Shown here: positions 1-64,000 of the stretch, one piece after another
Numbering within the stretch: the first letter of the stretch is position 1
How the letters are laid out: every line of letters starts with the position of its first letter
Sequence record: PX853108.1
Direction: 5' to 3' (one strand)
Source of the DNA: a phage
Length of the DNA: 64,000 nt
Notes under the pieces: generated by a model
Seen by the model: only the letters and a program-made list of their open reading frames with translations
Database searches by the model: none
What the model was told of the DNA's origin: nothing
Program-made: the position numbers and the translations under genes

Positions 1-1003
1 GTTTCTTAGGCATAGTGTCAATCATATCTGCTACTACCTGACGGTCTACATAAGCAATAGTGCATGGGTCAAGATAATCCAGGATTGATACGGATAAAAA
101 GCCAGATTTCTCATAATGGCTCCATAGCTCTTGTACCTTCTCCAGGTTACCTTCAATTTCCCCATATTCTGATGGGCCTTCATCGCAGAGTTCTCGCACA
201 GCTTCCACTAGGTCACGGTCGAAGTTACAACGACGCAGCATCTCACGTACTACCATCCCATCAATAGAGTGGGTGATGTTAGCAGAGAGCATACGAGTCT
301 TCTCTTCAGTACCCTGAACCATACGAGTGATATCGAATGGCTTACCTAAGAAGTTAACAGTCTGTACTTCAGGGACCATGACCTTAATGACAGCGTGGAA
401 GTTGTCAGGCAGTACCCATACGTAACGGTTGGCATCCGGGTTACCACATTGCAGTAAGAACTTGTTAAGTGCCCAAGGACCACTAGCAACAGTTTCCATT
501 ACATTCTCAAAAGTCTTGAGACGAATACCTTCACCGAATACTTCTTTAGGCTTGGCTTCTGAGCCGTAGAATGCAGTCATAACTGCCTGCTTAGTTTCAC
601 TACGTTTAATACGCGATGCTTCACCAAGGATGTCCAGCATCTTATGATAGATAACTGTGTAAGCATCACGACGTAATGGCTTACCATTCTCTCCCATGTA
701 ATTAACTACGTTACACAGTTCAGCAGCAGAACGGTCACCAGTCAGACAGGCCAGTAACTGCAAACCAGATGATGTAGCATCCAGGGCTACGGCATAACCA
801 ATAGGCTTACCTGCTTTCATATCTTTCCATGCATTTACACCTGCAAAGAACAGAGCAGAATCCTCTGCTTCATCTACCAGATTAAGCAGGTTAGCTTCGT
901 TCTCATCGAACCAGGCAATACGCTCATCCCATGTCTTTTTATCCAAGCCATAGTTATTGGCGATATCTACTTTCAGGTATTCACGAGCGGTTAACAGTTG
1001 CAT
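1..1003 (-). CDS. T7-like single-subunit RNA polymerase, catalytic (large) subunit of a split phage RNAP II; C-terminus runs off the window
   Basis: Minus-strand frame open from ATG at 1003 (RBS AAGGAA upstream, in-frame stop at 1034-1036) to window edge; translation carries T7-RNAP-like motifs AGKPIG, motif A ALDATSSGLQ, motif B KQAVMTAFYGS, motif C ITHSIDG. Not in supplied ORF track because it is truncated. Confidence 0.8.
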   Translation of the reverse strand, partial: MQLLTAREYLKVDIANNYGLDKKTWDERIAWFDENEANLLNLVDEAEDSALFFAGVNAWKDMKAGKPIGYAVALDATSSGLQLLACLTGDRSAAELCNVVNYMGENGKPLRRDAYTVIYHKMLDILGEASRIKRSETKQAVMTAFYGSEAKPKEVFGEGIRLKTFENVMETVASGPWALNKFLLQCGNPDANRYVWVLPDNFHAVIKVMVPEVQTVNFLGKPFDITRMVQGTEEKTRMLSANITHSIDGMVVREMLRRCNFDRDLVEAVRELCDEGPSEYGEIEGNLEKVQELWSHYEKSGFLSVSILDYLDPCTIAYVDRQVVADMIDTMPKK

Positions 1004-1060
1004 TTTATGTTCCTTTTGCTTCTTGGCTCCCCACTATGGAGAGCCTGCTTATTGGATGGA

Positions 1061-1306
1061 TTAGCCAGCATTAAATGATGATAATACTATTCCTGGTTCC
1101 ACACCTTCGGTGGCAATACCAATGTACTTAACTTCTACCTGTTCTGGTGAACTACACCAGCCTGACCATAGCTCGCCCCATTTGCCATCGGGGTTTATCT
1201 GACGTGCTTCCTCTTCGGTAGCAGCAGCTACCACAGCGGAATCATATGTATCCCACTCATTACGCTCATTCTGGCTAATAAGCCATAGTTTTAATAGCTT
1301 ACCCAT
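1061..1306 (-). CDS. hypothetical protein (81 aa) lying between the two RNAP II subunit genes
   Basis: ORF in track; same strand as flanking operon; no recognisable motif. Confidence 0.4.
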   Translation of the reverse strand: MGKLLKLWLISQNERNEWDTYDSAVVAAATEEEARQINPDGKWGELWSGWCSSPEQVEVKYIGIATEGVEPGIVLSSFNAG

Positions 1307-1619
1307 TTGAGATTAGTCCTCTTGGTTCGTATATGGATTTATTTACGGTTACGTTTAGCTTCAGCTTCGCGTTTCATTGCTTCATTGATACGCTTTAATA
1401 CCAACTCTCTATGGGCATAGAAGTCAGCTACTGCACGATGATTAATCATTGTTTACTAACCCTTTATCTTAGATGGTTACTACGTCAGCAGTTAATTTAT
1501 AAATAATGGTCTTATTGCTTGGATTGTTTGTCTTAAACAGCTTTTCGAAATGAATGCATTTTTCTAACGTACCGGAGTAAACACATTCTTCATTAACCCA
1601 TAGCTCATAGGAACCAATG

Positions 1620-2438
1620 TTAGTCTTCATTTACTAACTCCTTATCAGCGAACTCTAGTACAGCTTTGTTGTAGCTGGTTCCCTGATAGTTGATGTGGTA
1701 ACCACAGGCATAGGTACGCCCACGTTTGTCATATTTGTGAGCCAGCGAGAAGTTATTACCTTCTTTGGTCACTAGCTCCATTACTTCCTTAGCTGTACGG
1801 CTGTACTTCTCAAAGGCTTTAACACGTTTCTCGTAGTCCTGACGGGTTTCACCTTCTTTAGGTTTATCCATATTAGGACGGGAGTCTTTTACATAGTTAG
1901 CAACGTCCCAGTTAATACAGAGACGTTGATTGTTCATACGGTTGATGTGGTCAAGACAGACGTCCATCTCATGATGGTTCTTCTTGAGGATGATGCTACC
2001 TCTGCTTTCGTAGTAACCAGTATCACGATTACACTTAACAGGCTTAGGAGCACTTACGATAGGTAATGGATACTGGAATGCTTCCAGTTCCATCTGTACA
2101 TCTTCACTAATCTCATAGATAACACCGAACTTGTCGATGGTAGGGTCATAGTTGAAGCAGTCATTCTCTGCCATCTTGTACAGACAGTCAGCGATGTACT
2201 GAGCATCATCTGAGTGACTCATAAGAGAGCCAATCATAGTTTGGATGTCAGCACGTTTATGTAAGGCAATCTGCACCATTGCATCAATGAGCAGCTTATA
2301 ATCAATTTCTAAATAGGCAGCGAATGCCTTAAAGTCAATTTCTTCGGAGTCCTCGAATTCCTTCCTCATGCGAGGCAAGAGCTGGTTTTTATTGAATAGT
2401 TTTTCGAGTTGCTTCTGATGTTCAATAGATGAGTACAT
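1620..2438 (-). CDS. T7-like RNA polymerase small (N-terminal-equivalent) subunit of split RNAP II
   Basis: 272 aa; C-terminal segment YDKRGRTYACGYHINYQG aligns with T7 RNAP DWRGRVYAVSMFNPQG (DxxGR motif region); immediately downstream of hairpin promoter at 2464-2485. Confidence 0.7.
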   Translation of the reverse strand: MYSSIEHQKQLEKLFNKNQLLPRMRKEFEDSEEIDFKAFAAYLEIDYKLLIDAMVQIALHKRADIQTMIGSLMSHSDDAQYIADCLYKMAENDCFNYDPTIDKFGVIYEISEDVQMELEAFQYPLPIVSAPKPVKCNRDTGYYESRGSIILKKNHHEMDVCLDHINRMNNQRLCINWDVANYVKDSRPNMDKPKEGETRQDYEKRVKAFEKYSRTAKEVMELVTKEGNNFSLAHKYDKRGRTYACGYHINYQGTSYNKAVLEFADKELVNED

Positions 2439-2463
2439 CGCTTATTCTCCTAAATGTGATTAA

Positions 2464-2485
2464 TAACCAAAAGCTGCGGAGCAGC
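2464..2485 (-). promoter_or_regulatory. N4 virion-RNAP-type hairpin promoter (AACC-N4-GCTGC GGA GCAGC); predicted +1 at 2468
   Basis: 5-bp stem, 3-nt GGA loop, G at -8 and -11, CC at +1/+2 on template (plus) strand; same architecture as sites at 6918 and 7483. Confidence 0.6.
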
Positions 2486-2525
2486 TATTACCTAACGCTT
2501 AGTCCAAAAGTTAAAGTGACTTCAT

Positions 2526-2702
2526 TTATTGCTCTACTCTCATTGAAATCCAATTGTATAATTTACGCTTTGCATACTCTGCGTTAGCTTCAATTATTTC
2601 TCTGTCTTCTGGATCTTGAGAACCAGACCATGATAGAGCAACTTGTGCTGCTACATGTTTACGTATTAAGGATTGTAGTTGACTGCATTCTTTTTTAGTC
2701 AT
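2526..2702 (-). CDS. small hypothetical protein (58 aa)
   Basis: Manually translated ORF (below 60 aa cut-off of track); ATGA start/stop overlap with upstream gene 2699-3058. Confidence 0.3.
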   Translation of the reverse strand: MTKKECSQLQSLIRKHVAAQVALSWSGSQDPEDREIIEANAEYAKRKLYNWISMRVEQ

Positions 2703-3058
2703 GAGGAGGTTCCCCAGTAGTTGTAAGCATCACCTAAGTATTTACGCCATGCTTCTGGTAATAGCACGTTGCCAGTTACATTAATGAATTGGTATGGGTC
2801 TAAGTAATCATTACTCATGACTTTAAAGTCCCACTGTGGATTAGAAGATGCATAGGCAATGAAGCCCTCAATAAAGCCATAAATAGCACCCTCTTTGATA
2901 CGGTTACCATTGCCATCCTTTACCGGTATGGCAAAGCTATTGCCGTAATGACCATAGGCCATACCCCAGCGAGCACCGTGTTTCTTATAAGCTAATTTGG
3001 CAGCAGCATTAGTATGTTGCCCAAGTACATTGGTAGTGAATACTAAGATTTCTTTCAT
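2699..3058 (-). CDS. hypothetical early protein, possible small Rossmann-like fold
   Basis: 119 aa ORF in tightly packed minus-strand array; motif ILVFTTNVLGQHTNAAAKLAYKKHG; function unassigned. Confidence 0.45.
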   Translation of the reverse strand: MKEILVFTTNVLGQHTNAAAKLAYKKHGARWGMAYGHYGNSFAIPVKDGNGNRIKEGAIYGFIEGFIAYASSNPQWDFKVMSNDYLDPYQFINVTGNVLLPEAWRKYLGDAYNYWGTSS

Positions 3059-3255
3059 TTACATGCCTCTCTGTTGTAAGTATAAGCATCGTGTGTGGAC
3101 ATATTGTTATGATGACGAGTTACTTCTAAGTAAGTAAGAGCATATTCATGGTCACGTTGTTCTTTCTTGGTTCGGCAATGACCACATTTATCATCCCATT
3201 GGGATACATAGCCTTTACCACATTTGCATTGCTTATCCATTAGGATTCTCCACAA
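3055..3255 (-). CDS. Cys-rich zinc-ribbon-like small protein
   Basis: 66 aa; CxC and CxxC pairs (CKCGKG...CGHC); overlaps neighbours by 4 nt. Confidence 0.4.
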   Translation of the reverse strand: MWRILMDKQCKCGKGYVSQWDDKCGHCRTKKEQRDHEYALTYLEVTRHHNNMSTHDAYTYNREACK

Positions 3256-3613
3256 AGTAGTTATACATAGCTTTTACTAGCTTCTCTTTAATAACCTCAC
3301 CATGACAAGGTTTTGGATAACAGAAGCACTGTAAGGCTAATCCTTTCTCGTCAATGGCTTTATTACCCAGACGATTAAGTTCATCCAATACAACTGGATT
3401 CCCTTTATCAATCTGTTCTTGTAACCAGACTATATACTTAGCAATTACTTGCTCTCTGGTTCCATGTTTACCAATGACAAATGGATTACCTAATGGTGAA
3501 CCACGTCCAATATACTCACCTGATTTACCGTGATGTTTATTAACAATGATAATTGGACGGGCAGATACACCCAGTAAAGCATTGGTGTCATCACCTAATG
3601 ACATAATCTTCAT
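3233..3613 (-). CDS. DUF4326-like small protein (assignment from memory of motif)
   Basis: 126 aa; motif GRGSPLGNPF followed by CFCYPKPCHG; domain family recalled, not searched. Confidence 0.45.
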   Translation of the reverse strand: MKIMSLGDDTNALLGVSARPIIIVNKHHGKSGEYIGRGSPLGNPFVIGKHGTREQVIAKYIVWLQEQIDKGNPVVLDELNRLGNKAIDEKGLALQCFCYPKPCHGEVIKEKLVKAMYNYFVENPNG

Positions 3614-3924
3614 GGTTTAAGTACCTGGAATGGGAACACAGGACGTTTACTACGCCACTGGTTCATAGCTAATTCACTAGTTTCAGAACCATCATGTAAG
3701 TCATAGATAAATGAGATTACATAGTCTGGTTCTTCCGGGAAGTTCTCTGTAGAAAATGGTAGACCTGATTCTTTAAGGATAGGAATCAGTGGTGATTCAG
3801 CATTACAGTACAGAGTAAACTCTTCATTGAATGCTTGGCTTGTCTGAGATACATAATCAATATTACGCATCATCTTATCTACATCAGTAAATGTAGCATC
3901 ATGAACTACTAAAATAGTTTTCAT
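3610..3924 (-). CDS. hypothetical early protein
   Basis: 104 aa ORF, 4-nt overlap with neighbours. Confidence 0.45.
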   Translation of the reverse strand: MKTILVVHDATFTDVDKMMRNIDYVSQTSQAFNEEFTLYCNAESPLIPILKESGLPFSTENFPEEPDYVISFIYDLHDGSETSELAMNQWRSKRPVFPFQVLKP

Positions 3925-4112
3925 ACTGGCTCCTTGCCCGTAAATGTTACTACTTTTCCTGACATATTCCGTATGGTTACCTGTGCTGAGTTAACATCAG
4001 CAAATTGCTCTGCAACCCAGTTAAGCATCTCAGGGTCATTATTTAATTGTTTTTTAATCACAGTTTTACTATCTGCTGTTACTAAAGTGATTTCATAATT
4101 TTCAATATTCAT
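3921..4112 (-). CDS. hypothetical early protein
   Basis: 63 aa ORF, operon packing. Confidence 0.4.
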   Translation of the reverse strand: MNIENYEITLVTADSKTVIKKQLNNDPEMLNWVAEQFADVNSAQVTIRNMSGKVVTFTGKEPV

Positions 4113-4366
4113 ACTACTTTCTCCAGTGTTAGGTAGACGTTATTATCGACAATACTCAAATCACAGAAACCAATCTCTTCTTGTCTCCCAGAGGATACCC
4201 AGATATTGTTCTCCGTTAGCTTAGGCTTCTTAGAGAATCCTATTAATGAGGTATTAGCACTCTTATATTGACGAGGTAGTAATGCTATATACTTAACCCA
4301 ATGTGGTACTTGAATAGTATGTTTCATATATTCCACAGTCTTACCAGTAGGGTATGTAATAATCAT
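4109..4366 (-). CDS. hypothetical early protein
   Basis: 85 aa ORF, operon packing. Confidence 0.4.
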   Translation of the reverse strand: MIITYPTGKTVEYMKHTIQVPHWVKYIALLPRQYKSANTSLIGFSKKPKLTENNIWVSSGRQEEIGFCDLSIVDNNVYLTLEKVV

Positions 4367-4723
4367 TTAGTACCTCACAACATATACAGGTTTATTAAGC
4401 TTATTCATGATATCAATCATGTGCTTGGTTCCTTTGGATTTACCATCCCAGAAACATACAGCAGCATCTGCAAATTCACCCATTTCCTGGTTACGTATAT
4501 AACCAGCAGACTTTCTATGCTTATCCCAGTTAGCTGGGAAATTATGAATAGGCATTTTGTTATTAGCCCATAGGCTGTATGCAAGCATATCTGCTCCACG
4601 AGCCATACCACATACTAATTCAGGATTAGGGTCAATCTTACCTTTCTCCACTAAATCCATTAATACGGTAATCATTACTTGGATATTTACGAAGTCTCTG
4701 CCACCAGCTACTATTAGTTTCAT
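4367..4723 (-). CDS. SLOG/LOG-like (DUF2493-type) Rossmann-fold protein (assignment from memory of motif)
   Basis: 118 aa; MKLIVAGGRDF ... GMARGADMLAY ... FWDGKSKGTKHMI pattern typical of SLOG-superfamily small proteins. Confidence 0.45.
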   Translation of the reverse strand: MKLIVAGGRDFVNIQVMITVLMDLVEKGKIDPNPELVCGMARGADMLAYSLWANNKMPIHNFPANWDKHRKSAGYIRNQEMGEFADAAVCFWDGKSKGTKHMIDIMNKLNKPVYVVRY

Positions 4724-4941
4724 TTCTGATAACCTTCTATGAAGTTAGTACGACGAATAAGCTGAGTAGATGCCCTAACAGCCATCTGTTTGAACTCATC
4801 TTTGTGCTGATTTTCCAACACCTTAGCCCATTCTTCATGGTTCCGTCGTTTCTGTAGGATACGACTACACTTCTTATGATTAGCAACTCCTCTTCCTTTC
4901 TTACAGATTGGGCATATTCCATAATTAGTGCTGAACAACAT
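4720..4941 (-). CDS. zinc-finger-like small protein
   Basis: 73 aa; CPICKKG...HKKC motif. Confidence 0.4.
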   Translation of the reverse strand: MLFSTNYGICPICKKGRGVANHKKCSRILQKRRNHEEWAKVLENQHKDEFKQMAVRASTQLIRRTNFIEGYQK

Positions 4942-4946
4942 TTTGC

Positions 4947-5177
4947 TTACTCCTTGGTAATGTGATTGGCAGTATAGAAGTTATTAATCTCTGATTGGGT
5001 AGTATCAGCATAACCGGATACACCGGTTTCTTTATTAACCCATTTATCGAAGCTCTCACTGTATCCAGGCGTACTAACTTTTACCCATGTACTGGTTCCA
5101 AAGATTGTTTTCTTCTCTACTTCTGCACCAATACCACGTTCATTATCTGCAAATCGTATTACTTTATATTTAGCCAC
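4947..5177 (-). CDS. hypothetical early protein
   Basis: 76 aa ORF in array. Confidence 0.4.
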   Translation of the reverse strand: MAKYKVIRFADNERGIGAEVEKKTIFGTSTWVKVSTPGYSESFDKWVNKETGVSGYADTTQSEINNFYTANHITKE

Positions 5178-5478
5178 TTAGTGCCTCCATTAATATTTTA
5201 CGAATAACATTTACATCAGATTCAGTACCAATTAAACCAACAGGCTTACCTGTACTATCTGTTACAAAGGATGCAATCCTTTCCATCTCTGCTGTAATTA
5301 GCTTGTCACCACTAATAAGACGATTACGAAGGTAAGCTTCATAGGCTACTTCTATATCCTCTACTGTGGTTCTTTCATTACGAGCGAATGGATTACTTAA
5401 TGGGAATGGTAAGTGGATACGTATATTCCGGTCAGCTATCTTAGCTGAATGAGGAAGTATACAAATAATTTCATTCAA
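5170..5478 (-). CDS. hypothetical early protein
   Basis: 102 aa ORF in array. Confidence 0.4.
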   Translation of the reverse strand: MNEIICILPHSAKIADRNIRIHLPFPLSNPFARNERTTVEDIEVAYEAYLRNRLISGDKLITAEMERIASFVTDSTGKPVGLIGTESDVNVIRKILMEALSG

Positions 5479-5521
5479 GGTTATTTCTCCTATTTAAATA
5501 CATATCTAACTATTCAAGAAT

Positions 5522-5552
5522 AAAAAATAGGAGCCTCCTATTGGAGGACTCC
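5522..5552 (-). terminator. rho-independent terminator (minus strand)
   Basis: On minus strand CCUCC-AAUA-GGAGG hairpin followed by UAUUUUUUAUU. Confidence 0.5.
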
Positions 5553-5615
5553 CAGTTCTACTAATGCACCATAGGTTAACAGTACAAACATGGTTAATGT
5601 GATAGGCCAGTTCAT
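5538..5615 (-). CDS. candidate 25-aa hydrophobic peptide (MNWPITLTMFVLLTYGALVELGVLQ)
   Basis: Manually translated; start overlaps stop of upstream small ORF as ATGA; stop lies inside terminator stem. Confidence 0.2.
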   Translation of the reverse strand: MNWPITLTMFVLLTYGALVELGVLQ

Positions 5616-5743
5616 TTGAATGCATCCGGGTGATTGAAGGTAATAATCTTACGTACTGGTTCAGATGTCTGTTTCTTAGCAGCCAGTCTCTCCTTCATCT
5701 TCTGTACGTCAGATTTATTACCCATGATTAATGATTTACGCAT
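5612..5743 (-). CDS. candidate small basic protein (43 aa)
   Basis: Manually translated ORF; overlaps end of 5728-5910 ORF by 16 nt so start uncertain. Confidence 0.2.
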   Translation of the reverse strand: MRKSLIMGNKSDVQKMKERLAAKKQTSEPVRKIITFNHPDAFK

Positions 5744-5910
5744 GATTTAGTGCTCCACATAAAGTTAAAAGGTTTATTGTTACGTACAATTCTTACAACC
5801 ATTTGATAGCCATTGAGCTGCACAACACCATAGTGTCGTTTCTGTACACCAGTGTGATACCTACGAAAGATACACTCTTCAATGGCATCATCTATGTTAG
5901 TGAATATCAC
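5728..5910 (-). CDS. hypothetical early protein
   Basis: 60 aa ORF in track. Confidence 0.35.
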   Translation of the reverse strand: MIFTNIDDAIEECIFRRYHTGVQKRHYGVVQLNGYQMVVRIVRNNKPFNFMWSTKSCVNH

Positions 5911-5954
5911 TGGTTCCTCCGTAATATTGGCAGTTAAGCACAGGTGAATAACGT

Positions 5955-6107
5955 TTACACATCTCCACCTGGTTCATCTCTACCACGAGCATCACTCCCT
6001 ATGACTGCAAACATACCAATAATTACACCTACAGCTAATAACCATGGAAATGCAGCCACTAGCAGTATCATTAATAAAGTACACAGAATCTCTGCCAGTA
6101 GCTTCAT
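5955..6107 (-). CDS. candidate small membrane protein (50 aa, two hydrophobic segments)
   Basis: Manually translated MKLLAEILCTLLMILLVAAFPWLLAVGVIIGMFAVIGSDARGRDEPGGDV; RBS AAGGATAA upstream. Confidence 0.3.
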   Translation of the reverse strand: MKLLAEILCTLLMILLVAAFPWLLAVGVIIGMFAVIGSDARGRDEPGGDV

Positions 6108-6111
6108 AGCA

Positions 6112-6375
6112 TTATCCTTTGTGTAGTTTACGGATTTGTTTACGAGTAGGTTTAGCTACAAAGAAGTGGTCATAGCATTGACCATTCTCATCTTTTACAG
6201 ATACCTGCCAACGAGCATCATAAGTCATCTTACTACCGTACATGGCCATTATGTTAATCAGCCTAGTTGGATTATAACGGTTACATATTGTACGCATAAT
6301 GGTTACTCCTTCATCTAATATAAATCTATATCTATCTGGATACTGTTTCAGTACCCTTCGTCTAAAGATACTCAA
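6112..6375 (-). CDS. hypothetical early protein
   Basis: 87 aa ORF in track. Confidence 0.4.
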   Translation of the reverse strand: MSIFRRRVLKQYPDRYRFILDEGVTIMRTICNRYNPTRLINIMAMYGSKMTYDARWQVSVKDENGQCYDHFFVAKPTRKQIRKLHKG

Positions 6376-6398
6376 AAAGTAGAAATAGCTTATCGTCT

Positions 6399-6430
6399 AG
6401 TTAAAAATAAAAGACTCCCCGAAGGGAGTC
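6399..6430 (-). terminator. rho-independent terminator (minus strand), UUCG tetraloop
   Basis: GACUCCC-UUCG-GGGAGUC followed by UUUUAUUUUUAA, just downstream of gene 6441-6821. Confidence 0.6.
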
Positions 6431-6440
6431 TAGTGATTGA

Positions 6441-6821
6441 TTAGAAAGTCAGTTTACGAGCATATTTATTCTCGTCTGCTGGGATGTCAGCAGCCTCTGC
6501 TTTCACACGACGAAGTTGAACTTGCAGGTTAATGATACCTTCCTCACCTGGTTCCAGGTTCTGAGCATACGCGATTAACTGTTCCAGCAAGTCGTTCTGT
6601 GCACAACGCATAGCACGGAAGTCAGCATTGCTGCTATTAGTAGGCAGCGGTTCCTGAGTATCCAGTGGAATACCAGTAGGCAGTGAGATGAATTTCTCAT
6701 CATCAGAGCCTTCGTTAGCTACATAACCAATGTTCAGCCAGAACTGAGCTTTTGGTTTGTCAGTTTTAGCAGTGGTAGCAGCAGCGTTAGATTGACCGAA
6801 AGTGAATTTTTGAATAGCCAT
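6441..6821 (-). CDS. early protein (126 aa), first gene of a hairpin-promoter transcription unit
   Basis: ORF in track trimmed to internal ATG at 6821 with RBS GGAGAG; about 100 nt downstream of predicted +1 at 6922. Confidence 0.5.
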
Positions 6822-6917
6822 TTTGTACTCTCCAGATTTATGTGATTTACGGGTGAACTCGTCGGTGAGAACACCCAAACAAAAGGATAAAAGTTCAATG
6901 ATTAGTGGATGCATTTA

Positions 6918-6939
6918 CATCCTTTAGATGCGGAGCATC
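6918..6939 (-). promoter_or_regulatory. N4 virion-RNAP-type hairpin promoter (CATCC-TTTA-GATGC GGA GCATC); predicted +1 at 6922
   Basis: 5-bp stem, GGA loop, -8G/-11G, +1/+2 CC; near-identical layout to recalled N4 P2 CATCC-AAAA-GAAGC GGA GCTTC. Confidence 0.65.
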
Positions 6940-7009
6940 TTTCTTTTAAAGATAGTGCGAGTTAGTTAACTTAAAGTAGATAGTTATCTACTTTTGACTA
7001 TCTATCTAA

Positions 7010-7040
7010 TGTTCAAAACAGGAGACTCCGAAGAGCCTCC
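7010..7040 (-). terminator. rho-independent terminator (minus strand), UUCG tetraloop
   Basis: GGAGGCUC-UUCG-GAGUCUCC followed by UGUUUUG, downstream of gene 7049-7372. Confidence 0.55.
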
Positions 7041-7048
7041 TATGTGAC

Positions 7049-7372
7049 TTATTCTTTAGTCAGGATGTCGATGACTTTGGAATATTCTGCGTTATAGATA
7101 CGAGCGTTCTCTGAATCCTTGCAGAAGTCCTCGATACTTTTCTTACGCAGAGTCTCAGTCATAGCTGTTTCCTCTGCCAGTTTATTAACAAAGGTATGCA
7201 TTTCTAATTTAGTACGAATGGCTTGTTTCTCTGCCATCGTACTAACATATGAATTAAGCATACCTACTGCTTTAGTTGCTGTGCTGAATGTATCTGCAAC
7301 AGTAGTAGCAGCTGAGTTAACAGTACCAAGTAAAGTTCCTGCGGTCATACGTACAGTAGCTTGAGTAGTCAT
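7049..7372 (-). CDS. early protein (107 aa), first gene downstream of outermost hairpin promoter
   Basis: ORF in track trimmed to internal ATG at 7372 with RBS GGAGAT; about 115 nt downstream of predicted +1 at 7487. Confidence 0.5.
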   Translation of the reverse strand: MTTQATVRMTAGTLLGTVNSAATTVADTFSTATKAVGMLNSYVSTMAEKQAIRTKLEMHTFVNKLAEETAMTETLRKKSIEDFCKDSENARIYNAEYSKVIDILTKE

Positions 7373-7482
7373 GATGATATCTCCAATAGTTAATGAATAA
7401 TGAGGTTGCCTGTGGATGCACAGGCACATCGTAAGGGATACATGTCCAATGGCTCATGAGATAAGGAGCTTACGATCTCGCA

Positions 7483-7504
7483 TATCCGTAACATGCGGAG
7501 CATG
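7483..7504 (-). promoter_or_regulatory. N4 virion-RNAP-type hairpin promoter (ATATCC-GTAA-CATGC GGA GCATG); predicted +1 at 7487
   Basis: 5-bp stem, GGA loop, -8G/-11G, +1/+2 CC on template strand. Confidence 0.65.
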
Positions 7505-7960
7505 TAGACGAACGAAGTTCGTCAAAAATGTTTTATAAAGATGTAGGCGCGTGCGCAAGCCGAAGGCTTGCGTGCGTGCCGAAGATATGCACATAAGCCC
7601 ATGGGCTTGCTTGCAAGCCTAGTGTGTGTAACGTGTAAGGTGGGGTAGGGTAGTGGCTACACGGTCAACATACCGGGGGGGATGGTTGAGTGTAAGGGTG
7701 TAGCCCTAGGTGTAACACTATAGCCATACATAGCTATCACAATTTTGACATGCAAAAATATTATAGGCACTATCTCTATAAGCAGATAACTTTGAGGTAC
7801 TAACCTGAAAGATGGTTGAGGTATCTATCCTCTATTCATCATAGCGTTTGATACTTAAAACCTCATACAGCTTACCATTTACAAGTAATGGTCCTCCCAC
7901 TTCTATGAAAGCCAGACTGTGTACTATCACTGGTTCAGGTAAGCCCTTGACTGTTACATA
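7505..7960. other. non-coding, locally GC-rich, hairpin-dense region; candidate genome terminus / terminal-repeat or origin region
   Basis: No ORF; hairpins GACGAAC-GAA-GTTCGTC (7507-7523), GCAAGCC-GAA-GGCTTGC (7555-7571), AAGCCC-ATG-GGGCTT; G-run ccggggggg; sits just upstream of the outermost early promoter. Confidence 0.3.
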
Positions 7961-7967
7961 CCACATG

Positions 7968-8297
7968 TTAATCCTTATACGCAGTTAAATAGGAGGGAGC
8001 ATACACCAAGTGAGGGGTTTGTAATTCATTCGTAATACCAAAGGTTAGAGAGTACTTATCCGTATTCACATGCCAGGGGGAGTACATGTAAGAGGACCAT
8101 GGTAGTTCCTTTCCTGGTTCAAGAACTTCTACAATAGTTTCCTTATTTAGTAATAAAGCTAATCCTTTAACTTCGTGTAGTGTTTGTTCATCCGGTACTA
8201 GGATAATAGGAGTGAGCCTACCTGGTACAAGGTCTTGTAAGGTTGTATGGGTAGTGGGGTTAGAACTACGAGCATAACCTATCTTAGTAAGTTTCAT
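7968..8297 (-). CDS. paralog family member 1 (109 aa), unknown function
   Basis: Shares core IILVPDEQTLHEVKGLALLL ... VEVLEPGKELPW ... SPWHVNTDKY with six neighbouring ORFs. Confidence 0.55.
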   Translation of the reverse strand: MKLTKIGYARSSNPTTHTTLQDLVPGRLTPIILVPDEQTLHEVKGLALLLNKETIVEVLEPGKELPWSSYMYSPWHVNTDKYSLTFGITNELQTPHLVYAPSYLTAYKD

Positions 8298-8331
8298 TTA
8301 ATATCCTAAGTGCTTGGGTTAGTAGCATATG

Positions 8332-8703
8332 TTAACTTTTTGTGATTACATCCCAATGAGGTGGCATATTAATATCCCAAGGAAGCATCTTTCCAGATTC
8401 AAGTATTCTTACAGACCTGAAGGAGTTACCTTCTTTTACCATACTGGTTCTTACTGTTACTGGTAAGAAGATATGAAAGTAGTCACCTTCTGGTGCAAGG
8501 TAAGTATCCCCTTCATTGAGAATAACTATCTTTGCATTGCTGTTAGTAAGAAGTTTATGCCCCTGTGCAAAGTCTGCTAACTCTCCTGGTTCCATTATTA
8601 GCGTTGGAGTTCCATAGGTCATAATGTGGATGATTGCTTTCTCCGGTTCTGAGGAATAGTGCAGTAAGTCTGTACCATTCATACCTAAGAGCTTAACGTT
8701 CAT
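8332..8703 (-). CDS. paralog family member 2 (123 aa), unknown function
   Basis: Divergent copy: KIVILNEGDTYLAPEGDYFHIFL ... VRILESGKMLPW. Confidence 0.5.
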   Translation of the reverse strand: MNVKLLGMNGTDLLHYSSEPEKAIIHIMTYGTPTLIMEPGELADFAQGHKLLTNSNAKIVILNEGDTYLAPEGDYFHIFLPVTVRTSMVKEGNSFRSVRILESGKMLPWDINMPPHWDVITKS

Positions 8704-8742
8704 GTTTTAGTACCTGTATCTGATAAGGAGATGTGTTTAGTT

Positions 8743-9027
8743 TCATTGCCTTTCCTTGTAGATTGGGGTGTTACCCTCGAAGGATAGGATGTACTTGTCT
8801 GTATTGAGATGCCAAGGACTAAAGCTACCCTGCCAGGACATAGGTGTTCCTGGTTCAAGTAGATGTACTTCTGCCTTCTTACTGTATAAGAAAAGTAATC
8901 CTTGTAATTCATGCAGAGACTGCTCATCTGGAACCAAGATAAGTACATCAGCGTCTAGATTCGCTATATCTTTATGACGGTAGTAGTCATCCTCATGTAC
9001 TGCTGAATAAATTTTACTGATAACCAT
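8743..9027 (-). CDS. paralog family member 3 (94 aa), unknown function
   Basis: LILVPDEQSLHELQGLLFLY ... HLLEPGTPMSW ... SPWHLNTDKY. Confidence 0.55.
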   Translation of the reverse strand: MVISKIYSAVHEDDYYRHKDIANLDADVLILVPDEQSLHELQGLLFLYSKKAEVHLLEPGTPMSWQGSFSPWHLNTDKYILSFEGNTPIYKERQ

Positions 9028-9347
9028 TAGAGGCTCTCGTCGCTAGATAAATATGAGGTAGAAGGATAGAGGGTAATAAGTCTACCTGTTAGGGTAGTAA
9101 CTACCATAGGCTCAGCAGTAGATAGTACGAATACCTGTGCAAACTCAGATATCTCAACTGATGTATCTATCTTAATGAAAGTGATGGGTATGCCTAACAT
9201 TAGACATGTACCTATGAACTCATCAGCCTCTTCATTTGGTTCATATAGGATAGTAGTTCCATCCAGCTCACCATTTAAACAATCCCGTTTAGTTGCTTTA
9301 CTGCGATAGCAACTTGTACTTAGTGCAACTAATGAGTAGAAGTGCAT
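9027..9347 (-). CDS. paralog family member 4 (106 aa), divergent
   Basis: TILYEPNEEADEFIGTCLMLG ... IKIDTSVEISEF; RBS AAGGAAG; stop/start overlap with members 3 and 5. Confidence 0.45.
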   Translation of the reverse strand: MHFYSLVALSTSCYRSKATKRDCLNGELDGTTILYEPNEEADEFIGTCLMLGIPITFIKIDTSVEISEFAQVFVLSTAEPMVVTTLTGRLITLYPSTSYLSSDESL

Positions 9348-9350
9348 AAC

Positions 9351-9620
9351 TTACTTCCTTACATAGTAGTAACGGTATTCACCCTTCTTATAACGACTCT
9401 CCCATTGGTAGTCATCAGATACCATCATGTATGGGATAGGGTCATTGGCGTTATAGTTGGTATAGACAGAAGGAGGGATAATACATACAACCTTACGGTC
9501 ATTACCTGCTAGAAAGAGTTGTCCCCTTACTTCATGGTAGTCCTCTAAGGTAGGAACCAGGATTACTTGATGGGGGTTGCTGTTCATGACTTCTTCTAAA
9601 GTGAAGTCAGTTGTGTACAT
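9351..9620 (-). CDS. paralog family member 5 (89 aa after start trimming)
   Basis: VILVPTLEDYHEVRGQLFLA; start moved to ATG at 9620 with RBS AGGGAG to avoid 110-nt overlap. Confidence 0.45.
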   Translation of the reverse strand: MYTTDFTLEEVMNSNPHQVILVPTLEDYHEVRGQLFLAGNDRKVVCIIPPSVYTNYNANDPIPYMMVSDDYQWESRYKKGEYRYYYVRK

Positions 9621-9630
9621 AGGCTCCCTT

Positions 9631-10029
9631 TCAGCAAAACTGGGGATGGTCATTATGAATTTCATGATGGATTTTCCTTCCTTTAGGAATGGGTCTGAAG
9701 TAAATGGATAGTGTTTTATTAAAGACGTTATGGTCAACAATCATTTCCCAGCCAGGTACTTTATAGAATCTGATTCCTGGAAAGAATGTTTCGAAGTTCG
9801 AGTACTCAGTAAGATCATACACCTTTGGTTCAGTAAGTATCTCAGTGTTAAGTTGCAGGTTGGATAAGAAAAAAGAACCAATAATCTCGTGTGATTCCTC
9901 GCAATCAGGAAAGAATACTGATTGCCTCGGGGATAGCATCTTACTTACTACCTCTGGTTCCTCTAGGTAATATGGTTCTTGCTTGCGTAGTACACCGGTA
10001 ATATCAATATCAAAAGCGTAGATGCTCAT
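9631..10029 (-). CDS. paralog family member 6 (132 aa), divergent
   Basis: VFFPDCEESHEIIGSFFLSN ... TEILTEPKVYDL. Confidence 0.45.
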   Translation of the reverse strand: MSIYAFDIDITGVLRKQEPYYLEEPEVVSKMLSPRQSVFFPDCEESHEIIGSFFLSNLQLNTEILTEPKVYDLTEYSNFETFFPGIRFYKVPGWEMIVDHNVFNKTLSIYFRPIPKGRKIHHEIHNDHPQFC

Positions 10030-10039
10030 AATTGCATTC

Positions 10040-10081
10040 CTCCAGAAAAAGAAATGGGGTAGAGCCTCTCGACTCTACCCC
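10040..10081 (-). terminator. rho-independent terminator (minus strand)
   Basis: 9-bp stem GGGGUAGAG/CUCUACCCC followed by AUUUCUUUUUCU. Confidence 0.5.
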
Positions 10082-10229
10082 TTACCGTTTTCTATCACGG
10101 GTCAGTTCATCACCCTAGATACATGTGTATCGTTAGCCTACTAGGTAGGAAAGGAGCCGGGCAACCCTGACTGTAGAAGTTATTAACTCTTTACGAGTAC
10201 CGCCACTGTCTACTAGGCGGCATGACTAA

Positions 10230-10520
10230 TCACATCGTCACCGTCATCCGAACACTGTCTTTGCTTCGCCTGACGGAGACACTATGAGGTAATTTTGTGA
10301 AGAACACAAGAGAGGAATGACGTTTTTCTAAAGAGTAAGTTTCTCTTGGTTCTAAGATTTTAATGCCGGGTCGATTCTCTAAAAGCATCATCCCAGCTAA
10401 TTCATGATAGGTATCTTCATCGTGAGTAATGATAATATCATTTGAAAGAATACCAGCTTTGGTGTGGTCTAGTTCTTTGTATTCATCTTTAGAGTCGTGG
10501 ACTCTCATATAGATTCTCAA
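10230..10520 (-). CDS. paralog family member 7 (96 aa)
   Basis: IIITHDEDTYHELAGMMLLE ... IKILEPRETY. Confidence 0.5.
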   Translation of the reverse strand: MRIYMRVHDSKDEYKELDHTKAGILSNDIIITHDEDTYHELAGMMLLENRPGIKILEPRETYSLEKRHSSLVFFTKLPHSVSVRRSKDSVRMTVTM

Positions 10521-10691
10521 AGGTTACTCCTTTTGGGAATAGGGTCATCGGAACATTACATACTATTTAGTATCATGAACTTTTTCTATATCATGACTAA
10601 AGTGTAACTGTATGGTATCGTTTCTTCAAGGGGTAACTCATCCCAAGAAAAGAATCTTCTTTAATAGACATAACTTTGTAGCGAGATAAGT

Positions 10692-11381
10692 ATGAGTGAA
10701 CTAACTAAGCAGCAGATTATTAATGCCTTACCTGCTAACTTCAAAAACAGTGTGACCCAGGAGTTGGTAGACACAATCAACAACATAACCCAAGACCAAC
10801 TGGTTGCTGAGTCCTTCCGTGAAAACTTTATCTCCTACTCTGGTGTAATGAAGGAAGGTAAGTTTAAGACACAGGACTACATGAATGCAGTTCAGTATGT
10901 GACTTACAAACACATGGGTTACTCAAATAAGGAAGCCTACTTCAAGACATTCCCTAACCGACAAGCAGAACTTGTTGCACGAGGAACCAGTGAGAAAGAC
11001 ATTAGTGCTTATGTATCCGCTTACCACAGAGGTAAGCTAGTTAACCTCATCATGGAACAAAGTTTGGTTCCAGTGTGGATTGTGAACCAGGACAACTATC
11101 AGAAGGCAATCAACGTTCAGGTTGAACTGATGACTACAGCAGCAAGTGAAAAAGTAAGATGTGATGCAGCTAACTCTATCCTTACTCACTTAGCTAAACC
11201 GAAAGACCAGGTAACGAATATCAATCTGGACTTGAGAGAGAACTCTGGATTAACTGACCTCAAGGCAACACTTGCTGCATTAGCTGAACAGCAAATTAAC
11301 GCAATCAATAGTGGTGTACCTACCAAAGAGGTTGCTGGTTCTAAACTAGTACGTGCAGATGAGGACATTACAGATGTCTGA
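10692..11381 (+). CDS. hypothetical protein upstream of terminase; possible small terminase subunit
   Basis: 229 aa; position immediately 5' of large terminase with ATG/TGA overlap; no diagnostic motif. Confidence 0.3.
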   Translation: MSELTKQQIINALPANFKNSVTQELVDTINNITQDQLVAESFRENFISYSGVMKEGKFKTQDYMNAVQYVTYKHMGYSNKEAYFKTFPNRQAELVARGTSEKDISAYVSAYHRGKLVNLIMEQSLVPVWIVNQDNYQKAINVQVELMTTAASEKVRCDAANSILTHLAKPKDQVTNINLDLRENSGLTDLKATLAALAEQQINAINSGVPTKEVAGSKLVRADEDITDV

Positions 11382-12963
11382 GTTAATTAAACAGGAACTA
11401 GATGAATGGCTAGACCAGGTGGATTACTCCCACCTTAATTCGTCTAACTATGTTCCTAGTCAGTTTGCTCTTACCTTTGCCAACTTTATTAAGTTGGTTA
11501 ATGGTAAAGAGGGTGAATCCAACAAAACACCTCCAGTTCACCTGAAGATGCTGGATAAGATGATTAGTCCTAACCAGTATGTAGTTAACCTGTGCTTCCG
11601 TGGTGCAGGTAAGACTGCTGTGTTTATGGAATACTTTACTTTGTTCCTGGCAGTGTTTGGACACTTACCAAGTCTGGGTAAAGTAGAAGGGATGATTTAC
11701 GTATCTGACTCAATGGATAACGGTGCTAAGTCTGCACGTAAGAACATTGAGTTTCGTTATAAGAATAGTGAGTTCCTACAGCAATGGATACCTGAAGCTA
11801 CCTTTACGGATAACCTATTAGAGTTTCGTAATGTAGAAGGACATCGACTTGGTGTTAAGCTGTTCGGTGCTAAGACAGGTCTTCGTGGTACGAAGATATA
11901 TGGTAAACGCCCAACACTCTGTGTACTGGATGACTTGATTAGTGATGGTGATGCTAACTCCAAGACTAGCATGGAAGCTATTAAGGATACTGTTTATAAA
12001 GGTGTGAACCATGCTCTTGACCCAACCCGTCGTAAAGTAATCTTCAACGGTACTCCCTTTAATAAGGAAGACATTATCATTGAAGCGGTAGAGTCTGGTG
12101 CATGGGATGTCAACGTATGGCCTGTGTGTGAGAAGTTCCCTTGTAGTAGGGAAGAATTTCAGGGTGCATGGGATGACCGTTTCTCTTACGACTATATTAA
12201 AGCCCAATATGACATGGCAGTTAAGACGGGTAAGCTGGCAGGCTTCTATCAGGAACTTATGCTCCGTATTAGCTCTGAAGATGAGAGACTGGTTCAGGAT
12301 AGTGAAATTAGATGGTATAGCAGACAGCAACTATTAAGGATGAAGTCCTGCTACAACTATTACATTACAACTGACTTTGCTACTTCGGAGAAACAGACCA
12401 GTGACTACAGTGTCATATCAGTTTGGGCTTATAGTTCTAATGGAGATTGGTTCTGGGTTGATGGTGTGGCTAATCGTCAGCTTATGGATAAAAACTTTGA
12501 TGATCTGTTCCGTCTGGTTCAAGAATACCAACCACAAAACGTTGGAGTCGAAATCACAGGACAACAGGGTGGATTCATCTCTCTCCTTCAGAAAGAAATG
12601 ATTAACCGTAATGTCTTCTTTAACTTTGCATCCTCCGAGGGTGGTAAGCCTGGCATACGTCCTGTAACCTCTAAGCTGTCACGTTTTAACCTGGTAGTTC
12701 CTTGGTTCAAAGCTGGTAAGATGTACTTCCCAGAAGAGTTGAGAGATTCAACTATCATGGGTCTGTTCATGGGGCAGATTAAACTAGCTACCATTAATGG
12801 AATCAAAGGTAAGGATGACTGTATTGATACTATCTCTATGCTGGGTTATCTCAATCCTTGGAAACCACAAGCAGGTATGACTATGGTGGATAACAAGGGT
12901 GACCCAATGTGGGATGACGAAGAAGAAGATAGTGTTAACCCACTACGTTCATACATTGTGTGA
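11353..12963 (+). CDS. terminase large subunit
   Basis: 536 aa; Walker A-like CFRGAGKT and Walker B-like LCVLDDL; head of structural operon; alternative start at 11374. Confidence 0.7.
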   Translation: MQMRTLQMSELIKQELDEWLDQVDYSHLNSSNYVPSQFALTFANFIKLVNGKEGESNKTPPVHLKMLDKMISPNQYVVNLCFRGAGKTAVFMEYFTLFLAVFGHLPSLGKVEGMIYVSDSMDNGAKSARKNIEFRYKNSEFLQQWIPEATFTDNLLEFRNVEGHRLGVKLFGAKTGLRGTKIYGKRPTLCVLDDLISDGDANSKTSMEAIKDTVYKGVNHALDPTRRKVIFNGTPFNKEDIIIEAVESGAWDVNVWPVCEKFPCSREEFQGAWDDRFSYDYIKAQYDMAVKTGKLAGFYQELMLRISSEDERLVQDSEIRWYSRQQLLRMKSCYNYYITTDFATSEKQTSDYSVISVWAYSSNGDWFWVDGVANRQLMDKNFDDLFRLVQEYQPQNVGVEITGQQGGFISLLQKEMINRNVFFNFASSEGGKPGIRPVTSKLSRFNLVVPWFKAGKMYFPEELRDSTIMGLFMGQIKLATINGIKGKDDCIDTISMLGYLNPWKPQAGMTMVDNKGDPMWDDEEEDSVNPLRSYIV

Positions 12964-12969
12964 GGAACC

Positions 12970-13680
12970 ATGCAGAAATTATCGGAAGTATATCGTGGCT
13001 TGGCACTAAGTACCTTGAAGGGTACTGGTGCAGTCACTGATGACAGATTAGGCATTGAACCAGATAGCAAGCCTGAAATATTGGCAGCTATTAATGAAGG
13101 GCTGGTACGACTACATAGTCGTTTCCCTTTAAGGACTAATAGCTGCATTGTGGAGATGAAGGAAGGTCGTACTGATTATCCCCTTCAATCCAGATATGCT
13201 TACTCCAAATTTATTAAGCCTACTCTTGAGATTCAATACCCATATATCATGGATGGGTTCATGAAACCTTTCCAGGATGATGTCATTAAAATCTTAAATG
13301 TGTTTGATAACTCAGGGAATCGACGTAGACTGAACGACGATTCAGACCCTCATGCAATCTTTACTCCTCGGCCTGATACTATTCAGTGTATGCGACCTCG
13401 ACACTTCGAGGCACTTAACGTAACTTATCAAGCTAAGCACCCTGTACTTACGGGTGATGAAGAACAGGAAGTTGATTTAGCTGATACGCTAATGACGGCA
13501 CTTCATAACTGGGTGGGTTATCGTTACCACACTGGTTTGAATACTCCGGAAGCTAATGCTAAGGCAGCAGAGTATCTGCAAACATATGAAAGCATCTGTG
13601 GTGAGGTTGTTGATTACGACCTGGCTAATGGAAGTATTTCAATTACCGAAACTAAATTTGAACAACGAGGATGGCGATGA
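12970..13680 (+). CDS. virion-associated protein, function unknown
   Basis: 236 aa; structural operon position; ATGA overlap with next gene. Confidence 0.45.
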   Translation: MQKLSEVYRGLALSTLKGTGAVTDDRLGIEPDSKPEILAAINEGLVRLHSRFPLRTNSCIVEMKEGRTDYPLQSRYAYSKFIKPTLEIQYPYIMDGFMKPFQDDVIKILNVFDNSGNRRRLNDDSDPHAIFTPRPDTIQCMRPRHFEALNVTYQAKHPVLTGDEEQEVDLADTLMTALHNWVGYRYHTGLNTPEANAKAAEYLQTYESICGEVVDYDLANGSISITETKFEQRGWR

Positions 13681-16358
13681 ACGCACATACCCCCTTTGAT
13701 GCAAAACAGGATTGGACCAATCCTTACTGCCAAAACAGTTCCAATGACCCAATGGTAGATGCATTACTTGGTAATGCTTACCATGTGGTTCGTACTGTTT
13801 ACTGTAACTTGGGTAACCTTAAACTTTTGTATGATTTCCTGAACCAGTATGGAATGGTTCTTGGTGTACAGTCAGAGGCAGAACTTAAAGCATTAACTAC
13901 TAAAGCTAAGTATGCACGTATCTATGGCTTTTCTCGTACAGGTGACCGGCAGGTAACTGACTACCTGTATGTGGAAGGTGATCGTACAGGCATTATCCCT
14001 GATGACCCAAAGGCAACAGGTTCATGGATTACTGTTGCTACTTCTGGTTCCACCGGTGGTGGTACTTCTTCCAGCGAAGGTGCTTACATTCCTTGGGTAT
14101 ACAGCAATGGTTCCGCTACTGGTGGGGAAACCACAATCAACGTACCAGATGGTACGGTAGGTGTGCCTTTCATTATTGTTAATGGCGACATGCAGTATGT
14201 AGGCCGTGGCTTTGAGTTTAATATTGACAGTCTGTCTGTAACTCTGGCTCAACCTTTAGAAGAAGGGGATGAAGTAGTATTCCTTCTGACAGGAGTGCCT
14301 GCTGTACCAGATAATCCTAACGTTAATGACTGGGTTCAGATTAACTGGTTATACAACAATGGTGCTGCTGTAGGTGGTGAACAGGTTATTACTATTCCTT
14401 ACACCTTCCAGTCTATTCCGGCTGTGTATAAGAATGGACTACGTTTGTATAAAGGATTAACTACTGAGTCCTATACTGCTGACCCAGATAACCAACGTAT
14501 TTTTCTTACCGAACCACTGACAACCAATGACCGTCTGATTGTACAGATTGGAGGGGAAACACAGGTACTGGAAACATCAGACCATACTATTCAGGAAGTT
14601 GCTCGTGCAGCTAACGTTAAGGATAGTGAGGTAATTCTTAGTACTGACGTTACTCAATTCTTAAATGGTAAGAAGATTGTTTATTCTGTTAGTGAGCAGA
14701 AGGCTTATGGGTTACCTTCTTTGCCTACCAATGTGTACATTCAATCCGTAGAGAACGGTAAGCTTACATACTCCCCTGGAGCCGTGGAAGTAGATTTAGT
14801 TCCTATCCCTGGTTCCTCTGAAGAATTAAAAAATAGTTTAATATCTGATACTGGGGCTGCCATAGTGAGCACTAGTTCTGGTGCAACTGTACAAGCAGAA
14901 CTTGATAATATTACAGAGAAATTGGGGGACTCTTACCCAAATATAAGAGGTAATATTAATACACCTGCAACTGGGTATGTATTCCAACCATATACCCGCT
15001 ATTACGGCGACCATGACATTCGATACATTGGGGGCGGTAATCCTAAGTCAACTAAGCGATTTAAAAAAGATGGGCATGAAACAATAACTCTTACTGGGAT
15101 TTCTACGACGGCATCTAATCCTCCAACCATATCGGTGGATACAGTTGCATATGTAAACCCTGCTAGTGCTGACCCTGATGATAGAACCTTCCCTGCAAGT
15201 ATTACCTTTAACGGCCTAGCCTTTGTAGGTGATGATGATGAGACGGGGGAAGTTGGATTAACCATCCTTCAGGGTCAGAATTTCCAGATTCAAGATTGTG
15301 GTTTTAGTAAGACTAAACTGGCAACTTGGTTTGTAGATGTATGGATGACCAGTGTGAGTAATTCCACCTTCTTTGGGCAGGTTCGCCATGATGGAGGTAC
15401 TAGCTGTTTCTACACTAACTGTTATGCCACTGTACATGATGCCTCAGTACCACTAGGTGCATACAGAATTTCTAATATTCAGTATGGTAATATGACCTCT
15501 TGTGCCTCGGATGGGACGATAAATGGTGCTTACTGGTTTAACGGTAATAATGGATTAACAGTTAATAACTGTGGGTCAGAAGTTCCTACCACAATGGACA
15601 GGAACTATGGTACTGCTGCGCACTTTGAAAAAAGTAATGAGATGGTACTTACCAATTTTTATACTTTACCCGCAGAAGGTACTAACATGCTCATATCAGT
15701 AAAAGATGATAATGAGTTAGTATTCAATAACATGATGGTATACGGTAGCCCTGATAGATACAGCCGGGATTTCTGGTTTACAGGCACGAACAATAACTTG
15801 ATTATTAATGGGGGCATCTTTGGTAATCGAGGAGACTTCCCACGTATTGCCACAGACCATGCAGGAAACACTGTAATTTACAATGCTGTTAATGGTAACT
15901 CATACATATGGAAAACTAAAACAGCGGCCATCACTGCTGTATGGGAACCAAAGTACCTTTCACAGACATTGGATACTACATCTGATGTCGTATTTACGAA
16001 CAGCGGTCCTGTAACAGGAGGAACACGAGATATTAAATTCACTAAGAATGGTAATACTGCTACTGTTGAATTTGATATTACTATTCCAAGTGTTTCTGGT
16101 GCAGTGGGACAACTTCGTATAAATGGTTTGCCTTATGCTGCTGCTCAACAAGCTAGTGGTAGTGTAGCTATAGCCATTGGTTTAGGTACGGGTGTTGGTA
16201 ATATTTCTTGTGCCGTTATCAGAAATGGGACTGAGATACTGTTCTATAAATCTACAACAGCAGGCGGTGTATCATCCGCACTTGTGCCATCAGACCTAAC
16301 CGATGGATGCAGCCTTCGCGGTAGTATTACCTACTCCTGTGTATCCGATTGGGATTAA
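13677..16358 (+). CDS. tail fibre / tailspike-like receptor-binding protein
   Basis: 893 aa; Gly/Ser/Thr-rich; internal tandem approx 70-aa repeat (IPWVYSNGSATGGETTINVP / INWLYNNGAAVGGEQVITIP); C-terminal NLIINGGIFGNRGD module shared with next gene. Confidence 0.55.
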   Translation: MNAHTPFDAKQDWTNPYCQNSSNDPMVDALLGNAYHVVRTVYCNLGNLKLLYDFLNQYGMVLGVQSEAELKALTTKAKYARIYGFSRTGDRQVTDYLYVEGDRTGIIPDDPKATGSWITVATSGSTGGGTSSSEGAYIPWVYSNGSATGGETTINVPDGTVGVPFIIVNGDMQYVGRGFEFNIDSLSVTLAQPLEEGDEVVFLLTGVPAVPDNPNVNDWVQINWLYNNGAAVGGEQVITIPYTFQSIPAVYKNGLRLYKGLTTESYTADPDNQRIFLTEPLTTNDRLIVQIGGETQVLETSDHTIQEVARAANVKDSEVILSTDVTQFLNGKKIVYSVSEQKAYGLPSLPTNVYIQSVENGKLTYSPGAVEVDLVPIPGSSEELKNSLISDTGAAIVSTSSGATVQAELDNITEKLGDSYPNIRGNINTPATGYVFQPYTRYYGDHDIRYIGGGNPKSTKRFKKDGHETITLTGISTTASNPPTISVDTVAYVNPASADPDDRTFPASITFNGLAFVGDDDETGEVGLTILQGQNFQIQDCGFSKTKLATWFVDVWMTSVSNSTFFGQVRHDGGTSCFYTNCYATVHDASVPLGAYRISNIQYGNMTSCASDGTINGAYWFNGNNGLTVNNCGSEVPTTMDRNYGTAAHFEKSNEMVLTNFYTLPAEGTNMLISVKDDNELVFNNMMVYGSPDRYSRDFWFTGTNNNLIINGGIFGNRGDFPRIATDHAGNTVIYNAVNGNSYIWKTKTAAITAVWEPKYLSQTLDTTSDVVFTNSGPVTGGTRDIKFTKNGNTATVEFDITIPSVSGAVGQLRINGLPYAAAQQASGSVAIAIGLGTGVGNISCAVIRNGTEILFYKSTTAGGVSSALVPSDLTDGCSLRGSITYSCVSDWD

Positions 16359-16412
16359 TATTTATATAGCCTCCGTAACTGGAGGCTTACTTAGAAAAAC
16401 AAAGAGGTTGTT

Positions 16413-18296
16413 ATGAACGAAATGTTCTCACAAGGTGGTAAAGGTTCAACTGGTATTCTTACCAATAAGCAAGCCATTGCCCGTAAGTTTGGTGTTAAGC
16501 AGAATGAAGTAGTCTACTTTTCTGTAGGTGTAGACTTAGGTGGATACAAAGTCATTTATGATAAGACTACTCAACGTGCTTACTCATTGCCCGTACTTCC
16601 AGTAGGAACCACTGCTGTAAGTCTCAGTGAGCAGGCAGTCCTGGTTCATTCAGCAGGTACAGTTGATTTGGGTGAACTGGCTGCTACACGTAGGGAATTC
16701 GTAAGCCTGTCTGATACGTTTGCTACTGGTTTGGTAGTGAATACTCGAAATGAGATTCTGATGCATGATGGTATAGGTTATACCTATTTAGGTGCTCTAC
16801 CTGTAACTATTGCCGCAGGAACTAACCCTGTCGGTAATTCTGACTGGAAGGCTCAGACAGACCCATATTTACGCACAGACTTGGCTAGTTCTGATGTAAA
16901 CAAAGGCGCATCGATTATCAACACTACTTCTGGTTTAAACGTTCAGGAGTCGCTAAACACCCTGAGGTTATCGGCTACCGCGAGTTCTATTTCGGCCAAT
17001 CTGGCTTTAGGCTCCGCAAAAGTTATTGACTCCGTATCCAGTGCCGATTCTTTTATCCTCCCATCCTTCGCTACGTTAGAAGGGGGAGATAATTTCTTAA
17101 CCGGCTTCATAGGAACCTCATACCAGAAAAACAAAACTATTCGTAAATCAAGTAATACAACTGTTACGTTAACAAACCAAGACCCCAGCGCTGGGAGTCA
17201 ATCCGTGGACGCGGTTGTATACCAAGACCCGGCATGGCCAGGTGGCGCTGTATTTCCTCAAAAATCGGCATTAAAGCATATTACTATTGAGGGTAACTCT
17301 GCTGCTAACCCTAGTCAGGCCGGTTTTTTTGTATTACAAGGCGGAGTAGTTGACATTGAGAATGTGGATTTCATCAACTGCACCTATGCGATATGGGCTA
17401 AAGATATCTGGCAAAGCCGCATCTCCAGAGTATTCTCCAACAACGGAAAGATTCGCCTTGATAACGGTACGTCTGTTGTACTAACAGGATGTGGGTTGGC
17501 TTCTGCCGATACTACAAGAACAGGCGCATTTGATCTTACGGGCATGAAGTATTCAACGCTTATTGGTTGTACATCAGACCATACTACCAATACTGCCTAT
17601 TCATTCGATGCTTGTGAAGGAATTGTGCTGGACGCTTGCGGATGTGAGGGGGCCAACACCACAACAGCTAATTCTGGAACGGCTCTGGCTTTTAAAGATA
17701 ACAATCATAATATAGTGGTCAACGCTTTCACATGTTTCCCGGTAGCTGACCAAGGCCCCGCTTTGATATCATTCGGTAGTAACAACCAGGTAACCCTAAA
17801 CTCGTTCGAGGTTATACCAGGAATTACATATAATGGGGACATATACCTTTATGGGGCTAATTCTCATATCACTATAAACGGGGGACGCTTTGGTTCAGAC
17901 GGCAATGCTATGCCTATTGTAACGGCTTCGGCTAATGCCATTGGCTCCACTATAACATATCATCACCGCAGGGGTATTACGTATACATACACAGTAACAG
18001 CCGCAGGAATTGTAACTCCGGTACAACATTTCCGCCCTATTGTGTCTGCTGTTATTAACTCTGATGGTACTGTTAGAAGCGGTTTCGGCGTTAATAATGT
18101 AACTAAAAATAGCACAGGTTCTTACACTATTAATTTCACTAGTGAGATTGCCACGGGATATGCGATCCAACATTTATCCTCATTTGGATTTGTGCAGGTG
18201 AGCGTTTTCGACTCAACAACACTAACGGTATTATTCCTTGACCCAAGCAAAACACCAACTGATACGGACTTCTCGGTTAATATAGCTGGCTGGTAA
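16413..18296 (+). CDS. second tailspike-like protein
   Basis: 627 aa; shares C-terminal module HITINGGRFGSDGN and ITIEGNSAANP beta-helix-like repeats with 13677-16358. Confidence 0.55.
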   Translation: MNEMFSQGGKGSTGILTNKQAIARKFGVKQNEVVYFSVGVDLGGYKVIYDKTTQRAYSLPVLPVGTTAVSLSEQAVLVHSAGTVDLGELAATRREFVSLSDTFATGLVVNTRNEILMHDGIGYTYLGALPVTIAAGTNPVGNSDWKAQTDPYLRTDLASSDVNKGASIINTTSGLNVQESLNTLRLSATASSISANLALGSAKVIDSVSSADSFILPSFATLEGGDNFLTGFIGTSYQKNKTIRKSSNTTVTLTNQDPSAGSQSVDAVVYQDPAWPGGAVFPQKSALKHITIEGNSAANPSQAGFFVLQGGVVDIENVDFINCTYAIWAKDIWQSRISRVFSNNGKIRLDNGTSVVLTGCGLASADTTRTGAFDLTGMKYSTLIGCTSDHTTNTAYSFDACEGIVLDACGCEGANTTTANSGTALAFKDNNHNIVVNAFTCFPVADQGPALISFGSNNQVTLNSFEVIPGITYNGDIYLYGANSHITINGGRFGSDGNAMPIVTASANAIGSTITYHHRRGITYTYTVTAAGIVTPVQHFRPIVSAVINSDGTVRSGFGVNNVTKNSTGSYTINFTSEIATGYAIQHLSSFGFVQVSVFDSTTLTVLFLDPSKTPTDTDFSVNIAGW

Positions 18297-18300
18297 AACT

Positions 18301-18328
18301 AAGGCCCCAAAGGGGGCCTTTCTTGTAT
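18301..18328 (+). terminator. rho-independent terminator
   Basis: AAGGCCCC-AAAG-GGGGCCUU followed by UCUUGU. Confidence 0.6.
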
Positions 18329-18703
18329 AGAGTTTACTGTTTGCATTACCCTAATAGATACTGCTGTTAGGGTGATTACTTGTCCGGATATGTTAAACAT
18401 ATCTAGCTGAATACCATCCACCATGAATGGGTCTGTTGAACCAAGTGTGTATGTAGCTAATACATTGTCTCTGTTAGCAATGTCCGTACCTTGTACCTTA
18501 ACACTAACATCTGAACATACTACTGTAGTTCCATTGGTTCATCTTGTTTGTGTTGCCATTCCCTTACCGTGCCAGCACTTCTTATAATAGTTCCTAGGGC
18601 AGACACTATGTCTGGATGTACCTCATCATACTAAGTATTATCTAATGGTCATCTTATGATATGACCCTATTGGGGTTCCTAACTACACAACTACGGTAAT
18701 ATT

Positions 18704-19033
18704 ATGAATGAATCGGGTGAACTGCTTCTAGTCAGACTGGAGGAACGATTGAAGACTCTGTTTGATAACCAGGCAAGAGACAGACAGGACCGTGAGAAAC
18801 TGGAGGAAACTCTGGTAGAACTACGGGATTCAATCAATGACATAGGTAATAGATTAAAGAATGTGGAGGATAGCTTAGCTAAGAATGAACCTACTATTGA
18901 AGAGTTCATCACCATTAAGCATAAAGTTGTTGGTGCTGGAATTTTTGGTAAGTGGGTATGGGCTGGGGCAGGTGCAATTATCGGTGTATTAGCTGCTGCA
19001 AGACGGGAGATATTCGCATGGTTCGCAGGCTGA
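18704..19033 (+). CDS. membrane protein with N-terminal coiled coil and C-terminal TM helix; lysis-associated candidate
   Basis: 109 aa; C-terminal VVGAGIFGKWVWAGAGAIIGVLAAA; precedes holin. Confidence 0.4.
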   Translation: MNESGELLLVRLEERLKTLFDNQARDRQDREKLEETLVELRDSINDIGNRLKNVEDSLAKNEPTIEEFITIKHKVVGAGIFGKWVWAGAGAIIGVLAAARREIFAWFAG

Positions 19034-19278
19034 GAAGAAAAGTAGAGTTAGTACCCAACTGGAAAAGGTGCTGGAAGTGGGCATCCATTCAGATTAGTAC
19101 CGTTGGCTTAATTTTATTTTCTGCCATAGATATTATCCAACCAATGATGACAGGATTACCTCGTCACATCCTGGAAGATATTCCCCATGGTTCCAATATT
19201 GCAATTGCACTGTTTGCCTTGAACATCATAGGCAGATTAATACGATTCCGACCAAAGGAAGATTCTCATGAAAGCTAA
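19018..19278 (+). CDS. holin candidate (two TM segments)
   Basis: Trimmed to ATG 19018 (RBS GGGAGA); basic N-terminus then TM1 ASIQISTVGLILFSAIDII and TM2 NIAIALFALNIIGRLI; directly upstream of endolysin. Confidence 0.5.
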   Translation: MVRRLRRKVELVPNWKRCWKWASIQISTVGLILFSAIDIIQPMMTGLPRHILEDIPHGSNIAIALFALNIIGRLIRFRPKEDSHES

Positions 19279-19903
19279 ACAGAAACTTGCTGCGAAAGGT
19301 GGTGCAGTGGGAGGAGTTGTCGCTGCTATCCTGGGGGCAGTGTTTTATATGGAAGGGGGATATGTAAACAATCCTCGTGACCCAGGTGGTGAAACTAATC
19401 ATGGTATTACCCAAGCAGTAGCTAAGACCCACAAAGAAGTTCTGGCTACTGAATACGGTTGGGATGGTTCTATGAAAGGTTTATCTAAAGAGATGGCTGC
19501 TGAGATATACATTGATGACTACGTACTTAAGCCTAACTTCGTAGCCTTCGCTGATATATCTCCTGCTGTAACACATAAGCTGGTAGATGCTGGTGTTAAC
19601 ACTGGTGTAACCCGTCCTGCTAAGTGGTTGCAATTATCTCTTAATGAGATGTCCCGTAATGGCAAAGACTACCCTAAAATACAGGTTGATGGTAAAGTCG
19701 GTACAAGTACTGTTAATGCATATAAAGCATTACAGAAAAAACGAGGCAAAGTTGAAGCATGTAAAGTAATGATTAAGTTACTTGATGCTAAACAACTGAA
19801 CCACTACACCTCATTAAACATGCCAGACTTTACGTATGGTTGGGTAGCTAACCGAATAGGCAATGTGCCACTGGAGGCATGTAATGAAGATGCTAATCTC
19901 TAA
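19268..19903 (+). CDS. endolysin, GH108-like N-acetylmuramidase with probable C-terminal peptidoglycan-binding domain
   Basis: 211 aa; conserved EGGYVNNPRDPGGETNHGIT motif; Gly/Ala-rich N-terminal hydrophobic stretch (SAR-like). Confidence 0.7.
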   Translation: MKAKQKLAAKGGAVGGVVAAILGAVFYMEGGYVNNPRDPGGETNHGITQAVAKTHKEVLATEYGWDGSMKGLSKEMAAEIYIDDYVLKPNFVAFADISPAVTHKLVDAGVNTGVTRPAKWLQLSLNEMSRNGKDYPKIQVDGKVGTSTVNAYKALQKKRGKVEACKVMIKLLDAKQLNHYTSLNMPDFTYGWVANRIGNVPLEACNEDANL

Positions 19904-20390
19904 AGGTTGGCCTTATCTTCTGGTGGTGGTCCTAGGGGCCACCATTTACTTTTGGGGTAATTCCAATGGACAGTCTACTGTTCAAAAGAAGTGGGATGAC
20001 CAAAAGGTTGAAGATCAGAAGGCAATGCAAAAACTACAGGACAAATACAATGCTCTCCAAAGAAACCATAGTTATGAAGTCGGGTTACTCACTTCCCGGT
20101 TGCAGACGGCTGAGAGTAATTACGCAAGCGAGCTTGCTCGCGTTAGCAATGATTACGACAGCCGGATGCAACAGTCTGAAAGACGAGCATCGGTATATAA
20201 ACGTCAAGCCGAAGCCGGAACCTTTGAGTGCAGAAGTCTTGCAAGCCATGCAGCCAGACTCGACAACAGTCTTGAAGAAGGCAGACGTTTGGTTGAAGAA
20301 CTCCGGGCAACTGTTAGACTCCGTGACAGCCAACTAATTGAGTTGGGTAAACAGATTCAGGCTGACCGTAAACTTTTTGAACAGGAATAA
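19884..20390 (+). CDS. i-spanin (Rz-like)
   Basis: N-terminal TM helix [16 protein letters not shown] then charged coiled-coil; start trimmed to ATG 19884. Confidence 0.55.
20074..20337 (+). CDS. o-spanin (Rz1-like lipoprotein) embedded in +1 frame of i-spanin gene
   Basis: Signal peptide with lipobox-like ITTAGC; fully nested in 19884-20390. Confidence 0.45.
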   Translation: MKSGYSLPGCRRLRVITQASLLALAMITTAGCNSLKDEHRYINVKPKPEPLSAEVLQAMQPDSTTVLKKADVWLKNSGQLLDSVTAN

Positions 20391-20392
20391 CT

Positions 20393-22663
20393 ATGGAACA
20401 CCAAGACACTTTTAAGCCTTTACCAGACCCGGCTCAATCAGAGAAGTTAACGGACTGGAAGAAGGAACCAAGTATCCAATTGCTGAAAGGTGATTTGGAA
20501 TCGGCTAAACCTGCTCACGATGCAATCATGGCTCAGATTCGTGAGTGGAATGATTTAATGGAAGTTAAGGGTAAGGCTAAACCCCCAAAGGTTAAAGGAC
20601 GTTCGCAAGTCCAACCTAGACTGGTTCGCCGTCAGGCAGAATGGCGTTATGCACCATTGTCTGAACCATTCCTCTCATCCAATAAACTCTTTAAGGTAAC
20701 TCCTGTTACTTTTGAAGATGAGTTAGCTGCACGTCAGAATGAATTAGTTCTTAACTACCAATTCCGTACCCAGCTTAATAAAGTAAAACTAGTGGATGAT
20801 TACGTACACAGTGTCGTAGATGACGGTACTGGTATTGCTCGTATTGGTTGGGAACGTAAGACTGTTAAGATTAAAACAGAAACCCCAGTCTTCCAGTTGT
20901 ATCCAATTGAGAACCAGGAACAAGCAGATATTCTTCAGCAGGCTTTACAGCTTCAGGCAGAGAATCCTCGTGAGTATGATGAAACAATGCCGGAAGATAT
21001 TAAGGAAGCTGTTAACTACTTCAATGAAACTGGAGAAGCTACCTATGCAATCCAGACAGGTGTTACTGAAGTAGAAGTTGAAAAAGCATTGGTTAACAGA
21101 CCTACTGTTGAAATGCTTAATCCTAATAACGTAGTCATTGACCCAAGCTGTAATGGTGATTTGGATAAAGCTCTGTATGCAGTTATCTCATTTGAGACTT
21201 GCAAAGCAGACCTCATGAAGAACAAGGACCGTTATCACAACCTGGATAAGATTGACTGGGAAAGTTCTAGTCCTATGACTGACCCAGACCATGAAAGTAA
21301 AACTCCTGGTGACTTCCAGTTTAAGGATGCACTTCGTAAGAAAGTCATTGCTTATGAATACTGGGGATTCTACGACATTAATGATGATGGTTCACTGGAA
21401 CCAATTGTTGCTACCTGGATTGGTTCTACCCTTATTCGTATGGAGAAGAACCCATTCCCTGACGGTAAGTTACCGTTGGTAGTTGTTCCTTACATGCCCC
21501 GTAAACGCGAACTCTACGGTGAAGCTGATGCTGAACTGTTAGGAGATAACCAAGCAATTCTTGGTGCAACTATGCGTGGGATGATTGACCTATTAGGTAG
21601 AAGTGCAAACGGTCAACGTGGTTATCCTAAAGGGATGTTAGATACCCTGAACCGACGTCGATATGATGATGGACAAGACTATGAGTACAACCCAATGCAG
21701 GGCAATCCTAGTCAGGCCATTATGGAGCACAAGTTCCCGGAATTACCTCAGTCAGCAATAGTAATGACTCAGATGCAGAACCAGGAAGCAGAAGCACTAA
21801 CTGGTGTTAAAGCATTCTCTGGTGGTGTAACTGGTGCAGCTTACGGAGATGTGGCTGCTGGTATTCGTGGTGCACTTGATGCAGCATCCAAACGTGAGAT
21901 GGCAATTCTTCGCCGATTAGCTAAAGGTATGGCAGACATTGGTACTAAGATTTGTGCAATGAATGCTGTGTTCTTATCTGAGAAAGAAGTAGTACGTATT
22001 ACTAATGAACAGTATGTAGAAATTAACCGAGAAGACCTTAAAGGTAATTTCGATATTGAGGTTGATATTAATACTGCTGAAATTGATAACCAGAAATCCC
22101 AGGACTTGAGCTTCATGGTTCAAACATTAGGTAATACAGTTGACCAGACTATTACGTTATCTCTTGTAGCTAAGATTGCAGAACTTAAACGTATGCCAGA
22201 CCTTGCACATGAATTACGTACCTGGAAACCACAACCAGACCCTATGGAAGAACAGCTTAAGCAATTAGCAATTCAGAAAGCACAGCTTGAGAATGAAGAG
22301 TTGAAAAGTAAGATTGCACTTAATAATGCTAAGGCTAAAGAAACTATTTCTAGTGGTGACCTTAAAGACCTGGATTATCTGGAACAAGAATCTGGTACTA
22401 AACATGCTCGTGATATGGAAAAACAAAAAGCACAATCTCAAGGAAACCAGAACCTTCAAATAACTAAGGCGTTGACAACACCTACTAAAGAAGGTGAAAC
22501 TACCCCCAACATATCTGCTGCTGTCGGATATAACGCTTTGACTAACGGGAACTCTTTACAGGAACGTGACTTAGCTGCACAGCAAGACCCGACTTATTCA
22601 CTAAGTTCCCAGTATTATGACCCTAGCCAAGACCCAGCATCGGCTCTTGGTATGAACTTATAA
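20393..22663 (+). CDS. portal protein
   Basis: 756 aa; size and position between lysis cassette and capsid genes as in N4-like phages. Confidence 0.6.
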
Positions 22664-22676
22664 GGCAGACCTTCAC

Positions 22677-23021
22677 ATGAGTAAAGAATCAACAATCGCA
22701 GGACTGGAACATCGACTGGAAGCTGCTAAAGGTGCAGTTGCACATGCAGAAGATGTACGTAAACTTCTGGAGAATCCACTGTTCCGTAAAGTAATCCTTC
22801 GTCAGTTCTGTGTAGAAGATTGTGCACGTTACGTGCAGGAGTCTGGTGACCCACTGCTTGAACCTAATAACCGTGCAGATGCACTCAACATGGCTCAAGC
22901 TGCTGGTCACTTACGTCGTTGGCTCGACCTCGCCATTCGTATGGGTGAGAATGAAGCTGACGTTATTCTACAGGTAGAAGAAGAACTCGACGCAGTTCGT
23001 GCTGAACCTGAAGACGAATAA
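22677..23021 (+). CDS. hypothetical head-assembly protein
   Basis: 114 aa ORF between portal and scaffold-like gene. Confidence 0.45.
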   Translation: MSKESTIAGLEHRLEAAKGAVAHAEDVRKLLENPLFRKVILRQFCVEDCARYVQESGDPLLEPNNRADALNMAQAAGHLRRWLDLAIRMGENEADVILQVEEELDAVRAEPEDE

Positions 23022-23040
23022 TTAACCGGAGATATTTCTT

Positions 23041-24261
23041 ATGACTACGGAAGCTGCAACCACAGCTTCCGACATTCTCGCAATGTCGGATGATGAGATT
23101 CTGAATATGGAAGCCCCAGCTATTATTGCTGAGGAAGATACTTCCACTCAGAACAACCCAGAAACCAACGGCGTACAGACTCCTGATGAAGAAGTTGACA
23201 CCTCTGCTGTTGAAGACCTACCAACCGAAGAAACCTCCCCTGAAACTGATCCAGATGAAGATGATTCAGCAAATTCTTTAACTTCTGATAAAGTTGATGA
23301 TAAAGTTGTTGACACAGAAGTTGATAGTAACGGTAAGCCGATTACTGAAGCTGAACCTTCTACTACTGAACCAGGCCAGGAACAGAAAGAAGAAGGCAAA
23401 CAGTCTGAAGGTCTGCCTGCTGACTTCAACTATAAGGAAGGTTATGAGAAGTTGATGGCTCCTTTTAAAGCTAACGGCAAAATGATTACTCCCCGTTCTC
23501 CGGAGGAGGCCATTAGCCTGATGCAGATGGGTGCTAACTATACTCGTAAGATGCAAGAACTTCAGCCGTACCGTAAGGTAATGCTGATGTTACAGAACAA
23601 CGGTTTAATGGATGAGGAAAAACTTTCTTTCCTGATTGACCTGGATAAGAAGAATCCTGAAGCCATTAAAAAGTTGTTGAAAGACTCTGGTACAGATCCT
23701 CTGGACTTTAATCCTGATGAGGAAATTAACTACCAGGGTGGCAATTACCGTGTTACAGACACCGAAGCAGATTTTGCAACCGAAATTGACGACTTAAAGT
23801 CTACTCAAGAAGGACAAGCTACATTAGGTGTTATTAGCTCGACATGGGATGCTGCCAGTAAAGATGCTCTTTATCAGAATCGTGGCTTACTCCACACCAT
23901 TCACGAACAACGTGAGAATGGTATTTATGACACCATTGCTAACGAAGTGAATCGTCTTCAGGTGTTGGGTCAGATTCCGGTAGGTACTCCGTTTATTCAG
24001 GCTTATAACTACGTTGGTAACCTCCTTGCACAACAGGGAGCATTTAACCAAGTGGCTAAGCCTGAGCCAGTACAAGCAGTTAAACCAGCTGTTCAGCCGG
24101 TAGTGCGTGTAGCACGACCTAAGCAGACTCTGGCTAATAACGAGCAAGCTAAAGCAGCTTCCCTTAATCGGGCTGCTACACGTAAAGCAACACCTATTGT
24201 AAACCCACTCGCTATGAGTGATGAAGATTTCGCTAAACTCCCAGTACCGGGTAGTCTTTAA
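23041..24261 (+). CDS. scaffolding-like protein with highly acidic low-complexity N-terminal region
   Basis: 406 aa; D/E/T-rich segment, position immediately upstream of major capsid gene. Confidence 0.4.
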   Translation: MTTEAATTASDILAMSDDEILNMEAPAIIAEEDTSTQNNPETNGVQTPDEEVDTSAVEDLPTEETSPETDPDEDDSANSLTSDKVDDKVVDTEVDSNGKPITEAEPSTTEPGQEQKEEGKQSEGLPADFNYKEGYEKLMAPFKANGKMITPRSPEEAISLMQMGANYTRKMQELQPYRKVMLMLQNNGLMDEEKLSFLIDLDKKNPEAIKKLLKDSGTDPLDFNPDEEINYQGGNYRVTDTEADFATEIDDLKSTQEGQATLGVISSTWDAASKDALYQNRGLLHTIHEQRENGIYDTIANEVNRLQVLGQIPVGTPFIQAYNYVGNLLAQQGAFNQVAKPEPVQAVKPAVQPVVRVARPKQTLANNEQAKAASLNRAATRKATPIVNPLAMSDEDFAKLPVPGSL

Positions 24262-24277
24262 ACAGGAATGAGATGAT

Positions 24278-25480
24278 ATGTTAAACTATAACGCTCCAAT
24301 TGACGGTCAGAAATCTAGCATTGATGGTGCTGGTTCCGACCAGATGAATACCTATTACTGGCTGAAGAAAGCTATTATTCAGTCCCGTAAAGACCAGTAT
24401 TTTATGCCTCTGGCTAACACCGTTAACATGCCGAAGAACTACGGTAAGACTGTTAAGGTGTATGAGTACGTTCCTCTGCTCGATGATAAGAACATTAACG
24501 ACCAGGGCATTGATGCTAATGGTGCTACCATCGTTAACGGTAACCTGTACGGTTCTTCTAAAGACGTTGGTAACATCACTTCTAAACTGCCCCTGCTGTC
24601 AGAGAATGGTGGTCGAGTTAACCGCGTAGGTTTTACTCGTCTGGCTCGTGAAGGCTCTATTCATAAGTTCGGTTTCTTCTACGAATTTACCCAAGAGTCT
24701 CTGGACTTCGATTCTGATGACCAACTGAAAGAACATCTGTCCCGTGAACTGATGAACGGTGCCGTACAGTTGACTGAAGCTGTTCTCCAGAAAGACCTGC
24801 TGGCTGCTGCCGGTACTGTACTGTATGCAGGTGCTGCTGTCTCTGATGCTACCATCACCGGTGAAGGTTCTACCCCGTCTGTAGTTTCTTATAAGAACCT
24901 AATGCGTCTTGACCAGATTCTTACTGAGAACCGTACTCCGACCCAGACTACTATCATCACTGGTTCTAAACTGACAGATACCAAAGTACTTGGTGGTACT
25001 CGTGTAATGTACGTTGGTTCTGAACTGGTTCCAGAACTGAAAGCGATGAAAGACCTGTTCGGTAACAAAGCATTCATCGAAGTTCAGCACTATGCTGATG
25101 CTGGTACTCTGATGAATGGTGAAATCGGTTGTATTGATAAGTTCCGTATTATCCAGGTTCCTGAGATGCTGCATTGGGCAGGTGCTGGTGCACAGGTTGG
25201 CACTAACCCTGGCTACCGTTCTTCCATGGTTGGTGGTCAGGAACACTACGACGTATTCCCGATGCTGGTAGTTGGTGATGACTCCTTCTCTACCATTGGC
25301 TTCCAGACTGATGGTAAGTCTGTTAAGTTCACCATCATGACTAAGATGCCGGGTAAAGAAACTGCTGACCGTAATGACCCGTATGGTGAAACTGGCTTCA
25401 GTTCTATCAAGTGGTACTATGGTATCCTGGTTAAACGTCCAGAACGTCTGGCTCTGATTAAGACTGTTGCTCCTCTGTAA
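24278..25480 (+). CDS. major capsid protein
   Basis: 400 aa; position after portal/scaffold; followed by strong hairpin; size matches N4-type coat protein. Confidence 0.65.
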
Positions 25481-25497
25481 TAGTCCGAAATAAAACA

Positions 25498-25525
25498 AGG
25501 GGGACATAAGTCCCCCTCTTAATAA
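25498..25525 (+). terminator. stable hairpin after capsid gene, weak U-tract on plus strand (partial terminator or RNA stabiliser)
   Basis: AGGGGGAC-AUAA-GUCCCCCU then CUUAAUAAAA. Confidence 0.35.
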
Positions 25526-25547
25526 AACTAAATGAACCACAGGAAAT

Positions 25548-26186
25548 ATGAACATGAGCATTAACGATAAACCGACCACTGACGTAGAAGTAAACGTACA
25601 GGGCAACGAAGATACCGTTAACGATATTGCAATGCCTAGCGAACTTGAAGTTCTTAAGCAACGTGCAACGTTGATGAATATCAAGTTCTCTAACAACATT
25701 TCCGTTGAAAAGCTTCGTGAGAAGATTGAAGCTGCACAGGTAAAAGATGAACCAGTAGTAGAAGCTGCTGTTAATCCACTGGGTGCTAACCAAGAAGCTG
25801 GTGTTAAGAAGATGACTCTGGGTCAGAAGATTCGTGCAGAACAGACTCGACTGATTCGTGTACGTATCCAGAACCTTGACCCTAAGAAGAAAGACCTGCC
25901 TGGTGAGATTATCACCGTAGCTAACGAATACATGGGTACTGTACGTAAGTTTGTTCCGTTCGGTGAAGTAACCGACAATGGTTATCATATTCCGTACTGT
26001 ATCTACGAGTTCCTTAAAGAGCGTAAGTTTATCAACATTACGACCCGTAAAGGTAAGAATGGCTTACCGGATATCCGTGCAACAGAAGCACGCGAGTTCT
26101 CCATTGAAGTACTGCCTCCGTTGACTGAAGCTGAATTAGCTCAACTGGCTCAAGCACAGATTGCTGCTGGTAGCCTTAACGATTAA
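25548..26186 (+). CDS. virion protein, function unknown
   Basis: 212 aa ORF in structural operon. Confidence 0.45.
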   Translation: MNMSINDKPTTDVEVNVQGNEDTVNDIAMPSELEVLKQRATLMNIKFSNNISVEKLREKIEAAQVKDEPVVEAAVNPLGANQEAGVKKMTLGQKIRAEQTRLIRVRIQNLDPKKKDLPGEIITVANEYMGTVRKFVPFGEVTDNGYHIPYCIYEFLKERKFINITTRKGKNGLPDIRATEAREFSIEVLPPLTEAELAQLAQAQIAAGSLND

Positions 26187-26256
26187 CGTATAAGCTACAG
26201 TTCAACACGGCTCACTGGGGTAACTCCGTGGGCCGTTTCTTTTTGAACCAAGAGGA

Positions 26257-27099
26257 ATGATTATGTCTTGTTCTGCTGAGGTAGAAGCTAACCGACTCTT
26301 AGAAGAGTTAACTAAGGGTGATGACTTTACCCTTCCTGATATTGATATGTCCGGTCCTGAATGGGATATACCTGGTGGAGATGCTTCTCCAATCTTTGGT
26401 GCTATTTCTAAAGTAACTAATGAATCCCTTACTACCCGTGAAGTAGGTGGCAGTGGTACGTTTGATGCATTAATGGAATCTGCACACAATCACCTTAAGG
26501 CTGAGTTTAAGGCTAACCGTATTACTGGTGGTGAATATACCAAAGCATACATTGCTATGATGGAATCCTGCATGAGTAATGCTGTTCAGTTCTTACTTGG
26601 CCGTGACCAGGCATACTGGGCTGCTGCACTGGCACAGATTCAGGCAGTTACTGCTCGTGTTACATTGGCAACTTCTAAAGCACAGTTTGTACTGGCTAAG
26701 ATTCAGGCACTGTCTGCTAAGAGTGAATATGCTCTTACTAAGATGAAGATTGCTACTGAGTCTGAGACATACTGTGCTGCATTGTTTAACGCCAGTCAGA
26801 TGTTACCTCAACAGCTTAAGCTGGTTACTGAGCAAACCGAATCACAACGTGCACAGACACTAGATACACGTAGTGATGGTGCTACTGTTACTGGTTCTGT
26901 AGGTAAACAGAAAGAACTGTACTCCCAACAGATTACTTCTTACCAACGTGATGCAGAGGTTAAGGCATCTAAGCTGTTTACTGATGCATGGATTACTCAG
27001 AAGACTATTGATGAAGGCTTGAACCCACCAAATGGTTTCACTAACGCAAGTATTGATACCATTCTGGCCAAGCTGAAGTCTAACAACGGGCTGAACTAA
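26257..27099 (+). CDS. virion protein, function unknown
   Basis: 280 aa ORF; stop adjacent to next start. Confidence 0.45.
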
Positions 27100-27100
27100 T

Positions 27101-29755
27101 ATGGGCTTATTCAGTGGGAAGACCAAAGTATACGTAGCATCCTCTGTCTATAACATGGCAGGGGATATACATAAACGTCCTAACTATATGAAGACTGTAG
27201 TCATTGGTAACATTGTTTCCAATACAGGATTCACTATGGCAGATACTATCTCTGATAGTTATCTGAATGGACCAGGTATTCGTATGCGACTGTTCTCCAG
27301 CTGGAGTAAGAACCACTATGATTCAGAAGTTGGTATGGCAGGTTCTTCATTGGGTGTACTGGCTAAGATTGATCCTACTGTAATAGAGGGTCAAATTACA
27401 CCTCCTGCTGGGGAATCTGTTTATGTTCAGGCAGCAGAGATTGGCTTTGCTGACTTTGAGCAATGGTGTGACCAGTATCTTTATGAGAATGCACCCAGTC
27501 GAATCATGGAACGATTCGACGTAGACATTGATGAAGATACTAATGAAATTACTATGACCTCCCTGGATGGAGGTTCTACTATTAAATTCACGCCTACTAA
27601 CTTTGAACCAGGTGCTTTGTATCTCTATGCTGATTACTCTTTCTATAAATCTCCTGTTACTAATCCGCCAGTAGTAGGACCAACTACTGTCTATGATAGT
27701 GAGGATGACTTACCATCTACTTTGTTATGGACTACCATCTCAAGTGACACAACAGCTAATACAACTAATCTTACCAAGACAATACATACCCATTCTGTTT
27801 ACTCTGATGGTAGACCAGATGAAGACAGTACTGTTACTGAACCAAGTGTGGATAACTGGAACTCTTACGTTAAGGTCTACCGTAGAGGATTTACCGAGAA
27901 ACCTGATGACGTAACTGTAGTTGTATCTGACAGGGTAATGACTCATAAAAAGTTCGGTGAGATTCAATCAAGTACTACTGTAACTACTAATGTAGTTGAT
28001 ATAGGTGGTGGTGTTACTCGTACTGACACAATTACTACAACCACAGAGACACTGGTTCGTAAGTATTCATCTCAGACTACTCGTACTGATACTGAGATGA
28101 CTGCTGTTGGCACACCTAAGATGCTTATTTATAAACAGAATTCCGGTAACGTTGTACTGGATTCACTGTTTGAAACCGAGGCTACTGACAACCGATTCTA
28201 CCCATTCATTCCAATCAGGAATGATAAACAATGGGTAGAGAATGACCCAATCTACCCACACTGTAAGAAAGCTCTTTATAAAGCTACTGGTGGAAAAATT
28301 GATAAGGTAGTGACAGAACTTAAGAAGAATAAGGATATAGGTGATATTCAGTACATTTACGGTACATTCGGTGTATCTCTTAATACCCCAGAGGATACTG
28401 CTAAGGAATACATCTACCGTTTCTTTCAGATGGCTACTGAAGCATTCCCACCTGACCCAACCTACCCGACTTTGGAAGCAGTAATTGCAGGTTATCAGGC
28501 AGCTAATGATGCAGTTGATGCATATGTAGAATGGTGGAACAGGACGGAAGGGCACACTATTGGAACTCCCCCACCACTGCCAGAATACCCTGTCATACCT
28601 AAGCGAGAGTTTAGGGTACACAGTAATAAACACTACAAGTACGATATGACCATTGGTTGGAATTACGTGTCTGAAACTACCCACTCAGGACAAGCATGGT
28701 CTGGTGCTAAGCAGGGTCAACTTCGATCCAGGTATGCAGGAGATATAACTCTTACTCGCAAGAATATACGTACTGCTAGTAACTCAGGTTCAACTAAGAA
28801 GCTGGAGGTAACTACTACGTTCTATTCAATGCAGGAGTATGAGTTGCTTTGGCAGGATGGTAATGACACTTACCGTAAACTCAGAGTACTGGGCCTAAAT
28901 CACAATAACAGAGTATATAAGAATAAGTCAGTACATATTGATGTTGCCGGGGCAATGGGTGATGCAGAGGAGAGTGGATTCATTATTCCATTACACACTA
29001 ACATCTACCGTTCCATGTCACTGGTTCGAAGTACTCAGCTATCTACTGCCTGTTCCTACTTAGTGATGAACTCATATAAGAAGGTTAAGAAGAAATGGTA
29101 TCAGACTGGGGCATTTAAGATTGTTGTTGTTGTGGTCGCTGTGGTTATCTCTGTATTTACAGCTGGTGCTGGTGGTGCAGGTATACTTGGAGCGTATGGT
29201 GCAGTTGGTGCATCTCTGGGTTTTGTTGGATTAGCTGCTGTAATAGTCGGTGCTGTAGCAAACGCCATTGCTGGAATGATTCTGGTATCTATTATCACTA
29301 AAGTATCCGCCTCACTGTTCGGTGATAAACTCGGTTTTATTATTGCAGCTATTGCTTCAATGGTAGCTATGAATGTTGGTACTGCATTGTCTACTGGTAC
29401 ATCATTATCTACCTTAGCTAGTGAAATGATGAATGCCCAAAACATTATGCAGCTTACCAGTTCAGTAGGTAATGGTATTAGTCAGTATATTAATGCATCT
29501 ACGGCTGCTACTATTCAGAAAGCAGAGAAAGTAATGCAGCAGTACAATACTGATATGATGGCAATCAATAAGCAGTATGAAGAGATGTTTGGTACTGCTG
29601 GGCAGGGTGTAATTGACCCAATGCAATTCGTGTCAATGGAGTCACTGGATTCATTCTTATCCCGTACTCTCATGACTGGTTCAGATATAGCTGACTTGTC
29701 TCTAGACATGATTGGCAACTACTCTGACATGACCCTTAATACAGACCTTGTTTAA
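27101..29755 (+). CDS. large internal virion protein with C-terminal Gly/Ala-rich hydrophobic segments
   Basis: 884 aa; C-terminal VVVVAVVISVFTAGAGGAGILGAYGAVGASLGFVGLAAVIVGAVANAIAGMILVSII. Confidence 0.5.
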   Translation: MGLFSGKTKVYVASSVYNMAGDIHKRPNYMKTVVIGNIVSNTGFTMADTISDSYLNGPGIRMRLFSSWSKNHYDSEVGMAGSSLGVLAKIDPTVIEGQITPPAGESVYVQAAEIGFADFEQWCDQYLYENAPSRIMERFDVDIDEDTNEITMTSLDGGSTIKFTPTNFEPGALYLYADYSFYKSPVTNPPVVGPTTVYDSEDDLPSTLLWTTISSDTTANTTNLTKTIHTHSVYSDGRPDEDSTVTEPSVDNWNSYVKVYRRGFTEKPDDVTVVVSDRVMTHKKFGEIQSSTTVTTNVVDIGGGVTRTDTITTTTETLVRKYSSQTTRTDTEMTAVGTPKMLIYKQNSGNVVLDSLFETEATDNRFYPFIPIRNDKQWVENDPIYPHCKKALYKATGGKIDKVVTELKKNKDIGDIQYIYGTFGVSLNTPEDTAKEYIYRFFQMATEAFPPDPTYPTLEAVIAGYQAANDAVDAYVEWWNRTEGHTIGTPPPLPEYPVIPKREFRVHSNKHYKYDMTIGWNYVSETTHSGQAWSGAKQGQLRSRYAGDITLTRKNIRTASNSGSTKKLEVTTTFYSMQEYELLWQDGNDTYRKLRVLGLNHNNRVYKNKSVHIDVAGAMGDAEESGFIIPLHTNIYRSMSLVRSTQLSTACSYLVMNSYKKVKKKWYQTGAFKIVVVVVAVVISVFTAGAGGAGILGAYGAVGASLGFVGLAAVIVGAVANAIAGMILVSIITKVSASLFGDKLGFIIAAIASMVAMNVGTALSTGTSLSTLASEMMNAQNIMQLTSSVGNGISQYINASTAATIQKAEKVMQQYNTDMMAINKQYEEMFGTAGQGVIDPMQFVSMESLDSFLSRTLMTGSDIADLSLDMIGNYSDMTLNTDLV

Positions 29756-29768
29756 CAGGAGAATCCCC

Positions 29769-30212
29769 ATGGATTTGTCATTCTTAACAGGCAACCAAAC
29801 CCCACAGCCAGCTGCTATGTCTTGGATGTCTAATAACAATCAGAACTTTAATACCCCGGCTATGAACTATAACCCTGGTGCAACTATTGGCATGGGTACG
29901 AATTTGGGTACATCTGCTTCTACTCCTTTCATGTCTGGCTCAGCTGGTCAATTGGGCATGAACGTACCTACCTTCCAACTAGGACTGGGTGCTCTTGGCT
30001 CATTAGCTAATATCTATAGTGGTTTCCAGGCTAATAAATTAGCTAAAGACCAGTTGAACTTTGCTAAGAGTGTTACTAACACTAACCTGAATAACCAGAT
30101 TAAGTCTTATAACACTGCACTGGAAGACCGTGCTCGTAGCCGTGCTGTTGCAGAGAACCGTGACCAATCCACTGCTGATGCTTATATTGCAGCTAATAAA
30201 TTAACCCGTTAA
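29769..30212 (+). CDS. virion protein, function unknown
   Basis: Track ORF starts at TTG 29748; first ATG at 29769 with RBS AGGAGA. Confidence 0.45.
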   Translation: MDLSFLTGNQTPQPAAMSWMSNNNQNFNTPAMNYNPGATIGMGTNLGTSASTPFMSGSAGQLGMNVPTFQLGLGALGSLANIYSGFQANKLAKDQLNFAKSVTNTNLNNQIKSYNTALEDRARSRAVAENRDQSTADAYIAANKLTR

Positions 30213-30224
30213 TAGGAAACCATC

Positions 30225-32180
30225 ATGGCTCAAATTACATGGCGTAATGTTGATGCACCTAACTTCTCTGGAGTTGGTGACAGCATTCGTACATTTGGCA
30301 ACATGATTGGTAACGCTACCTCCGGCTTAAGTGATGCACTGGGTAATTTCCAGAACGCTGCCAAGCAGGAGGCTGGCAATGCCGTCATGATGAATGCTAT
30401 GCGATACCAAGACCCTACTGAGTATCGTAATGCTTTGGCATCTGGTGCATTGTTTCAGGGGGTTGACCCTTCATTGGTAAGCCAGCGTACTCTTCAGAAT
30501 CTGGATGAGCGAGCAGGTACTCTTCTGACTCAGCAAGGTCAGCAGGGAACCAATGACTACAATGCTTATAATTTTGGTCGCTTAAAGGATGTTAACTCTG
30601 CATTAGATAATGCATCTCCAGCTATTCGTTTACTGTCTGAGGCTTATCAGTCTGGTGACCAGAACCGTATTAATGCTGCATTGGGTCAGACTCGTGATGC
30701 ATTATCTGCACTTCCTGCTGACCAACAACTGGATTTGTTGAGTCGTCTGCAAGGTCAAGGCGGTCAGGCTATTAACCAAGCACAGAACCGTTTTGATTTG
30801 GGAGTGGCTCAACGTAATGATGCTGATAGTCAGGCAGCTATGGGTGTAATGTCACAGATTACTCGTGGTGCTGAGAATGCTGACGATGCCCGTATTCTGG
30901 CAGAGTCTTATAGTAAGCATCTGTCTCCGGTTGCCCAGGCACGTTTACAGGAAATGCTTGCACGAGCATATCCGGGTGTTTACGGTAACAATGTTGGCGC
31001 TACATCTGCTCCTGGTACTGCTGGTACTCGTCAAGGTTCTCCTTACGATGTTACTTACCAATTTGCTGGTACATCTACTCCTATTACTCAGATGAGTATT
31101 GGTGATGTAATTAAGCACCAGGATAGTATGAAGACGAACCAGGGTGCTTCACCTGTTGGTGCATTCCAGATTAACCAAGCTACTCTACTAGACTTCGCTC
31201 CCAAAGTTCTCGGTTCAGATTGGCAAAGCCAGCCTCTTTCTCCAGAGAACCAGGATAAGATTGGTAAGGCTATCTTCGAGGCTCGTAAGAATGGTAACCT
31301 TAAAGATACCTGGGCTGCTTTACCTAACTCTACCCCAGGTGCTTATAAGGATATGACTTGGGAACAGATTAAGCCTGTTATTGCTCAAGCTGAGGTAGGG
31401 GCTGACCCACTGGCTATGATTCAGAATAATCAAGGTAATCAGGCAGTATCTACTCTGGCTACCGGTATGATTGGTACTCGTTCTATGGAGGACAATGCTG
31501 GAAGTATTGCTCCTGATTATTTACCTGCCTTAAATGACACCTCTACTGTTGGGGAGGTTGCTAATAGATTACTGGAGGGTGATTTTAAGGGGGCAGATAA
31601 AAAATGGGTTGTGGCTCGTATTAGTGATATCGCTCAACGTGCTAATGTATCCCCTGCTATGGCAGGTGTTGTTGTTCAACGTGCAATGACTAATGCACCA
31701 GAAAGTTATACAGGGCGTCTTATTGATTATCTAACCATAGGACAAACCCCAGAAGCCGGTAATGGCTTGCGTCTTAATGATGCTGCTGTAGACCAAATGG
31801 TTGAGGGGTTAAAACGTGGTGAACCCCTTGAAGCAAGTGTTCGTAACCTTGGTCGTGCTCAGGCTATGCAGAACATTCAGGCAGCACAGACTGCATATGA
31901 TGCTGCTGTAGCTGCACTGACAAATACCCAGAATAAGATTGCTACTGGGCAGACAGCACTCACTGCGTTACTTCCGTCACGACAGGAACAAGTGCGTAGA
32001 GCTGCTGAAATGCTTAAAAATGCACAAGGCCAAGTCCAGGCTGACCCACAAAACCTGGCTCCACGTAACTTTCGGTCACAGGCTTCCGTAGATCGAGAGG
32101 CTGAGAAAGAAAACCAGGAGCGTGCTATACGGTATATACGCCAAGCCCAGGGCATACCTGGGTATGTGAAAATGCCTTAA
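30225..32180 (+). CDS. large virion protein with Q/A-rich N-terminal half
   Basis: 651 aa ORF immediately upstream of vRNAP gene. Confidence 0.5.
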   Translation: MAQITWRNVDAPNFSGVGDSIRTFGNMIGNATSGLSDALGNFQNAAKQEAGNAVMMNAMRYQDPTEYRNALASGALFQGVDPSLVSQRTLQNLDERAGTLLTQQGQQGTNDYNAYNFGRLKDVNSALDNASPAIRLLSEAYQSGDQNRINAALGQTRDALSALPADQQLDLLSRLQGQGGQAINQAQNRFDLGVAQRNDADSQAAMGVMSQITRGAENADDARILAESYSKHLSPVAQARLQEMLARAYPGVYGNNVGATSAPGTAGTRQGSPYDVTYQFAGTSTPITQMSIGDVIKHQDSMKTNQGASPVGAFQINQATLLDFAPKVLGSDWQSQPLSPENQDKIGKAIFEARKNGNLKDTWAALPNSTPGAYKDMTWEQIKPVIAQAEVGADPLAMIQNNQGNQAVSTLATGMIGTRSMEDNAGSIAPDYLPALNDTSTVGEVANRLLEGDFKGADKKWVVARISDIAQRANVSPAMAGVVVQRAMTNAPESYTGRLIDYLTIGQTPEAGNGLRLNDAAVDQMVEGLKRGEPLEASVRNLGRAQAMQNIQAAQTAYDAAVAALTNTQNKIATGQTALTALLPSRQEQVRRAAEMLKNAQGQVQADPQNLAPRNFRSQASVDREAEKENQERAIRYIRQAQGIPGYVKMP

Positions 32181-32196
32181 AATACTTCATACTAAT

Positions 32197-32223
32197 AAAA
32201 GCCCTACGGGGCTTTTTTCTTTA
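32197..32223 (+). terminator. rho-independent terminator
   Basis: AAAGCCC-UACG-GGGCUUU followed by UUUUCUUU. Confidence 0.7.
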
Positions 32224-32283
32224 ACTGGCTTACTGTAGAGTAAGTTACCTATATACGATATAAGTTTGAATAGGAAACATGCT

Positions 32284-35200
32284 ATGTCAACATTTGACCG
32301 TCTGGCAGGTTTCGCAGACAGCATCACTAATGCTAAGCAAGTCGATGTCTCTACTGCAACCTCCCGGAAGCAAGCTGCACAGGGGCAAAGCCCTTTCCAA
32401 TTAACCCCAGATAATGCTTACAATCTACAGACTGGACGAGTAGGTAATCTTGGAATCGGTGCATACGAACCAGGTTCACTTCAGGCAGATTTCACTCAAG
32501 CCTCCCCCTTAGAAATCATTAATAAATATGGTAATGAGCAAGGTCTACAGATTCTTAATAGTCGAGCTAATGCTGCTGATGCTGTACGTCAGGACTTATC
32601 TAAACAACGTACTAACGCAGAAGCATTTGGCGATATCCTTTCTGGTGTTGGTCTTGGTGTTGCTAATACCCTTGGGGGCATTGCTGCTCTTGGCACAGGC
32701 TTGGTCAATGATAATGCCGGGGCATCCATTGCTTCCGGTCTTGACTGGTTGAATAAAGGTGTACACAACCTACAGTCCGATGCACTGAATGCTCGCCGTA
32801 ATGTAGTACAGAACCAGAACGTAATATCTGCACAGGAAAATGAGAAACTCTATAAGCAAGATATTGCTAAAGGAGAAAGCGAACTCGTTGCTTCCCTGTC
32901 TCGCATTGGTCGTGATGCTTACGATTCTGTTGCTAATACCCTGTCTAACGGCATGGCTGCTACTGATGGTATTGCTGAAGGTGTAGGTTCTCTGTTTACT
33001 GGTGGCCCATTAATCCGTGGTGTATCTGCACTCGGTAAGGTAATGGTAGGTGGAGATAAAGCTGTTAAGGGTATTACCTTAGCTGCTGAGTTAGGTTCAC
33101 GTCCTGCACGGATTGCACAGTCTGCTGGTCGTGTTGCTGCACCTGCTATAGCAATTGGTGGTATGGAAGCTGGTGGTGCATACCAACAGACTGCTAATGA
33201 AATTATGGAAATGCCATTCAGTGAACTGGCTGCTAAATCTCCAGTATACCAACAGCATATTAAAGATGGTTTATCTCCTGAAGAAGCACGTCGTCAGACT
33301 GCATCTGAAACAGGTATTACTGCTGCTGGCTTAACTGCTCCAGTTGCTGCTCTTACTGGTCCACTGGTATCCAAGTTTGAACTTAACCCACTCAAGGTAG
33401 GTTCACTGGCTGGTGCTGGTTCTAACATGCTGCGTGAGACTGTAGAAGAAGGTATCCAGTCTGGTACAAGTCAGTTCGCACAAAACACTGCAATCAAGGA
33501 AAATGTTGATGCATCTCGTGACATCCTCAAAGGTGTAGGCGAACAAACTGGTCTTGGTGCATTGTATGGCTTTGGTTCTGCTGGGGTTGCTCAAGCTCCT
33601 GGTGCAACTGTTAAGGCTGCTGGTGCTGCCGTTGGTCCTGCTGTACGTACTACCCTGGCTGGTGCTTCTTTGGCTGGTAAGGCACTAGCAAAAGTAGCCT
33701 CCCCTATTACTAACATCCTGGTTCAGCGTGGTGAAGAAGTAGCTAAACGTAACGAACAGGCATCTCCTGTATCTGATGCTACGGTTAATGCTGCTGCACA
33801 GGAAGCTACTGCTCAGGCAGAACAGGCCCAGGCAACCGTACAGGAAGCAGTAGATGCAATGGATATTTCTCCAGAAGAGAAAGCTGCTGCTACCCAGTAT
33901 GCTGCTGACTTAACTCAGGTAATGAAGTTTGATCCAGTAGAACTGGAACAAGCTAGCCCTACAGTCCGTGAAGCTGTTTCTGGTTCCACTAACCGTGTTG
34001 AAGCTATTCAGAAGATGGCTGACCTGGTTAATACTGCCGAAGACCCTAACGTTCAAATGGAAGCTGCAATCCAGATGTACGACAACATCATGTCTATGGA
34101 TAGCTTCATTAACCGTGACCCAGGTGCTCTGGCTAATCTGGAACAAGGCTCTCCTGCTGCTAATATCGTTGACCAATTCTCTGGCCTGATGGCTAACGTT
34201 CAGAATACACCGAAAGTACTTCGTGCATTCCGTGCTATTCATTCCATGATTCAGGAACAGGCAGAAGCAGGTAAACTGAAAGCTACTGAAGAAGCTAACC
34301 AAGCCCAGGCAAACAATATTGCCATGGCTGCTGATATGTCTCCAGAAGTACTGGATGCAGATTCAGTAAACATGGTTCTGAAACATGCAAGTGAAGGTAA
34401 GATTACACTGGGGAATCGTCAGCGTGCTGCCCTGCAATCTGCTGCTGCCTTGTTACAGGGTGCACGAGAATTTGACGCTAAAGCAGAAGAACTAGGCTTA
34501 CGTCCTCAAGACATTGTTAGTAAACAGATTAAAACCGACGAGTCTCGTTCTAATGAAGGCCAGTACTCTGCGTTGCAACATGCTAAACGCATTCGTTCTG
34601 CGTACAACTCTGGTAACTTCGATTTGGCTTCCGCTTATCTCGACGACTTTATGAAGTTCGCCCAGCACATGCAGAATAAGGTCGGAGCGTTGAATGAGCA
34701 TCTGATTTCTGGGAATGCGGATAAGAATAAGTCTGTCCATTATCAGGCTCTTACTCCCTCCCGTGAATGGGTACGTAGTCGTACTGGCCTCGGTGTCAAT
34801 CCGTATGATACCAAGTCTGTTAAGTTTGCCCAGCAAGTAGGACTGGAAGCCAAGACCGTAGCTGATATTGCTAACGCACTTGCTACGGCTTACCCGGAGC
34901 TTAATGTTTCTCATGTTAAGGTTACCCCATTGGATTCCCGTTTGGACAAGCCTGCTGCCCAAGTAGTTAAAGAGTTCCGTCAGGGCAATCTTGATGCTGC
35001 TCAATCCCAACAGACCAATGAACCAGTGAATCAGGTTGATGAATCTCCTGTTACAAAACAGGAACCAGTTACCCCTACTGTACAGACTAAACCCTCTGTT
35101 AGTGAAGCTGTTAAAACAGAACCTACTATTAAAGAGTCTAAACCACAGACTGCAAAAGAACCTGAGAACCAGTCTGAAAAACAGGATGCTGTTGAACAGC

Positions 35201-38200
35201 CTACTGAATCTGAAAGGGATGCTTATGTAAAAGAGAATACTATTTCTCAAGAAACTCTTAATAAGTATGGTGACCGTAGGGAGAGTCCTTGGCTATTTGC
35301 TGATGGTACTGTTGTTGGTTCCAATGGTGACCATATCAGCCTGTCTGATGTATTTGGTCATGATGGTTATCGTGACATGTCTTTGGATACTGGTGCTGTA
35401 CGTTCTACTTTCTACAAAGGAAGTGAGCAACCGTTCGTATCCCTGCAATTGTTTGATAATCAGAAGCTAACTGCTGAACAATTCAATACTGTTCAATCAT
35501 TCGTAGAAGCAAACAATGCACTGATTCAGATTGGTGTAGATACATCTGGGCTTAATACCAATAACGTTGAGAAAGAAGAAGTATCACTGGCTCAACTGAA
35601 AGCAGACTATACCGTTGGTGGTAAACCCCTATCTCAAATGGAAACAGTGTTCCCTGTCTATAACAATGAAAAGACATCGAACCAGTTCCTTAAAGCATTT
35701 TCTCTACCAGAGGAGCCTAAGTCTCGTACCATTGGTTCTGAATCTCCTTTGACTGATGTTAAGAAAGCACTGTCTTCTGCTGCCCGCTTTGAAGCATTCA
35801 CTCAAAAAGAAAATAACGCACTCACGAGTGATGTGATTAAGCGTTACCAGGATTTGTTTGATTTTGGTGAAACTTTGAAGACCACTCTGTCTGACCGTCT
35901 GGCTAAGTTCCTTGCTAACAAGAACGTTGGTAAACGTTTTGCAGAAGGTACTGAGGCTAACCGTTGGGTGGGTGGTAAGTTACTTAACATCGTAGAGAAA
36001 GATGGTGATACCTTTAAGTTCAACGACCAGTTGTTAGAGACTGCTGTACTTGCAGGTTTGCAATGGCGACTAACTGCTACACAGAATGCTGCTGTTAAAG
36101 ACATGAAAGACGTAGCTGCTATTACTGGTGTGGAAGCATCTCTGCTACCAGAAGGTATCCTCGCAGAGTTTGAGAATGCTCAAACCTTAGTAGAGGCTAC
36201 TAACTCACTGGCTCAGAAGATTGAATCCTATTGGGGGCTTAATCGTAATGCTGATGCACCATTGGGTTATACCAAGGGTATCCCAATGGCAATGGCTACA
36301 GAGATTCTGTCTTCTCTCATTGAGATGGGTGAAGTTAAAGAGTCCATGCTGGATGTGTCTGAGATTGACCCAGAATCTAATAAGACCGTTGGTTTGTATA
36401 CCATTGAGAAGTTAGATGATAACGATGCCATTAATAAATTCCCTACTGCTATTGAGGAAGCAGTCCTTCTAGAACCAGTAGAGAAATTGTACTTGGGTGA
36501 TGATATTCCTTCAGTGGCTCAAACTCAGTTACGTAACCCGGCTGTCAAGAATACCCCGGAACAGAAAGCTGCTCTTAAAGCAGAACAGGCTACTGAGTTC
36601 CGTGTACACATGCCCATGGTTAACTTCTATGAAGCATTGGGTCGTGACAACATTCTGGAATTGATGGGTGCTGGTGCTCTTAACCCAGAATTGCTGAATG
36701 TGAATACTGCTAAATCTCTGGAAGGTAAAAACCTGTCCGTGTCTATGGCATATGATTCCTTGTTTGGTGTTATCAATCAGATTAAGGAACAGGAGAATGG
36801 ACTGGATACACCTATTCACTATGGTTACAACATGACCCGTGTAGGTCGTATGCAGATGCTTGGTAAAAATAACCCACAATCCAGTAAGCTGGTCCGTGAA
36901 GCAATCTTACCAACCTTCTCTACCATCGACTTGAGCAATGAAAACAGTCAAACGTTCTCCGATTTCCAGTTAGGTCTGGCTCAGGCATTGGGCATCAAAG
37001 TTCATAAAATGTCTCGCGAAGTTATGTCAGATGAACTGACTAAAGCTCTGGAAGGTAAACTGAAACCTGCCGTTGATATGATGGTTGAGTTTGATAAGTC
37101 TGGACACTTACCTACTGATGCAGTGGATATTCTGAAGACCTCTTTGGGTAATGATAAATCATTTGTAGCTCTCATGGCTCTTATGGAATATGCCCGTTAC
37201 CTTAACAGTGATGACCGTGCCAACTTTAATACCCCACTGTACGTTGAAGCTGATGGTGTAACCAACGGACCAATCAACGCAATGGTATTAATGACTGGTG
37301 GTAAGTTCACCCCAGACTGGATTAAGAATACTGCTAAAGGTGGCTTGTTCTTCGGTAAAGCTGGCAAGACTATGAACGAGCATCATTCGCACGAGGACAG
37401 TGTTGACCTGTATGAAGCATCCACTAATGGTCTGCAACAAGCACTGAATGAATTACGTAGTACTTACCGTAACAACGTTCCTGTTATGAACCAGATGAAC
37501 CATCTCCAGAAATTAATGGACCTGTTCATTAAAGATTTCAATCTTAAGGAAGATGGTACTCTGGACCTGAAACGTGGTATTGCGAAAAACCCACTGACCA
37601 TTACCATTTATGGTTCTGGTGCTCGTGGTATTGCTGGCAAGATGGTTAGTGCAATTACTGATACCATCTACGAACGCTTCAGTGACGTTCTACAAGCTCG
37701 TGCTGCTGACCCTAGCATTTCACCAGCTATGGCTATGTTTGGTAAGGAGGCTGCGTCTGAGGCTGATGCTCAGGCTATGCTGGATACTTTCCTTACTTCT
37801 ATGGAAGCATTGACTGGCAATGTTCCGGTTATGCGTAAAGGTGAGTTGTCTATTCAGCAGGTAGAAGGTGCTCTGACCGGTAAATTAGACCCTCAGAAGT
37901 TTACTGTATCAGGCAATGCTCTGAAGAATTTACAAGAGAACATGCTTCACTTGTTCGTTGAACCAATGCGTACTGGTATCCGAAATACTGTTGGCGAAGG
38001 TTTGATGTACTCTACTGAGAATTTGCAGAAGGCTACCCAGATTCAGTCTCTGGTATTGCAGGATATGTTCCAACAGGCAGTACAGGCTAAGCTGGCAGAA
38101 AAAGAAAAAGACCCAACATGGAAGAAAGGTGATTTCTTAACACAGAAAGAACTGAATGAAATCCAGAATAGCTTAGCTCCACTGGCTCCAATGATTGAGA

Positions 38201-41200
38201 CTGGTTCACAGACTTTCTACATTGCTGGTAGTGAGAATACTGATGTTGCTAACCAAGTATTGGCTACTAACTTAGATGACCGTATGCGTGTACCAATGAG
38301 CATCTATGCTCCTTCACAGGCAGGCGTTGCAGGTATTCCGTTTATGACCATCGGTACTGGTGATGGCATGATGATGCAGACCCTTTCTACTATGAAAGGT
38401 GCTCCGAAGAATACCCTGAAAATCTTTGATGGTATGAACATTGGTATCAACGATATCACCGATGCAAGCCGTAAAGCTAATGAGGCTGTATATACTTCCT
38501 GGCAGGGTAACCCTATCAAGAATGTTTATGATTCCTTTGCTAAGTTCATGAAGAATGTAGACTTCAGTAAACTGTCTGATGAAACCAAACAGGCTATCGC
38601 TAAGTCTGCTCTGGAGTATGACCAGCGTGAGGGTGCTACCGATGACCTGTTACGTGTTGGTGCTGAACAGATTGAACGTAACCTGCGTAACATTGCTTTG
38701 GGTGTAGATATTCGTCACAAGGTAATGGACCAGGTACAGGTCACCGTTGACCAGATGGCTGCTGTTGGTGCTCCTTACGTGAACAACGGTAAAATCTCTC
38801 TGGAAGGTCTGACTGTAGACCAGCAAGTAGCTAAGCTGAACGAACTGTTTGATGCTGAATTAAACAAACGTCGTGATGCAGTTCGTGCTGCTAAAGCAGA
38901 ACCAGTGAAAGAAGTACCGGCTATGGAGAAGGTTGGTCGTGTACTGAAGTCTGGTGTACGTCTGTTGTCTAATACTGCCATTACTAAGCTGGCTAAAGAG
39001 ATGTCTCCTGAACAGCAAGCAGTATTGAAAGAAATACAGAAATCCCTCGCTGCTAAAGACTATAAGGTTGTTTACGGTACACCTGCTCAACTGGATGCTT
39101 ATGCTATTGAGAAGAATATTACTCGCCCAGCACCGGAAGATATTGAAGCTGCTGAAGCTGGTAATGCATATGGCTGGACTAACTTTGAAGATAAGACCAT
39201 CTACTTAGTTACCCCTTCCTTAGAGACTCTGGTTCATGAATTGGTACATGCTACTACTTTTGAATCTGTACTGGCTCATTATGAGGGTACTCCTAATGAA
39301 GCAGTACAGAATATTGAAGACCTGATGAACCAGTTCCTTACTCTGGATGTTAAGGATGAATCTCCGGCTGTACGTGAAGCGTATGCCGATGCACTGAATA
39401 CCATTAATGGTCATTTGTCTAATGGCTTCATTGAACCCGCAATGGCTAAAGCTGCTGCATTGAACGAGTACATGGCTTGGGGTTTAACCAACCGTGAACT
39501 GATTAGCAAGCAGAAGAAAACTACTGCACTTAAAACTATGGTTCAGGCTGTATATGAAGCAATCAAACGTCTGGTATTTGGACGTAAGAAAGCTCCAGCT
39601 AATGCAGATGATATGTTCTCTGGCTTACTGTTTAACTCTGCTGTAGTAATGCGTGGGCAAGCTCCTACTGCTGCTGTAGCTAAAGACACTACTCTGTTCC
39701 ATAACAAAGCATATGGTGACAATACTCGTCTGGAAGAGTTAGGTAAGACCTTTGATAAACTGATTACTGACTACATTGGTTCAGAACCAGTACAGCAAGT
39801 AATTCGTAAAGGTAAATTCTCTGATGCAGTAGTGAATGCAACTAAAGTAACCCGTGATGTTCAGGCTCATGGCTTCACCATGAATATGCAGGAACAACGC
39901 CTCTTCACTAACATTGTTGCTGCATTGGCTACTGAGGCTGCTATTAACCCTGCTGCTCTTGCTCGTGCACAGGAATACTACACGCATGTTACTAAAAACC
40001 TGACTGTTGAAGCATTTATGGCTGACCCTGATAGTACTAACCCTGCTGACCGTTATTATGCACAGCAGAAGTTCGATACTATCATGGGTGCTAACAACAT
40101 TGAGTTTGATGCACAAGGTCGTTCTTCCTTACTGCCTACCTTTGTTGGTCTGGCTATGGTAAGTGAAGAAGTACGTAAGGTTCTGGCTGATATTCCTGTT
40201 ATGAAAGCAGATAAGAAATCAGGCAATACTGTTGACGCAATGCTGACTAACATTGGTACTGCTGCAATGGCTAGCCTGAATGCTCGTGTAGCAGGTGATA
40301 CTAAAGCCACTAACGTACAGGAAGGTATGGATGCACTGGCTCAGACAATCATGCAGACCAGTCTTAATGCAGAATCCTTCTATGATTCCGTTGCTACCCC
40401 TACTGGTAATGCTATCGACCGTGCTAACCAGTATCTGGTGGATTCTATTGATGTACTGTCTACCCGTGCTTTGGAAGGTGCTCGTGAAGTTGCAGCTAAT
40501 ACCAAGAACCCGTTGGTTAAAGGTGCTGCTCATGCTGCACAATTGGTAGCTGCTATTGCTACAGAGAAGAATGGTGCAATCGTAGCCGAAGGTGTTATGG
40601 CTGCAATGAACCAGGGTAAAGTATGGCAACCCTTCCATGACCTGGTTAATGACATAATCGGACGTACTAAGAGCAATGCTTCTGTATACGATTTGATTAA
40701 AGCAGTTCGTGCACAGGTACAGGCTGACCGTCAACAGTTCCGTGAACACTTGCCTACCACTATCGCATCCAAGTTCAGCCGTAAGCTGACTAATGATGAG
40801 TGGAAAGCAATGCATACAGGTATGGGTAAAACTGACTTAGCTGTTCTGCGTGACACTATGTCTCTGGATGAAATCCGTGACCTGCTGTCTGACCAAAAGA
40901 TTGTTGACCGTGAGGTTAATAAACTGGAAGCAGATTTGCAGAAACAAGCAGGACGTAACTGGCCTCTGATTAGTCGTAAATCTAAGCAACTGGCTCAGTA
41001 CATGATTAATGGTACGGTTGGTAATAACCTGTTGCGTAATGCTACTGCAATTTCTCGTTTACTGGGTGAACGTAAGACTACACGTTCTGTTGTAGATGTA
41101 GCTCAACTGGATAAACTCATTACCCTGTATGCACTGGAAGCAATGAATAAAACTGACCGTGAGATGTTATCTTCACTGGCTCAGACAGAAATTGAAGGTA

Positions 41201-43038
41201 TGGACTTTGCTACTTCTTACCTGGTTGGTCAGCGTAAAGATGAAATGGCTAAAGCTAAGTCTGATAGTCGTGCAACCCTGAACCAGTACAAAGGGTATAT
41301 TCCTGGTGAGAACAAACAGGGTGTTAACCTGATTGTTGCTGAAGATAGTCAGTTTGCTGATTTGATTGAGAAATCCTATGTACGACTGGGTACTTATCAG
41401 GGTAGCTCTGCTAATCGTGGTCCAGCACGTAGTTACTACTTTGCACCGGTACAGGCACAGGCTCCATTCTCACAAGGTATCCTACAGAACGTTCGCAATA
41501 CTGCTGGTGGCGTAGACCTTGGCACAGGCTTTACGATGGGAACCATGGTAGCTGGTCGTATTACTGACAAGCCTTCTGTAGACCGTATCACTAAAGCACT
41601 GGCTCGTGGTGAACGCGGTAATGAACCACTGCTGCCTGTATATGATGCCAATGGTAATGTGGTTGCTTACGAGCAATCCATTGACCCTAACATGCTGAAG
41701 CACATCGAAGGTGAGAACCATCTTGCTCGTGCAATTGGTGTATGGCGTGGTCGTCAGGTGGAAGAAGCTAAGGCTCAGCGTTTCAACGATATGCTGATTG
41801 AGAACCTGCATAGCATGTACGAGAACGACATTAAGATGTCTGCTTCTAATAAGTCCCAGTACGTTAACCTTCTTGGTTCGAAACTGGACCCAGTAACTGC
41901 CGATGCTCTTAAACTGATGAACAGTGAAACTCGTCAGAAAGCAGAAAGTCTGTTTGGACCGGGTGAGTTGTGGGTACGTCGTGACATGCTCAACGATGCA
42001 CTGGGTTATCGTGCAGCTTCTGTTGGTGATGCCTGGTCTGGTAATTCTCGTTGGTCCCCAGAAACACTAGATACCTTCAAGAAAGCTATGCTGGGTGTCT
42101 TTGGAAACCGTGCTTATAAGTACGTAATGGGTGGTGAGAATCTGGTTCAAAACTTAGTTAAAGAAGCCAAGACTCTGATTGTAGTTAAGTCAGTAGTCGT
42201 ACCTGCTGTTAACTTCCTGGCTAACCTTTACCAGATGGTTGCTCGTGGTGTACCTGTTAAGAACATTGCTAAGAGCATCCCACAGAAAACTGCTGAGATT
42301 AATCAGTATCTGAAATCTCGCCTGCGTCAGGTAGATGCAGAAGCAGAATTACGTGCAGCTACTAACCCTAACCAGATTCGTAAGCTGAAGGCTGAGATTC
42401 AGTCCATCACGGATAGCCATAAGCGTTTGAGTATCTGGCCTCTGTTAGAAGCTGGTGAGTTTTCTTCAATTGCAGATGCTGGTATTGGACGTGATGACAT
42501 CCTGATTACTGAAGGTAAACTTCACGAATACATGGAAAAGCTGGCTGATAAGTTGCCTAAGTCTGTACGTAATGCTGGTCGTTATGCACTTATCACTAAG
42601 GATACTGCTCTCTTCCAGGGTATCCAGAAGACGGTTGAGTACTCTGACTTTATTGCTAAAGCAATCATCTATGATGAACTGACTCAGCGTAAAGGTAAGA
42701 CCCGAGAAGAAGCACTCGGACGTGTAACGGAAGAGTTCATTAACTATGACCGTTTGCCTGGCCGTTTCCGTGGGTATATGGAAAGTGTTGGTCTGATGTG
42801 GTTCTACAACTTTAAGATTCGTTCTGCAAAAGTTGCAGTGTCCATGATTCGTAACAACCCAGTACATGCTGCTATGGCTATGTTGGCTCCAACTCCTACC
42901 ATGTTTGGTAACGTTGGTCTGCCTATTAAGGACAACATCTTTAGTATTGCTGCACAGGGCAACCTCGGTTACTCCTTCGGATTCGGTATGGGCTTACGTG
43001 CCCATACCCTGAACCCGTGGCTCAACCTCACTAACTAA
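32284..43038 (+). CDS. giant virion-encapsidated RNA polymerase (vRNAP)
   Basis: 3584 aa from ATG 32284 (RBS AGGAAA; track start 32266); central T7-like motifs A EADGVTNGPINAM (near 37245), B LKRGIAKNPLTITIYGSG (near 37560), C KIFDGMNIGI (near 38417). Confidence 0.85.
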   Translation: MSTFDRLAGFADSITNAKQVDVSTATSRKQAAQGQSPFQLTPDNAYNLQTGRVGNLGIGAYEPGSLQADFTQASPLEIINKYGNEQGLQILNSRANAADAVRQDLSKQRTNAEAFGDILSGVGLGVANTLGGIAALGTGLVNDNAGASIASGLDWLNKGVHNLQSDALNARRNVVQNQNVISAQENEKLYKQDIAKGESELVASLSRIGRDAYDSVANTLSNGMAATDGIAEGVGSLFTGGPLIRGVSALGKVMVGGDKAVKGITLAAELGSRPARIAQSAGRVAAPAIAIGGMEAGGAYQQTANEIMEMPFSELAAKSPVYQQHIKDGLSPEEARRQTASETGITAAGLTAPVAALTGPLVSKFELNPLKVGSLAGAGSNMLRETVEEGIQSGTSQFAQNTAIKENVDASRDILKGVGEQTGLGALYGFGSAGVAQAPGATVKAAGAAVGPAVRTTLAGASLAGKALAKVASPITNILVQRGEEVAKRNEQASPVSDATVNAAAQEATAQAEQAQATVQEAVDAMDISPEEKAAATQYAADLTQVMKFDPVELEQASPTVREAVSGSTNRVEAIQKMADLVNTAEDPNVQMEAAIQMYDNIMSMDSFINRDPGALANLEQGSPAANIVDQFSGLMANVQNTPKVLRAFRAIHSMIQEQAEAGKLKATEEANQAQANNIAMAADMSPEVLDADSVNMVLKHASEGKITLGNRQRAALQSAAALLQGAREFDAKAEELGLRPQDIVSKQIKTDESRSNEGQYSALQHAKRIRSAYNSGNFDLASAYLDDFMKFAQHMQNKVGALNEHLISGNADKNKSVHYQALTPSREWVRSRTGLGVNPYDTKSVKFAQQVGLEAKTVADIANALATAYPELNVSHVKVTPLDSRLDKPAAQVVKEFRQGNLDAAQSQQTNEPVNQVDESPVTKQEPVTPTVQTKPSVSEAVKTEPTIKESKPQTAKEPENQSEKQDAVEQPTESERDAYVKENTISQETLNKYGDRRESPWLFADGTVVGSNGDHISLSDVFGHDGYRDMSLDTGAVRSTFYKGSEQPFVSLQLFDNQKLTAEQFNTVQSFVEANNALIQIGVDTSGLNTNNVEKEEVSLAQLKADYTVGGKPLSQMETVFPVYNNEKTSNQFLKAFSLPEEPKSRTIGSESPLTDVKKALSSAARFEAFTQKENNALTSDVIKRYQDLFDFGETLKTTLSDRLAKFLANKNVGKRFAEGTEANRWVGGKLLNIVEKDGDTFKFNDQLLETAVLAGLQWRLTATQNAAVKDMKDVAAITGVEASLLPEGILAEFENAQTLVEATNSLAQKIESYWGLNRNADAPLGYTKGIPMAMATEILSSLIEMGEVKESMLDVSEIDPESNKTVGLYTIEKLDDNDAINKFPTAIEEAVLLEPVEKLYLGDDIPSVAQTQLRNPAVKNTPEQKAALKAEQATEFRVHMPMVNFYEALGRDNILELMGAGALNPELLNVNTAKSLEGKNLSVSMAYDSLFGVINQIKEQENGLDTPIHYGYNMTRVGRMQMLGKNNPQSSKLVREAILPTFSTIDLSNENSQTFSDFQLGLAQALGIKVHKMSREVMSDELTKALEGKLKPAVDMMVEFDKSGHLPTDAVDILKTSLGNDKSFVALMALMEYARYLNSDDRANFNTPLYVEADGVTNGPINAMVLMTGGKFTPDWIKNTAKGGLFFGKAGKTMNEHHSHEDSVDLYEASTNGLQQALNELRSTYRNNVPVMNQMNHLQKLMDLFIKDFNLKEDGTLDLKRGIAKNPLTITIYGSGARGIAGKMVSAITDTIYERFSDVLQARAADPSISPAMAMFGKEAASEADAQAMLDTFLTSMEALTGNVPVMRKGELSIQQVEGALTGKLDPQKFTVSGNALKNLQENMLHLFVEPMRTGIRNTVGEGLMYSTENLQKATQIQSLVLQDMFQQAVQAKLAEKEKDPTWKKGDFLTQKELNEIQNSLAPLAPMIETGSQTFYIAGSENTDVANQVLATNLDDRMRVPMSIYAPSQAGVAGIPFMTIGTGDGMMMQTLSTMKGAPKNTLKIFDGMNIGINDITDASRKANEAVYTSWQGNPIKNVYDSFAKFMKNVDFSKLSDETKQAIAKSALEYDQREGATDDLLRVGAEQIERNLRNIALGVDIRHKVMDQVQVTVDQMAAVGAPYVNNGKISLEGLTVDQQVAKLNELFDAELNKRRDAVRAAKAEPVKEVPAMEKVGRVLKSGVRLLSNTAITKLAKEMSPEQQAVLKEIQKSLAAKDYKVVYGTPAQLDAYAIEKNITRPAPEDIEAAEAGNAYGWTNFEDKTIYLVTPSLETLVHELVHATTFESVLAHYEGTPNEAVQNIEDLMNQFLTLDVKDESPAVREAYADALNTINGHLSNGFIEPAMAKAAALNEYMAWGLTNRELISKQKKTTALKTMVQAVYEAIKRLVFGRKKAPANADDMFSGLLFNSAVVMRGQAPTAAVAKDTTLFHNKAYGDNTRLEELGKTFDKLITDYIGSEPVQQVIRKGKFSDAVVNATKVTRDVQAHGFTMNMQEQRLFTNIVAALATEAAINPAALARAQEYYTHVTKNLTVEAFMADPDSTNPADRYYAQQKFDTIMGANNIEFDAQGRSSLLPTFVGLAMVSEEVRKVLADIPVMKADKKSGNTVDAMLTNIGTAAMASLNARVAGDTKATNVQEGMDALAQTIMQTSLNAESFYDSVATPTGNAIDRANQYLVDSIDVLSTRALEGAREVAANTKNPLVKGAAHAAQLVAAIATEKNGAIVAEGVMAAMNQGKVWQPFHDLVNDIIGRTKSNASVYDLIKAVRAQVQADRQQFREHLPTTIASKFSRKLTNDEWKAMHTGMGKTDLAVLRDTMSLDEIRDLLSDQKIVDREVNKLEADLQKQAGRNWPLISRKSKQLAQYMINGTVGNNLLRNATAISRLLGERKTTRSVVDVAQLDKLITLYALEAMNKTDREMLSSLAQTEIEGMDFATSYLVGQRKDEMAKAKSDSRATLNQYKGYIPGENKQGVNLIVAEDSQFADLIEKSYVRLGTYQGSSANRGPARSYYFAPVQAQAPFSQGILQNVRNTAGGVDLGTGFTMGTMVAGRITDKPSVDRITKALARGERGNEPLLPVYDANGNVVAYEQSIDPNMLKHIEGENHLARAIGVWRGRQVEEAKAQRFNDMLIENLHSMYENDIKMSASNKSQYVNLLGSKLDPVTADALKLMNSETRQKAESLFGPGELWVRRDMLNDALGYRAASVGDAWSGNSRWSPETLDTFKKAMLGVFGNRAYKYVMGGENLVQNLVKEAKTLIVVKSVVVPAVNFLANLYQMVARGVPVKNIAKSIPQKTAEINQYLKSRLRQVDAEAELRAATNPNQIRKLKAEIQSITDSHKRLSIWPLLEAGEFSSIADAGIGRDDILITEGKLHEYMEKLADKLPKSVRNAGRYALITKDTALFQGIQKTVEYSDFIAKAIIYDELTQRKGKTREEALGRVTEEFINYDRLPGRFRGYMESVGLMWFYNFKIRSAKVAVSMIRNNPVHAAMAMLAPTPTMFGNVGLPIKDNIFSIAAQGNLGYSFGFGMGLRAHTLNPWLNLTN

Positions 43039-43044
43039 ATGAAA

Positions 43045-43066
43045 AAGCCCCTCTAATGAGGGGCTT
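43045..43066 (-). terminator. hairpin terminator at convergent junction (U-tract on minus strand)
   Basis: AAGCCCCUC-loop-GAGGGGCUU; minus strand continues UUUUUCAUUU. Confidence 0.5.
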
Positions 43067-43101
43067 CTGCTAGTACTCATACTTGATGTGCTGTAAAGGA
43101 T

Positions 43102-43335
43102 TTAATCACATTTTTTCCACATCTTAGGCTTACGCCCTTCACTTGGAAATTTACCAGTCTCTTTAATCTTCCGTAGCATTTCCTCTGATGGGAACCACAG
43201 GAATGAGAAGTAAAGTTTCTTAGCTACGTAACGAGTTACTCCTAGTTTCTCTGCGATTTCATCAAATGAATATGTACGAACAGTATTGTTGAGAATGGCT
43301 TCACGAACAACAGAGGTAATAGATACTTGTGTCAT
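43102..43335 (-). CDS. small helix-turn-helix-like protein
   Basis: 77 aa; segment FDEIAEKLGVTRYVAKKL. Confidence 0.4.
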   Translation of the reverse strand: MTQVSITSVVREAILNNTVRTYSFDEIAEKLGVTRYVAKKLYFSFLWFPSEEMLRKIKETGKFPSEGRKPKMWKKCD

Positions 43336-43356
43336 GCTATTTTCCTATAAATGAGA

Positions 43357-43389
43357 AAGCCCTCACTAGGAGGGCTTGTTTTGTTTTGG
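43357..43389. terminator. bidirectional-looking hairpin with U/T tract
   Basis: AAGCCCTC-ACTA-GAGGGCTT followed by GTTTTGTTTTG on plus strand. Confidence 0.35.
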
Positions 43390-43458
43390 CTTCATGAGCC
43401 TTACTACTTTGTCGGGTAGTTCAGTACCTTTCGGTAAAAACTACCTTACACCTTTGAA

Positions 43459-43851
43459 TCAGATTGTACAACCACCACCGTCACAGGTATTGTTCTCTGC
43501 AAAGGAAGCCAGAGCCTTAGCAGTCTCTTCTTTCTCATGTAGTGCCTGACGTAGCAGGTAACCCTCTAATTCCCAAATCTTATTGAATGCATTTTCATAT
43601 GCATACTGACGGCCCTTTTGCTCATCATAGATAGTCGGGTCTACACAGGCAGATACGCCTTCGACTTTGAATCCATTTTCCAGAATTATTACACAATAGG
43701 TTACCAGACCCAGGTTAGCCAAATCATCTGCCGGTAGTGCAGAGGGGTCAACGAATGCAGACTTCACTGCATCTGCACCATTAAAATAGTAGACGCTCTT
43801 AATCTTAGATTCGATTGCTTCTTTACTTACTGTTGCCATTATTAGCCTCAT
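43459..43851 (-). CDS. hypothetical protein
   Basis: 130 aa ORF in track. Confidence 0.4.
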   Translation of the reverse strand: MRLIMATVSKEAIESKIKSVYYFNGADAVKSAFVDPSALPADDLANLGLVTYCVIILENGFKVEGVSACVDPTIYDEQKGRQYAYENAFNKIWELEGYLLRQALHEKEETAKALASFAENNTCDGGGCTI

Positions 43852-43985
43852 AGAGTGGTTTGAGTTTGTACTTAAACATGACTGCGTTGTTATAGGCTAC
43901 GCTACCTGCAAATACCAAGTATTTATGTCCTCGATTATCCGTTACCTCATAGGCATACGGGGTAGAGATTAGGTCAATCATAACT

Positions 43986-44261
43986 TCAGCTTAGTGTTGT
44001 TGATTTAACATAGGTTTCCCGGAATATATCCGGTTTACAAGGATATAACTCCCCATGTATGCCCTGGATAATATAGTCATTAGGTGAAGCAGTTAAGATA
44101 CCCTCCAAGGTTCTAATACATAATTTACTATCATTCCCAGAGAACCAGACTACCCCATTACGAAGGGCATCTACTATCCAAGCTGGTTCTTTGTTCAGAT
44201 TAAGACTTCCGTCCCATTGAAAAGCTTCAATCTCAACAGGTTTTTTACGATATTTAGCCAT
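43986..44261 (-). CDS. hypothetical protein (91 aa after start trimming)
   Basis: Trimmed to ATG 44261 with RBS AGGAGA. Confidence 0.4.
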   Translation of the reverse strand: MAKYRKKPVEIEAFQWDGSLNLNKEPAWIVDALRNGVVWFSGNDSKLCIRTLEGILTASPNDYIIQGIHGELYPCKPDIFRETYVKSTTLS

Positions 44262-44278
44262 AGTATTTCTCCTACTTT

Positions 44279-44308
44279 CAAATAAAAAAGTCCCTCCGAA
44301 GAGGGACT
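44279..44308 (-). terminator. rho-independent terminator (minus strand), UUCG tetraloop
   Basis: AGUCCCUC-UUCG-GAGGGACU followed by UUUUUUAUUU. Confidence 0.6.
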
Positions 44309-44565
44309 TAGTAGCTTTAACGCAGCTAACGAGGCTTGTATGAGTGCTAGGATTTGTAACTCCCAGCATATCCCCACCGTTTTAGCTGACGGCAAACAGA
44401 GATTGATAGTCTCAGAGGATACTTTACTCAGGCGAGTATTATAGTCTACTCATACTCACACTACCCTAACGGGTAGTATGTTTGCAATACCTAGAGTGCC
44501 GGACTGTCTCACCGGCATTGTCTTTAGAGTGCAATGCAATCAGGACTATGTTCTCTATTAATGAG

Positions 44566-44638
44566 TACCCACTACTGGATTTGAACCAGTGACCTTCCGA
44601 TTATTAGTCGGTTGCTTTCCCCGTCTAAGCTAAGTGGG
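44566..44638 (-). tRNA. tRNA-like gene, canonical cloverleaf; anticodon reads AAU by hand (Ile-type, unusual A34)
   Basis: Acceptor GCCCACT/AGTGGGT, D-arm GCTT...AAGC, anticodon arm ACCGA-CUAAUAA-UCGGA, T-arm ACTGG-TTCAAAT-CCAGT; folded by hand only. Confidence 0.55.
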
Positions 44639-44643
44639 CATAA

Positions 44644-44719
44644 ATGGTTACCCGGACAGGATTCGAACCTGTGTCCTAGTTGGTTTACTAGTGGGGCTTT
44701 ACCACTAAGCCTACCGGGT
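44644..44719 (-). tRNA. tRNA-like gene with encoded CCA and non-canonical anticodon loop (6 or 8 nt)
   Basis: Acceptor TACCCGG/CCGGGTA, D-arm GGCT...AGCC, T-arm ACAGG-TTCGAAT-CCTGT, then A-CCA; anticodon region CTAGT-AAACCA-ACTAG does not give a 7-nt loop. Confidence 0.45.
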
Positions 44720-45304
44720 ATTAATGAGTGAGTCACGCCAGACTTTAACTGGCTCCTTCTTCGCAATCCTTACATACCCCTACATAATTATTGCGTTAAG
44801 CTTTTTTGTTTAAGTTTAAGTGAAGGCGTTCTTGCTGACTCATAATAGGTTGGGCGTTTGACGAATGACTAGTTCGTTACTACCCGTTTGCCATAAGTAC
44901 CTGGCGACTTTGGTTTGAGGTGGGAGTCCGAGTCCTGTACAGCCTTACCGTTCACACATTGGCAGCGTATCTAGAATAGCACTTCCGGCAACTGGATTTA
45001 ACTGTTACACCTCAAATCTGGTAGGGGCGTCCAGAAGTCTCATCTGGTACTTACGCCGTCGTATGGTTACGACTTACCCCCATAATCTTTCTAATTCAGA
45101 GTAGCACTGCTCCACGTTTGGCCTTTGAACTCCGGGATGGATTAGTGCAATGCTACTTTGAATTAGTTGTCAGGGATTCCACCTGGCTCCATCTGTTTTT
45201 ATAGTCACTCAGATATCGTCTGGACTCTTTACTATGGGACTCACCGGCTACTTAGAGTAACTACGGTAAATATTATTCCACAGCTTACATTGATGTCGCA
45301 TCCC

Positions 45305-45388
45305 ATCAAAGAGTACACTAGCACTGGGCCACGCATAAGTGGGCATCGGCCTTCCTCCCACAGCTAATCTACTAATGTACTCATTGAT
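45305..45388. repeat. element R1: 84-bp unit bounded by 14-bp imperfect inverted repeats
   Basis: Left end ATCAAAGAGTACAC, right end ATGTACTCATTGAT (12/14 match as reverse complement); internal hairpins. Confidence 0.5.
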
Positions 45389-45560
45389 TGGCCCCCCGTT
45401 TCTAATACATGGACGGGGGAACTCCACGGTCGTTTGATAATCAGGACGACTCACTCCTGACTGACGCTTGGCTTATTAGGCTGCCATCAGAACAACATCA
45501 TCGTTTGCATTTATGTTATTGGTTCGTTTCTAAAAAACCGCATAATCGCTTACGAAAACT

Positions 45561-45661
45561 ATCAAAGAGTACACTAAGCACAGGTAGCTATCCTGCCGTC
45601 TTCTCCACCTACACCGGCTACAGTGTAAACCTCCGCACGTTAGCTTAATGTACTCATTGAT
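45561..45661. repeat. element R2: 101-bp unit with the same terminal inverted repeats as R1
   Basis: Identical 14-bp termini to R1, different internal sequence. Confidence 0.5.
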
Positions 45662-46393
45662 AGGATGTCATAATAGGGGAGGGAGGACGAGTCCCTCTTT
45701 ACCCTATGATTTAGTTTGCATGTAAGACCTAACAATTCGATGCTGTAGGTAGCTATGCTATCCGACATTTAACCCAGCCCATATAGGGGCTTATGTGATT
45801 AAAATGCTCAACATTGAGCGGTTAGTTGATAAGGGATCTGAAGCCTTATCCCAAAGATACTAACCTTTGGGATATAGCCTAAGATTCAGAAATGGCCCCT
45901 ATAGGGAGAGGCCATTGATTAACCCGAATGTTGCTTTACCTTTTATGTGATAACCCATTCTTAAAATAGTCTAGCTGACGGATGGGGGGCCACCCCTAGC
46001 GTCAGTGCCATACGGCAAAGATTAAGTTAAGAAAGGTTATGATAGGAGTTCCTATCTCAAAGGATTCTAACAGAACCCTTCACGATATTAACTACTCAAC
46101 GTGAAATTCTTTGATTCCCTCGACAGGTTCTACACCCCAGGAAAAAGCTAACTTTTCCATTTAATTTTGATTGAACCAATGGACTGGGGAGAGTATTCCA
46201 ATCCACTGGTTCGGTTGTTGTTGTTACTCTGGCGGCTTGTCACCACCGTTTTTATCACTGAGTTTCCAAAGTATAAGCACAGTGATGATAAATGCTATGT
46301 ATGGAGCCGACACGTCCAGAATCCTGATAAGCAATAGCATCAGAATTACGAACACTACCACAAATAGCAGCAGCTTCTGAGCCACCTACCAGA

Positions 46394-46834
46394 TTAACTA
46401 CGTTTAAGGCCAGCGAACAGTGAAGGCTTAGTAGCAGGTTTCTCTGCTGGTTCTTCAGCCTTAACTTCTTCCTGCACAACTTCTTCTTGTGCTTCTGGTT
46501 CAGTCACTGCTTCTTCTTTAGGTTCCGGCGTAGAACTCTCGTTCTGACCACCAGTAGAGGTCTGGGTTTCTTCTACCTTTACCTCTTCAACTACTTCTTC
46601 CGGCTCTGATTCTACTGGACGGTGTTTAGCTTCTTGTGGGTTCTTACGAGAACGACGAGTTTTCTTCTCTACTCCCACGGGTGGGGTATCTTCGTGAACC
46701 TCTTCGTTGATGCCTACGGAGGCTGTACCATCTGCATTGATGACAATATTAACGTCACCAGCAAGATTGATTTGATCATCGACATAAGCCTGTACAGCAG
46801 CTTCTACTTCGGACTGGTTCAAAATGATTTGCAT
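46394..46834 (-). CDS. acidic low-complexity protein
   Basis: 146 aa; E/V/K-rich C-terminal half. Confidence 0.45.
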   Translation of the reverse strand: MQIILNQSEVEAAVQAYVDDQINLAGDVNIVINADGTASVGINEEVHEDTPPVGVEKKTRRSRKNPQEAKHRPVESEPEEVVEEVKVEETQTSTGGQNESSTPEPKEEAVTEPEAQEEVVQEEVKAEEPAEKPATKPSLFAGLKRS

Positions 46835-46835
46835 A

Positions 46836-47390
46836 TTACGCCTTTAATAACTTAATAAGGTTCTGGAAAGCTGGGAGATTTACACCAGCATGGATTGCAC
46901 CGATTGCATCAGCTAAGTGCTCATTCTTATTCAGAAGTTTGCCCTTCTTATCTGTGAGCCAGTTGGCTTCAGGATAGAAGGCATGAGCAGCACGAATCAT
47001 CGTGTCTTTGGATGCGGTTTTATCACCGACCAGTGCAAGTTTGTTTTCAATTGGGGATACTTCAAAGATTGGACAACCCAATGCACGAAATGCACCTATT
47101 AATCCTACGCATACTCCATAGGATTTCATACCATTAGCAGACTGGGAGCCTACTGGTACTTCTACGAATACTGCTTTAGCAGACCGTAACCATTCCTCAC
47201 AACCAAGAAACAAATCGTGAGCGGCTTGTATATCTTTGGAGTTGGTTCGAACTTGTTTGTTGTGGTCAACTTCAGTTTGAACCAGTTTAAGTTCGACCTG
47301 CTCGAAGACGCCGGACTCAATGTCCAGCGTCCCACGAGCTAAACCCCAATTGCGGAGACTAATGTCTGCACCAACAATTGGGATTTTCAT
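46836..47390 (-). CDS. hypothetical protein, possible RNase H-fold (RuvC/YqgF-like) nuclease
   Basis: 184 aa; N-terminal MKIPIVGADIS resembles resolvase start; weak. Confidence 0.3.
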   Translation of the reverse strand: MKIPIVGADISLRNWGLARGTLDIESGVFEQVELKLVQTEVDHNKQVRTNSKDIQAAHDLFLGCEEWLRSAKAVFVEVPVGSQSANGMKSYGVCVGLIGAFRALGCPIFEVSPIENKLALVGDKTASKDTMIRAAHAFYPEANWLTDKKGKLLNKNEHLADAIGAIHAGVNLPAFQNLIKLLKA

Positions 47391-48187
47391 TAACGTTTAC
47401 CGAACAGTGATTTACCACCAGCAGGAGTAGTACTCGTGCCAGCACCTGGTTTAGGAGGTAAGCCACCTTTACCATTACCACCAGCAGAACTCTTAGTCTT
47501 GTCGCGAGTTTTGCCTTTGTTCTTCTCCAGCCATGCTGCGTAGAATACAGCCAGTTCTGGGGTCAGCTCTTTTTCAGCCTTCTCTGCTTCCTGAGCCTCG
47601 ACGACTGTGACCAGCAGTTCCGGGTGAAACACTTTCTGAATCTCGTTTACTTCACGGGTTTCACCGGAGTCAACGTAGCCGTTGTCACCTTTAACCTGCT
47701 TGGATTCCAGAACTTTTTCCAGAGCGAAGGTAACAGTCTGGTTTACCAGATCAACTGGAACCATGACAGACTTATTAACTTCTGCTTTAGCATCGAAATC
47801 GTAGACTTTAACAATCTTCTCTTCGAAGTCTGCTTCAGGCAGTTCAGTACCAGTAGCCATTAGCATCATGTCGTTAATGACAGTGTAGCCAGGCAAGAAG
47901 TATTCTTTACCGTTCTTCTCGTAAGTAGGCTTGTTGCCTTTAGCATTACCAGAAGTGAAATATACCTGAGCACGGAACTCACCAGCAGGTACGCCATCTG
48001 AGTTTTTCATGTCATCAATGATTAACTGCATCCAGTCTGCCCCAGAGTCAGCTTTGCCTACGTAAGCTACTTTTACATTACCGGTGTAGATATCGGTTTC
48101 TTTTGCACCGAAGCCACCTCCACCCAGAGAGTCTTTAACAGCTTCAACGTTTTTGGTTTTTTCTTTCAGATTACTGAACAATGACAT
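47390..48187 (-). CDS. single-stranded DNA-binding protein-like (N4 SSB-like)
   Basis: 265 aa, Gly/basic C-terminal tail, position in replication module; assignment by size and synteny only. Confidence 0.45.
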   Translation of the reverse strand: MSLFSNLKEKTKNVEAVKDSLGGGGFGAKETDIYTGNVKVAYVGKADSGADWMQLIIDDMKNSDGVPAGEFRAQVYFTSGNAKGNKPTYEKNGKEYFLPGYTVINDMMLMATGTELPEADFEEKIVKVYDFDAKAEVNKSVMVPVDLVNQTVTFALEKVLESKQVKGDNGYVDSGETREVNEIQKVFHPELLVTVVEAQEAEKAEKELTPELAVFYAAWLEKNKGKTRDKTKSSAGGNGKGGLPPKPGAGTSTTPAGGKSLFGKR

Positions 48188-48226
48188 ATGATTTTCCTAA
48201 TAAGTGATTAACAACCAGGCAAACAC

Positions 48227-48979
48227 TTAAGCGTAGTATTCAGCCAGATGGTCTAAGAGTTTCTGGGCATCGTTATCAATGTAAGTCTCGGACTTATCGA
48301 ACATACCCATTGGGGAACGAAGTCGTTTGCCAACAGACTTCTTGGTTGGACGGGTCTGGAATACGTGTTTATAGCCTAAGTCACGTTCTTCTTCCGTAAT
48401 TTCTAGCATCTTGTTTCCGTACTTCTCCAGTTCTTTAATGTCTACACGTTCTGCGTAAACCACTGTAGAGAAGTAGGCTTCAAGCCCGTTATTCTTAAGA
48501 GAACCTTTCACTGGGATGAATGTTTTCATCACACCGGCAGCTTCATCAAGTTCGTCTTTAGCATGTGCAGTAATGATTACTGGCTTACCAAACTTAACGA
48601 CTTTCTGTTGCAGCAGTATCTTAAAGAACTGTGCAAAATCCCCCCATGCTTTCTGCGTATTTGCAGAAGGCAATACGTACTGGGATTCCAGCATATCCAT
48701 CATAAAGGTTGCTGAGTCAATGATGATACCATCAACATCATCTGCCATTTCTCCACCAGGAGATGCAACATCAAATGCTTCCCAGATTTGGTAAGGGTCT
48801 TCAATGTTGTAAGTATTGAACTTGTTACGGAAAGGCAGACGCTTACCTGCTTCAGTATTCAGATAGAGCCAGCGTTCCTGGTTCCGGATGTTACGCAGTG
48901 ATGCTGATTTACCACTCGCAGAGAATCCTGCAATCAGGATTAGCTGAGTGTTCATATCATTGGGAATTGCTTCGGACAT
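48227..48979 (-). CDS. P-loop NTPase
   Basis: 250 aa; Walker A GFSASGKS, Walker B-like GIIIDSATF. Confidence 0.5.
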   Translation of the reverse strand: MSEAIPNDMNTQLILIAGFSASGKSASLRNIRNQERWLYLNTEAGKRLPFRNKFNTYNIEDPYQIWEAFDVASPGGEMADDVDGIIIDSATFMMDMLESQYVLPSANTQKAWGDFAQFFKILLQQKVVKFGKPVIITAHAKDELDEAAGVMKTFIPVKGSLKNNGLEAYFSTVVYAERVDIKELEKYGNKMLEITEEERDLGYKHVFQTRPTKKSVGKRLRSPMGMFDKSETYIDNDAQKLLDHLAEYYA

Positions 48980-49035
48980 TATTTTTCCTCATTTAATTTA
49001 GGAGTCCTTCAAACCAAAGAAAGACTCCCGTTTGC

Positions 49036-51189
49036 TTACTTGCCAGCGAAGCGTTTAGCCACGGTGACCATTACGGTTGCATTCAATTCATCATCTGGTA
49101 ATGGATTAGCCAGTTTCTTATTGAATGAGTGGACGGCTTGCTGTACTTGGGCAAAATCCCAACCACTGTCAACCAATGCCAGTGCGTACTTAATCATTTG
49201 ATTATTACGATTACCGGTAGCAATACGACTAGCGAACCAACGCTCCAGATTATCCAAGGACTGTACTTCCTTCATCTGGTTCCGGAACTGCTCGTTCTTA
49301 CTAGTACGAGGAATAAAGTCACGCACGTCCAACAGATTTGCTTCAAGGTTGTAATGATAAGAACCAGTCTCGCAGGACATCCATTTCTTGGCTCGTTGGT
49401 TAGCAGATTCATCCGTTTCGAATGGTAGCCAAGACATAACGTTATTCATGAACTCTTTGTATTCCTCGGTGTCGAGGTGTAACTCATAGTTCATTGGAAT
49501 AATCAGTCGGAAGCGGTTCTCTTCATCAGAATGACGCTTAGTGGTATAGGTCATGAACTTATATTCCTTCATTAGTTCATGGCACGTATGCAGTGGTACT
49601 CCACCATCACAGTCAATAACAATCATGTTAAATCCTGGAATAACGTTCTCTTCAGAACGGTGTCCATTCTTCATGTGATGGTTTACCCAGTGCATACCGG
49701 GAGCTTGGGTTAATACATGCAACTGGTCGAACGGTACACGTTCACCAATGTAGTCATAAGCAAAGCTATCACTATATGCCACTATCATCTCATTGATGTC
49801 AGTCTCTTTCAGAGTCTCACCACGGAAGAACTCAATACCTTCGTTGAAGGTTTTCTTAATGATGATGTGCTGTTTGTAGCCCCATGCTGTAGCAAGGGTC
49901 ATCATCTCATTACGAGCTGCATTGCCACTCTTATAGAACGGCAATGACTCTAGTAAGTCAGCATGAGTCACTTCTTTACCTACAGAGGCAATGTACTTAG
50001 CCAGCTTCACATAGGCTTTCTCACGATTGAGAATACCCTGGAATGCTGCTCCAGATTCTTCTACAAGCAAAATTGCTTGTTTAAGATGAGACATCTCAAT
50101 GAATGAACTCTGGTCAACAAATGCCAGTGCTCCAGCTAGTTTAAGTGCTTTGAAGTAACGGTGGGAGATTTCAGCCTTACGAATTTCTTCGTGGTCAGCC
50201 ATAGCTTCTGCTTGTTTCTCACAATCAATTTTGTAAGTAATCAGAGCAATCCCCACTGCATCTTCTACAACCATCTTAAAGCCAAACAGGTTCGGGTCAG
50301 CCAGACTATGGAAGTGGTTAGCCCACTTACCAAGAGACTGTACGTTATCCTGCTTAATCAGGTTACGGTAGATTTCTTCCGGAGACATTGTTGCATGTGC
50401 TCGTTTGTCTAAATGCCCAATGGCAAACAGACAGCGACGTGCATATCCTGTATCGAGGAAGTCATAGAACTGGTCTTCAGTCTGACCACCATCCAGTAGC
50501 TTACTTGGTGTACCAAACAACAACAGGTTAGCTGGAGTCTTACCATCCAGTTCTTCACCACGAACACTTTCAGCAGTGTTTTTGGTTAGCTTCTGCTTAA
50601 CCTTACCCTGGTCATATAATTCCAGGAACAGGGTTAACACATCTGTGTTAGCCAGCAGGTTCGAACCAATTTCATCAATCTGAAGGTTGATTGAACCACA
50701 CCCAGCCATTAACAGCTTATGACGTAGCTGTTTAACTGCTGGTGGAGTACCAGAGTCAAACGTAAACGGATATGCCCCGGCACGTTTATACTCTGCTTCA
50801 ACTTTATCAAACTCATCATTCTGGTCTGTACCTTGACGAGCAGCACGTTCGTTAGCAATCTTCCATAAACGGTCATTTGCAATGACGGGCATGGTGTCTT
50901 CCATAAAGCGTTTACGGAAGCCAGTCATGAACCCGTCTTCAATAATATTTACCGAGTGACCTTTACCGAAACCAGATGTAGCCAACGCAATGGCGTAGAT
51001 GTTTACCGGCAGGTCACCACGGTCTTTAGTTACAATGGTTGCACCCATGCAGGATGCCATTTTAGCCAAGAAGTAGGCTACTTCGACACGGAAAAATCCC
51101 CGGTCATTATTCTGGGTTTTATTGCAGAGCACATCTACGATTTCTTCAATCGCTGGATGGTGACTGATGCCAGTAAGGTCGATACTCAT
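49036..51189 (-). CDS. DNA primase-like replication protein
   Basis: 717 aa; position between ATPase and polymerase; no motif confirmed by eye. Confidence 0.4.
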   Translation of the reverse strand: MSIDLTGISHHPAIEEIVDVLCNKTQNNDRGFFRVEVAYFLAKMASCMGATIVTKDRGDLPVNIYAIALATSGFGKGHSVNIIEDGFMTGFRKRFMEDTMPVIANDRLWKIANERAARQGTDQNDEFDKVEAEYKRAGAYPFTFDSGTPPAVKQLRHKLLMAGCGSINLQIDEIGSNLLANTDVLTLFLELYDQGKVKQKLTKNTAESVRGEELDGKTPANLLLFGTPSKLLDGGQTEDQFYDFLDTGYARRCLFAIGHLDKRAHATMSPEEIYRNLIKQDNVQSLGKWANHFHSLADPNLFGFKMVVEDAVGIALITYKIDCEKQAEAMADHEEIRKAEISHRYFKALKLAGALAFVDQSSFIEMSHLKQAILLVEESGAAFQGILNREKAYVKLAKYIASVGKEVTHADLLESLPFYKSGNAARNEMMTLATAWGYKQHIIIKKTFNEGIEFFRGETLKETDINEMIVAYSDSFAYDYIGERVPFDQLHVLTQAPGMHWVNHHMKNGHRSEENVIPGFNMIVIDCDGGVPLHTCHELMKEYKFMTYTTKRHSDEENRFRLIIPMNYELHLDTEEYKEFMNNVMSWLPFETDESANQRAKKWMSCETGSYHYNLEANLLDVRDFIPRTSKNEQFRNQMKEVQSLDNLERWFASRIATGNRNNQMIKYALALVDSGWDFAQVQQAVHSFNKKLANPLPDDELNATVMVTVAKRFAGK

Positions 51190-51701
51190 TTGATTAATCC
51201 TACGCTCTTATTAGTGACGGCATATTCTCCGAAGTATTTTACGGCAGCTAAGTCATACGCTTTGGCTGCTTCAATTGCTTCCAGGAATACACCTAAATGA
51301 ATTGATTTACGGTTTACTTTGATTTTGGCTAAGTAGTTACCCCTGAACTTAGTAACACCCATAAAACCACTGGTGTTGTTTTTATTCAGTCCACGGTTAG
51401 CACCATTGGTGCTTTTATCCGCTTCCCTTAGATTGTCTATCCAGTTGTGGTGACGTATGGTGTCTTTATGGTCTATTAAACCAGTAGGCCACATACCGTA
51501 CACGTACAACCAAGCTAACCTATGAGCAGCTTCCCGTTTGGAATCAACTGTTATGTAGAGATAACCGTCACTGTTATTGAGCGACCCAGCAACACTACCG
51601 ACAGGTGTTCGGTTACTGAGGGAGATGCGGCGAGTAAATATCCCAGTAAGTGGGTCATAATGCAGCAACTCTTTTAGCCGTTGCTGAGTCAGCTTAATCA
51701 T
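51186..51701 (-). mobile_element. free-standing HNH homing endonuclease with C-terminal AP2-type DNA-binding domain
   Basis: AHRLAWLYVYGMWPTGLIDHKDTIRHHNWIDNLR (HNH) and GFMGVTKFRGNYLAKI...GVFLEAIEAAKAYDLAAVKYFGEYA (AP2); ATGA overlaps at both ends. Confidence 0.75.
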
Positions 51702-52678
51702 GATGGAAAATATCTCTCTCTTTGTTTGCAAATGGACGCGACAGGGCAGTATAGACAACGCTTAACCTGCCCCTCCACGACCTTGATAGCACCCTTGCCA
51801 CCTTTTTCAGCCATGAAGATACGAGCAGATGCCATATCGTCAAAGTTTTTAGTACTTCTGGCTCCAGGTACATCTACCTTAGAAGCATCAGAGAAGTATT
51901 TGAACTGTGGCTCTGTTCGCCACAACTCCTCGTCAGTACATTCAGGAATTTCCTCTTCAGGTGCATTCCAGTACTTCTCAATGAGGTGAATCTTCTCTTC
52001 TACCCAACGTTCAGTCTTATCGACAGATAGCAACGGAATATCCTTATGCATAATACGATTAGCAGGATAGTTCGGATTGCTATTAGCCATGTGCTTCATG
52101 AAGTCAGTGAAGATGTAGTTAATACGAATTACATCCTCGGTAATGATGTCGTTGTGAATCCAACGATACAAGCTGCCTTGCATCTTGTGTTCATCATCAC
52201 GGGAACCAGCAACCCAGGAATAGGTTGAAGTAGACTTAAAGTCCTGCAACAGACCTTCTGTTACGATGTCGAACTTACCACCGATAGTCCAACCCTTAAC
52301 TACCCTGGTTCCACGTTGTTCAATGTAGATTGGGATAAGGTCAGGGTTAGCATCAAAGTCTGCTTCGGTTGGGTTAATGACTACTGCATCAATTACTCGT
52401 TGAGGATATCCCAACTTCTTCAATGCAGTTTTATGGCCTAACTTCCAGGCTTTCTCGATAGAATCATGTAAACCAGTACCCATTGATGTGGAGACAAAAT
52501 CCATAACATCAATCGACTGGTCACTAAGATCTACACGATGTTTCATGACGATTTGCTTAATAGGCTTAAGCAATGTAGTAACAGACAGGTACTTAGGATT
52601 GTCTACGTAATCATACTCGTCATGTAATAGCCATACAGCCAGAGCCAGTGAAACATCATGGTTGTTGGTTATCTTCAT
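51698..52678 (-). CDS. putative nuclease with C-terminal Cys cluster (Cas4/RecB-like exonuclease candidate)
   Basis: 326 aa; C-terminal CLYCPVASIC; acidic motifs LHDEYDY. Confidence 0.35.
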   Translation of the reverse strand: MKITNNHDVSLALAVWLLHDEYDYVDNPKYLSVTTLLKPIKQIVMKHRVDLSDQSIDVMDFVSTSMGTGLHDSIEKAWKLGHKTALKKLGYPQRVIDAVVINPTEADFDANPDLIPIYIEQRGTRVVKGWTIGGKFDIVTEGLLQDFKSTSTYSWVAGSRDDEHKMQGSLYRWIHNDIITEDVIRINYIFTDFMKHMANSNPNYPANRIMHKDIPLLSVDKTERWVEEKIHLIEKYWNAPEEEIPECTDEELWRTEPQFKYFSDASKVDVPGARSTKNFDDMASARIFMAEKGGKGAIKVVEGQVKRCLYCPVASICKQRERYFPS

Positions 52679-52940
52679 TATAAGCCTTTTTCAATATGCG
52701 ATTGGCATAGTGCACAATCTTCTCTGAGTCGTACACAGAAGAGTTTCCAGGTTTACCATTACCCATACGGGCAGCAGCATTTCGCCACAGAGCTTTAAAG
52801 GCACAACCTTCATCGAAGGTCATGCCCAGTGCTTGGATAATATCCTCACACTCTGCTTGGTATGGCTCTTGCTCTTCCCGTTGGGGATTCTTAATTAGAA
52901 CTACATAGTAGTTATTAAGACCACCGGAGAGCTTAGTCAT
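52656..52940 (-). CDS. hypothetical protein
   Basis: 94 aa; segment AFKALWRNAAARMGNGKPG. Confidence 0.4.
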   Translation of the reverse strand: MTKLSGGLNNYYVVLIKNPQREEQEPYQAECEDIIQALGMTFDEGCAFKALWRNAAARMGNGKPGNSSVYDSEKIVHYANRILKKAYNEDNQQP

Positions 52941-53245
52941 TATTTATCCTTAGGAATCATGTTTGCCTGGAACTCTGGTTCAGACATCAGACCCAGGTTG
53001 CTAAGAGACAGATAAACAATGTCTTTCAAGTCAACTGAGGTATCGAAACGCTGGTCCAGACTAATCTTCATGGAGTGATTGGCACGGGCCAAATCTTTAT
53101 AAGTCACATAAGGTTCATCAGTGAGCAACATTGTGTTCATGGTAAGCAGGGAACCATCATCCACTTTAGGAAGTTGGAAGACTACCTGTGCTGCTACCAT
53201 CCAATGATATTTTCTGACTACAGTTTCTTTAGTACTTTTGGTCAT
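52940..53245 (-). CDS. hypothetical protein
   Basis: 101 aa ORF, overlaps neighbours by 1-4 nt. Confidence 0.4.
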   Translation of the reverse strand: MTKSTKETVVRKYHWMVAAQVVFQLPKVDDGSLLTMNTMLLTDEPYVTYKDLARANHSMKISLDQRFDTSVDLKDIVYLSLSNLGLMSEPEFQANMIPKDK

Positions 53246-55821
53246 GCGAATGCCTTTTGAATTATTTGATGAACTTCTTCTGGGGTAGCGTGATTTGGAA
53301 TTTCAATCTCGTTAGCCCACGTTGGGTAGAACAAGGATAGTTCCCCACCCAAACCAACTTCTGGATGAGCAATATCAGGATGATCTTGCCAGTTAACAGC
53401 TTCAACCAAGTGCTTGTTCGTGAACTGCAAGGTATCCATGTTGTCACGAATCATGAAGTACTGGGCATCATGAATATGAATACTAGGACGAATATCTAAC
53501 CTGAACTCACTGGCTCTGACTTTACGCATAAACTCTGAACCAGCACGGTTATTCAGTAGACACCAGCTTTGCCCTAAAGCATTACCAGCAGTTCTGCCTT
53601 CTGCTTCTGCTTCATACGGAGTCTTACATGTCCCACGTAAAACCTGAGCCAGTAAAGGAGTACGCACTCTCAAACCGAATGCGGCAGTAACATAACCAGT
53701 TTTGGCAGCTTCGTCCAGTTTAGCCTGAACCCACATGTCGCTAACTACATAGAGGTCGTGATAACGTTTCTCTGTAGTCTTAGCCTTTTCTTCAGAGAAG
53801 CCACAGTTTTTCATTAAACCCATATACGTACCACCATAAGTAAGCAAGAAGGTTGGAGCCTTCGAGTCACTACGTAATGATTTGTACTTATGCTGGATGG
53901 AGTTAATGGATTCTACTGTGTCTTCGATATCTGGCATCTGCTCACCGAAGTAAGCATATGCACGGAGACTGTGCCCATCATAACCATCGGTATATACCTT
54001 AAGCTTCTGTGGGTCTTTAGTAGTTAAAGCTGAGATACGGTCTTCAAGGCTTGCAAAGTCCAGTCCACAAAAGATCCAACCTGGTGGGGCTTCGAAGCAT
54101 TTTTTAATCTTCTTGGCATATTTGGAGCCAGACGGTATGGTTTGCAAGTTTGGCTCGGAGGCAGATAATCTACCAGAAACCGTTCCCCCCAGATTGAGGT
54201 TGCCGAATAGATAGTGCCAGCCATCCGGTCCTGGTTGTGCATTCCTGAAAGCCGGGATGAAGCTAGTGATAATCTTATCCACGAGCTTATAGTCGATAAG
54301 TGCATTGAGCAGTTCCTTAACATCTTCACTCTGCGTATGTGTACGCAGTGCTTTAATAGTGTCACCGTCAGTAGCAGGTTGCTTGCTCTTAGTAAGACCA
54401 AGAACTGGTAAGCCAATATAATCAAATAACAGCTTCTGTAGTTGTGGACCAGAGTTTGGATTAAACTCGATGTCACAGTCAGCAAGCGTTACTTGCTTCT
54501 TCTTGAGCTTAGCATTCTTATCATCTACCCATTCCTGACGAAGCATCAGGGTAAAGTTCTTCATGAGCTTAGACTCACGAATAGTTTTCAGAGCTTGGTT
54601 CCTGTCAGTTTCCATCTCCTTAGCTACTTGGTTAACGGTATCCATATTCATAGGCATACCGGTTAATTGCATCTGGATGATGTCTTCACAAGCTGGCTTA
54701 AAGATGTTGTTGTAAACATCTAGCTGGTCATCAGCAATTAGAGTATCCCAGTGCTTCTCGTAGGTGTACCAGGTACACAAACCATCAATGAGGTTGTAGC
54801 GTAACAGCTGCTCATTGGGGATAAGACAAATGTCTTTAATATCATCCTGAGCATAGTTACCAGCATACTCCTGAGCCTGGTCTTTCAGACTAAGGTGATT
54901 GCCAGCACAACTATTAGTAGCCAGATAGGTGATTAACTTAGTGCAATCCCAGTTACGTAGCATGATTTCCATGCCATGCAGTAAGCCTTCCGTATCAATC
55001 AGGTTATCCATGAATAACTGATAGATGAGTACGTACACGTCATAGCTAATGTTGTGATACATCTGCCGTTGGGTGTACTTAATAAAGAACTCACGTAGAA
55101 GATTTCGAACAATATCATTTCTGTTGATACGCCCATAAGGTGCTTCAGTAGCCCCAGGGATTGGCTCGTAGTCCACATTAAAGGCTATGCCTTGTGTCTT
55201 ACTCCAACAGAGTGTAATTGTCCCTATACCGGCGTTATAGTGCTTTAAACCAAATGCCTCAATGTCTATAGCTAATGGCTTATTCATCTCAAGCAACTGG
55301 TCTAGCCAGGCTTTAATTTTCTCTGGAGTATCTGGATAGGCTTCAAACTCAATGATTCCCTGACCTGGTTCAGCATACTGTCCACGTATGTGGTTAAGTA
55401 ATGCATCCATACCCTGAGCAATCTTAGATTTCACTACAGGTGGATCATAGAAGACCTGCCTGTAGCTGGGTGCATAGATAACCTTCTGTTTACCCCATAC
55501 TGAGTCACAAACATAGCCGAGGTTAGCCTCTGCTTTAGCCTCTTTAGTCAGTATTTTGAAGTAGTCAGAATCGGTACAGATAATGTATTGAGTCTCTGCA
55601 TCATCCAGTACTTGTTGCAGTTCCTGCTGTATGAACTCTTTAATTTCCCTTGCAGGAGTCTTCTTCTTGCCTGGGGCAGAATGAAGTTCAATGAAGATGA
55701 AATCTTCCATGCTTAGGTCATTAGGCAGCAGGTAGGTTTTAATCATCTCCTCCCTTCGGATTTGATGACCGAGGATAGCAATAGGATACTTACCCGTATC
55801 TTGAGAGGTGATGTAACGCAT
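53242..55821 (-). CDS. family A DNA polymerase with 3'-5' exonuclease domain
   Basis: 859 aa; exo motif LAIDIEAFGL, motif A LDFASLEDRI, motif B RSDSKAPTFLLTYGGTYMGL, motif C HIHDAQY. Confidence 0.85.
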   Translation of the reverse strand: MRYITSQDTGKYPIAILGHQIRREEMIKTYLLPNDLSMEDFIFIELHSAPGKKKTPAREIKEFIQQELQQVLDDAETQYIICTDSDYFKILTKEAKAEANLGYVCDSVWGKQKVIYAPSYRQVFYDPPVVKSKIAQGMDALLNHIRGQYAEPGQGIIEFEAYPDTPEKIKAWLDQLLEMNKPLAIDIEAFGLKHYNAGIGTITLCWSKTQGIAFNVDYEPIPGATEAPYGRINRNDIVRNLLREFFIKYTQRQMYHNISYDVYVLIYQLFMDNLIDTEGLLHGMEIMLRNWDCTKLITYLATNSCAGNHLSLKDQAQEYAGNYAQDDIKDICLIPNEQLLRYNLIDGLCTWYTYEKHWDTLIADDQLDVYNNIFKPACEDIIQMQLTGMPMNMDTVNQVAKEMETDRNQALKTIRESKLMKNFTLMLRQEWVDDKNAKLKKKQVTLADCDIEFNPNSGPQLQKLLFDYIGLPVLGLTKSKQPATDGDTIKALRTHTQSEDVKELLNALIDYKLVDKIITSFIPAFRNAQPGPDGWHYLFGNLNLGGTVSGRLSASEPNLQTIPSGSKYAKKIKKCFEAPPGWIFCGLDFASLEDRISALTTKDPQKLKVYTDGYDGHSLRAYAYFGEQMPDIEDTVESINSIQHKYKSLRSDSKAPTFLLTYGGTYMGLMKNCGFSEEKAKTTEKRYHDLYVVSDMWVQAKLDEAAKTGYVTAAFGLRVRTPLLAQVLRGTCKTPYEAEAEGRTAGNALGQSWCLLNNRAGSEFMRKVRASEFRLDIRPSIHIHDAQYFMIRDNMDTLQFTNKHLVEAVNWQDHPDIAHPEVGLGGELSLFYPTWANEIEIPNHATPEEVHQIIQKAFA

Positions 55822-55830
55822 AGCTTTACC

Positions 55831-56361
55831 TTAGAAAATCAGATGGGAAGCTGCATAGTACTCAATAGAGGGAAGAATCTTCTCATACTGTTTTATTGCC
55901 ATAGGATCACCAGCAAGAGTCCAGGCTGCTTCACGAGTACGTGGCAGTTCCTTATACTTACCAGTCTGGTCTTGAGCTACCAGGCATTCAGGTAAAGCAT
56001 CACGTACATCCTGATAGGACATACAACCACGCACCAGACGATATACAGTCTGGTTCACAAGGTGTACTTCCATAATCAGACGACTGGAGGCTTTCAGATA
56101 CTTGTCCATTGCAGGCCACAGTTCTGGATTAAGAGTTAATCGTTCACCGTAGGTTGGAGGTCTGGAAGCATTAGAACGCTGATAGAACTCCCCTTGATAA
56201 AGGAATCCAGCTGATACATCAATACCATTGATACGGTCATTCTTATCAATGATACCGTTTAACACATTATCAAGACGAACCAGTTCTGCTAAGAACAGGT
56301 GTTTGACTATCTCACTGCTATTGGCAACTTGACCAATAGTCGCTGAACCAATCTGAGGCAT
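55831..56361 (-). CDS. hypothetical protein
   Basis: 176 aa ORF between polymerase and helicase. Confidence 0.45.
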   Translation of the reverse strand: MPQIGSATIGQVANSSEIVKHLFLAELVRLDNVLNGIIDKNDRINGIDVSAGFLYQGEFYQRSNASRPPTYGERLTLNPELWPAMDKYLKASSRLIMEVHLVNQTVYRLVRGCMSYQDVRDALPECLVAQDQTGKYKELPRTREAAWTLAGDPMAIKQYEKILPSIEYYAASHLIF

Positions 56362-56371
56362 ATATCCTCCC

Positions 56372-57682
56372 TTAGAAAGTTAGACCACCATACTTACTGG
56401 CAAGATTGCCATAGAACACTACTCGCTTACGGGCACGAGATACAGCGACGTAAAGCAGACGGGCAACCATATCTGGTTGGCGACAGCTTGAGAGGTCATT
56501 TGCATCAATGAAGATTGTGTCGTAAGTAGAGCCTTGTGATTTATGGACAGTACATGCGTGAGTAGCACGTAGGTCTGGAATGGTTTCTTTAAGACGGAAG
56601 TAAGGTTCCCAGTTTTTCTCTTTACCTAGCCACTTAACCAAACGGTTGAAGTATTCTGGGTCAGTAGGTACTGGAACTTCACTTACAATACCACCATAAC
56701 CAAGGTCCAGAGTACTATCACGAACTTCCAGTTCCAGGTCACCTGTAACCTTAATCATGCGAGTACTGCTATCCTGGTCGATGAGTTTTACGTCTTGCTC
56801 GATAGATAAACGGTCTTCCCCACCTAAGCGAACAGCAGAGTTAGAAACTAACTGTTCACCGATGGAGTACTCGCCTACATAGCCATTAGCTTCACGAATG
56901 TAGTTATTGTAATTAATAACTTGGTCATTTGTGTAAGCAACAATACGGCTATTGGTAGGTTGAGTGAAGTGACTGAGAACCAGTTTCTCCATCTCTTCCC
57001 CCTGTACCCAGTCAATAATGCCTGGAATACATTTAATAGGCAGGAAACCCGTCTTACCTTCCACCGTATCACGTAATTGCTGATGCAATGCTTTGAGTTC
57101 CGGTGCATCGGTACGCATCTGTTCAGTCAGATAATGTGTTGGGATATTACCTGCATACACTGGAGACTTATTCTCTTTAACAGGCAGAAGCTGAGAAGCA
57201 TCGCCTACGAATACCAGTTTGCACTGGTGAGTACCTTCACGAGCATACTTAAGTAACTGACGGTCAATCATGGATGCTTCATCTACGAAGATGATTTTGT
57301 TCTTCTTAATATTGAATGATTTAGACGGTACGACATTAGCCTCACCGGTCTTAAAGTCATTCTTAACAATCAATCCCTGGAAGGAATGATAGGTAGATGT
57401 AGGACGTCCAGTAGCCTGAGCCAGAACTTCGGCAGCTTTGTTCGTGGTCGCAGTCATAACAACTTCGTTATACAGAGGCTTGGTTCCCATAAGGGAGCAA
57501 GTTTCCATATATGCAGGCATTGTGTCATCAATGAGATGCGACATCAGGAATGTCTTGCCAGTTCCCCCTGGGCCACTAATATTGAATTCGGTAGCATTAG
57601 GGTTGAGCAGGAAGTCGAAGAACTCCTTCGCAACCGCTTCTTGCCCCTTGTTCAGCGGGGCTTTGGTAGGTTTGGAAAACAT
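56372..57682 (-). CDS. SF1 DNA helicase (Dda/RecD-like)
   Basis: 436 aa; Walker A GPGGTGKTF, Walker B IIFVDEASMID, motif VHKSQGSTYDTIFID. Confidence 0.8.
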   Translation of the reverse strand: MFSKPTKAPLNKGQEAVAKEFFDFLLNPNATEFNISGPGGTGKTFLMSHLIDDTMPAYMETCSLMGTKPLYNEVVMTATTNKAAEVLAQATGRPTSTYHSFQGLIVKNDFKTGEANVVPSKSFNIKKNKIIFVDEASMIDRQLLKYAREGTHQCKLVFVGDASQLLPVKENKSPVYAGNIPTHYLTEQMRTDAPELKALHQQLRDTVEGKTGFLPIKCIPGIIDWVQGEEMEKLVLSHFTQPTNSRIVAYTNDQVINYNNYIREANGYVGEYSIGEQLVSNSAVRLGGEDRLSIEQDVKLIDQDSSTRMIKVTGDLELEVRDSTLDLGYGGIVSEVPVPTDPEYFNRLVKWLGKEKNWEPYFRLKETIPDLRATHACTVHKSQGSTYDTIFIDANDLSSCRQPDMVARLLYVAVSRARKRVVFYGNLASKYGGLTF

Positions 57683-57715
57683 TAAAATCTCCAGTAAAAA
57701 ACCCTCCGTAGAGGG

Positions 57716-58171
57716 TTAGATGTAAGGGGTTAAATCCGGGGGAGTGTAGTCTTTCCCTTTCATAACTTTCATATTCTCATTGAAGACAGGTTCACCATCT
57801 TCAAACTTAGAATAGTTTGAGCGATTGACCTCAGCCAATGCTCCAGGGACATTCATCCCAAGGAAAGTACCGACGCCAGTTGCTGTAACAATCTGATCTG
57901 CCAGTGAATCCAGTAGGTTGGTACTAGCGTCAATGCGATAAGCATCGTCATTACGTTTCATACGGTTTGCCAGATTTGTAAGAGCATCCTGTGCACGTTG
58001 CAGTAATTCTGCATCGTAACTACCATTTGGATGAATGGTCTGAAGCATTTCTTCTACTTCTTCCAGATGGCAACCAATCTGGGTACTAATGTTCTTACTT
58101 GTTGGATTTGCTACTGCTTTCCGGAACCAGGCTTCCGTATTTGCCAGCGTACAAACGGATGAACTTGTCAT
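57716..58171 (-). CDS. possible MazG-like nucleotide pyrophosphohydrolase
   Basis: 151 aa; EEVEE and LLDSLADQIV helices resemble MazG EExxE/D motifs; overlaps upstream ORF by 77 nt so start uncertain. Confidence 0.3.
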   Translation of the reverse strand: MTSSSVCTLANTEAWFRKAVANPTSKNISTQIGCHLEEVEEMLQTIHPNGSYDAELLQRAQDALTNLANRMKRNDDAYRIDASTNLLDSLADQIVTATGVGTFLGMNVPGALAEVNRSNYSKFEDGEPVFNENMKVMKGKDYTPPDLTPYI

Positions 58172-58490
58172 GCTCAGTCTCTTGGTTAAGGTGGCGATTG
58201 TTATATGCCTCCAGAATCAAGTCTCTTACGTATGAGCGAATCTCATAAGCAGGACCAACTTGCTCTGACAGCCAATCAACCACATGGGTTGGTAAAGGTT
58301 TTAATACGTTTTCCATGAACGTCCGACGTGTGTCGGCTGGTTCAATGTTTAGAGAACGCAATCGCAAAGTAACCGTAGTGGGGTGAACCCCCAACGTCTT
58401 AGCGATAGTTGCGAGGGACAGACCAACAGCATTCATACGAATGATGTCTTCATCAGTTGCTTTGCGATTACTTCTGAATACTTTAGACAT
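58095..58490 (-). CDS. helix-turn-helix DNA-binding protein
   Basis: 131 aa; LSLATIAKTLGVHPTTVTLRL. Confidence 0.45.
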   Translation of the reverse strand: MSKVFRSNRKATDEDIIRMNAVGLSLATIAKTLGVHPTTVTLRLRSLNIEPADTRRTFMENVLKPLPTHVVDWLSEQVGPAYEIRSYVRDLILEAYNNRHLNQETEHDKFIRLYAGKYGSLVPESSSKSNK

Positions 58491-58552
58491 AGCTTATTTC
58501 CTCTTCAAATATAGCCTCACTTTATTATAAGTGAGGCTATTTGAACAGGCTA

Positions 58553-60601
58553 TTACTTAGCAGCTTTGACCAGATTGGTAGCTAATTTAGCTTCTTCTTC
58601 AGTCAGACCCATTGCAGTGAATGACTTCTTAGCATGACGCTTATAGTCTTGCAGAGCATGGCCTTTCTGATAGTCGGAGTACGTCGTATCGTTCAGGATG
58701 CTACGCAGATTATCAGCATGTTTACCAGACGGAGCTACTTTAGTGGCAGCAGCAGAACGCGTAGGTTTAACTGTCTTATCCTGCTTAACAGCTTTAGGTG
58801 CAGGAATGCGAGTACTACGGATAGTAGCAATAGCGTCTACTACATCGCTACCTACATCGAATGCACCCCAGGGCTTACGAGCTTTACCACGCAGTTCTAC
58901 CAGAAGGTCAGCAGCAGCTAACTTATCTTCTGGGGTTGTTGCATTGAGGAACTCTTTGACCAGTTCCTGGATTTGTTCTTTCACAGTAGGAGCCTTCTTA
59001 TTAACTGGTTTAAGGTCGGTAGCTTTCACTGGTTCAGCAGCTACAGCTTCATTCAGTGACTCTTCCATGTTCAGTGCTTCTTTACTAGCAACTGTACGGA
59101 ATTGTTCTACAGAACCAGATGTGAGATTAGTGTATTTGAGGTTAGTACCACGATGACCACCAACCATAATAAGTGTGGTGGGTGAACTATGGTTCCCAAC
59201 AATGGCATCATTAAGTAACTTCTTACCTACTTCTGTTTTAGACAGGTAGATACCATTGTTAACGTTATTACGTTCCTCTTCAGGCAGTTCAGCAATAATA
59301 TGATACGCAGATACACGCATCTTATTGGTGCTGTACTCAGGAACAGCAAATACATCTTCTGGTGCTACTTTACCAAGGATTGTTACGTTACCACCGAAGC
59401 TACGGATATAGCTCATGGATGCTACGTGCAGACCGTTAGAGCAGTCCTGACGACGGTCAGGGTCTACCAGGTCTTCACGTACCTGCACTTTACAGCCTAC
59501 CCACTGACGGATGTTACCTGAGTGACAGTCAACGAATACACGTTTACCATCTTCTGTTCCTTTATACTGAAGGCGTTTCAGAAACAGGATAGAACCATCA
59601 TCAGCAATAGGTAGCTCAGCAGTCTCCATGAATTTCATCAGGTCTTCTACTGAGTGCAGGCGGTCTTTAATAACCGGAGCCAGACGCTCAAGGAACTTAG
59701 TAAAGCCCTTGTAGTCTTTCAGCTTGGCTGACTGACGTAAGTGTCGATGCAGGTTTTCAACTCCAGGGATAACCCCATTGTTGGTAACAGCAACAACCAC
59801 TTCATCTTCCTTCACTTCAGTGTGGAAGTTAGCATCATCAGTACTAATAGCACCCAATGCAGCTAACTTCTCAGAAGCAGCAGCCAGCTTGTCCTGGTTC
59901 GCAGTTTTAGCTACTTCAATGTAAGGTGGTGGGGTATGTTTACGGCTGGTGAATACAATGTGTACTCCTTTGATGTGTTTGGCTTGTTTGGCAAACTCGC
60001 TCATTTCATCATCAGATACTGCACGAATTGCAATAGGCCATTCCTGTGCAAGGGTACGGTTGGTATGGTCATAACCATAACGCAGTACGTCATTGATAAA
60101 ACGAACCAGTGCAGGATGGTTATGGTCCTTATCCCAGCCAGTAACCCACATCAGGTTATCACGTCTGTCATAACAACCATCTGTTACAGTTACTTCTGGT
60201 TCATTAGCCTGTACAGCCAGGAAGGTATCTATAGCTTTAGACACCAGTGTCTTAGTAGGATTGCCCAGCTTAATATCTGAGACGATACGTGCAGGTGGAA
60301 TACCTGTACCATCCTGGAAGAACTCTTTCAGTTTAGCTTTGGCTACCTTGAAGAAACGGACAAATCCGTTAGTGTTCTTCTCTGCTTCCAGATACTCAGT
60401 ACGCAGGCTTACTTCTGGTGCAATGTTTACTTCTATCAAGTCTTTGGTAGTTCCCAGACCTTTGGTTTGTGCTTCAGATACAATGCGAGCAACCCGTGGG
60501 TCGCTCTGTGGGTATACAATTGTGGAGCCATCAGGCTTCCACAGTGTGAGGTTACGACTGTCAACTGCCAGTGCGATGATAGAAATCAGTTCGATTTTCA
60601 T
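58553..60601 (-). CDS. rIIB-like protein (by position next to rIIA-like gene)
   Basis: 682 aa; adjacent and co-oriented with GHKL-ATPase-containing gene. Confidence 0.4.
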   Translation of the reverse strand: MKIELISIIALAVDSRNLTLWKPDGSTIVYPQSDPRVARIVSEAQTKGLGTTKDLIEVNIAPEVSLRTEYLEAEKNTNGFVRFFKVAKAKLKEFFQDGTGIPPARIVSDIKLGNPTKTLVSKAIDTFLAVQANEPEVTVTDGCYDRRDNLMWVTGWDKDHNHPALVRFINDVLRYGYDHTNRTLAQEWPIAIRAVSDDEMSEFAKQAKHIKGVHIVFTSRKHTPPPYIEVAKTANQDKLAAASEKLAALGAISTDDANFHTEVKEDEVVVAVTNNGVIPGVENLHRHLRQSAKLKDYKGFTKFLERLAPVIKDRLHSVEDLMKFMETAELPIADDGSILFLKRLQYKGTEDGKRVFVDCHSGNIRQWVGCKVQVREDLVDPDRRQDCSNGLHVASMSYIRSFGGNVTILGKVAPEDVFAVPEYSTNKMRVSAYHIIAELPEEERNNVNNGIYLSKTEVGKKLLNDAIVGNHSSPTTLIMVGGHRGTNLKYTNLTSGSVEQFRTVASKEALNMEESLNEAVAAEPVKATDLKPVNKKAPTVKEQIQELVKEFLNATTPEDKLAAADLLVELRGKARKPWGAFDVGSDVVDAIATIRSTRIPAPKAVKQDKTVKPTRSAAATKVAPSGKHADNLRSILNDTTYSDYQKGHALQDYKRHAKKSFTAMGLTEEEAKLATNLVKAAK

Positions 60602-60605
60602 CAGA

Positions 60606-63173
60606 TTAGTTACCTTTCAGTTTATTTAGACGATTACGGTAGAGGGACTTAAACCCAGGAATATCCTCTGGATTCTTCTTGAGGTGTTTTACCAAACTAC
60701 CTAAGTCCAGCGTCTGTAGGATGTCATTTTTATTCCAGCTGTAGCTGAATAAACCTTTGTAACCATTAAGTATTTCAAAGTACTTATGGTTACGTGGATT
60801 AGTCATCACTATATATGGCTCTAGGTCATCTACTGATTTAATACAATCCATTTCAACAAGTTTTTCTTTGTTGTTATGTGGTCGATTTCGTAAAAAGTCA
60901 TATGCCCATTCATATTCTGGTTTAAAAATCAGATTCTGTAATGGTTTGAAGGTTAAACCTAGTATGTCGAGGATTTCCCAGTATTCTCTGTCGTCCAATC
61001 CTACATATTCCAGAATACCAATACGGTGTTCAGTAACATATTTCTTGAAGCCTTTACTGGTAATAACTGACATCAATTTACTGTAGCGAACATCATCAAT
61101 GTGGATAGCACCACGCCGTTTGGCCTTGTTAGCCTCGATTTGATTGCGACAGACAACTGTCTCTGCTTTCATCTCATCGGATAACTCATACCATTTCCAC
61201 ATGGTTCCAATTCGAGCAGTTACAGGACTACCAGAACTAATCTGATTAGCCAGTACATAGTACTTAGGCTGTTCTATCTCAACGAAACCATACTTCTCAT
61301 GGAAGCTAGGATCAGTAAAATCCTTGTCAATGTACGGTTTAGAATCCCAATCCCCACTTTTATTCCGTACAGGGGTAGTGCCGAGAACTGCATTCAATGA
61401 AATCAGAGCATTAGTTTTACCTCCTGCTTTGGTTTTATTAGCAGCTATTGTCTTAGCTCGCTTCTCAGCAGCTAACTTAGCCTGTTCCCTGCGGTAGTTA
61501 GTCGGTTTGTCCCACTCATTATATTGAGTAAGGTCAATTACCCGATAACCCATAGCAGTGAACTTAGCTACAGCTTCCTCTGCTGCACCCTTCTTAGGAC
61601 CAACAACGTGAACAAAAGCTGTACGCTCCAGATCACCTCGGTTGTACTCAGGGAAGTATGAGAAAGAGTCTGCACAATCAGATAAACGTCGGGTAACTAC
61701 AACGTTTTTGGTAGTGAATATGCCAATACTTTGGTGGGAGTTATTGTATATCCTAAAGTAGTCAGTAAGTTTACCTTTTACCAAGTCAACACGGTTACCT
61801 TGATTCATTATGTAACCATACCACTTAATACCAGAGGTTTTCAAAGCAGCCAGCTGAGGTAAGTGCAGATGGCGATATACTAATTCCGAGAATGGGGAGT
61901 ATGTACTTTCTTCACGAGTATCCTTAAGAGCACGCATAGCCTTACCATATAGTTTCTTAAGACCTGCATACTCAGGACGAGCTAATAATGCCTTATTGGA
62001 TAAATTACGCCAGTGCTTGATGCGATGCTTACGTTGCTTAGCCCATAAACTAGAGGACATATAACGTTGAACAATAGGGTCTGTAACAGCAAGTAGGAAA
62101 GAAGGATATTCCCAGAAGCGAGTAGAGGATTTAGAGGCGTATTCTTCAACTTGCTTAATAGCTTCAGGAATCTTAGCCTTAATCTCTTTCTCCATACGGT
62201 CTACTAAATCTATACACAGAGTAGTAATACCATCGTCGGTTAACTTCTGATTGGACAGCGTTTCTCGACTAGGAGCAATAGCTAGAGTATCCGGTGCAGC
62301 CTGAACTACTAAATTAGATGCTCCAATAATATTCATGAAGTTGAGAATAAGACCTACTGCCTCTTCACTAGCAGGGCTGGATACAATTGGGTACATTACG
62401 TTACCGTAACGAACGAAAATGTTACTGTTACCCATATAACCCTTATACCATCTATCAGACATATCATATGAACCAGGTTCAAATGACATACCCAGCGTAT
62501 CCAGCAGAGTGTAGTCGCCTTGCTGAATGTTAATGCCTTCTTCTGTTTTAACGAGTTTAGTGGTACTTAGCTCAGCTTTAATCTCACCGTTAAACACGAT
62601 TGATCTGATGTAATGCACGAAGGTATTTACGTCATGCTTACCTAACTGGAACTTAACTTCCAGACCAGATTCCTCAGTGGGAATATTGGTAACAATGGGG
62701 ACAATACCAGGCTTACCATCATTCTCAATCGCAGCCTTAGCTACGTTGTATACAGACATCTTCCCTTGGTTCCATGAAGTAACCTGGAAGCTATCTGTAT
62801 AAGCGAATGGGGATTTACATCCCAGACCAAAGCCACCAGTAACACTACTGTTGGCTTTCTTAGTAGATGCACCATAGACACCATAAATGGAGCCAATGAG
62901 TTCATCCGGGATTCCGTTACCGTAGTCACGGAAGGTAATAAAGTTGTCTTTATCAATGGTAATACGAATAGGGGTATCAGTCTTACCTGCTTCAATATGA
63001 GCATCCCAACTGTTACAGATAGTCTCACGAACTACTGCCAAAGTAGGATTGTTATACAAGGAAGTACTTAATACATGGAAGAATGCCGGGTCATCAGAGA
63101 TGCCAAAGGCAATTGTTTCTTTGCCACCCAGTGTCGCTGAGGTAGCTACTTCATTGGTATCTGCAACTAACAT
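60606..63173 (-). CDS. rIIA: rIIA-like protein with N-terminal GHKL (HATPase) domain
   Basis: 855 aa; motifs ETICNSWDAH, ITFRDYGNGIP, TGGFGLGCKSPF. Confidence 0.65.
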   Translation of the reverse strand: MLVADTNEVATSATLGGKETIAFGISDDPAFFHVLSTSLYNNPTLAVVRETICNSWDAHIEAGKTDTPIRITIDKDNFITFRDYGNGIPDELIGSIYGVYGASTKKANSSVTGGFGLGCKSPFAYTDSFQVTSWNQGKMSVYNVAKAAIENDGKPGIVPIVTNIPTEESGLEVKFQLGKHDVNTFVHYIRSIVFNGEIKAELSTTKLVKTEEGINIQQGDYTLLDTLGMSFEPGSYDMSDRWYKGYMGNSNIFVRYGNVMYPIVSSPASEEAVGLILNFMNIIGASNLVVQAAPDTLAIAPSRETLSNQKLTDDGITTLCIDLVDRMEKEIKAKIPEAIKQVEEYASKSSTRFWEYPSFLLAVTDPIVQRYMSSSLWAKQRKHRIKHWRNLSNKALLARPEYAGLKKLYGKAMRALKDTREESTYSPFSELVYRHLHLPQLAALKTSGIKWYGYIMNQGNRVDLVKGKLTDYFRIYNNSHQSIGIFTTKNVVVTRRLSDCADSFSYFPEYNRGDLERTAFVHVVGPKKGAAEEAVAKFTAMGYRVIDLTQYNEWDKPTNYRREQAKLAAEKRAKTIAANKTKAGGKTNALISLNAVLGTTPVRNKSGDWDSKPYIDKDFTDPSFHEKYGFVEIEQPKYYVLANQISSGSPVTARIGTMWKWYELSDEMKAETVVCRNQIEANKAKRRGAIHIDDVRYSKLMSVITSKGFKKYVTEHRIGILEYVGLDDREYWEILDILGLTFKPLQNLIFKPEYEWAYDFLRNRPHNNKEKLVEMDCIKSVDDLEPYIVMTNPRNHKYFEILNGYKGLFSYSWNKNDILQTLDLGSLVKHLKKNPEDIPGFKSLYRNRLNKLKGN

Positions 63174-63216
63174 TTATTTACTCTCCAGATTAAATGTTGC
63201 TTCTTGGTTATGACTA

Positions 63217-63441
63217 TTAAGAATCTAATGCTGATTTACAGGCTTCAAAGATTACTTTACGTAATTCCCGTTCTTTTTCCGGTTCCTCATGGGGACTGTA
63301 ACCAAAAGGACTGTTTTGCATAAAACCAGCCAGAATTAGTAAATCTTCTTCAGATAGACCATCAATAGTTATGGAGTATTGGTTTTTGCTTTTTACTGTA
63401 GCGTTAGCCATTTCGTTTCTCCGCCATTGCTTGTAATACAA
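63217..63441 (-). CDS. hypothetical protein
   Basis: 74 aa ORF; start may be internal ATG at 63411. Confidence 0.35.
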   Translation of the reverse strand: MYYKQWRRNEMANATVKSKNQYSITIDGLSEEDLLILAGFMQNSPFGYSPHEEPEKERELRKVIFEACKSALDS

Positions 63442-63718
63442 ATACTACAGTGTCTGAAATTTGGTCATCAGTTGGTTCAACTAATTGACCGTTCTCGTCA
63501 TACATTTCTTTCAGAAGTGCATTTAGTTCAGCCATACCAGCCAGTATCATTTCTTTACTTGGTTCCAGCCATAATTTTCGTTCCTCTGCTAGTGCAGCGA
63601 TGCACATACATAGAGAGGCAATGTTAGCTGGGCAAGCAGCAATATCACCAGTTACTGCAATCTCACTAAGTGGGACAGCTTTACCGGTTTTACTATGAAT
63701 AACTTCAGGATTAATCAT
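63404..63718 (-). CDS. hypothetical protein
   Basis: Trimmed to ATG 63718 to give ATGA-type junction with upstream gene. Confidence 0.35.
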   Translation of the reverse strand: MINPEVIHSKTGKAVPLSEIAVTGDIAACPANIASLCMCIAALAEERKLWLEPSKEMILAGMAELNALLKEMYDENGQLVEPTDDQISDTVVFVLQAMAEKRNG

Positions 63719-63923
63719 GGATTTGCTCCAGGTTATGGGCAGGAATAGGGAAGCATGGATAGTCACCTGTAGGGTCCAGTGTTACTGACACATGCAGTGT
63801 ATTGGTCATTTGGGTTAGCATTTGAGCAGCATTGAAATCATCCTGAATACAGGCATATACAATGTCACCTTTCTCACCTTCACACATTACTGGTGTGTCT
63901 TTGATGCGGTATTTAGCAGGCAT
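63711..63923 (-). CDS. hypothetical protein
   Basis: 70 aa ORF with RBS AAGGAA. Confidence 0.4.
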   Translation of the reverse strand: MPAKYRIKDTPVMCEGEKGDIVYACIQDDFNAAQMLTQMTNTLHVSVTLDPTGDYPCFPIPAHNLEQIHD

Positions 63924-64000
63924 ATCATTTCCTTATTTTTTAATAACAATGGGATTTCTGTAATTCCAGGCTCTATTAAGCTTTTCCAGCCTAAATCCTG

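Follow-up and report, generated by a model that had tools for sequence, protein, structure and literature searches.

RNA polymerase II (RNAPII) of phage N4 is the closest described system to the locus studied here. This polymerase of the middle genes is composed of gp15 (269 aa; N-terminus, thumb and DX2GR) and gp16 (404 aa; motifs A-C), and its cofactors are gp1 and gp2 (PMC4496689). The enzyme is active and was crystallised with gp15 and gp16 alone, as a two-chain heterodimer (PMC4496689), and its structures are available as PDB 6DT7, 6DT8 and 6DTA (see also Willis et al., 2002, cited in PMC4496689). The reason for a heterodimeric polymerase was called unresolved in the same report. In the roseophages DSS3phi2 and EE36phi1, small insertions of ~2 kb were described between RNAP1 and RNAP2 in 2009, compared with 47 bp in N4 (PMC2784036). 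In addition, a non-splicing mobile insertion split the DNA polymerase g39 into two expressed pieces in the G7C-like phage 10Gb, and some G7C-like phages carry a group I intron with a homing-endonuclease ORF in g16 (bioRxiv 10.1101/542787).

The RNAPII locus occupies positions 1-2486, on the minus strand, of a 64-kb window (the whole stretch of DNA that was analysed). The source phage is a Gamaleyavirus, that is, a G7C-like, N4-like coliphage, and 64 matching phage records of this type share 88-95% DNA identity with it. The two polymerase genes are, judged by their sequences, orthologues of N4 gp15 and gp16 and are predicted to code for a heterodimeric T7-like RNAPII. This agrees with the initial annotation, which had proposed a two-gene split T7-like polymerase, and is supported by matches of both halves to PDB 6DT7 and PHROG and of RNAP2 to Pfam. 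The distance between the two genes, given there as about 600 bp, was measured as 616 bp from the RNAP1 stop codon (1620-1622) to the RNAP2 ATG. As described, this spacer holds an 81-aa ORF (o81, 1061-1306) and two micro-ORFs of 53 aa (o53, 1469-1630) and 36 aa (o36, 1339-1449). The annotation was silent on the minus-strand orientation and on the window edge that cuts RNAP2. Plus-strand ORFs (up to 67 aa) over the polymerase genes were rejected as spurious, being antisense to strongly conserved coding sequence. The locus shares with N4 the position of the split, the early-region setting downstream of gp1 and gp2 homologues, and the P3-type hairpin, identical in both, that precedes the first of the subunit genes, whereas the N4 spacer is empty and the window spacer contains three small genes. 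The locus is ordinary, as the split polymerase was already known and its three small genes are of a kind gained and lost among close relatives; small ORFs between the subunit genes have been noted since 2009. Taken together, our results indicate, with a probability of about 0.88, an early RNAPII unit that carries optional small cargo genes behind a hairpin promoter, with turnover of these cassettes by recombination.

RNAP1 (1620-2438, minus strand) codes for 272 aa, comprising the N-terminal domain, thumb and DxxGR region of the gp15 orthologue. It matched chain A of PDB 6DT7 over residues 3-269 (E = 9.4e-119) and phrog_2166, "N4-like RNA polymerase" (E = 4.8e-118), and its amino-acid identity is 100% to RNAP1 of ECBP1 and 66% to N4 gp15. 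Residues 210-272 align with T7 RNAP 388-455, in which DKRGR corresponds to T7 DWRGR (421-425) and NYQG to T7 NPQG, and the gene ends with TAA at the equivalent of T7 residue 455. The product therefore does end in the DxxGR/NPQG region, as was claimed.

RNAP2 (2-1003, minus strand), the gp16 orthologue, contains the palm and fingers with motifs A and B. Its ATG lies at 1003-1001, and the window edge leaves the first 334 of ~405 codons. These 334 residues matched chain B of PDB 6DT7 (E = 2.1e-149, residues 1-334), phrog_2051, also annotated "N4-like RNA polymerase" (E = 2.1e-139), and the Pfam family RNA_pol PF00940 (E = 1e-12), and the identity is 67% to N4 gp16 and 97% to the ECBP1 orthologue. 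Motif A, ALDATSSG, aligns with T7 AFDGSCSG (T7 D537), and motif B, RSETKQAVMTAFYGS, aligns with T7 RSVTKRSVMTLAYGS (T7 K631/Y639). Motif C had also been assigned to this ORF; A and B are present in the window, whereas motif C, which is VHDCF at residues 341-345 of the orthologues from ECBP1 and N4, falls 7 codons past its edge. The presence of motif C and the integrity of RNAP2 are thus suggested by the 97%-identical orthologues. The downstream ORF had been said to begin with the AGKPIG segment, which requires correction: this string is residues 64-69 of RNAP2, just before motif A, and does not correspond to the T7 segment, as T7 "AKGKPIG" aligns instead with the C-terminus of RNAP1 (ADKELVNED). 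Residue 9 of RNAP2 corresponds to T7 residue 459, and the gene has its own ATG and Shine-Dalgarno sequence. The split point is at T7 residues 455-459, the same across all Schitoviridae loci surveyed. By orthology to the crystallised N4 enzyme, the two chains are probably active as a heterodimer in the transcription of middle genes.

Promoters of N4 have a stem of 5-7 bp and a loop of 3 nt. A perfect hairpin, AGCTGC-TCC-GCAGCT followed by TTTGGTTATTAAT, was found at 2472-2486 on the minus strand, 34 nt upstream of the RNAP1 ATG, and N4 gp15 is preceded, at a distance of 42 nt, by an identical hairpin. N4 has two further hairpins of the same type, upstream of gp1 and gp2. Hairpins with a TCC or TTC loop occur only five times in the whole 64-kb window, all on the minus strand and all in the early region, where they sit upstream of the gp1 homologue (7061-7372), the gp2 homologue (6444-6914) and RNAP1. 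The two cofactor homologues show 67-68% identity and are located ~4-5 kb upstream. The RNAP1 hairpin is kept in 18 of 20 sequences (the window itself and 17 of 19 related loci). It can be read as a putative homologue of the N4 early promoter, used by the virion RNA polymerase, that we take to be P3, the numbering of the N4 hairpins as P1-P3 being our assumption. A scan for sigma-70 promoters gave fewer sites than shuffled sequence and was not informative, which is to be expected of early genes of the N4 type. The hairpin-promoter principle itself has been described for N4 (PMC4496689).

The content of the slot between the subunit genes differs among relatives. No cassette is present in N4 (47 bp) or EC1-UPM (56 bp), and the slot contains o53 only in ECBP1 and U1G, o36 only in CU10EC and locus L016, o79 only in ZQ2 and locus L021, o53 and o79 in IME11 and 24-32N, and o38 and o80 in E20 and F22. 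One metagenome contig, L024, carries o53 and o36 without o81. Homing endonucleases of the HNH_3+AP2 or NUMOD1 type occupy the slot in pSb-1, HK2 and loci L011, L013 and L015 (HNH_3+AP2 in L011 and L015, NUMOD1 in L013), and they begin at, or 1-2 nt from, the RNAP1 stop. The order of the cassettes is constant among close relatives, and their subsets vary among phages with RNAP1 95-100% identical. No phage record covers at least 80% of the spacer seen here or combines o53 with o36. The o53-o36 junction pattern had no match in IMG/VR and one in metagenome data, the contig without o81; within the records, IMG/VR and metagenome data searched, only the window has the full stack of three cassettes. 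The other Gamaleyavirus phages (ECBP1, IME11, E20/F22, CU10EC, ZQ2, pSb-1, HK2) resemble the window in cassettes, junction repeats and RNAP2 leader, whereas each carries at most two of the three cassettes or has a homing endonuclease instead. In Schitoviridae the spacer ranges from 47 bp to ~3.5 kb (IMG/VR loci) and contains lineage-specific ORFs; the roseophages and other members with separated genes also have small ORFs here, but these are not homologous to o53, o36 or o81. The contrast drawn in the initial annotation with a simple adjacent pair is thus misleading, since the two genes are as a rule set apart by small ORFs in Schitoviridae, with the 47-bp gap of N4 as the exception (PMC2784036). 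In the comparison with relatives of N4 gp15/gp16 that it proposed, the intervening ORFs were not conserved with the polymerase. The small genes are optional cassettes and not conserved polymerase partners.

The junctions of the cassettes suggest how they may be exchanged. Copy A of a junction repeat (1631-1646, minus strand; GATAAGGAGTTAGTAA) consists of the last RNAP1 codons, which form the Shine-Dalgarno sequence of o53, and the o53 ATG (1628-1630) overlaps the RNAP1 stop codon in an 11-nt gene overlap. In relatives, the same junction sits before whichever cassette is first; in CU10EC, E20 and L016 the o36 ATG is placed directly in the RNAP1 3' end. Copy B (1450-1468, minus strand; GATAAAGGGTTAGTAAACA) is a degenerate repeat of the RNAP1 3' end directly before the o36 ATG, and in IME11 the same repeat precedes o79. 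The consensus, GATAAGGAGYTRGTAAAnnATG, is a copy of the RNAP1 3' end. Cassette breakpoints are sharp among the compared relatives. ECBP1 bears the mark of a deletion: its o53 runs at the 3' end into the final codons of an o81-type gene. In comparison with IME11, the cassettes have a dS of 0.9-1.1 and the flanking RNAP1 a dS of 0.27, so the cassettes have a history separate from that of RNAP1. On the other side of the slot, ECBP1-type relatives share the 57-nt RNAP2 leader (1001-1057) at 98-100% identity, irrespective of the cassettes in front of it. The leader includes a stem-loop (1025-1045, minus strand; centroid fold -15.8 kcal/mol, z = -2.45) with a 9-bp stem, GGCUCUCCA-UAG-UGGGGAGCC, located ~20 nt before the ribosome-binding site of RNAP2; in its place, N4- and U1G-type phages have GAGCC-AAGA-GGCTC. 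This stem-loop was rejected as a promoter of the virion polymerase, as it has a 9-bp stem without a TCC/TTC loop, unlike the five early-region hairpins.

The recurrence of endonucleases is also what would be expected if the spacer were a leftover landing site of mobile elements, with the small ORFs as cargo or leftovers, and such an insertion may have caused the original split of the polymerase. At least two types of endonuclease domain occupy exactly this slot in relatives, the split point is identical in all Schitoviridae loci examined, and in L011 a duplicate of ~45 nt from the RNAP1 3' end lies between an HNH gene and the o38 that comes after it. Mobile insertions of this kind are known from the split g39 and the g16 intron with its endonuclease ORF in G7C-like phages (bioRxiv 10.1101/542787). 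Similar to g39 of 10Gb, an essential polymerase is made here as two polypeptides around inserted DNA, with endonucleases at the split site in relatives; however, the RNAPII split is ancient, family-wide and structurally characterised, and the window insert has no nuclease. None of its three ORFs shows a nuclease domain in Pfam or similarity to endonucleases, simple homologous recombination can account for the cassette junctions, and the origin of the split is too ancient to be reconstructed from the present data. As a full explanation the landing site is unlikely, and it complements optional cargo in an early RNAPII unit and does not replace it. A more elaborate version, which we consider a little more doubtful still, is that the slot is a still-active scar of the polymerase-splitting insertion, in which endonucleases land at the RNAP1 stop, cassettes ride along by means of the duplicated RNAP1 3' end, and the polymerase has recruited one or more cassette proteins as modulators (o53, or the o81 family, which occupies the slot in two genera).

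The intervening ORFs had been proposed to be an insertion or accessory factors of the polymerase. The insertion part is supported, as the cassettes come and go in all combinations and are replaced by homing endonucleases, and the part on accessory factors fares poorly. If one or more of the three proteins were strain-specific accessory or regulatory subunits of RNAPII, their position between the subunit genes might secure a fixed proportion to the polymerase. The overlap of the o53 start with the RNAP1 stop and the apparent location of all five genes on one transcript would be consistent with this, as would the basic tail of o36, which could bind nucleic acid, and the o81-family member in the same slot of a Kaypoctavirus. 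Moreover, N4-like RNAPIIs need small cofactors that differ among lineages, such as gp2 and Drc (PMC7145618). However, N4 RNAPII was purified and crystallised as gp15 and gp16 only (PMC4496689), the slots of N4 and EC1-UPM are empty, and the known cofactors gp1 and gp2 are encoded elsewhere in the window. Every cassette subset occurs among phages with RNAP1 95-100% identical, endonucleases take the place of the variably present small ORFs in other relatives, and the o81 family occurs in unrelated types of phage, beside a tail sheath gene in a Vibrio phage or ThyX in an Acinetobacter phage. A role as polymerase subunits is therefore very unlikely.

The substitution patterns indicate that o53, o36 and o81 are genuine protein-coding genes under purifying selection. 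The 53-aa protein of o53 (cassette 1; 1469-1630, minus strand) is restricted to Gamaleyavirus, where it is present in 24 of the 64 matching records, and it matched phrog_15352 over profile positions 1-53 of 53 (E = 1.2e-33), with only five clusters in a database of 5.8 billion proteins and a dN/dS of 0.12-0.18. The o36 gene (cassette 2; 1339-1449, minus strand) codes for a 36-aa micro-protein with a basic tail (MINHRAVADFYAHRELVLKRINEAMKREAEAKRNRK). Its annotated orthologues are in CU10EC, E20 and F22, and it is also found in the IMG/VR loci L011 and L016 and in contig L024; its dN is 0.02-0.05 against a dS of 0.47-0.80, with 11 synonymous and 2 non-synonymous differences from CU10EC. The 81-aa product of o81 (cassette 3; 1061-1306, minus strand) belongs to a widespread family of small phage proteins and matched phrog_5444 over profile positions 1-82 of 82 (E = 3.7e-23), with a dN/dS of 0.10-0.40. 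The family occurs in 14 Gamaleyavirus records and in Vibrio, Rhizobium, Pectobacterium, Acinetobacter and Klebsiella phages, including the same slot of another genus (Klebsiella Kaypoctavirus VLCpiP4b, 33% identity), and none of 211 homologues has a Pfam domain. Its recurrence at the slot in Kaypoctavirus and the putative translational coupling of o53 to RNAP1 may point to a functional link with the polymerase. The AF2 model of o81 (pLDDT 87.5) had no convincing match among solved folds, an Icd-like identity was sub-threshold (E = 0.14) and was rejected, and the exact o81 sequence had no record in public assemblies. Scans of Pfam, NCBIfam and PADLOC gave nothing for any of the three proteins.

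It could be argued that the spacer is a non-coding regulatory region in which the micro-ORFs arose by chance and at most the 81-aa ORF is a gene, because o36 and o53 are very short, lack a curated Pfam, NCBIfam or PADLOC family and were left unannotated by some depositors, as in the deposited record of 24-32N, which omits o53. The strong excess of synonymous over non-synonymous changes in both ORFs argues against this. In addition, both frames are kept even where RNAP1 is only 84% identical (L016), a Shine-Dalgarno-like sequence lies at the correct distance before each of the three small ORFs, and the match of o53 to phrog_15352 is highly significant, so that chance ORFs are hardly credible. 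That the spacer is an intron- or intein-like element, whose removal restores a single-chain T7-like polymerase, has a negligible probability despite the group I intron in g16 of some G7C-like phages, since RNAP1 terminates at a stop codon, RNAP2 is equipped with a ribosome-binding site and an ATG of its own, the spacer contents are non-homologous between relatives, the N4 crystal is a two-chain heterodimer (PMC4496689) and the g16 intron site of the preprint (peptide QAVMTAFYGSEAK) is uninterrupted in the window (bioRxiv 10.1101/542787). An Rfam scan of positions 1-8000 returned no family at the gathering threshold, on which basis a spacer intron or riboswitch was rejected.

In the preferred reading of an early RNAPII unit with optional cargo, the injected virion RNA polymerase would read the P3-like hairpin promoter and produce one early mRNA covering RNAP1, o53, o36, o81 and RNAP2. 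RNAP1 and RNAP2 would assemble into the heterodimeric T7-like RNAPII, which would transcribe the middle genes with the cofactors gp1 and gp2. The slot between them may turn over quickly by recombination. The upstream cassettes each start within a repeat of the RNAP1 3' end, which would supply the Shine-Dalgarno sequence and start codon and allow translational coupling, and the same repeat might serve as the short homology for the gain and loss of cassettes. Most likely, o53, o36 and o81 would act as non-essential, host-directed early proteins of the takeover or counter-defence type and not as polymerase subunits.

As a discovery the locus has small value, since it is a textbook N4 RNAPII with a solved structure. 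It does answer whether the intervening ORFs are conserved with the polymerase: they are not. All eight presence/absence combinations of the three ordered cassettes exist among near-identical phages, and the way they are joined, by a reused repeat of a 3' end and ribosome-binding site, neatly illustrates how genes are shuffled as modules in a lytic phage in nature. Moreover, the homing endonucleases that recur at the exact split point provide a testable lead on why this polymerase is heterodimeric, the question raised in PMC4496689.

The 272-aa ORF at 1620-2438 codes for RNAP1, the orthologue of N4 gp15, and the gene for RNAP2, the orthologue of gp16, has its ATG at 1003-1001 and continues past the left window edge, so that only its first 334 codons are visible. 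The spacer from RNAP1 to the RNAP2 ATG, hereafter the slot, is 616 bp. The coordinates of the initial annotation for this locus were correct; all of the genes concerned lie on the minus strand, and the second is cut by the window edge, two points that it did not mention. RNAP1 matched chain A of PDB 6DT7 ('RNAP1', 269 aa; E = 9.4e-119), and the visible part of RNAP2 matched chain B ('RNAP2', 404 aa; E = 2.1e-149), the two chains being gp15 and gp16 of coliphage N4. Matches were also obtained to phrog_2166 ('N4-like RNA polymerase', 4.8e-118), phrog_2051 (2.1e-139), and PF00940 in Pfam (E = 1e-12). These matches bear out the proposal of a split T7-like polymerase of the gp15/gp16 kind. In N4, gp15 and gp16 form the heterodimeric T7-like RNA polymerase II, which transcribes the middle genes (PMC4496689). 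The region matched 64 phage records at the DNA level (88-95% identity), with hosts that were all Escherichia, Shigella, or Klebsiella, and all matching records with taxonomy checked are members of Gamaleyavirus (genus; G7C-like; Schitoviridae, Enquatrovirinae). The RNAP1 protein of ECBP1 is 100% identical to that of the window. The core reading is correct, although the enzyme has long been known and its structure is solved.

The polymerase motifs were examined by direct alignment with T7 RNA polymerase. The DxxGR/NPQG region was confirmed in RNAP1, in which residues 210-272 correspond to T7 388-455, DKRGR to DWRGR, and NYQG to NPQG. Motif A (ALDATSSG; AFDGSCSG in T7) and motif B (RSETKQAVMTAFYGS; RSVTKRSVMTLAYGS in T7) are present in RNAP2 within the window, and motif C, VHDCF, occupies residues 341-345 in ECBP1 and N4 gp16, that is, seven codons past the window edge. 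Contrary to what had been stated, RNAP2 does not begin with AGKPIG: the string is found at residues 64-69, directly before motif A. The T7 segment AKGKPIG aligns to the C-terminus of RNAP1 (ADKELVNED), and T7 residue 459 corresponds to RNAP2 residue 9. By this alignment, AGKPIG in RNAP2 is a chance look-alike of the T7 segment and not the start of the protein.

Three small ORFs on the minus strand fill the slot: o53 (1469-1630, 53 aa), o36 (1339-1449, 36 aa), and o81 (1061-1306, 81 aa). The substitution pattern indicates that all three are genes. The dN/dS was 0.12-0.18 for o53 against four relatives and 0.10-0.40 for o81, while for o36 11 synonymous and 2 non-synonymous changes were counted against the CU10EC orthologue, and the o36 frame was retained in a lineage with an RNAP1 only 84% identical. 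Each is preceded at the proper distance by a Shine-Dalgarno-like sequence, and the ATG of o53 overlaps the RNAP1 stop (ATGAAGACTAA). PHROG families with no assigned function were matched by o53 (phrog_15352, 1.2e-33) and o81 (phrog_5444, 3.7e-23).

The initial annotation had asked whether the small ORFs are conserved with the polymerase. They are not, and the slot contents vary among relatives. The slot is empty in N4 (47 bp) and EC1-UPM (56 bp); it holds o53 only in ECBP1 and U1G, o36 only in CU10EC and locus L016, and o79, the counterpart of o81, only in ZQ2 and contig L021. Pairs are found in IME11 and 24-32N (o53 + o79), in E20 and F22 (o38 + o80, counterparts of o36 and o81), and in metagenome contig L024 (o53 + o36). 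With the window included, the three cassettes were seen in all eight possible combinations of presence and absence, always in the order 53-36-81, and all of these occur among near-identical phages (ECBP1, L002; CU10EC, L006; ZQ2, L017; IME11, L001; E20, L005; L024; EC1-UPM, L018). Among the 64 matching phage records, o53 occurred in 24, o36 in 3, and the o81 family in 14; the latter was also present in 14 records of unrelated phages (Vibrio, Rhizobium, Pectobacterium, and Acinetobacter) and in one Klebsiella schitovirus. The spacer genes are thus variable insertions, not conserved polymerase partners. No record of the phage database contained all three cassettes together or covered at least 80% of the window spacer; the only new element is the stacking of all three known cassettes in this phage.

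In Klebsiella phage VLCpiP4b (Kaypoctavirus), an o81-family member (L084 2501-2752; 83 aa, 33% identity, E = 3e-16) fills the equivalent slot, immediately before RNAP2, although the genus is a different one. Its divergence is much greater than that of the polymerase genes on either side, which points to separate acquisition or else to rapid evolution in situ. In addition, E20 (L005 456-686), 24-32N (L007 449-682), and HK2 (L019 812-1045) carry an extra ORF of ~77 aa between the P3-type hairpin upstream of RNAP1 (described below) and RNAP1 itself. This ORF, which the window lacks, makes a further small slot of variable content within what is probably one transcription unit.

The junctions bear marks of this turnover. 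Whichever cassette follows RNAP1 starts within the last ~20 nt of that gene (GATAAGGAGYTRGTAAAnnATG), and in stacked cassettes a degenerate copy of the RNAP1 3'-end sequence recurs after the first one, as before o36 in the window (1450-1468, minus strand) and before o79 in IME11; in L011, a ~45-nt copy follows the HNH gene. Breakpoints relative to relatives are sharp (o53 cassette ~1628-1451, o36 1450-1339, o81 ~1338-1058), and the 57-nt RNAP2 leader (1001-1057) is 98-100% identical regardless of the preceding cassette. The o53 gene of ECBP1 has a chimeric 3' end, joined to the final codons of an o81-type gene, which is the mark of a deletion from a stacked ancestor. Compared with IME11, the cassettes show a dS of 0.9-1.1 and the adjoining RNAP1 0.27, indicating that the cassettes have their own recombinational history. 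The repeat may have two uses: it would provide the ribosome-binding site with the context of the start codon, and also a short stretch of homology through which cassettes are gained and lost.

A perfect hairpin (AGCTGC-TCC-GCAGCT, then TTTGG) lies at 2472-2486 on the minus strand, 34 nt upstream of RNAP1. N4 has an identical hairpin upstream of gp15 and two others of this type, one ahead of gp1 and one ahead of gp2; these three N4 hairpins are presumably P1-P3, the early promoters used by the virion RNA polymerase. Perfect hairpins with a TCC or TTC loop of 3 nt occur only five times in the window, always on the minus strand (7554-7572, 7507-7523, 7491-7505, 6926-6940, and 2472-2486): three upstream of the gp1 homologue (7061-7372, minus), one upstream of the gp2 homologue (6444-6914, minus), and one upstream of RNAP1. 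This placement mirrors that in N4. The hairpin-promoter mechanism has been described (PMC4496689). The P3-type hairpin before RNAP1 is conserved in the window and in 17 of 19 related loci, making 18 of the 20 sequences examined. Given this hairpin and its conservation, RNAP1, o53, o36, o81, and RNAP2 most likely form a single early transcription unit. The homologues of gp1 and gp2, known RNAPII cofactors, lie outside the slot, and from their positions the early region starts near 7.6 kb and extends to the left. Hence the window shows a ~72 kb genome in reverse orientation and circularly permuted, with the rest of RNAP2 just beyond coordinate 1. The highly conserved RNAP2 leader also contains a 9-bp stem-loop, GGCUCUCCA-UAG-UGGGGAGCC (1025-1045, minus; -15.8 kcal/mol, z = -2.45), whereas N4- and U1G-type relatives have a smaller hairpin, GAGCC-AAGA-GGCTC, in which the common GAGCC arm is paired with sequence on its opposite side. 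The stem-loop of the window may act in processing, attenuation, or translational control.

A role of o53, o36, and o81 as polymerase subunits, with which the o81-family gene (33% identity) in the same slot of Klebsiella Kaypoctavirus would agree, is unlikely. Their probable early expression, apparent dispensability, and mosaic distribution, together with the occurrence of o81 in unrelated phages, make it most likely that they are early proteins that are not essential and act on the host.

The wider family was surveyed in 29 IMG/VR loci, of which 27 were measurable, with RNAP2 identities between 100% and 32%. These loci share one split point, and the spacer ranged from 47 bp to ~3.5 kb with lineage-specific ORFs. 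For roseophages, Zhao et al. (PMC2784036) reported some 2 kb of small insertions separating RNAP1 from RNAP2, against 47 bp in N4. Together, these data indicate that subunit genes separated by small ORFs are the known norm and that the adjacency in N4 is the exception. For G7C-like phages, a preprint has reported 22 loci of indels or replacements, an intron in g16 that is spliced out, and an insertion that is not spliced and leaves the DNA polymerase to be expressed in two parts (bioRxiv 10.1101/542787). Free-standing homing endonuclease genes occupy the slot in pSb-1 (L003/L012), HK2 (L019), L011/L030, L013/L029, and L015/L042, and are of the HNH_3+AP2 type, NUMOD1-containing, or a 204-aa protein annotated 'endonuclease VII'. 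RNAP2 of pSb-1 (L003 3041-4257) is annotated as two overlapping CDSs, and in tblastn residues 1-310 (83%) and 250-334 (98%) matched overlapping DNA in different frames, so that this record looks like a mosaic, a frameshift, or a sequencing problem. The endonuclease genes start at the RNAP1 stop codon or at most 2 nt from it, which is the exact polymerase split point. Their repeated presence at this point is the one lead worth keeping, as it bears on the origin of the heterodimer.

Follow-up and report, generated by a model that had tools for sequence, protein, structure and literature searches.

The left end of this phage genome carries three short hairpins, each upstream of an early gene, and the question is whether they are promoters and which polymerase would read them. 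The analysed sequence (PX853108.1; the window, i.e. the whole stretch of 64,000 nucleotides) belongs to a Gamaleyavirus, a G7C-like coliphage related to N4, and is oriented as the reverse complement of the N4 record. The physical left genome end lies at approximately 7700–7715 (about 7710): the left-terminus records of relatives align up to about 7709, and the N4/G7C left-end alignment agrees. The early region falls within 7.7 kb of this inferred end.

We consider it very probable (about 90%) that a G7C-like (Gamaleyavirus) relative of N4 uses the three sites as its early promoters and that they are read by a single-subunit RNA polymerase packaged in the virion. The reading draws on computed features, namely the hairpin architecture and its significance, synteny with N4, compensatory conservation and retention of the polymerase residues that contact the promoter. 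Hairpin promoters of this kind are an ordinary, well understood feature, and the phage is a new member of the G7C-like coliphages. Knowledge of N4-type transcription is unchanged by the result; what is gained is an annotation of the direction of early-region transcription, the probable start points and two terminators in a new G7C-like coliphage.

Architecture of the three sites

Direct reading of the + strand finds all three of the hairpins that the initial annotation had placed at 2464–2485, 6918–6939 and 7483–7504, and the 5 bp stem, GGA loop and G at −8 and −11 ascribed to them are perfect at every site; at sites 1 and 2 the stem reaches 6 bp. Site 1 (2464–2486, + strand as template), a predicted P3-type virion RNA polymerase (vRNAP) promoter, reads TAACCAAAA-GCTGC-GGA-GCAGC over 2464–2485; its stem-loop, A-GCTGC-GGA-GCAGC-T, occupies 2472–2486, with −8G at 2476 and −11G at 2479. 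Site 2 (6918–6940, + strand as template), predicted to be of the P2 type, reads CATCCTTTA-GATGC-GGA-GCATC over 6918–6939 and has the stem-loop A-GATGC-GGA-GCATC-T at 6926–6940 (−8G at 6930). Site 3 (7483–7504, + strand as template), predicted to be of the P1 type, reads TATCCGTAA-CATGC-GGA-GCATG, with the stem-loop CATGC-GGA-GCATG at 7492–7504 and −8G at 7495.

Each site has a CC dinucleotide (2467–2468, 6921–6922 and 7486–7487) and a 4 nt spacer. With +1 at the C residues 2468, 6922 and 7487, G falls at −8 and −11, the −8G lies exactly 8 nt from +1 and the centre of the loop lies 11 nt from +1. Because the template carries C at both +1 and +2, the predicted transcripts begin with GG. Transcription from site 1 would start at C2468 and run towards lower coordinates, that from site 2 would start at C6922 and open with 5'-GGAUGUAAAUG, and C7487 is the predicted +1 of site 3. 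The heptamer GCGGAGC, centred on −11, is present at all three sites (−8G, −9C, −10G, −11 purine, −12A, −13G and −14C). Folding of the single-stranded DNA gives the described hairpin as the minimum-energy structure at each site (z = −2.3 to −3.7), and an Rfam scan of positions 1–12000 (E ≤ 1) returned no match.

Within the window, the motif is found only in the early region and only on its template strand. Four other GCGRAGC heptamers, at 1370, 10269 and 17017 on the − strand and at 49046 on the + strand, were considered as additional promoters and rejected; because they have only 0–1 flanking pairs and no CC, they are neither hairpins nor promoters.

Correspondence with the N4 promoters

The promoters of N4 are conserved from −17 to +1 and carry a GC-rich heptamer at −11 within inverted repeats, with a 3 nt loop and initiation 8 nt downstream of −8; these orthologous promoters have been proven both biochemically and structurally (PMC4496689; PMC13492108). 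The alignment to N4 P1–P3 proposed in the initial annotation pairs sites 1, 2 and 3 with P3, P2 and P1, respectively. P3, P2 and P1 precede gp15, gp2 and gp1 in N4, and sites 1, 2 and 3 precede the matching homologues located by tblastn; each of the homologues of N4 gp1, gp2, gp15 and gp16 lies downstream of a site. Site 1 (TAACCAAAAGCTGCGGAGCAGCT, before the gp15 homologue) is nearly identical to N4 P3 (TTACCAAAAGCTGCGGAGCAGCT, before gp15), with two base differences between −17 and +4. Site 2 equals N4 P2, including the CATCC start region, apart from the spacer and one stem pair. The P2 sequence given in the initial annotation, CATCC AAAA GAAGC GGA GCTTC, stands exactly so in the N4 record (559–580, − strand).

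As in N4, the sites combine a 5 bp core stem on the template strand, a 3 nt G-R-A loop and the invariant heptamer GCG(G/A)AGC with a +1 C 8 nt from −8G and a GG start, and gp1, gp2 and gp15/16 follow downstream. The P1-type loop is GGA in the window but GAA in N4; the variable stem is GATGC rather than the GAAGC of N4 P2, and CATGC rather than the GTTGC of N4 P1; and the P2 spacer is TTTA at site 2 but AAAA in N4. Site 3 is about 223 nt away from the inferred genome end and has a 115 nt leader, whereas the corresponding values for N4 P1 are about 104 nt and 47 nt. Sequence, position and a conserved cognate polymerase thus support the correspondence of the sites to the mapped N4 vRNAP promoters. 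Since the three hairpins match mapped P3, P2 and P1, infection by this G7C-like relative almost certainly starts, by analogy, along the textbook N4 route.

Early transcription units

The unit downstream of site 1 encodes both RNAPII subunits. The homologue of gp15 (small subunit, 272 aa; 1620–2438, − strand; 66% identity to N4 gp15 by tblastn) starts at +31 of the predicted transcript and is preceded by the Shine–Dalgarno (SD) sequence AGGAGA. The homologue of gp16 (large subunit; 2–1003, − strand; 67% identity by tblastn, residues 1–333) forms the downstream portion of the unit and is cut by the window edge; because it runs past the left edge, the end of this third unit lies outside the window.

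Site 2 precedes the homologue of gp2, the cofactor of RNAPII, as a long ORF of 157 aa (6441–6914, − strand; 68% tblastn identity across the full 161 aa of N4 gp2). On the predicted P2 transcript this ORF opens at +9, without an SD sequence, and its N-terminal extension is conserved, so that as little as 8 nt may separate the P2 start site from the gp2 ORF. A second start in the same frame, at 6821 (+102), does have an SD sequence and gives a 126 aa form. The proposal that the sites lie 30–115 nt upstream of genes with ribosome-binding sites fits the starts with SD sequences (+31, +102 and +116) but not the long gp2 ORF at +9; the leader of about 100 nt is therefore valid solely for the shorter, SD-preceded start.

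The first early gene, downstream of site 3, is the gp1 homologue (107 aa; 7049–7372, − strand; 67% identity to N4 gp1 by tblastn), whose start codon follows the SD sequence GGAGAU and falls at +116 of the predicted transcript. The global fold of the 115 nt gp1 leader is no better than that of shuffled sequences (z = −0.5); it contains a single stable local 8 bp hairpin.

Both of the UUCG-tetraloop terminators reported for these units are present on the − strand. The intrinsic terminator after gp1 (7022–7041) has an 8 bp stem, GGAGGCUC-UUCG-GAGUCUCC-UGUUUUG, with an RNA fold of −18.2 kcal/mol (z = −4.4) and a counterpart in N4 at about 500–520; that after gp2 (6412–6431) also has an 8 bp stem, AGACUCCC-UUCG-GGGAGUCU-UUUAUUUUU, with a fold of −14.1 kcal/mol (z = −4.2). 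The description of the hairpins as defining the early units does not cover all of these: from the 6412 terminator to site 1 there are approximately 20 small genes that have no hairpin promoter of their own and must rely on read-through or on middle promoters. Sigma-70-like sites are depleted across the region (12 versus 34 expected).

Conservation in related phages

The same hairpin occurs at the same places in nine related genomes. When template-strand GCGRAGC heptamers with CC at +1/+2 are taken from these nine genomes, all 31 have three more complementary pairs; GCGRAGC heptamers off the template strand are mostly without them. The stem triplets at −5 to −7 occur in eight different versions, each with its complementary partner. 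The heptamer columns are invariant in 25 promoter sequences from ten phages, save for G/A at −11. A covariation alignment (A1) has 25 cells changed on both sides and none unpaired at the three variable pairs; these counts come from sites picked for their stems, and the heptamer-first count (31/31) alone is unbiased. The comparison supports the published N4 rule whereby reading is limited to the heptamer, −8G and the spacing, pairing being all that is required of the outer stem.

Matching sites with the consensus and placement of the window are found in the Gamaleyavirus phages G7C, pSb-1, ECBP1, SP5M, Mimir124, CU10EC and K57alpha1.2; the record stretches examined for these seven have no promoter annotation at the hairpins. 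Site 1 is kept in every relative examined and is identical to the CU10EC site across 26 nt. A fourth site is present in some relatives (at 515 in G7C and at 7022 in SP5M), whereas the window has three. A literature search for promoter maps of G7C-like phages found only the prediction table for Klebsiella phage KP8, and found no transcript data for any Gamaleyavirus. The predicted KP8 promoters P1–P4 share the same architecture, consensus and placement (PMC6950046).

The surroundings of site 3

The site 3 hairpin is identical in pSb-1, ECBP1, Mimir124 and SP5M, but the flanks are different: the spacer GTAA and the leader in the window both differ from those of the relatives, a point against the promoter reading. 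The site is displaced from the canonical P1 position onto a replacement module some 230 nt long (about 7400–7625), and a different hairpin now occupies the canonical position. The region has no Gamaleyavirus match in GenBank and only 70 nt in common with Erwinia phage MIF8 (Efbeekayvirus, another genus), the gp1 leader of which partly shares the long leader of the module. In an IMG/VR pattern scan the same arrangement and flanks were found in one contig only, the metagenomic UViG_3300006879_000003.

Additional GAA-triloop hairpins adjoin site 3 at 7507–7523 and 7546–7580. As promoters these were rejected, with A or C rather than G at −8; in the hairpin at 7507–7523 the template has G, not C, 8 nt downstream of −8.

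It is possible, although we doubt it, that the P1-type promoter sits on a module made up of the hairpin, the long leader and an upstream stack of GAA-triloop hairpins, the ancestral P1 position being left with a non-promoter hairpin. If this were true, vRNAP promoter hairpins and their flanks would be swapped as cassettes among schitovirus genera, and the extra triloop hairpins near the first-entering end might modulate extrusion or polymerase loading.

Alternative explanations

Hairpins that persist while their flanks vary, such as site 3 and the P3-type sites in K57, SP5M and Mimir124, together with the GAA-triloop hairpins stacked beside site 3, could instead be structural DNA signals of the left end, serving replication priming, module recombination junctions or ejection control, with transcription starting elsewhere. 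However, the N4 orthologues of the sites are proven promoters, and the constant CC at +1/+2 and the orientation of the genes agree with initiation. The GAA hairpins form a different class because they lack the heptamer, and a role as a recombination junction would supplement promoter function rather than substitute for it. We consider this explanation very unlikely.

The hairpins might also act in RNA, as intrinsic terminators or processing sites for upstream transcripts. A terminator scan flags site 1 on the − strand (AGCUGC-UCC-GCAGCU followed by UUUGGUUAUU) and the + strand version of site 2. A U-run towards the genes is, however, present at site 1 only, the tails of sites 2 and 3 being AAAGGAUG and UUACGGAU; the stems are weak (5–6 bp with triloops), and strong terminators (−14 and −18 kcal/mol) already end the gp2 and gp1 units. 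Moreover, the strictly kept GGA loop, −8G and CC at fixed spacing are not needed by a terminator and are exactly what vRNAP reads out. On the terminator scan and direct reading, termination was rejected at sites 2 and 3, and as an explanation of the hairpins in place of promoters it is extremely unlikely. The RNA-like strand of site 1 can be read as a weak hairpin with a UUUUGG tail, resembling a terminator, and on this reading site 1 may have a second role beside that of promoter.

The 9-mer core TGCGGAGCA occurs three times in 64 kb, always on the + strand (0.27 expected), a count attained in 0 of 100 shuffles, and the full layout (CC-N4-5 bp stem-GCGRAGC-stem) is also observed three times, against an average of 0.001 over 2000 first-order shuffles. 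An origin as chance palindromes of an AT-rich phage genome is already refuted by such counts and by conservation in relatives: perfect hairpins with a 5 bp stem and a 3 nt loop number 97 per strand in the window, but the specific architecture, for which an iid model predicts about 0.006 occurrences, is found three times, on one strand, in synteny and kept in nine other genomes.

The virion RNA polymerase and proposed initiation

The call of a vRNAP is backed by a giant ORF (32284–43038, + strand; 3,584 aa from ATG) whose product shares 67% identity with N4 gp50, rising to 70.5% in the polymerase domain. This product is an N4-type virion RNA polymerase, the enzyme predicted to read the three hairpins. 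All five N4 residues that read promoter bases (K114, R119, W129, D901 and R904) are retained, as are K268, K849 and K850 and the catalytic D559 and D951. Replacement of K267, in the β-intercalating hairpin, by N counts against promoter reading.

Hairpin extrusion in N4 is driven by supercoiling and gyrase and is activated by host SSB (PMC4496689). By analogy, the left genome end would enter the cell first, and negative supercoiling by gyrase would extrude each inverted repeat as a cruciform. Host SSB would then melt the non-template hairpin, while the unusually stable GC-GGA-GC triloop hairpin of the template strand would stay intact. R119 and W129 would contact −11G, K114 would contact −10G, and D901 and R904 would contact −9C/−10G and −8G, with GTP initiation expected at the template C that lies 8 nt from −8G (2468, 6922 and 7487). 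Transcription would proceed leftwards in window coordinates into gp15–gp16 (RNAPII), gp2 and gp1, and the gp1 and gp2 units would stop at their UUCG-loop intrinsic terminators, which are presumably leaky. We infer the actual start points, hairpin extrusion, SSB and gyrase dependence and terminator efficiency for the phage of the window.

Two other systems offer comparison. ONT-cappable-seq mapping of the N4-like phage LUZ7, which infects Pseudomonas, gave nine early start sites, most of which bear an N4-like hairpin (PMC9163698). These resemble the window sites in having a stem of at least 4 bp, a conserved 3 nt loop and a preference for a G start, located 13–14 nt from the hairpin centre; in the window, the loop centre is 11 nt from the predicted +1. 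LUZ7 belongs to another subfamily with another consensus, and its start sites number nine, some without hairpins (PMC9163698). Polymerases of the T7 type have a homologous fold and recognize −17 to −5 with a specificity loop and an intercalating hairpin (PMC4496689). Their promoters are double-stranded and read by sequence, whereas the sites in the window would, by analogy with N4, be read as extruded single-stranded hairpins.

Three hairpins of N4 promoter form

Judged by sequence, the phage is of the G7C-like, N4-related Gamaleyavirus type: positions 2000-8000 align with Gamaleyavirus genomes (Escherichia, Shigella and Klebsiella phages) at ~90-94% identity across ~70-80% of the length. The window is oriented as the reverse complement of the N4 record, and the homologues of N4 gp1 (7372..7061), gp2 (6914..6444), gp15 (2432..1629) and gp16 (1003..2, truncated by the window edge) lie on the minus strand. 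The alignment with relatives' records that start at the physical left end stops at position ~7709, and 7625-7712 is the aligned counterpart of the conserved N4/G7C terminal sequence.

The initial annotation had placed three hairpins in this region, and their presence is borne out by the plus-strand sequence, by motif statistics and by single-stranded DNA (ssDNA) folds. Site 1 lies at 2464-2485 (TAACCAAAA-GCTGC-GGA-GCAGC), site 2 at 6918-6939 (CATCCTTTA-GATGC-GGA-GCATC) and site 3 at 7483-7504 (TATCCGTAA-CATGC-GGA-GCATG), all on the plus strand. In each, a GGA loop is closed by a perfect 5 bp stem, to which an A-T pair adds a sixth base pair at sites 1 and 2, and CC followed by a 4 nt spacer stands 5' of the hairpin. 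With the C adjoining the spacer taken as +1 (predicted starts 2468, 6922 and 7487), positions -8, -9, -10, -11 and -12 are G, C, G, G and A at all three sites. The hairpin formed at each site when folded as ssDNA (z = -2.3 to -3.7).

The 9-mer common to the sites, TGCGGAGCA, has exactly three copies in the 64 kb window, all on the plus strand, against 0.27 expected; none of 100 shuffles gave three. The architecture CC-N4-three complementary pairs-GCGRAGC likewise occurs three times, compared with 0.006 expected under an iid model, a count that excludes chance as its source, and with 0.001 on average across 2000 first-order shuffles. Scanning both strands of the whole window for perfect 5 bp stems with a 3 nt G-N-A loop and a closing C-G pair returned five hairpins, all on the plus strand between 2473 and 7569: the three sites and two GAA-loop hairpins without the heptamer GCGRAGC.

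Comparison with N4 promoters and polymerase

On the template strand of the N4 record, P1 reads TGTCCATAA-GTTGC-GAA-GCAAC, ~50 nt upstream of gp1; P2 reads CATCCAAAA-GAAGC-GGA-GCTTC, immediately upstream of gp2, exactly as given in the initial annotation; and P3 reads TTACCAAAA-GCTGC-GGA-GCAGC, upstream of gp15. The alignment to P1-P3 proposed there as a check identifies sites 1, 2 and 3 as P3, P2 and P1 types, respectively. P3 differs from site 1 at two bases, upstream (TAACC/TTACC) and in the flank; P2 and site 2 have CATCC and the heptamer in common; the counterpart of P1 is site 3.

N4 promoters are conserved from -17 to +1; inverted repeats flank a GC-rich heptamer whose centre is -11, and pairing is the sole requirement for the non-conserved stem bases (PMC4496689). 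The N4 virion RNA polymerase (vRNAP) reads -11G through R119 and W129 and -10G through K114, D901 and R904 contact -9C/-10G and -8G, and the four uncontacted spacer bases act as a ruler that puts initiation 8 nt downstream of -8 (PMC4496689). Sites 1-3 conform to these rules, even where the spacer is not all A (TTTA and GTAA).

The window also encodes a homologue of N4 gp50, a giant plus-strand ORF (32266..43038, ATG at 32284) with a ~94% match to Gamaleyavirus relatives. Its identity to N4 gp50 is 67% overall and 70.5% in the polymerase domain, residues ~1105-2215 of the window protein, and its matches to solved structures of N4 vRNAP have E = 0. Residues K114, R119, W129, K268, K849, K850, D901 and R904 are retained with identical local sequence, as are the catalytic residues D559 and D951. 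The sole change among the residues checked is in the intercalating hairpin, where K267 is replaced by N.

We therefore predict, with a probability of roughly 90%, that sites 1-3 are N4-type vRNAP early promoters. The N4 sequence match, the placement before gp1, gp2 and gp15 and the retained polymerase contact residues all support this interpretation, which the initial annotation had put forward. On this reading, transcript 5' ends at the three +1 positions, extrusion of the hairpins and dependence on SSB and gyrase are predictions. The sites would be further cases of a phage promoter class that is among the best characterised, and the phage itself is ~94% identical to Gamaleyaviruses already known. 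The displacement of the P1 module, the GAA-triloop hairpins next to it and the two possible starts of gp2 are secondary points. A role of the hairpins as recombination junctions would be additional, a supplement to promoter function and not an alternative to it.

Hairpins in related phages

Early regions were compared from N4, pSb-1, CU10EC, K57alpha1.2, G7C, Mimir124, ECBP1, SP5M and the IMG/VR contig UViG_3300006879_000003. In each of these nine genomes, three or four hairpins occupy the syntenic places. For an unbiased count, all GCGRAGC heptamers in the compared stretches were taken with no selection for stems. Three further complementary pairs flank 33 of the 36, and the three without a full stem are all on the opposite strand; among template-strand heptamers with CC at +1/+2 the proportion is 31/31. 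The triplets at -5 to -7 are of eight kinds (GCT, GAT, CAT, GAA, GTT, GAC, GGT and AAC), always with the complement present, and the heptamer is invariant across the compared promoters except for G/A at -11. Such compensated stems around an invariant heptamer are the pattern expected of a structure read via a fixed core.

A fourth heptamer hairpin was observed in G7C (503-515), with CG and not CC at +2/+1, and in SP5M (7022-7034), with a canonical CC start followed by an extra 68-aa ORF. Because some relatives carry this fourth hairpin, the promoter count varies within the genus (three in the window). Promoters of the same form have been predicted in Klebsiella phage KP8 (four; PMC6950046) and in Pectobacterium N4-like phages (three; PMC6027278), and in LUZ7 nine early start sites have been mapped experimentally, the majority at N4-like hairpins (PMC9163698). 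The deposited annotation of Klebsiella phage vB_Kpl_K57alpha1.2 (OY979416.1) does not match the underlying sequence: the early-gene region, for example, is labelled primase, SSB and 'virion RNA polymerase', which suggests that the features are offset from their true positions.

Transcription units and leaders

In the predicted transcripts, SD-preceded start codons are found at +31 for gp15 (site 1; AGGAGA), +102 for gp2 (site 2; GGAGAG) and +116 for gp1 (site 3; GGAGAU). The spacing of 30-115 nt between site and gene originally reported thus holds for the SD-preceded starts, but gp2 may start at +9. Two units are closed, as had been proposed, by strong UUCG-tetraloop terminators on the minus strand, 3' of gp1 (7041..7022, -18.2 kcal/mol) and gp2 (6431..6412, -14.1 kcal/mol); the end of the site 1 unit falls beyond the window. 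A terminator scan picked up site 1 in its RNA-like version, a hairpin followed by UUUGG, in line with a reading of the hairpins as terminators rather than promoters. That reading is rejected for sites 2 and 3, which have no U-tail toward the genes; dedicated strong terminators are already in place, and what is conserved, the loop, -8G and the spacing to CC, suits the needs of a polymerase and not those of a terminator.

No hairpin promoter was found for the ~20 small minus-strand ORFs between 6375 and 2526, which must be expressed via read-through of the gp2 terminator or from middle promoters; sites 1-3 therefore do not define all of the early units, contrary to the initial annotation. Positions 1-12000 hold 12 sigma-70-like promoter matches where shuffles give 34.3 +/- 7.1, a roughly threefold depletion that agrees with the host polymerase not serving this region; terminator-like sites show a roughly threefold excess (17 versus 6).

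Two in-frame starts are available to the gp2 homologue, ATG 6914 (+9, no SD) and 6821 (+102, good SD). The intervening hydrophobic N-terminal extension (31-33 codons, ~31 aa, ending ...SGEYK) is open and in frame in N4, in seven of eight other relatives and in the window, with only in-frame length changes and zero stops; the exception, K57alpha1.2, has a different gene after the P2-type site. P2-type transcripts preceding gp2 have a predicted 5' GGAUG or GGAUA. Because the extension is conserved and the alignment of N4 gp2 to the window homologue begins at residue 1, the gp2 leader may be just 8 nt long, without an SD. The SD-preceded ATG may then yield a second, shorter form. The extension might be related to the membrane association reported for N4 gp2 (PMC4496689).

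The displaced site 3

The P1-type hairpin of every GenBank relative examined immediately adjoins the conserved terminal sequence TGTAACGTGT, 39-47 nt upstream of gp1. Site 3 is displaced, with ~88 nt of additional leader and ~120 nt of additional upstream sequence around the hairpin; the gp1 leader is 115 nt long (7372-7487, minus-strand RNA), against a length of 39-47 nt for N4 and G7C-type relatives. The canonical P1 place (~7585-7625, aligned to P1 of N4, G7C and pSb-1) holds GGCTTGC-TT-GCAAGCC instead, within palindromic sequence (AAGCCCATGGGCTT and GGCTTGCTTGCAAGCC), and the GCGRAGC heptamer is absent from 7585-7625. It looks as though the ancestral P1 was replaced, or decayed, once a new promoter module had arrived.

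Segment 7380-7640 had no Gamaleyavirus match in the GenBank search and is ~90% shared with one IMG/VR contig. Within the leader, 70 nt (7406-7475) are 82% identical to Erwinia phage MIF8 (Efbeekayvirus; 1501-1573), where the matching part lies upstream of a gp1-like gene, and a leader hairpin carries a compensatory change (GCCTGTG/CACAGGC in the window, GCATGTG/CACATGC in MIF8). The whole gp1 leader folds no better than shuffles and has no match in Rfam.

Three more hairpins were observed on the plus strand between site 3 and the genome end (7505-7625), all without the vRNAP heptamer: GACGAAC-GAA-GTTCGTC at 7507-7523, a GAA-loop hairpin with 16 nt arms at 7546-7561 and 7565-7580 (13/16 Watson-Crick complementary), and the GGCTTGC-TT-GCAAGCC hairpin at 7604-7619. 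The ssDNA fold of 7488-7630, a stretch that takes in the hairpin of site 3 as well, is far more stable than those of shuffles (z = -6.2). The related IMG/VR contig keeps the first and third of these hairpins and lacks the second (7546-7580).

Follow-up and report, generated by a model that had tools for sequence, protein, structure and literature searches.

A candidate ADP-ribose-directed counter-defence cluster in the early region of an N4-like coliphage

Introduction

The early region of a Gamaleyavirus (N4-like) coliphage genome contains a run of small genes, all on the minus strand, at positions 2699–4941 of the window (the whole 64 000-nucleotide stretch of record PX853108.1 that was analysed). 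Whether these genes belong together, and on what they act, is the question raised by this locus. The original prediction had described a set of Rossmann-like and zinc-ribbon proteins forming a candidate nucleotide-centred host-takeover or anti-defence module. In passages of two papers on viral conflict genes (Iyer, Burroughs, Anantharaman and Aravind; Viruses 2021, PMC7824862; Viruses 2022, PMC9503650), SLOG, Macro, NADAR and DUF4326 are predicted to make up a viral network that processes ADP-ribose derivatives.

Gene order and early promoters

The genes of the region and of its upstream margin are as follows.

2699..3058, minus strand: macro-fold protein, TARG1/DarG-like, N4 gp14 homologue, 119 aa (NCBIfam A1S_2505 family)
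3055..3240, minus strand: CxC...CxxC zinc-ribbon-like protein, N4 gp13 homologue, 61 aa (phrog_13804)
3233..3613, minus strand: DUF4326 protein, N4 gp12 homologue, 126 aa (Pfam PF14216)
3610..3924, minus strand: N4 gp11 homologue, 104 aa (81% identity to N4 gp11)
3921..4112, minus strand: 63-aa ORF, insertion relative to N4 (phrog_24669, E 1e-27)
4109..4366, minus strand: 85-aa ORF, insertion relative to N4 (phrog_1972, E 1.5e-19)
4367..4723, minus strand: stand-alone YAcAr-family SLOG protein, 118 aa (Pfam PF10686)
4720..4941, minus strand: CxxC...H...C zinc-knuckle-like protein, insertion relative to N4, 73 aa (phrog_6887, E 1e-42)
4947..5177, minus strand: 76-aa ORF, insertion relative to N4 (phrog_20151, E 3e-51)
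5170..5478, minus strand: degenerate DUF4326 paralogue, N4 gp9 homologue, 102 aa (DUF4326 HMM)

Homologues of N4 gp9, gp11, gp12, gp13 and gp14 were identified by BLASTP against N4 (76, 81, 95, 69 and 47% identity, respectively). They are arranged as in N4, between gp2 and the RNA polymerase II gene gp15, and the set is flanked by homologues of gp1, gp2, gp6 and gp15. Five genes are inserted relative to N4 (3921–4112, 4109–4366, 4367–4723, 4720–4941 and 4947–5177), with the SLOG gene among them. BLASTP against N4 found no homologue of the ORFs at 3921–4112, 4109–4366 and 4947–5177; the first of these has a weak match to a Dmd PHROG (24 residues, E 3.7e-4) and a copy of the second is present in 12 related loci. 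The start of the gp13-like gene was placed at ATG 3240, as in its homologues; the mechanically called ORF reaches TTG 3255. The cluster ORFs were found again in 78 related phage records, and pairwise dN/dS was 0.02–0.22 for the DUF4326, macro-like and gp9-like genes. Chance ORFs were rejected on the basis of this recurrence and of dN/dS.

Five hairpins define the transcriptional setting.

7492..7504, minus strand: N4-type early promoter hairpin, P1 analogue, upstream of the gp1 homologue (template strand CATGC-GGA-GCATG)
6927..6939, minus strand: N4-type early (virion RNA polymerase) promoter hairpin, N4 P2 homologue (template strand GATGC-GGA-GCATC)
6412..6431, minus strand: intrinsic-terminator-like hairpin after the gp2 homologue (8-bp stem with five GC pairs, then a T-run)
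5534..5547, minus strand: second terminator-like hairpin, just upstream of the gp9-like gene
2473..2485, minus strand: N4-type early promoter hairpin, N4 P3 homologue (stem-loop and flanks as in N4)

The flank of the P2-like hairpin (CTTTAAA.GA.A...GC-TCC-GC...) matches that of the hairpin that precedes gp2 in N4 (position 559), and the P3-like hairpin shares its GCTGC-TCC-GCAGC stem-loop and its flanks with its N4 counterpart (position 4548). The cluster had been described as lying downstream of early promoters and among the first transcribed genes. Homologues of P1 and P2 do lie upstream, but both terminator-like hairpins fall between P2 and the cluster, and P3 is situated downstream of it, directly before the RNA polymerase II small-subunit gene (1620–2438). 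The cluster is thus placed between P2 and P3, with no early promoter found directly before it, and with two terminator-like hairpins ahead of it its status as first transcribed can only be inferred.

The DUF4326 proteins

The protein encoded at 3233–3613 was matched to Pfam DUF4326 with an E value of 1.4e-21 and 77.3 bits (profile positions 4–82 of 82; gathering cut-off 25 bits), as had been anticipated from its GRGSPLGNPF ... CxCxPxPCHG signature. The second motif reads CFCYPKPCHG (CxCxPxxCHG in the family). Eleven of its residues (R37, G42, N43, P44, R53, Y60, C96, C98, P100, C103 and H104) are invariant or at least 90% conserved among 80 diverse representatives. The C98-x5-H104 loop appears to be preceded by a strand and followed by a helix, and would thus be placed like the Cys loop of tyrosine and dual-specificity phosphatases and of rhodaneses. 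It reads C-x5-H, whereas the Cys-based phosphatase/rhodanese superfamily (PTEN, dual-specificity phosphatases) has C-x5-R, and the structural scores against Cys-based phosphatases or rhodaneses and against the RapZ C-terminal domain were low. We infer that DUF4326 is a Cys-dependent phosphatase-like enzyme; alternatively, its three Cys residues and His could bind zinc. The activity predicted for DUF4326 in the relevant passages of PMC9503650 is on ribose-linked phosphates of ADP-ribose derivatives.

A Cys-less paralogue (5170–5478), which is also present in N4, lies just upstream of the range covered by the original prediction and had been missed there. It was matched to a DUF4326 HMM built in this work (E 1e-7, profile positions 14–72) and shares 27% identity with N4 gp12 (E 1e-7), compared with 76% with N4 gp9. 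The PLxNPF motif and the helical core are retained, R37 and the entire CxCxPxxCHG loop are missing, and dN/dS for the gene is 0.04–0.11.

The macro-fold protein

The prediction also listed another small Rossmann-like ORF, for which 2699–3058 is the best candidate; its identity as a macro domain and the loss of its ligand-binding loops had not been recognized. The other candidate is 3610–3924, which has no Pfam match, aligned to the SLOG profile with an hhalign probability of 7.5% and belongs to a family that is not detectable beyond close relatives (just 23 among 5.8 billion proteins).

The 2699–3058 protein has the macro α/β/α fold, and DarG and TARG1 are the closest structures of its family. 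It scored 83.2 bits against NCBIfam NF049995 (A1S_2505 family phage non-structural protein; profile positions 1–78 of 109, cut-off 45 bits), and N4 gp14 scored 153 bits over the full length. The family aligned with TARG1 at an hhalign probability of 73% and was not matched by the Pfam Macro model; it may therefore be uncounted in the published network.

Both Gly-rich ADP-ribose-binding loops are lost in the window protein: HTNAAA replaces HGAGAA, and the eight residues of RIGCGLAG are deleted (the TARG1 counterparts are MGAGIA and RIGCGLDR). The loss is common to all Gamaleyavirus copies, and the loops are intact in N4 gp14 and in at least 30 other family members. By hhalign the family motif IPTK aligns with LITK of TARG1 (K84), and the window protein keeps the lysine as K47 (IPVK). 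We take K84 of TARG1 and K80 of Thermus aquaticus DarG to be the catalytic lysines, and N22 of DarG to be the N-terminal Asn. The window protein keeps N10 of the FGSN/FTTN motif, its equivalence to DarG N22 being by motif position only. In some relatives the lysine is replaced by Leu or Arg (IPTL in loci L010, L012 and L013). Despite the loop loss, dN/dS indicates purifying selection on the window gene. With both loops missing, ADP-ribose hydrolysis has probably been lost in this phage and its genus, the protein probably surviving as a non-catalytic partner.

The SLOG and putative zinc-binding proteins

The protein at 4367–4723, proposed earlier to be SLOG/LOG-like from the motifs IVAGGRDF ... 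GMARGAD ... FWDGKSKGT, was matched to Pfam YAcAr (YspA/cpYpsA-related SLOG) with an E value of 3.2e-10 and 40.1 bits (profile positions 1–66 of 66; gathering cut-off 28.2 bits), so that both family relationships foreseen were recovered by profile search above the Pfam thresholds. The motif residues G7, G8 and R9, G39, A41, G43 and D45 (GxAxGxD), and W92-D-G-K-S-K-G-T99 are conserved in the family alignment, in which G7, R9, G39, A41, G43, D45, W66, A73, G74, N78, M81, G98 and M102 are invariant. The catalytic Glu of the LOG motif PGGxGTxxE is missing: the window sequence reads GTKH, with His101 at this position, which is occupied by Q, H, G, N or D in relatives. Since this Glu is missing, the protein could be a pure binder. 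The only PDB matches of the SLOG profile were DprA proteins, the match to DprA 3UQZ being weak (E 0.013) with the first two motifs in register. The gene is accessory, being missing in N4 and in ECBP1-type relatives; tblastn located SLOG in 873 of 50,697 phage records, and dN/dS was 0.10, 0.36 and 0.45 in the three available pairs.

The two Cys-rich proteins expected to bind zinc both show conserved patterns. The gp13-like protein matched phrog_13804 over residues 6–66 (E 9e-33), and its four Cys are conserved in the homologues recovered from 13 fetched locus records (N4 itself accounts for two of these). In all 12 records with both genes it is encoded at most about 250 nt ahead of the macro-like ORF, mostly abutting or overlapping it. 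In the 4720–4941 protein C10, C13, H22 and C26 are conserved in ten related loci, including that of Erwinia phage Tellus.

Fusions and neighbourhoods

Members of the DUF4326, SLOG and macro families occur joined in fusion proteins, with DUF4326 as the central partner. Among 28 multidomain close DUF4326 homologues, seven carry YAcAr, three a DprA-type domain and one YpsA (a SLOG-type partner in 11 of 28), four carry NADAR and one Macro. One fusion, P0209, has an N-terminal half 60% identical to the window SLOG and shares 54% identity with the window DUF4326 protein; a further N4-like phage (69.9-kb contig) encodes it at this same early locus, with an intact macro-like gene two genes downstream. 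A second, P0227, joins an A1S_2505-type macro domain to DUF4326 (hhalign probability 99.8%), and a gp13-like zinc ribbon is fused to the DUF4326 N-terminus at L029:5978–6430.

The neighbourhood recurs in N4-like phages of at least four genera. A full DUF4326 gene lies within 8 kb in 19 of 36 viral contigs with the macro family and SLOG in seven, compared with base rates over whole phage records of 2.3% for DUF4326 and 1.7% for SLOG. This is a 10- to 20-fold enrichment; nearly all of the counts derive from a single phage family, and they do not represent independent events. Erwinia phage Tellus and Alcaligenes phage QDWS595 each carry all three genes.

The functional link among the cluster families is real, and the co-occurrence that had been considered suggestive is not accidental. 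It is very improbable that these are unrelated small early ORFs, chance neighbours where genes are densely packed: no family is detectable for five of the ten ORFs, the order of the three key genes varies among relatives and both partners are missing within 8 kb in 11 of the 36 macro-family loci, but the independent fusions of SLOG, macro family and zinc ribbon to DUF4326 and the enrichment already contradict this.

Discussion

The fusion partners of DUF4326 match the published ADP-ribose network and thereby point to NAD/ADP-ribose immunity (DarTG, Thoeris-like) and not to CBASS or Pycsar. The nucleotide-signalling connection proposed originally is retained in this form: every contextual link concerns NAD or ADP-ribose, and none was found to the cyclic oligonucleotides of CBASS and Pycsar. 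We lean slightly towards regarding the cluster as the local form of a conserved early-region N4 gp12–gp13–gp14 plus gp9 module that has acquired a SLOG and, as read from sequence, would act on NAD-derived ADP-ribose chemistry against host defence. DUF4326 would remove or transfer phosphate on ADP-ribose or a phosphoribosyl remnant. The SLOG protein would bind an adenine-ribose-containing ligand or cleave its N-glycosidic bond, the candidates being a cyclic ADP-ribose-type signal or, as in DprA, ssDNA. The gp14-type macro protein, together with the gp13 zinc ribbon, would in N4 and most of its relatives be a DarG/TARG1-like ADP-ribosyl hydrolase; in the window phage and its genus, after loss of the ligand-binding loops, it would be a non-catalytic partner, and this loss probably leaves the phage without one of the three activities predicted. 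Overall, the module would erase ADP-ribose marks, or ADP-ribose-derived signals or toxins, of host defences such as DarTG or Thoeris-like systems. Counting against this reading, no cluster protein was matched by the PADLOC models (DarG, ThsA and others), and the annotation of a relative's genome lists no ADP-ribosyltransferase or NAD-salvage gene.

Two more specific accounts of the chemistry were weighed. In the first, which is possible though on balance unlikely, the module strips ADP-ribose adducts of the DarT1/DarT2 or CmdT type from phage DNA or RNA: the macro or NADAR domain would cut the base–ribose bond, the zinc ribbon and the DprA-like SLOG would hold single-stranded nucleic acid and DUF4326 would trim the phosphate-linked remnant. 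The nearest structures of the macro family (DarG and TARG1), the alignment of its lysine with TARG1 K84, the zinc ribbon just upstream of macro in every fetched locus with both and once fused to DUF4326, and the restriction of the SLOG profile's PDB matches to DprA proteins are all consistent with such repair. The best fold match of DUF4326 is likewise an RNA-binding domain, and reversal of DarT marks in phages has been proven for the two domains NADAR and DarG-type macro, both of them fusion partners of DUF4326 (PMC11825919, PMC13309987). Against it stand the loss of both ADP-ribose-binding loops from the window macro protein, the replaced lysine of some family members and the weakness of the DprA match.

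There are experimental precedents. AdfM, a chimallivirus DarG2-like macrodomain, strips DNA of the ADP-ribose attached by DarT2 (Cell Rep 2026, PMC13309987). The AdfN proteins are phage-borne NADAR orphan antitoxins that oppose DarTG1, and reversal of DarT DNA ADP-ribosylation was shown experimentally for them (Nat Commun 2025, PMC11825919). The A1S_2505 family resembles AdfM, DarG and TARG1 in its fold and closest structural neighbours and is a stand-alone phage gene; as far as sequence tells, intact N4 gp14 keeps the N-terminal Asn, the IPTK Lys and both Gly-rich loops. Sequence similarity to these proteins is, however, marginal, with no Pfam Macro or PADLOC DarG match, Asp125 of TARG1 is replaced by Ala in the family, and the window protein is without loops 1 and 2. 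AdfN follows a like logic, being a phage-borne ADP-ribosyl-glycohydrolase of a family that recurs as a DUF4326 fusion partner, but the window cluster contains no NADAR gene.

In the second account, which we consider unlikely, the SLOG protein would bind or cleave a soluble ADP-ribose-derived messenger (Thoeris-type cyclic ADPR isomers, His-ADPR, N7-cADPR) or a toxic metabolite (e.g. ADPr-1''-phosphate) and DUF4326 would dephosphorylate the product, silencing immunity signalling. This is what the pertinent passages of PMC9503650 predict for viral SLOG, Macro, NADAR and DUF4326, and the SLOG domain of ThsA is described as a 3'cADPR sensor in passages of that paper and of a preprint (bioRxiv 10.64898/2026.03.01.708072). 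An accessory cassette in only some close relatives is also as expected of an anti-defence gene. The window SLOG resembles LOG (Lonely Guy) phosphoribohydrolases and ThsA in being Rossmannoid, with a Gly-rich first loop and a GxxGT-type C-terminal motif, but has His101 in place of the LOG glutamate and does not match the ThsA models, both of which count against a soluble signal. The sole genetic lead, which we count in favour of the broader ADP-ribose reading, is ORF83 ('DprA/Smf', LOG/SLOG-like) of coliphage DruSM1, deletion of which gave small plaques and reduced plating on AVAST type III hosts (preprint, bioRxiv 10.1101/2024.04.14.589459) and homologues of which in amoeba viruses carry C-terminal DUF4326 fusions (bioRxiv 10.1101/2025.06.06.658234). 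ORF83 is, like the window protein, a small stand-alone SLOG-type coliphage protein, and its R-N ... T motif, compared by motif description only, resembles RN (77–78) ... GT (98–99) of the window SLOG; the DUF4326 fusions of its amoeba-virus homologues likewise resemble those described above. Its phenotype, however, was seen with AVAST III, a system not known to signal through a nucleotide, and this counts against the soluble-signal account.

A role in host takeover or metabolism, in which nucleotide or NAD pools are adjusted or nucleic acids modified for phage replication with no anti-defence role, is improbable. DUF4326 adjoins ribonucleotide-reductase genes in many T4-like phages, a related SLOG in Proteus phage 3H10_20 adjoins PnuC and a nucleoside 2-deoxyribosyltransferase, and Iyer et al. 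(2021) tie DUF4326 also to DNA-modification and replication components in passages of PMC7824862. The dominance of ADP-ribose-processing domains among DUF4326 fusion partners and the dispensability of the SLOG gene within the genus nevertheless fit conflict genes better than core metabolism.

The preferred reading, a module directed at ADP-ribose chemistry in host defence, agrees with the published network, as far as the passages searched describe it, in families, kinds of fusion, neighbourhoods and early/host-manipulation placement; the families of the window were re-derived independently by sequence searches. The passages of PMC7824862 and PMC9503650 that were searched make no mention of the N4 gp9/gp12–gp14 locus, the loop-less macro protein, the Cys-less DUF4326 paralogue or the link to a zinc ribbon. 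Since the families have already been predicted to undo NAD/ADP-ribose immunity, the cluster is a good test case and not a new kind of system.

A more speculative suggestion, held with low confidence, is that the loop-less macro protein and the gp9-like DUF4326 protein, in which the Cys/His loop and the Arg are missing, are pseudoenzymes kept by selection in Gamaleyavirus as decoys, inhibitors or regulatory subunits. As decoys or inhibitors they would target a host ADP-ribosyltransferase or sensor, binding instead of erasing; as regulatory subunits they would serve the active DUF4326 or SLOG enzymes. If true, this would be a counter-defence strategy new for macro or DUF4326 proteins.

Location of the cluster and correspondence to phage N4

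At the nucleotide level, the region 2400–5600 shares 86–93% identity with N4-like coliphages of the Gamaleyavirus type (e.g. ECBP1, PE007, pSb-1 and St11Ph5), and 78 phage records match it in all. The cluster genes are all on the minus strand and run from ∼5478 down to 2526, followed by the gene for the RNA polymerase II small subunit (1620–2438). Correspondences to N4 were assigned by BLASTP against the N4 early region.

Table. Homologues of N4 early proteins in the window (coordinates, strand where listed, identity to the N4 protein).
7049–7372, gp1 homologue, 67%
6441–6821, gp2 homologue, 71%
5612–5743, gp6 homologue, 57%
5170–5478, minus, gp9 homologue, 76%
3610–3924, minus, gp11 homologue, 81%
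3233–3613, minus, gp12 homologue (DUF4326), 95%
3055–3240, minus, gp13 homologue, 69%
2699–3058, minus, gp14 homologue (macro-like), 47%
1620–2438, minus, gp15 homologue, 66%

Five ORFs (4947–5177 down to 3921–4112) had no N4 counterpart in this comparison; they fill the interval between gp9 and gp11 and include the SLOG protein and a 73-residue zinc-knuckle protein. As the SLOG gene is missing from N4 and from ECBP1-type relatives, it is an accessory gene. The literature yielded no functional data on N4 gp9 or gp11–gp14. The DUF4326 protein shares 95% identity with N4 gp12, compared with 47–81% for the flanking genes, pointing either to very strong constraint or to a recent exchange of the gene between genera. 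Within the five-ORF set, 24 residues of a 63-residue ORF (3921–4112, minus) weakly matched (E = 3.7e-4) the PHROG of the T4 antitoxin Dmd, which counters RnlA/LsoA; the similarity is probably due to chance. The 104-residue gp11 homologue resembled a degenerate SLOG protein by eye and was rejected as such after profile alignment (hhalign probability 7.5%, first 22 columns only).

Family assignments and constraint

The original prediction had named the DUF4326 and SLOG families from sequence motifs. Both assignments were correct, since the Pfam matches exceed the gathering scores: the 126-residue ORF at 3233–3613 matched DUF4326 (E = 1.4e-21) and the 118-residue ORF at 4367–4723 matched YAcAr, a SLOG family (E = 3.2e-10). 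The two Cys-rich ORFs likewise proved to be real families with conserved metal-ligand patterns, CxC...CxxC in 3055–3240 (61 residues from the start codon that homologues use) and CxxC...H...C in 4720–4941. The SLOG protein has the superfamily motifs and lacks the LOG catalytic glutamate; judged by these residues, it is as likely to be a binding protein, or to use another chemistry, as to be a LOG-type hydrolase. Searches of PDB chain sequences with three proteins, by single sequence and by profile, returned nothing significant apart from weak DprA matches for SLOG, and the PADLOC defence-protein models (DarG, ThsA and others) did not match the cluster proteins.

Pairwise dN/dS against five close relatives was 0.02–0.22 for DUF4326, the 119-residue ORF (2699–3058) and the gp9-like ORF, and 0–0.08 for the RNA polymerase; for SLOG, with three pairs only, it was 0.10, 0.36 and 0.45. 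The DUF4326, 119-residue and gp9-like ORFs are expressed genes under constraint. In T4-like and jumbo phages (Klebsiella Matisse, PMBT1 and vB_KpnM_05F; Escherichia UB) DUF4326 adjoins ribonucleotide-reductase genes, and these neighbours are probably the reason for the misleading 'NrdA-like' label that DUF4326 carries in PHROGs and some GenBank records.

The gp14 family as a macro domain

The 119-residue ORF had no Pfam match and none of the 37 members of its family matched the Pfam Macro models, so the fold had to come from structure prediction. The ORF has 58 relatives in a large protein collection, mostly on contigs of ∼70–75 kb where these are long enough to judge, and NCBIfam names the family 'A1S_2505 family phage non-structural protein'. 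Its consensus is FVFGSNxAGxHGAGAA ... FAIPTKD ... TRIGCGLAG. An AlphaFold2 model generated from the family alignment was confident (pLDDT 89.8) and Foldseek matched it to TARG1 and DarG macrodomains (probability 0.90–0.97, TM ∼0.6). Profile comparison with human TARG1, the sequence of which was confirmed against the PDB, gave E = 3e-5 and paired IPTK with LITK (catalytic K84) and RIGCGLAG with RIGCGLDR. On the model, the Foldseek matches and the TARG1 profile, this protein, the best candidate for the further small 'Rossmann-like' ORF of the original prediction, is a macro domain.

Macrodomains hold the diphosphate of ADP-ribose with two glycine-rich loops. Judged from this background and from the alignment to TARG1, HGAGAA and RIGCGLAG would be the two loops, and both are intact in over 30 members besides N4 gp14, which also has them intact. 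In the window copy and in all Gamaleyavirus relatives an eight-residue deletion takes out RIGCGLAG and HTNAAA stands where the family has HGAGAA; because of the deletion, the NCBIfam match of the window protein ends at profile position 78 of 109. Its nearest structural matches and the zinc ribbon that accompanies it make the family look like a DarG/TARG1-type ADP-ribosyl hydrolase; the window protein itself, however, lacks the ligand loops. Three otherwise intact macro-like genes from related loci (L010, L012 and L013) have IPTL in place of IPTK, at the presumed catalytic lysine, and a first loop altered to HHGGAA or HVGGAA, so canonical residues have been lost more than once in the family.

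A gp9-like paralogue of DUF4326

A custom DUF4326 profile matched the gp9 homologue (5170–5478, minus) with E = 1e-7. This paralogue retains PLxNPF and the helical core, has Leu at the R37 position and reads PVGLIGTESDVNVIRKIL where DUF4326 has LxCxCxPxxCHGDVIKxxL, a substitution that leaves none of the three Cys and no His. Among 36 viral contigs recovered by searching with the macro family, 14 have the paralogue conserved, N4 included, and its dN/dS is 0.04–0.11. The gp9-like protein is a second, degenerate DUF4326 under purifying selection.

Fusions and gene neighbourhood

An exhaustive profile-free search, with representatives taken at 50% identity, gave 5,005 DUF4326 clusters. Among 28 multidomain close homologues scored by Pfam, DUF4326 was fused to YAcAr SLOG in seven, NADAR in four, DprA-type SLOG in three, and YpsA and Macro in one each. 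One fusion protein (P0209, 226 residues) is 60% identical to the window SLOG over its N-terminal half and 54% to the window DUF4326 over its C-terminal half; its gene, on a 69.9 kb N4-like contig, comes after gp1/gp2 homologues and before the RNA polymerase genes, with an intact macro-like gene two genes beyond. A second (P0227) joins the A1S_2505 macro family to DUF4326 (hhalign probability 99.8%). On a 75 kb N4-like metagenomic contig (L029:5978–6430) DUF4326 carries a fused gp13-type zinc ribbon at its N-terminus. Near it, a 182-residue ORF (L029:6850–7395) shows by eye motifs that resemble those of SLOG (GTAGRD ... VSGGAAWADH), with no match from Pfam or a custom SLOG profile.

Where present, the gp13-type gene precedes the macro-like ORF by at most ∼250 nt; in most loci the two abut or overlap. 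The 36 macro-seeded viral contigs are mostly ∼70–78 kb, the remainder being shorter fragments; a full DUF4326 lies within 8 kb in 19 and SLOG in seven, against whole-record base rates of 2.3% and 1.7%, respectively, in 50,697 phage records. These loci come from related phages, so the counts are not independent; the fusions supply independent evidence. Erwinia phage Tellus and Alcaligenes phage QDWS595 each carry SLOG, DUF4326 and macro-like genes, and Salmonella phage FSL SP-058 carries DUF4326 with SLOG. The co-occurrence that the original prediction found suggestive is thus meaningful, by the fusions and by neighbourhood counts that exceed base rates, albeit in related phages.

Transcription context and genome end

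In N4, three promoter hairpins (positions 90, 559 and 4548) precede gp1, gp2 and gp15; their loop reads TCC or TTC on the coding strand. Their window homologues, by sequence and position, have a 5–6 bp stem and a GGA loop on the template strand.

Table. Early promoter hairpins in the window.
7492–7504, transcription minus, P1 homologue (N4 90)
6927–6939, transcription minus, P2 homologue (N4 559)
2473–2485, transcription minus, P3 homologue (N4 4548)

This placement agrees with gp1, gp2, gp15 and gp16 being transcribed by the virion polymerase (PMC13434306). An additional TTC-loop hairpin is present at ∼7521. The cluster sits between P2 and P3 and is preceded by terminator-like hairpins at 6431–6412 and 5547–5534. 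That these are among the first transcribed genes is an inference: two terminator-like hairpins separate them from P2, and read-through would be a plausible route to early expression. Over 1000–8600, sigma-70-like promoter matches are strongly depleted (6 against an expected 24.2) and terminator-like hairpins are in excess (15 against an expected 4.2), which fits a region that is not read by host RNA polymerase.

The stretch at ∼7540–7800 is non-coding and contains several GC-rich hairpins (e.g. GCAAGCC-TTCG-GCTTGC) and a C-rich tract. The record coordinates of relatives would put the physical left genome end close to this stretch or a little past it, so that the window seems to cross the ends of the genome, in the manner of a permuted or concatemeric assembly.

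Discussion

The proposed nucleotide-centred conflict module was right in kind and should be narrowed to NAD/ADP-ribose chemistry. Its connection to CBASS and Pycsar was dropped, as the DUF4326 fusion partners include no cyclic-nucleotide-related domain. An ADP-ribose-type conflict module is not new as a concept: the part of PMC9503650 on the predicted network proposes that its domains divide the degradation of host ADP-ribose-derived signals and toxins, and its text on an 'N4-like ART family' gives no tie to phage N4. Reversal of DarT DNA ADP-ribosylation by the phage proteins AdfN (NADAR) and AdfM (DarG2-like macro) has been demonstrated experimentally (PMC11825919, PMC13309987). One preprint reports that coliphage DruSM1 plates less well on AVAST type III once its 'DprA/Smf' gene, ORF83, is deleted (10.1101/2024.04.14.589459), and another that ORF83 resembles LOG and that its homologues in amoeba viruses are fused to DUF4326 (10.1101/2025.06.06.658234); its putative homology to the window SLOG is drawn from the published motif description. 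In Proteus phage 3H10_20 (3804–5405) a SLOG relative lies directly behind genes for a nucleoside 2-deoxyribosyltransferase and a PnuC-like nicotinamide-mononucleotide transporter, a further NAD-linked context for the family. The annotation of one close relative contains no phage-encoded ADP-ribosyltransferase or NAD-salvage gene.

What is new here is the assignment of the gp14 family to the macrodomains and the family's loop loss in Gamaleyavirus, the Cys-less DUF4326 paralogue, the zinc-ribbon link and the mapping onto phage N4, which together make DUF4326 function testable. DUF4326 is a large family that recurs in phages, giant viruses and bacteria. In N4-like coliphages, including the genetically tractable N4 (gp9, gp12–gp14), its partners are separate small early-region genes, so the published ADP-ribose-processing prediction can be tested by simple deletions and with purified 12–15 kDa proteins. 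Natural controls are provided by intact and loop-less macro proteins, Cys-containing and Cys-less DUF4326 and relatives with and without SLOG. If the prediction is true, it would bring a new enzyme class into phage counter-defence against NAD/ADP-ribose immunity and would help to explain the host range of therapeutic N4-like phages.

Follow-up and report, generated by a model that had tools for sequence, protein, structure and literature searches.

Genome ends and early promoters of N4-like phages

Gamaleyavirus comprises the G7C-like Schitoviridae (the N4 family), with hosts among Escherichia, Shigella and Klebsiella. In N4 the promoter-bearing left end of the genome is injected first, and once about 500 bp are inside, transcription draws in the remainder (PMC4496689); an earlier sequence-only reading of the DNA described here, which took the injected end of N4-type phages to be the one that carries the promoters of the virion RNA polymerase, agrees with this. 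The N4 promoters are hairpins extruded through gyrase-driven supercoiling, where extrusion and stability are determined by a C:G closing pair and by a loop with a 5′ G and a 3′ A, and where specific recognition by the polymerase involves -11A/G, -10G, -8G and +1C (PMC4496689). On the polymerase side, R904 contacts the -8G of the promoter stem.

The genome ends of several relatives have been located. The G7C record is annotated with a stretch that 'contains terminal repeat' at 1-1160 and 71758-72917, and the G7C ends have been verified by Sanger run-off (PMC11640937). Mimir124 has a direct terminal repeat of 401-403 bp as determined by PhageTerm, and its authors report the same left end as in G7C (PMC11640937). 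In IME11, read-start pile-ups are found at 62722 and at 63122-63124, 401 bp apart (PMC3896407). The N4 record opens with TGGTGGGGCTACACCCC, which is homologous base for base with TGACAGGGGCTACACCC of G7C. In the usual arrangement, seen in ten relatives and in N4, a terminal block of about 88 bp is followed directly by the hairpin of the outermost early promoter (P1), from which about 40 bp lead to the start of gp1.

With 1160 bp in the G7C record and 401 bp elsewhere, the length of the terminal repeat varies within the genus. The annotated 1160-bp stretch of G7C ends beside the third promoter-like hairpin of that phage, the repeats of IME11 and Mimir124 being 401 bp. The pairing of G7C (72,917 bp, 1160-bp repeat) with Mimir124 (72,768 bp, 401 bp) prompted the idea of a constant packaged length, with the repeat measured by a headful mechanism. 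This idea was discarded, as the record ends 312-314 bp past the block in about ten relatives of 72.7-76.1 kb and 301-323 bp past it in three more, and the IME11 boundary is sharp and sequence-defined (PMC3896407).

The window and its gene layout

The DNA analysed here, referred to as the window, is a stretch of 64,000 nucleotides from a phage (PX853108.1). Judged by homology, it is a Gamaleyavirus (G7C/N4-like Schitoviridae) genome in reversed orientation relative to N4. Searches with 6900-8400 and 7430-7967 (megablast, blastn) returned Gamaleyavirus relatives as the only matches, with identities of 80-97% and a query coverage below 80% in every matched record. Early genes are carried on the minus strand below about 7400, the right-end genes form a small minus-strand group at 7832-10520, and a 3590-aa ORF at 32266-43038 is the virion RNA polymerase, with 68% identity to N4 gp50. 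As called mechanically, the polymerase ORF begins with TTG (32266-32283); the alignment to N4 gp50 puts the true start at an ATG six codons further downstream (MSTFDRLAGF). The features that frame the interval between the early and the right-end genes are as follows.

7049-7372, minus strand: gp1 homologue, the first early gene; 107 aa, 86% nucleotide identity to G7C gp1 (G7C 121-456 corresponds to window 7396-7061)
7373-7486, minus strand: 5′ UTR of the gp1 transcript, lengthened to about 114 nt (about 37 nt in G7C and N4), reckoned from a predicted start site
7491-7505, plus (template) strand: P1, the outermost virion-RNA-polymerase hairpin promoter, ACATGC-GGA-GCATGT; +1 predicted at 7487, transcribing leftwards
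7832-7966, minus strand: N4 gp72 homologue, the last right-end gene; 44 aa, found by tblastn

The homologue of 7049-7372 is called N4 gp1 in the annotations of G7C and IME11. Its start codon and ribosome-binding site line up with those of the relatives, and by this homology gp1 starts at 7372 and not at 7429. The protein encoded at 7832-7966 shares 68% identity with N4 gp72 and 91-95% with its counterparts in PE007, pSb-1 and 24-32N (tblastn), the pSb-1 homologue being annotated as gp35. With these two genes in place the true non-coding span is 7373-7831 (459 bp). A span of about 450 bp free of ORFs had been described from the letters alone; it needs shifting, as 7832-7966 is a gene. The small ORFs 7454-7594, 7416-7538 and 7657-7770 were considered as genes and rejected on inspection, since they lack a ribosome-binding site, show no conservation as reading frames and run across P1 or the conserved terminal block. 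Sigma-70 promoters and intrinsic terminators in 7430-7830 do not exceed chance expectation, and a search of 6800-8400 with the Rfam 15 covariance models gave no match in 7373-7831, the sole weak match (E = 0.68) lying outside that span.

Near the predicted physical end (6400-7750) the sign of the GC skew turns from negative to positive, with minus-strand genes on both sides, and the skew of the right-end genes (7832-10520) is opposite to that of the early genes.

The predicted terminus and direct repeat

The left ends of N4, G7C, IME11 and Mimir124 have homologous counterparts in the window, at the following positions.

7626-7713: conserved terminal block, corresponding to the opening ~88 bp of N4 and G7C; holds the G7 run and GGTGGGGTAGGGTAG
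7711-7714: predicted physical left terminus, also the concatemer junction, where the ends of four mapped relatives align
7114-7713: predicted direct terminal repeat of about 600 bp, by homology to the IME11 and Mimir124 boundaries
7714-7797: conserved non-coding sequence that flanks the right genome end and immediately precedes the right copy of the repeat; equals G7C 71673-71757

Placement of the terminus was anchored on the invariant GGGTGTAGCCC (window 7696-7706). On this anchor, position 1 of N4 falls at 7711, position 1 of G7C at 7712 and the ends of IME11 and Mimir124 at 7712-7714, and the DNA in the virion most likely starts at about 7711-7714 and runs toward lower coordinates. The terminal block has a mean identity of 90% over its full length in 10 relatives and corresponds to G7C 1-88 and N4 1-89, the aligned stretches running over G7C 7-88 and N4 5-89. 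As in the four mapped phages, it is an 88-bp homologous block with a poly-G/C tract, and it is embedded in the same order of gp72, junction, block, P1 and gp1; this synteny is formed here by the gp72 homologue, the junction, P1 at 7491-7505 and gp1 at 7049-7372. The junction bases themselves differ from those of the relatives (CCCTAGGTGTAAC versus CCCCAGCCACACC), so that the cut could be shifted.

By homology, the two boundaries of the 401-bp repeat in IME11 and Mimir124 correspond to window positions 7114 and about 7713. The boundary at 7114 lies within gp1, and the first 259 nt of gp1 (its 5′ part) are inside the predicted repeat. Since the repeat measures 401 bp in these relatives and about 199 bp of extra sequence are inserted here (120 bp separate the block from P1, and the gp1 leader is longer by about 80 bp), a repeat of about 600 bp is predicted. 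The stretch is single-copy within the window, as expected for a permuted assembly in which the repeat has been collapsed. P1 thereby comes to lie about 215 bp from the predicted end, compared with about 95 bp in N4-like relatives.

The suggestion that a genome end and a terminal repeat would be met in this region thus holds as to location, by homology to the termini of four relatives, with the qualification that the predicted repeat reaches leftwards beyond the interval originally singled out, to about 7114. The reasoning that had led to it, however, is largely coincidental. The conserved block is not rich in hairpins: its single-stranded DNA fold gives z = 0.04 to -1.7 in the five relatives tested (z = -2.65 for the block of the window itself), and the hairpins reside in a lineage-specific insert. 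A conserved terminal hairpin in the 88-bp block was considered and set aside, as the relatives' single-stranded folds are no better than those of shuffled sequences. An inverted repeat GGCTACAC/GTGTAGCC is present in N4 and most relatives, and occurs in other registers in G7C, Jgk1 and VLCpiP4a.

The terminal block is the likely recognition site for cutting the genome ends, and block and flank (7714-7797) together would probably supply the end-cutting signals used in packaging. The flank is 70-84% identical, at full coverage, in Gamaleyavirus relatives, and its N4 counterpart, which follows gp72, reads CCTATAAT(A/T)TTTTT...AAAAT.GT.ATAG. Fixed ends, a short repeat and conserved non-coding sequence on either side are shared with T7-type concatemer junctions; the two differ in that N4-like phages have one unique end, the other being heterogeneous, and in that there is no sequence similarity between them. 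A perfect TATAAT is found on the minus strand within the flank. The flank motif CCTATAATATTTTTGC, considered as a repeated promoter class, does not recur elsewhere in the window. The G-run of the terminal block varies in length, from G7 in the window and G7C through G9 in N4 and a metagenomic contig from IMG/VR to G12 in PE007, differences that could be real variation or homopolymer sequencing error.

A hairpin-rich insert beside P1

Between the terminal block and P1, where the usual arrangement has the two in direct contact, the window carries 120 bp of additional sequence. The insert and the features in and near it are listed below.

7506-7625: lineage-specific GC-rich hairpin insert, 120 bp, between P1 and the terminal block
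7507-7523, plus strand: hairpin 1, GACGAAC-GAA-GTTCGTC; 7-bp stem, promoter-like C-GAA-G loop on the template strand
7546-7580, plus strand: hairpin 2, GGCGCGTGCGCAAGCC-GAA-GGCTTGCGTGCGTGCC; 16 pairs including three G.T wobbles, formed on the plus strand only
7554-7572: core of hairpin 2, CGCAAGCC-GAA-GGCTTGCG; 8 perfect pairs
7595-7608: 14-nt palindrome AAGCCCATGGGCTT, that is AAGCC-CATG-GGCTT
7604-7619: fourth hairpin, GGCTTG-CTTG-CAAGCC, which overlaps AAGCCCATGGGCTT; the two are mutually exclusive
7622-7629: (GT)4
7675-7681: G7 run

Hairpin 1, the G7 run and the GT repeats are present as they had been described from the sequence alone, and the local GC richness is borne out (0.49 at 7450-7749 versus about 0.43 for the whole window). 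The hairpin noted as GCAAGCC-GAA-GGCTTGC is found at 7555-7571, with a perfect stem that is in fact 8 bp long rather than 7, and the third one, AAGCCC-ATG-GGGCTT, was a misquotation of the 14-nt palindrome. All of the hairpins named at that time fall inside the insert.

The density of hairpins is far beyond chance. Perfect hairpins with a stem of at least 6 bp and a 3-nt loop number 3 in 7490-7625 against 0.04 expected (0 of 2000 shuffles), and the single-stranded DNA fold of 7480-7720 has z = -6.1, with none of 200 shuffles equally stable; the insert alone (7506-7625) gives z = -5.4. Hairpin 2 is stabler on the plus strand (-17.8 kcal/mol) than on the minus strand (-12.9), and an AT-rich spacer (7524-7545) lies between hairpins 1 and 2.

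Promoter-likeness of hairpins 1 and 2

The outermost early promoter to which the sequence-only reading had referred is real. P1 is homologous to P1 of N4 and of G7C, is kept in all relatives, and has the bases -12A, -11G, -10G, -9C, -8G and +1C, as do N4 P1 and P2 and G7C P1 and P3. Transcription starts were predicted at 11 nt from the centre of the hairpin loop. Hairpins of the form C-GNA-G with a stem of at least 5 bp occur exactly five times in the whole 64 kb, all on the plus strand, compared with 0.48 per strand in shuffled sequences; they are the canonical promoters at 2472-2486, 6926-6940 and 7491-7505, together with hairpins 1 and 2. The three canonical promoters all carry GC-GGA-GC and a template +1C. 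They lie at about 215 (P1), 780 and 5230 bp from the predicted end, distances that leave P1 alone within the first ~500 bp, the length injected before transcription in N4.

All canonical promoters that were checked (three in the window, two in N4 and three in G7C) have -12A, -11G/A, -10G, -9C and -8G, and all but the second G7C hairpin (which has G) have template +1C. Hairpins 1 and 2 possess the determinants of extrusion, with C-GAA-G on the plus (template) strand, and share -12A, -11A, -10G and -9C with the promoters. They lack the remaining contacts, with -8A and, at template +1 (7504), G in hairpin 1, and with -8C and, at template +1 (7552), T in hairpin 2. Against a range of 5-7 bp in promoters, the stem is 7 bp in hairpin 1 and 8 bp, extendable to 16, in hairpin 2. 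The polymerase of the window retains the N4 contact residues K114, R119, W129, D901 and R904, so an altered specificity is not expected. Hairpins 1 and 2 thus pass as extrusion-prone and promoter-like and fail as promoters.

Compared with N4 promoters P1-P3, hairpins 1 and 2 agree in their location on the template strand, in a G-N-A loop closed by C:G, and in the -11 purine, -10G and -9C, and they differ in that -8G, +1C and a start region resembling T(T/A)A(T/C)GGA are missing, in that the stem of hairpin 2 exceeds 7 bp, and in that neither is conserved across the genus. DNA mini-hairpins of the d(GCGAAGC) type are extra-stable, and cruciforms are extruded by supercoiling. With these, hairpins 1 and 2 have the C-GAA-G loop and perfect inverted repeats in common; their stems are longer.

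Distribution and history of the insert

The insert was sought in 76 related phage records and is absent from them, except for a 27-bp degenerate piece in PE007 and PD205, which occupies the same site and contains a degenerate hairpin 1. Searches of E. coli genomes, of plasmids and of the remainder of the window gave no match, and exact 22-mer matches in metagenome and genome collections were dismissed as chance, as they involve the palindrome only. A pattern scan recovered the insert from one IMG/VR contig, UViG_3300006879_000003, and from no other. Depending on the relative, the insertion site holds 0, 27, about 96 or 120 bp. Since most relatives with the same terminus lack the insert that contains the named hairpins, these are not a conserved structure of the genome end.

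The genes that flank the insert in the UViG contig are 77-91% identical to those of the window, and the insert itself is about 95% identical, which could reflect constraint rather than neutrality. The two carriers do not differ in hairpin 1 or in the two small 3′ hairpins. Hairpin 2 lacks its 3′ arm in the contig, owing to a 19-bp difference between GCCGAAG direct repeats, and is therefore not required in the nearest relative. The 3′ arm present in the window is the exact reverse complement of the 5′ arm of the contig, a pattern that fits a snap-back inverted duplication, or the loss of one by slippage. The three substitutions in hairpin 2 all keep pairing as G.T on the plus strand, for which the odds by chance are about 1 in 8, a hint that this strand is under selection.

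Nature of the interval and of its hairpins

The interval is probably where the right and left ends of a linear N4-like (Gamaleyavirus) genome meet in a permuted assembly, with an insert of probably dispensable promoter-like hairpins lying between the terminus and P1. From about 7711-7714 downward, this junction would consist of the 88-bp terminal block, the 120-bp insert, P1 and gp1, and the direct repeat of about 600 bp (7114-7713) would sit at both ends of the packaged DNA. Hairpins 1 and 2 have the features published for supercoil-driven extrusion and may extrude; most likely they are promoter-like palindromes that the phage could do without, and hairpin 2 looks like the product of a snap-back inverted duplication. 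Their greatest effect would be to draw off supercoiling beside P1 and so tune its firing. It is unlikely that the C-GAA-G hairpins are functional supercoil-extruded elements, be it as a lineage-specific 'supercoil sink' or a docking array for polymerase or SSB, which would tune how readily the first-injected 200 bp activate the early promoter, or as promoters with relaxed -8/+1 positions. A functional reading draws some weight from the identity of the insert in its two carriers (about 95%, above that of the flanking genes), from the G.T pairing kept by all three substitutions in hairpin 2 and from the greater stability of this hairpin on the plus strand.

A role of hairpins 1 and 2 as additional functional promoters of the virion RNA polymerase, forming a tandem array or serving as decoys that hold the injected polymerase near P1, is suggested by their agreement with the three canonical promoters in strand, 3-nt loop and C:G closure, by the shared -12A, -11 purine, -10G and -9C, by the GAA loop, which is also that of N4 P1, and by their closeness to P1, no more than 70 bp away, in the DNA that enters first. 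Such a role is nevertheless unlikely, as -8 is A or C instead of G and template +1 is G or T instead of C, both being specifically recognised positions (PMC4496689), and as retention of R904 and D901 gives no reason to expect a polymerase of altered specificity. The stem of hairpin 2 (8-16 bp) is moreover above the 5-7 bp range, hairpin 2 lacks an arm in the closest relative, and most relatives carry neither hairpin. Equally, the cluster might be thought of as a replication origin, as the sequence-only reading had proposed, or as an element of end replication or end protection (for example through structures of the 3′-ended G-rich strand after resection). It lies within about 200 bp of the predicted end and inside the predicted repeat, and would thus occur at either end; hairpin 2 is stabler on the plus strand, whose 3′ end lies at the terminus; and a sign change of GC skew and the AT-rich spacer at 7524-7545 are close by. 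Yet conservation would be expected of an essential replication element, and the insert is missing from N4, G7C, IME11, Mimir124 and at least 70 other relatives with the same terminus, which makes an origin unlikely; no iterons or repeated iteron family were found in the region, the retrieved literature maps no origin here, and the shift in skew matches the physical end and the gene content. Taken together, these points leave an origin or end element very improbable.

That the insert arose as an artefact of assembly or library preparation at a genome end, for instance through a fold-back chimera or from an adaptor remnant, is hardly credible. It is palindromic and near a physical end, where assemblers often err, and its hairpin 1 contains a 9-mer, GAACGAAGT, which may also occur in a nanopore adaptor strand. 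The same insert is, however, present in an independent metagenomic contig whose flanking genes are 77-91% identical, and is on that ground real; a related piece of 27 bp occupies the same site in PE007 and PD205, and the insert lies 90-200 bp inside the end and not at it. The preferred reading, an N4-type genome-end junction with a small insert, leaves the finding mostly ordinary: the ends are built as is known for N4, nothing is new apart from the short run of promoter-like, extrusion-prone palindromes, and these hairpins are a minor, lineage-specific curiosity.

Consequences for the record and for early promoter spacing

The record should be re-oriented to start at about 7713 on the minus strand, with a terminal repeat of about 600 bp, a change that matters for genome comparisons and for the engineering of N4-like therapeutic phages. 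The insert shows that the spacing from terminus to first early promoter is flexible, with 0 to 120 bp accommodated at this site. If the hairpins extrude, the phage would offer a natural variant in which the effect of neighbouring cruciforms on supercoil-dependent promoter activation could be tested.

The gp1 leader and tRNA genes

The second stretch of additional sequence lies between P1 and the ribosome-binding site of gp1, measures about 80-95 bp, and is missing in the relatives and present in the UViG contig. Its similarity to the sequence that precedes the gp1 homologue in Erwinia phage MIF8, a member of a different genus, is 82%. The hairpin at 7407-7426, TGCCTGTG-GATG-CACAGGCA, falls within the gp1 5′ UTR and is one compensatory pair apart from TGCATGTG-GATG-CACATGCA of MIF8, a change that suggests a conserved, structured gp1 leader.

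Outside the junction, ARAGORN identifies a tRNA-Ile gene (anticodon aat) on the minus strand at 44565-44720, followed directly, within the same interval and on the same strand, by a tRNA-like gene with an irregular anticodon loop.
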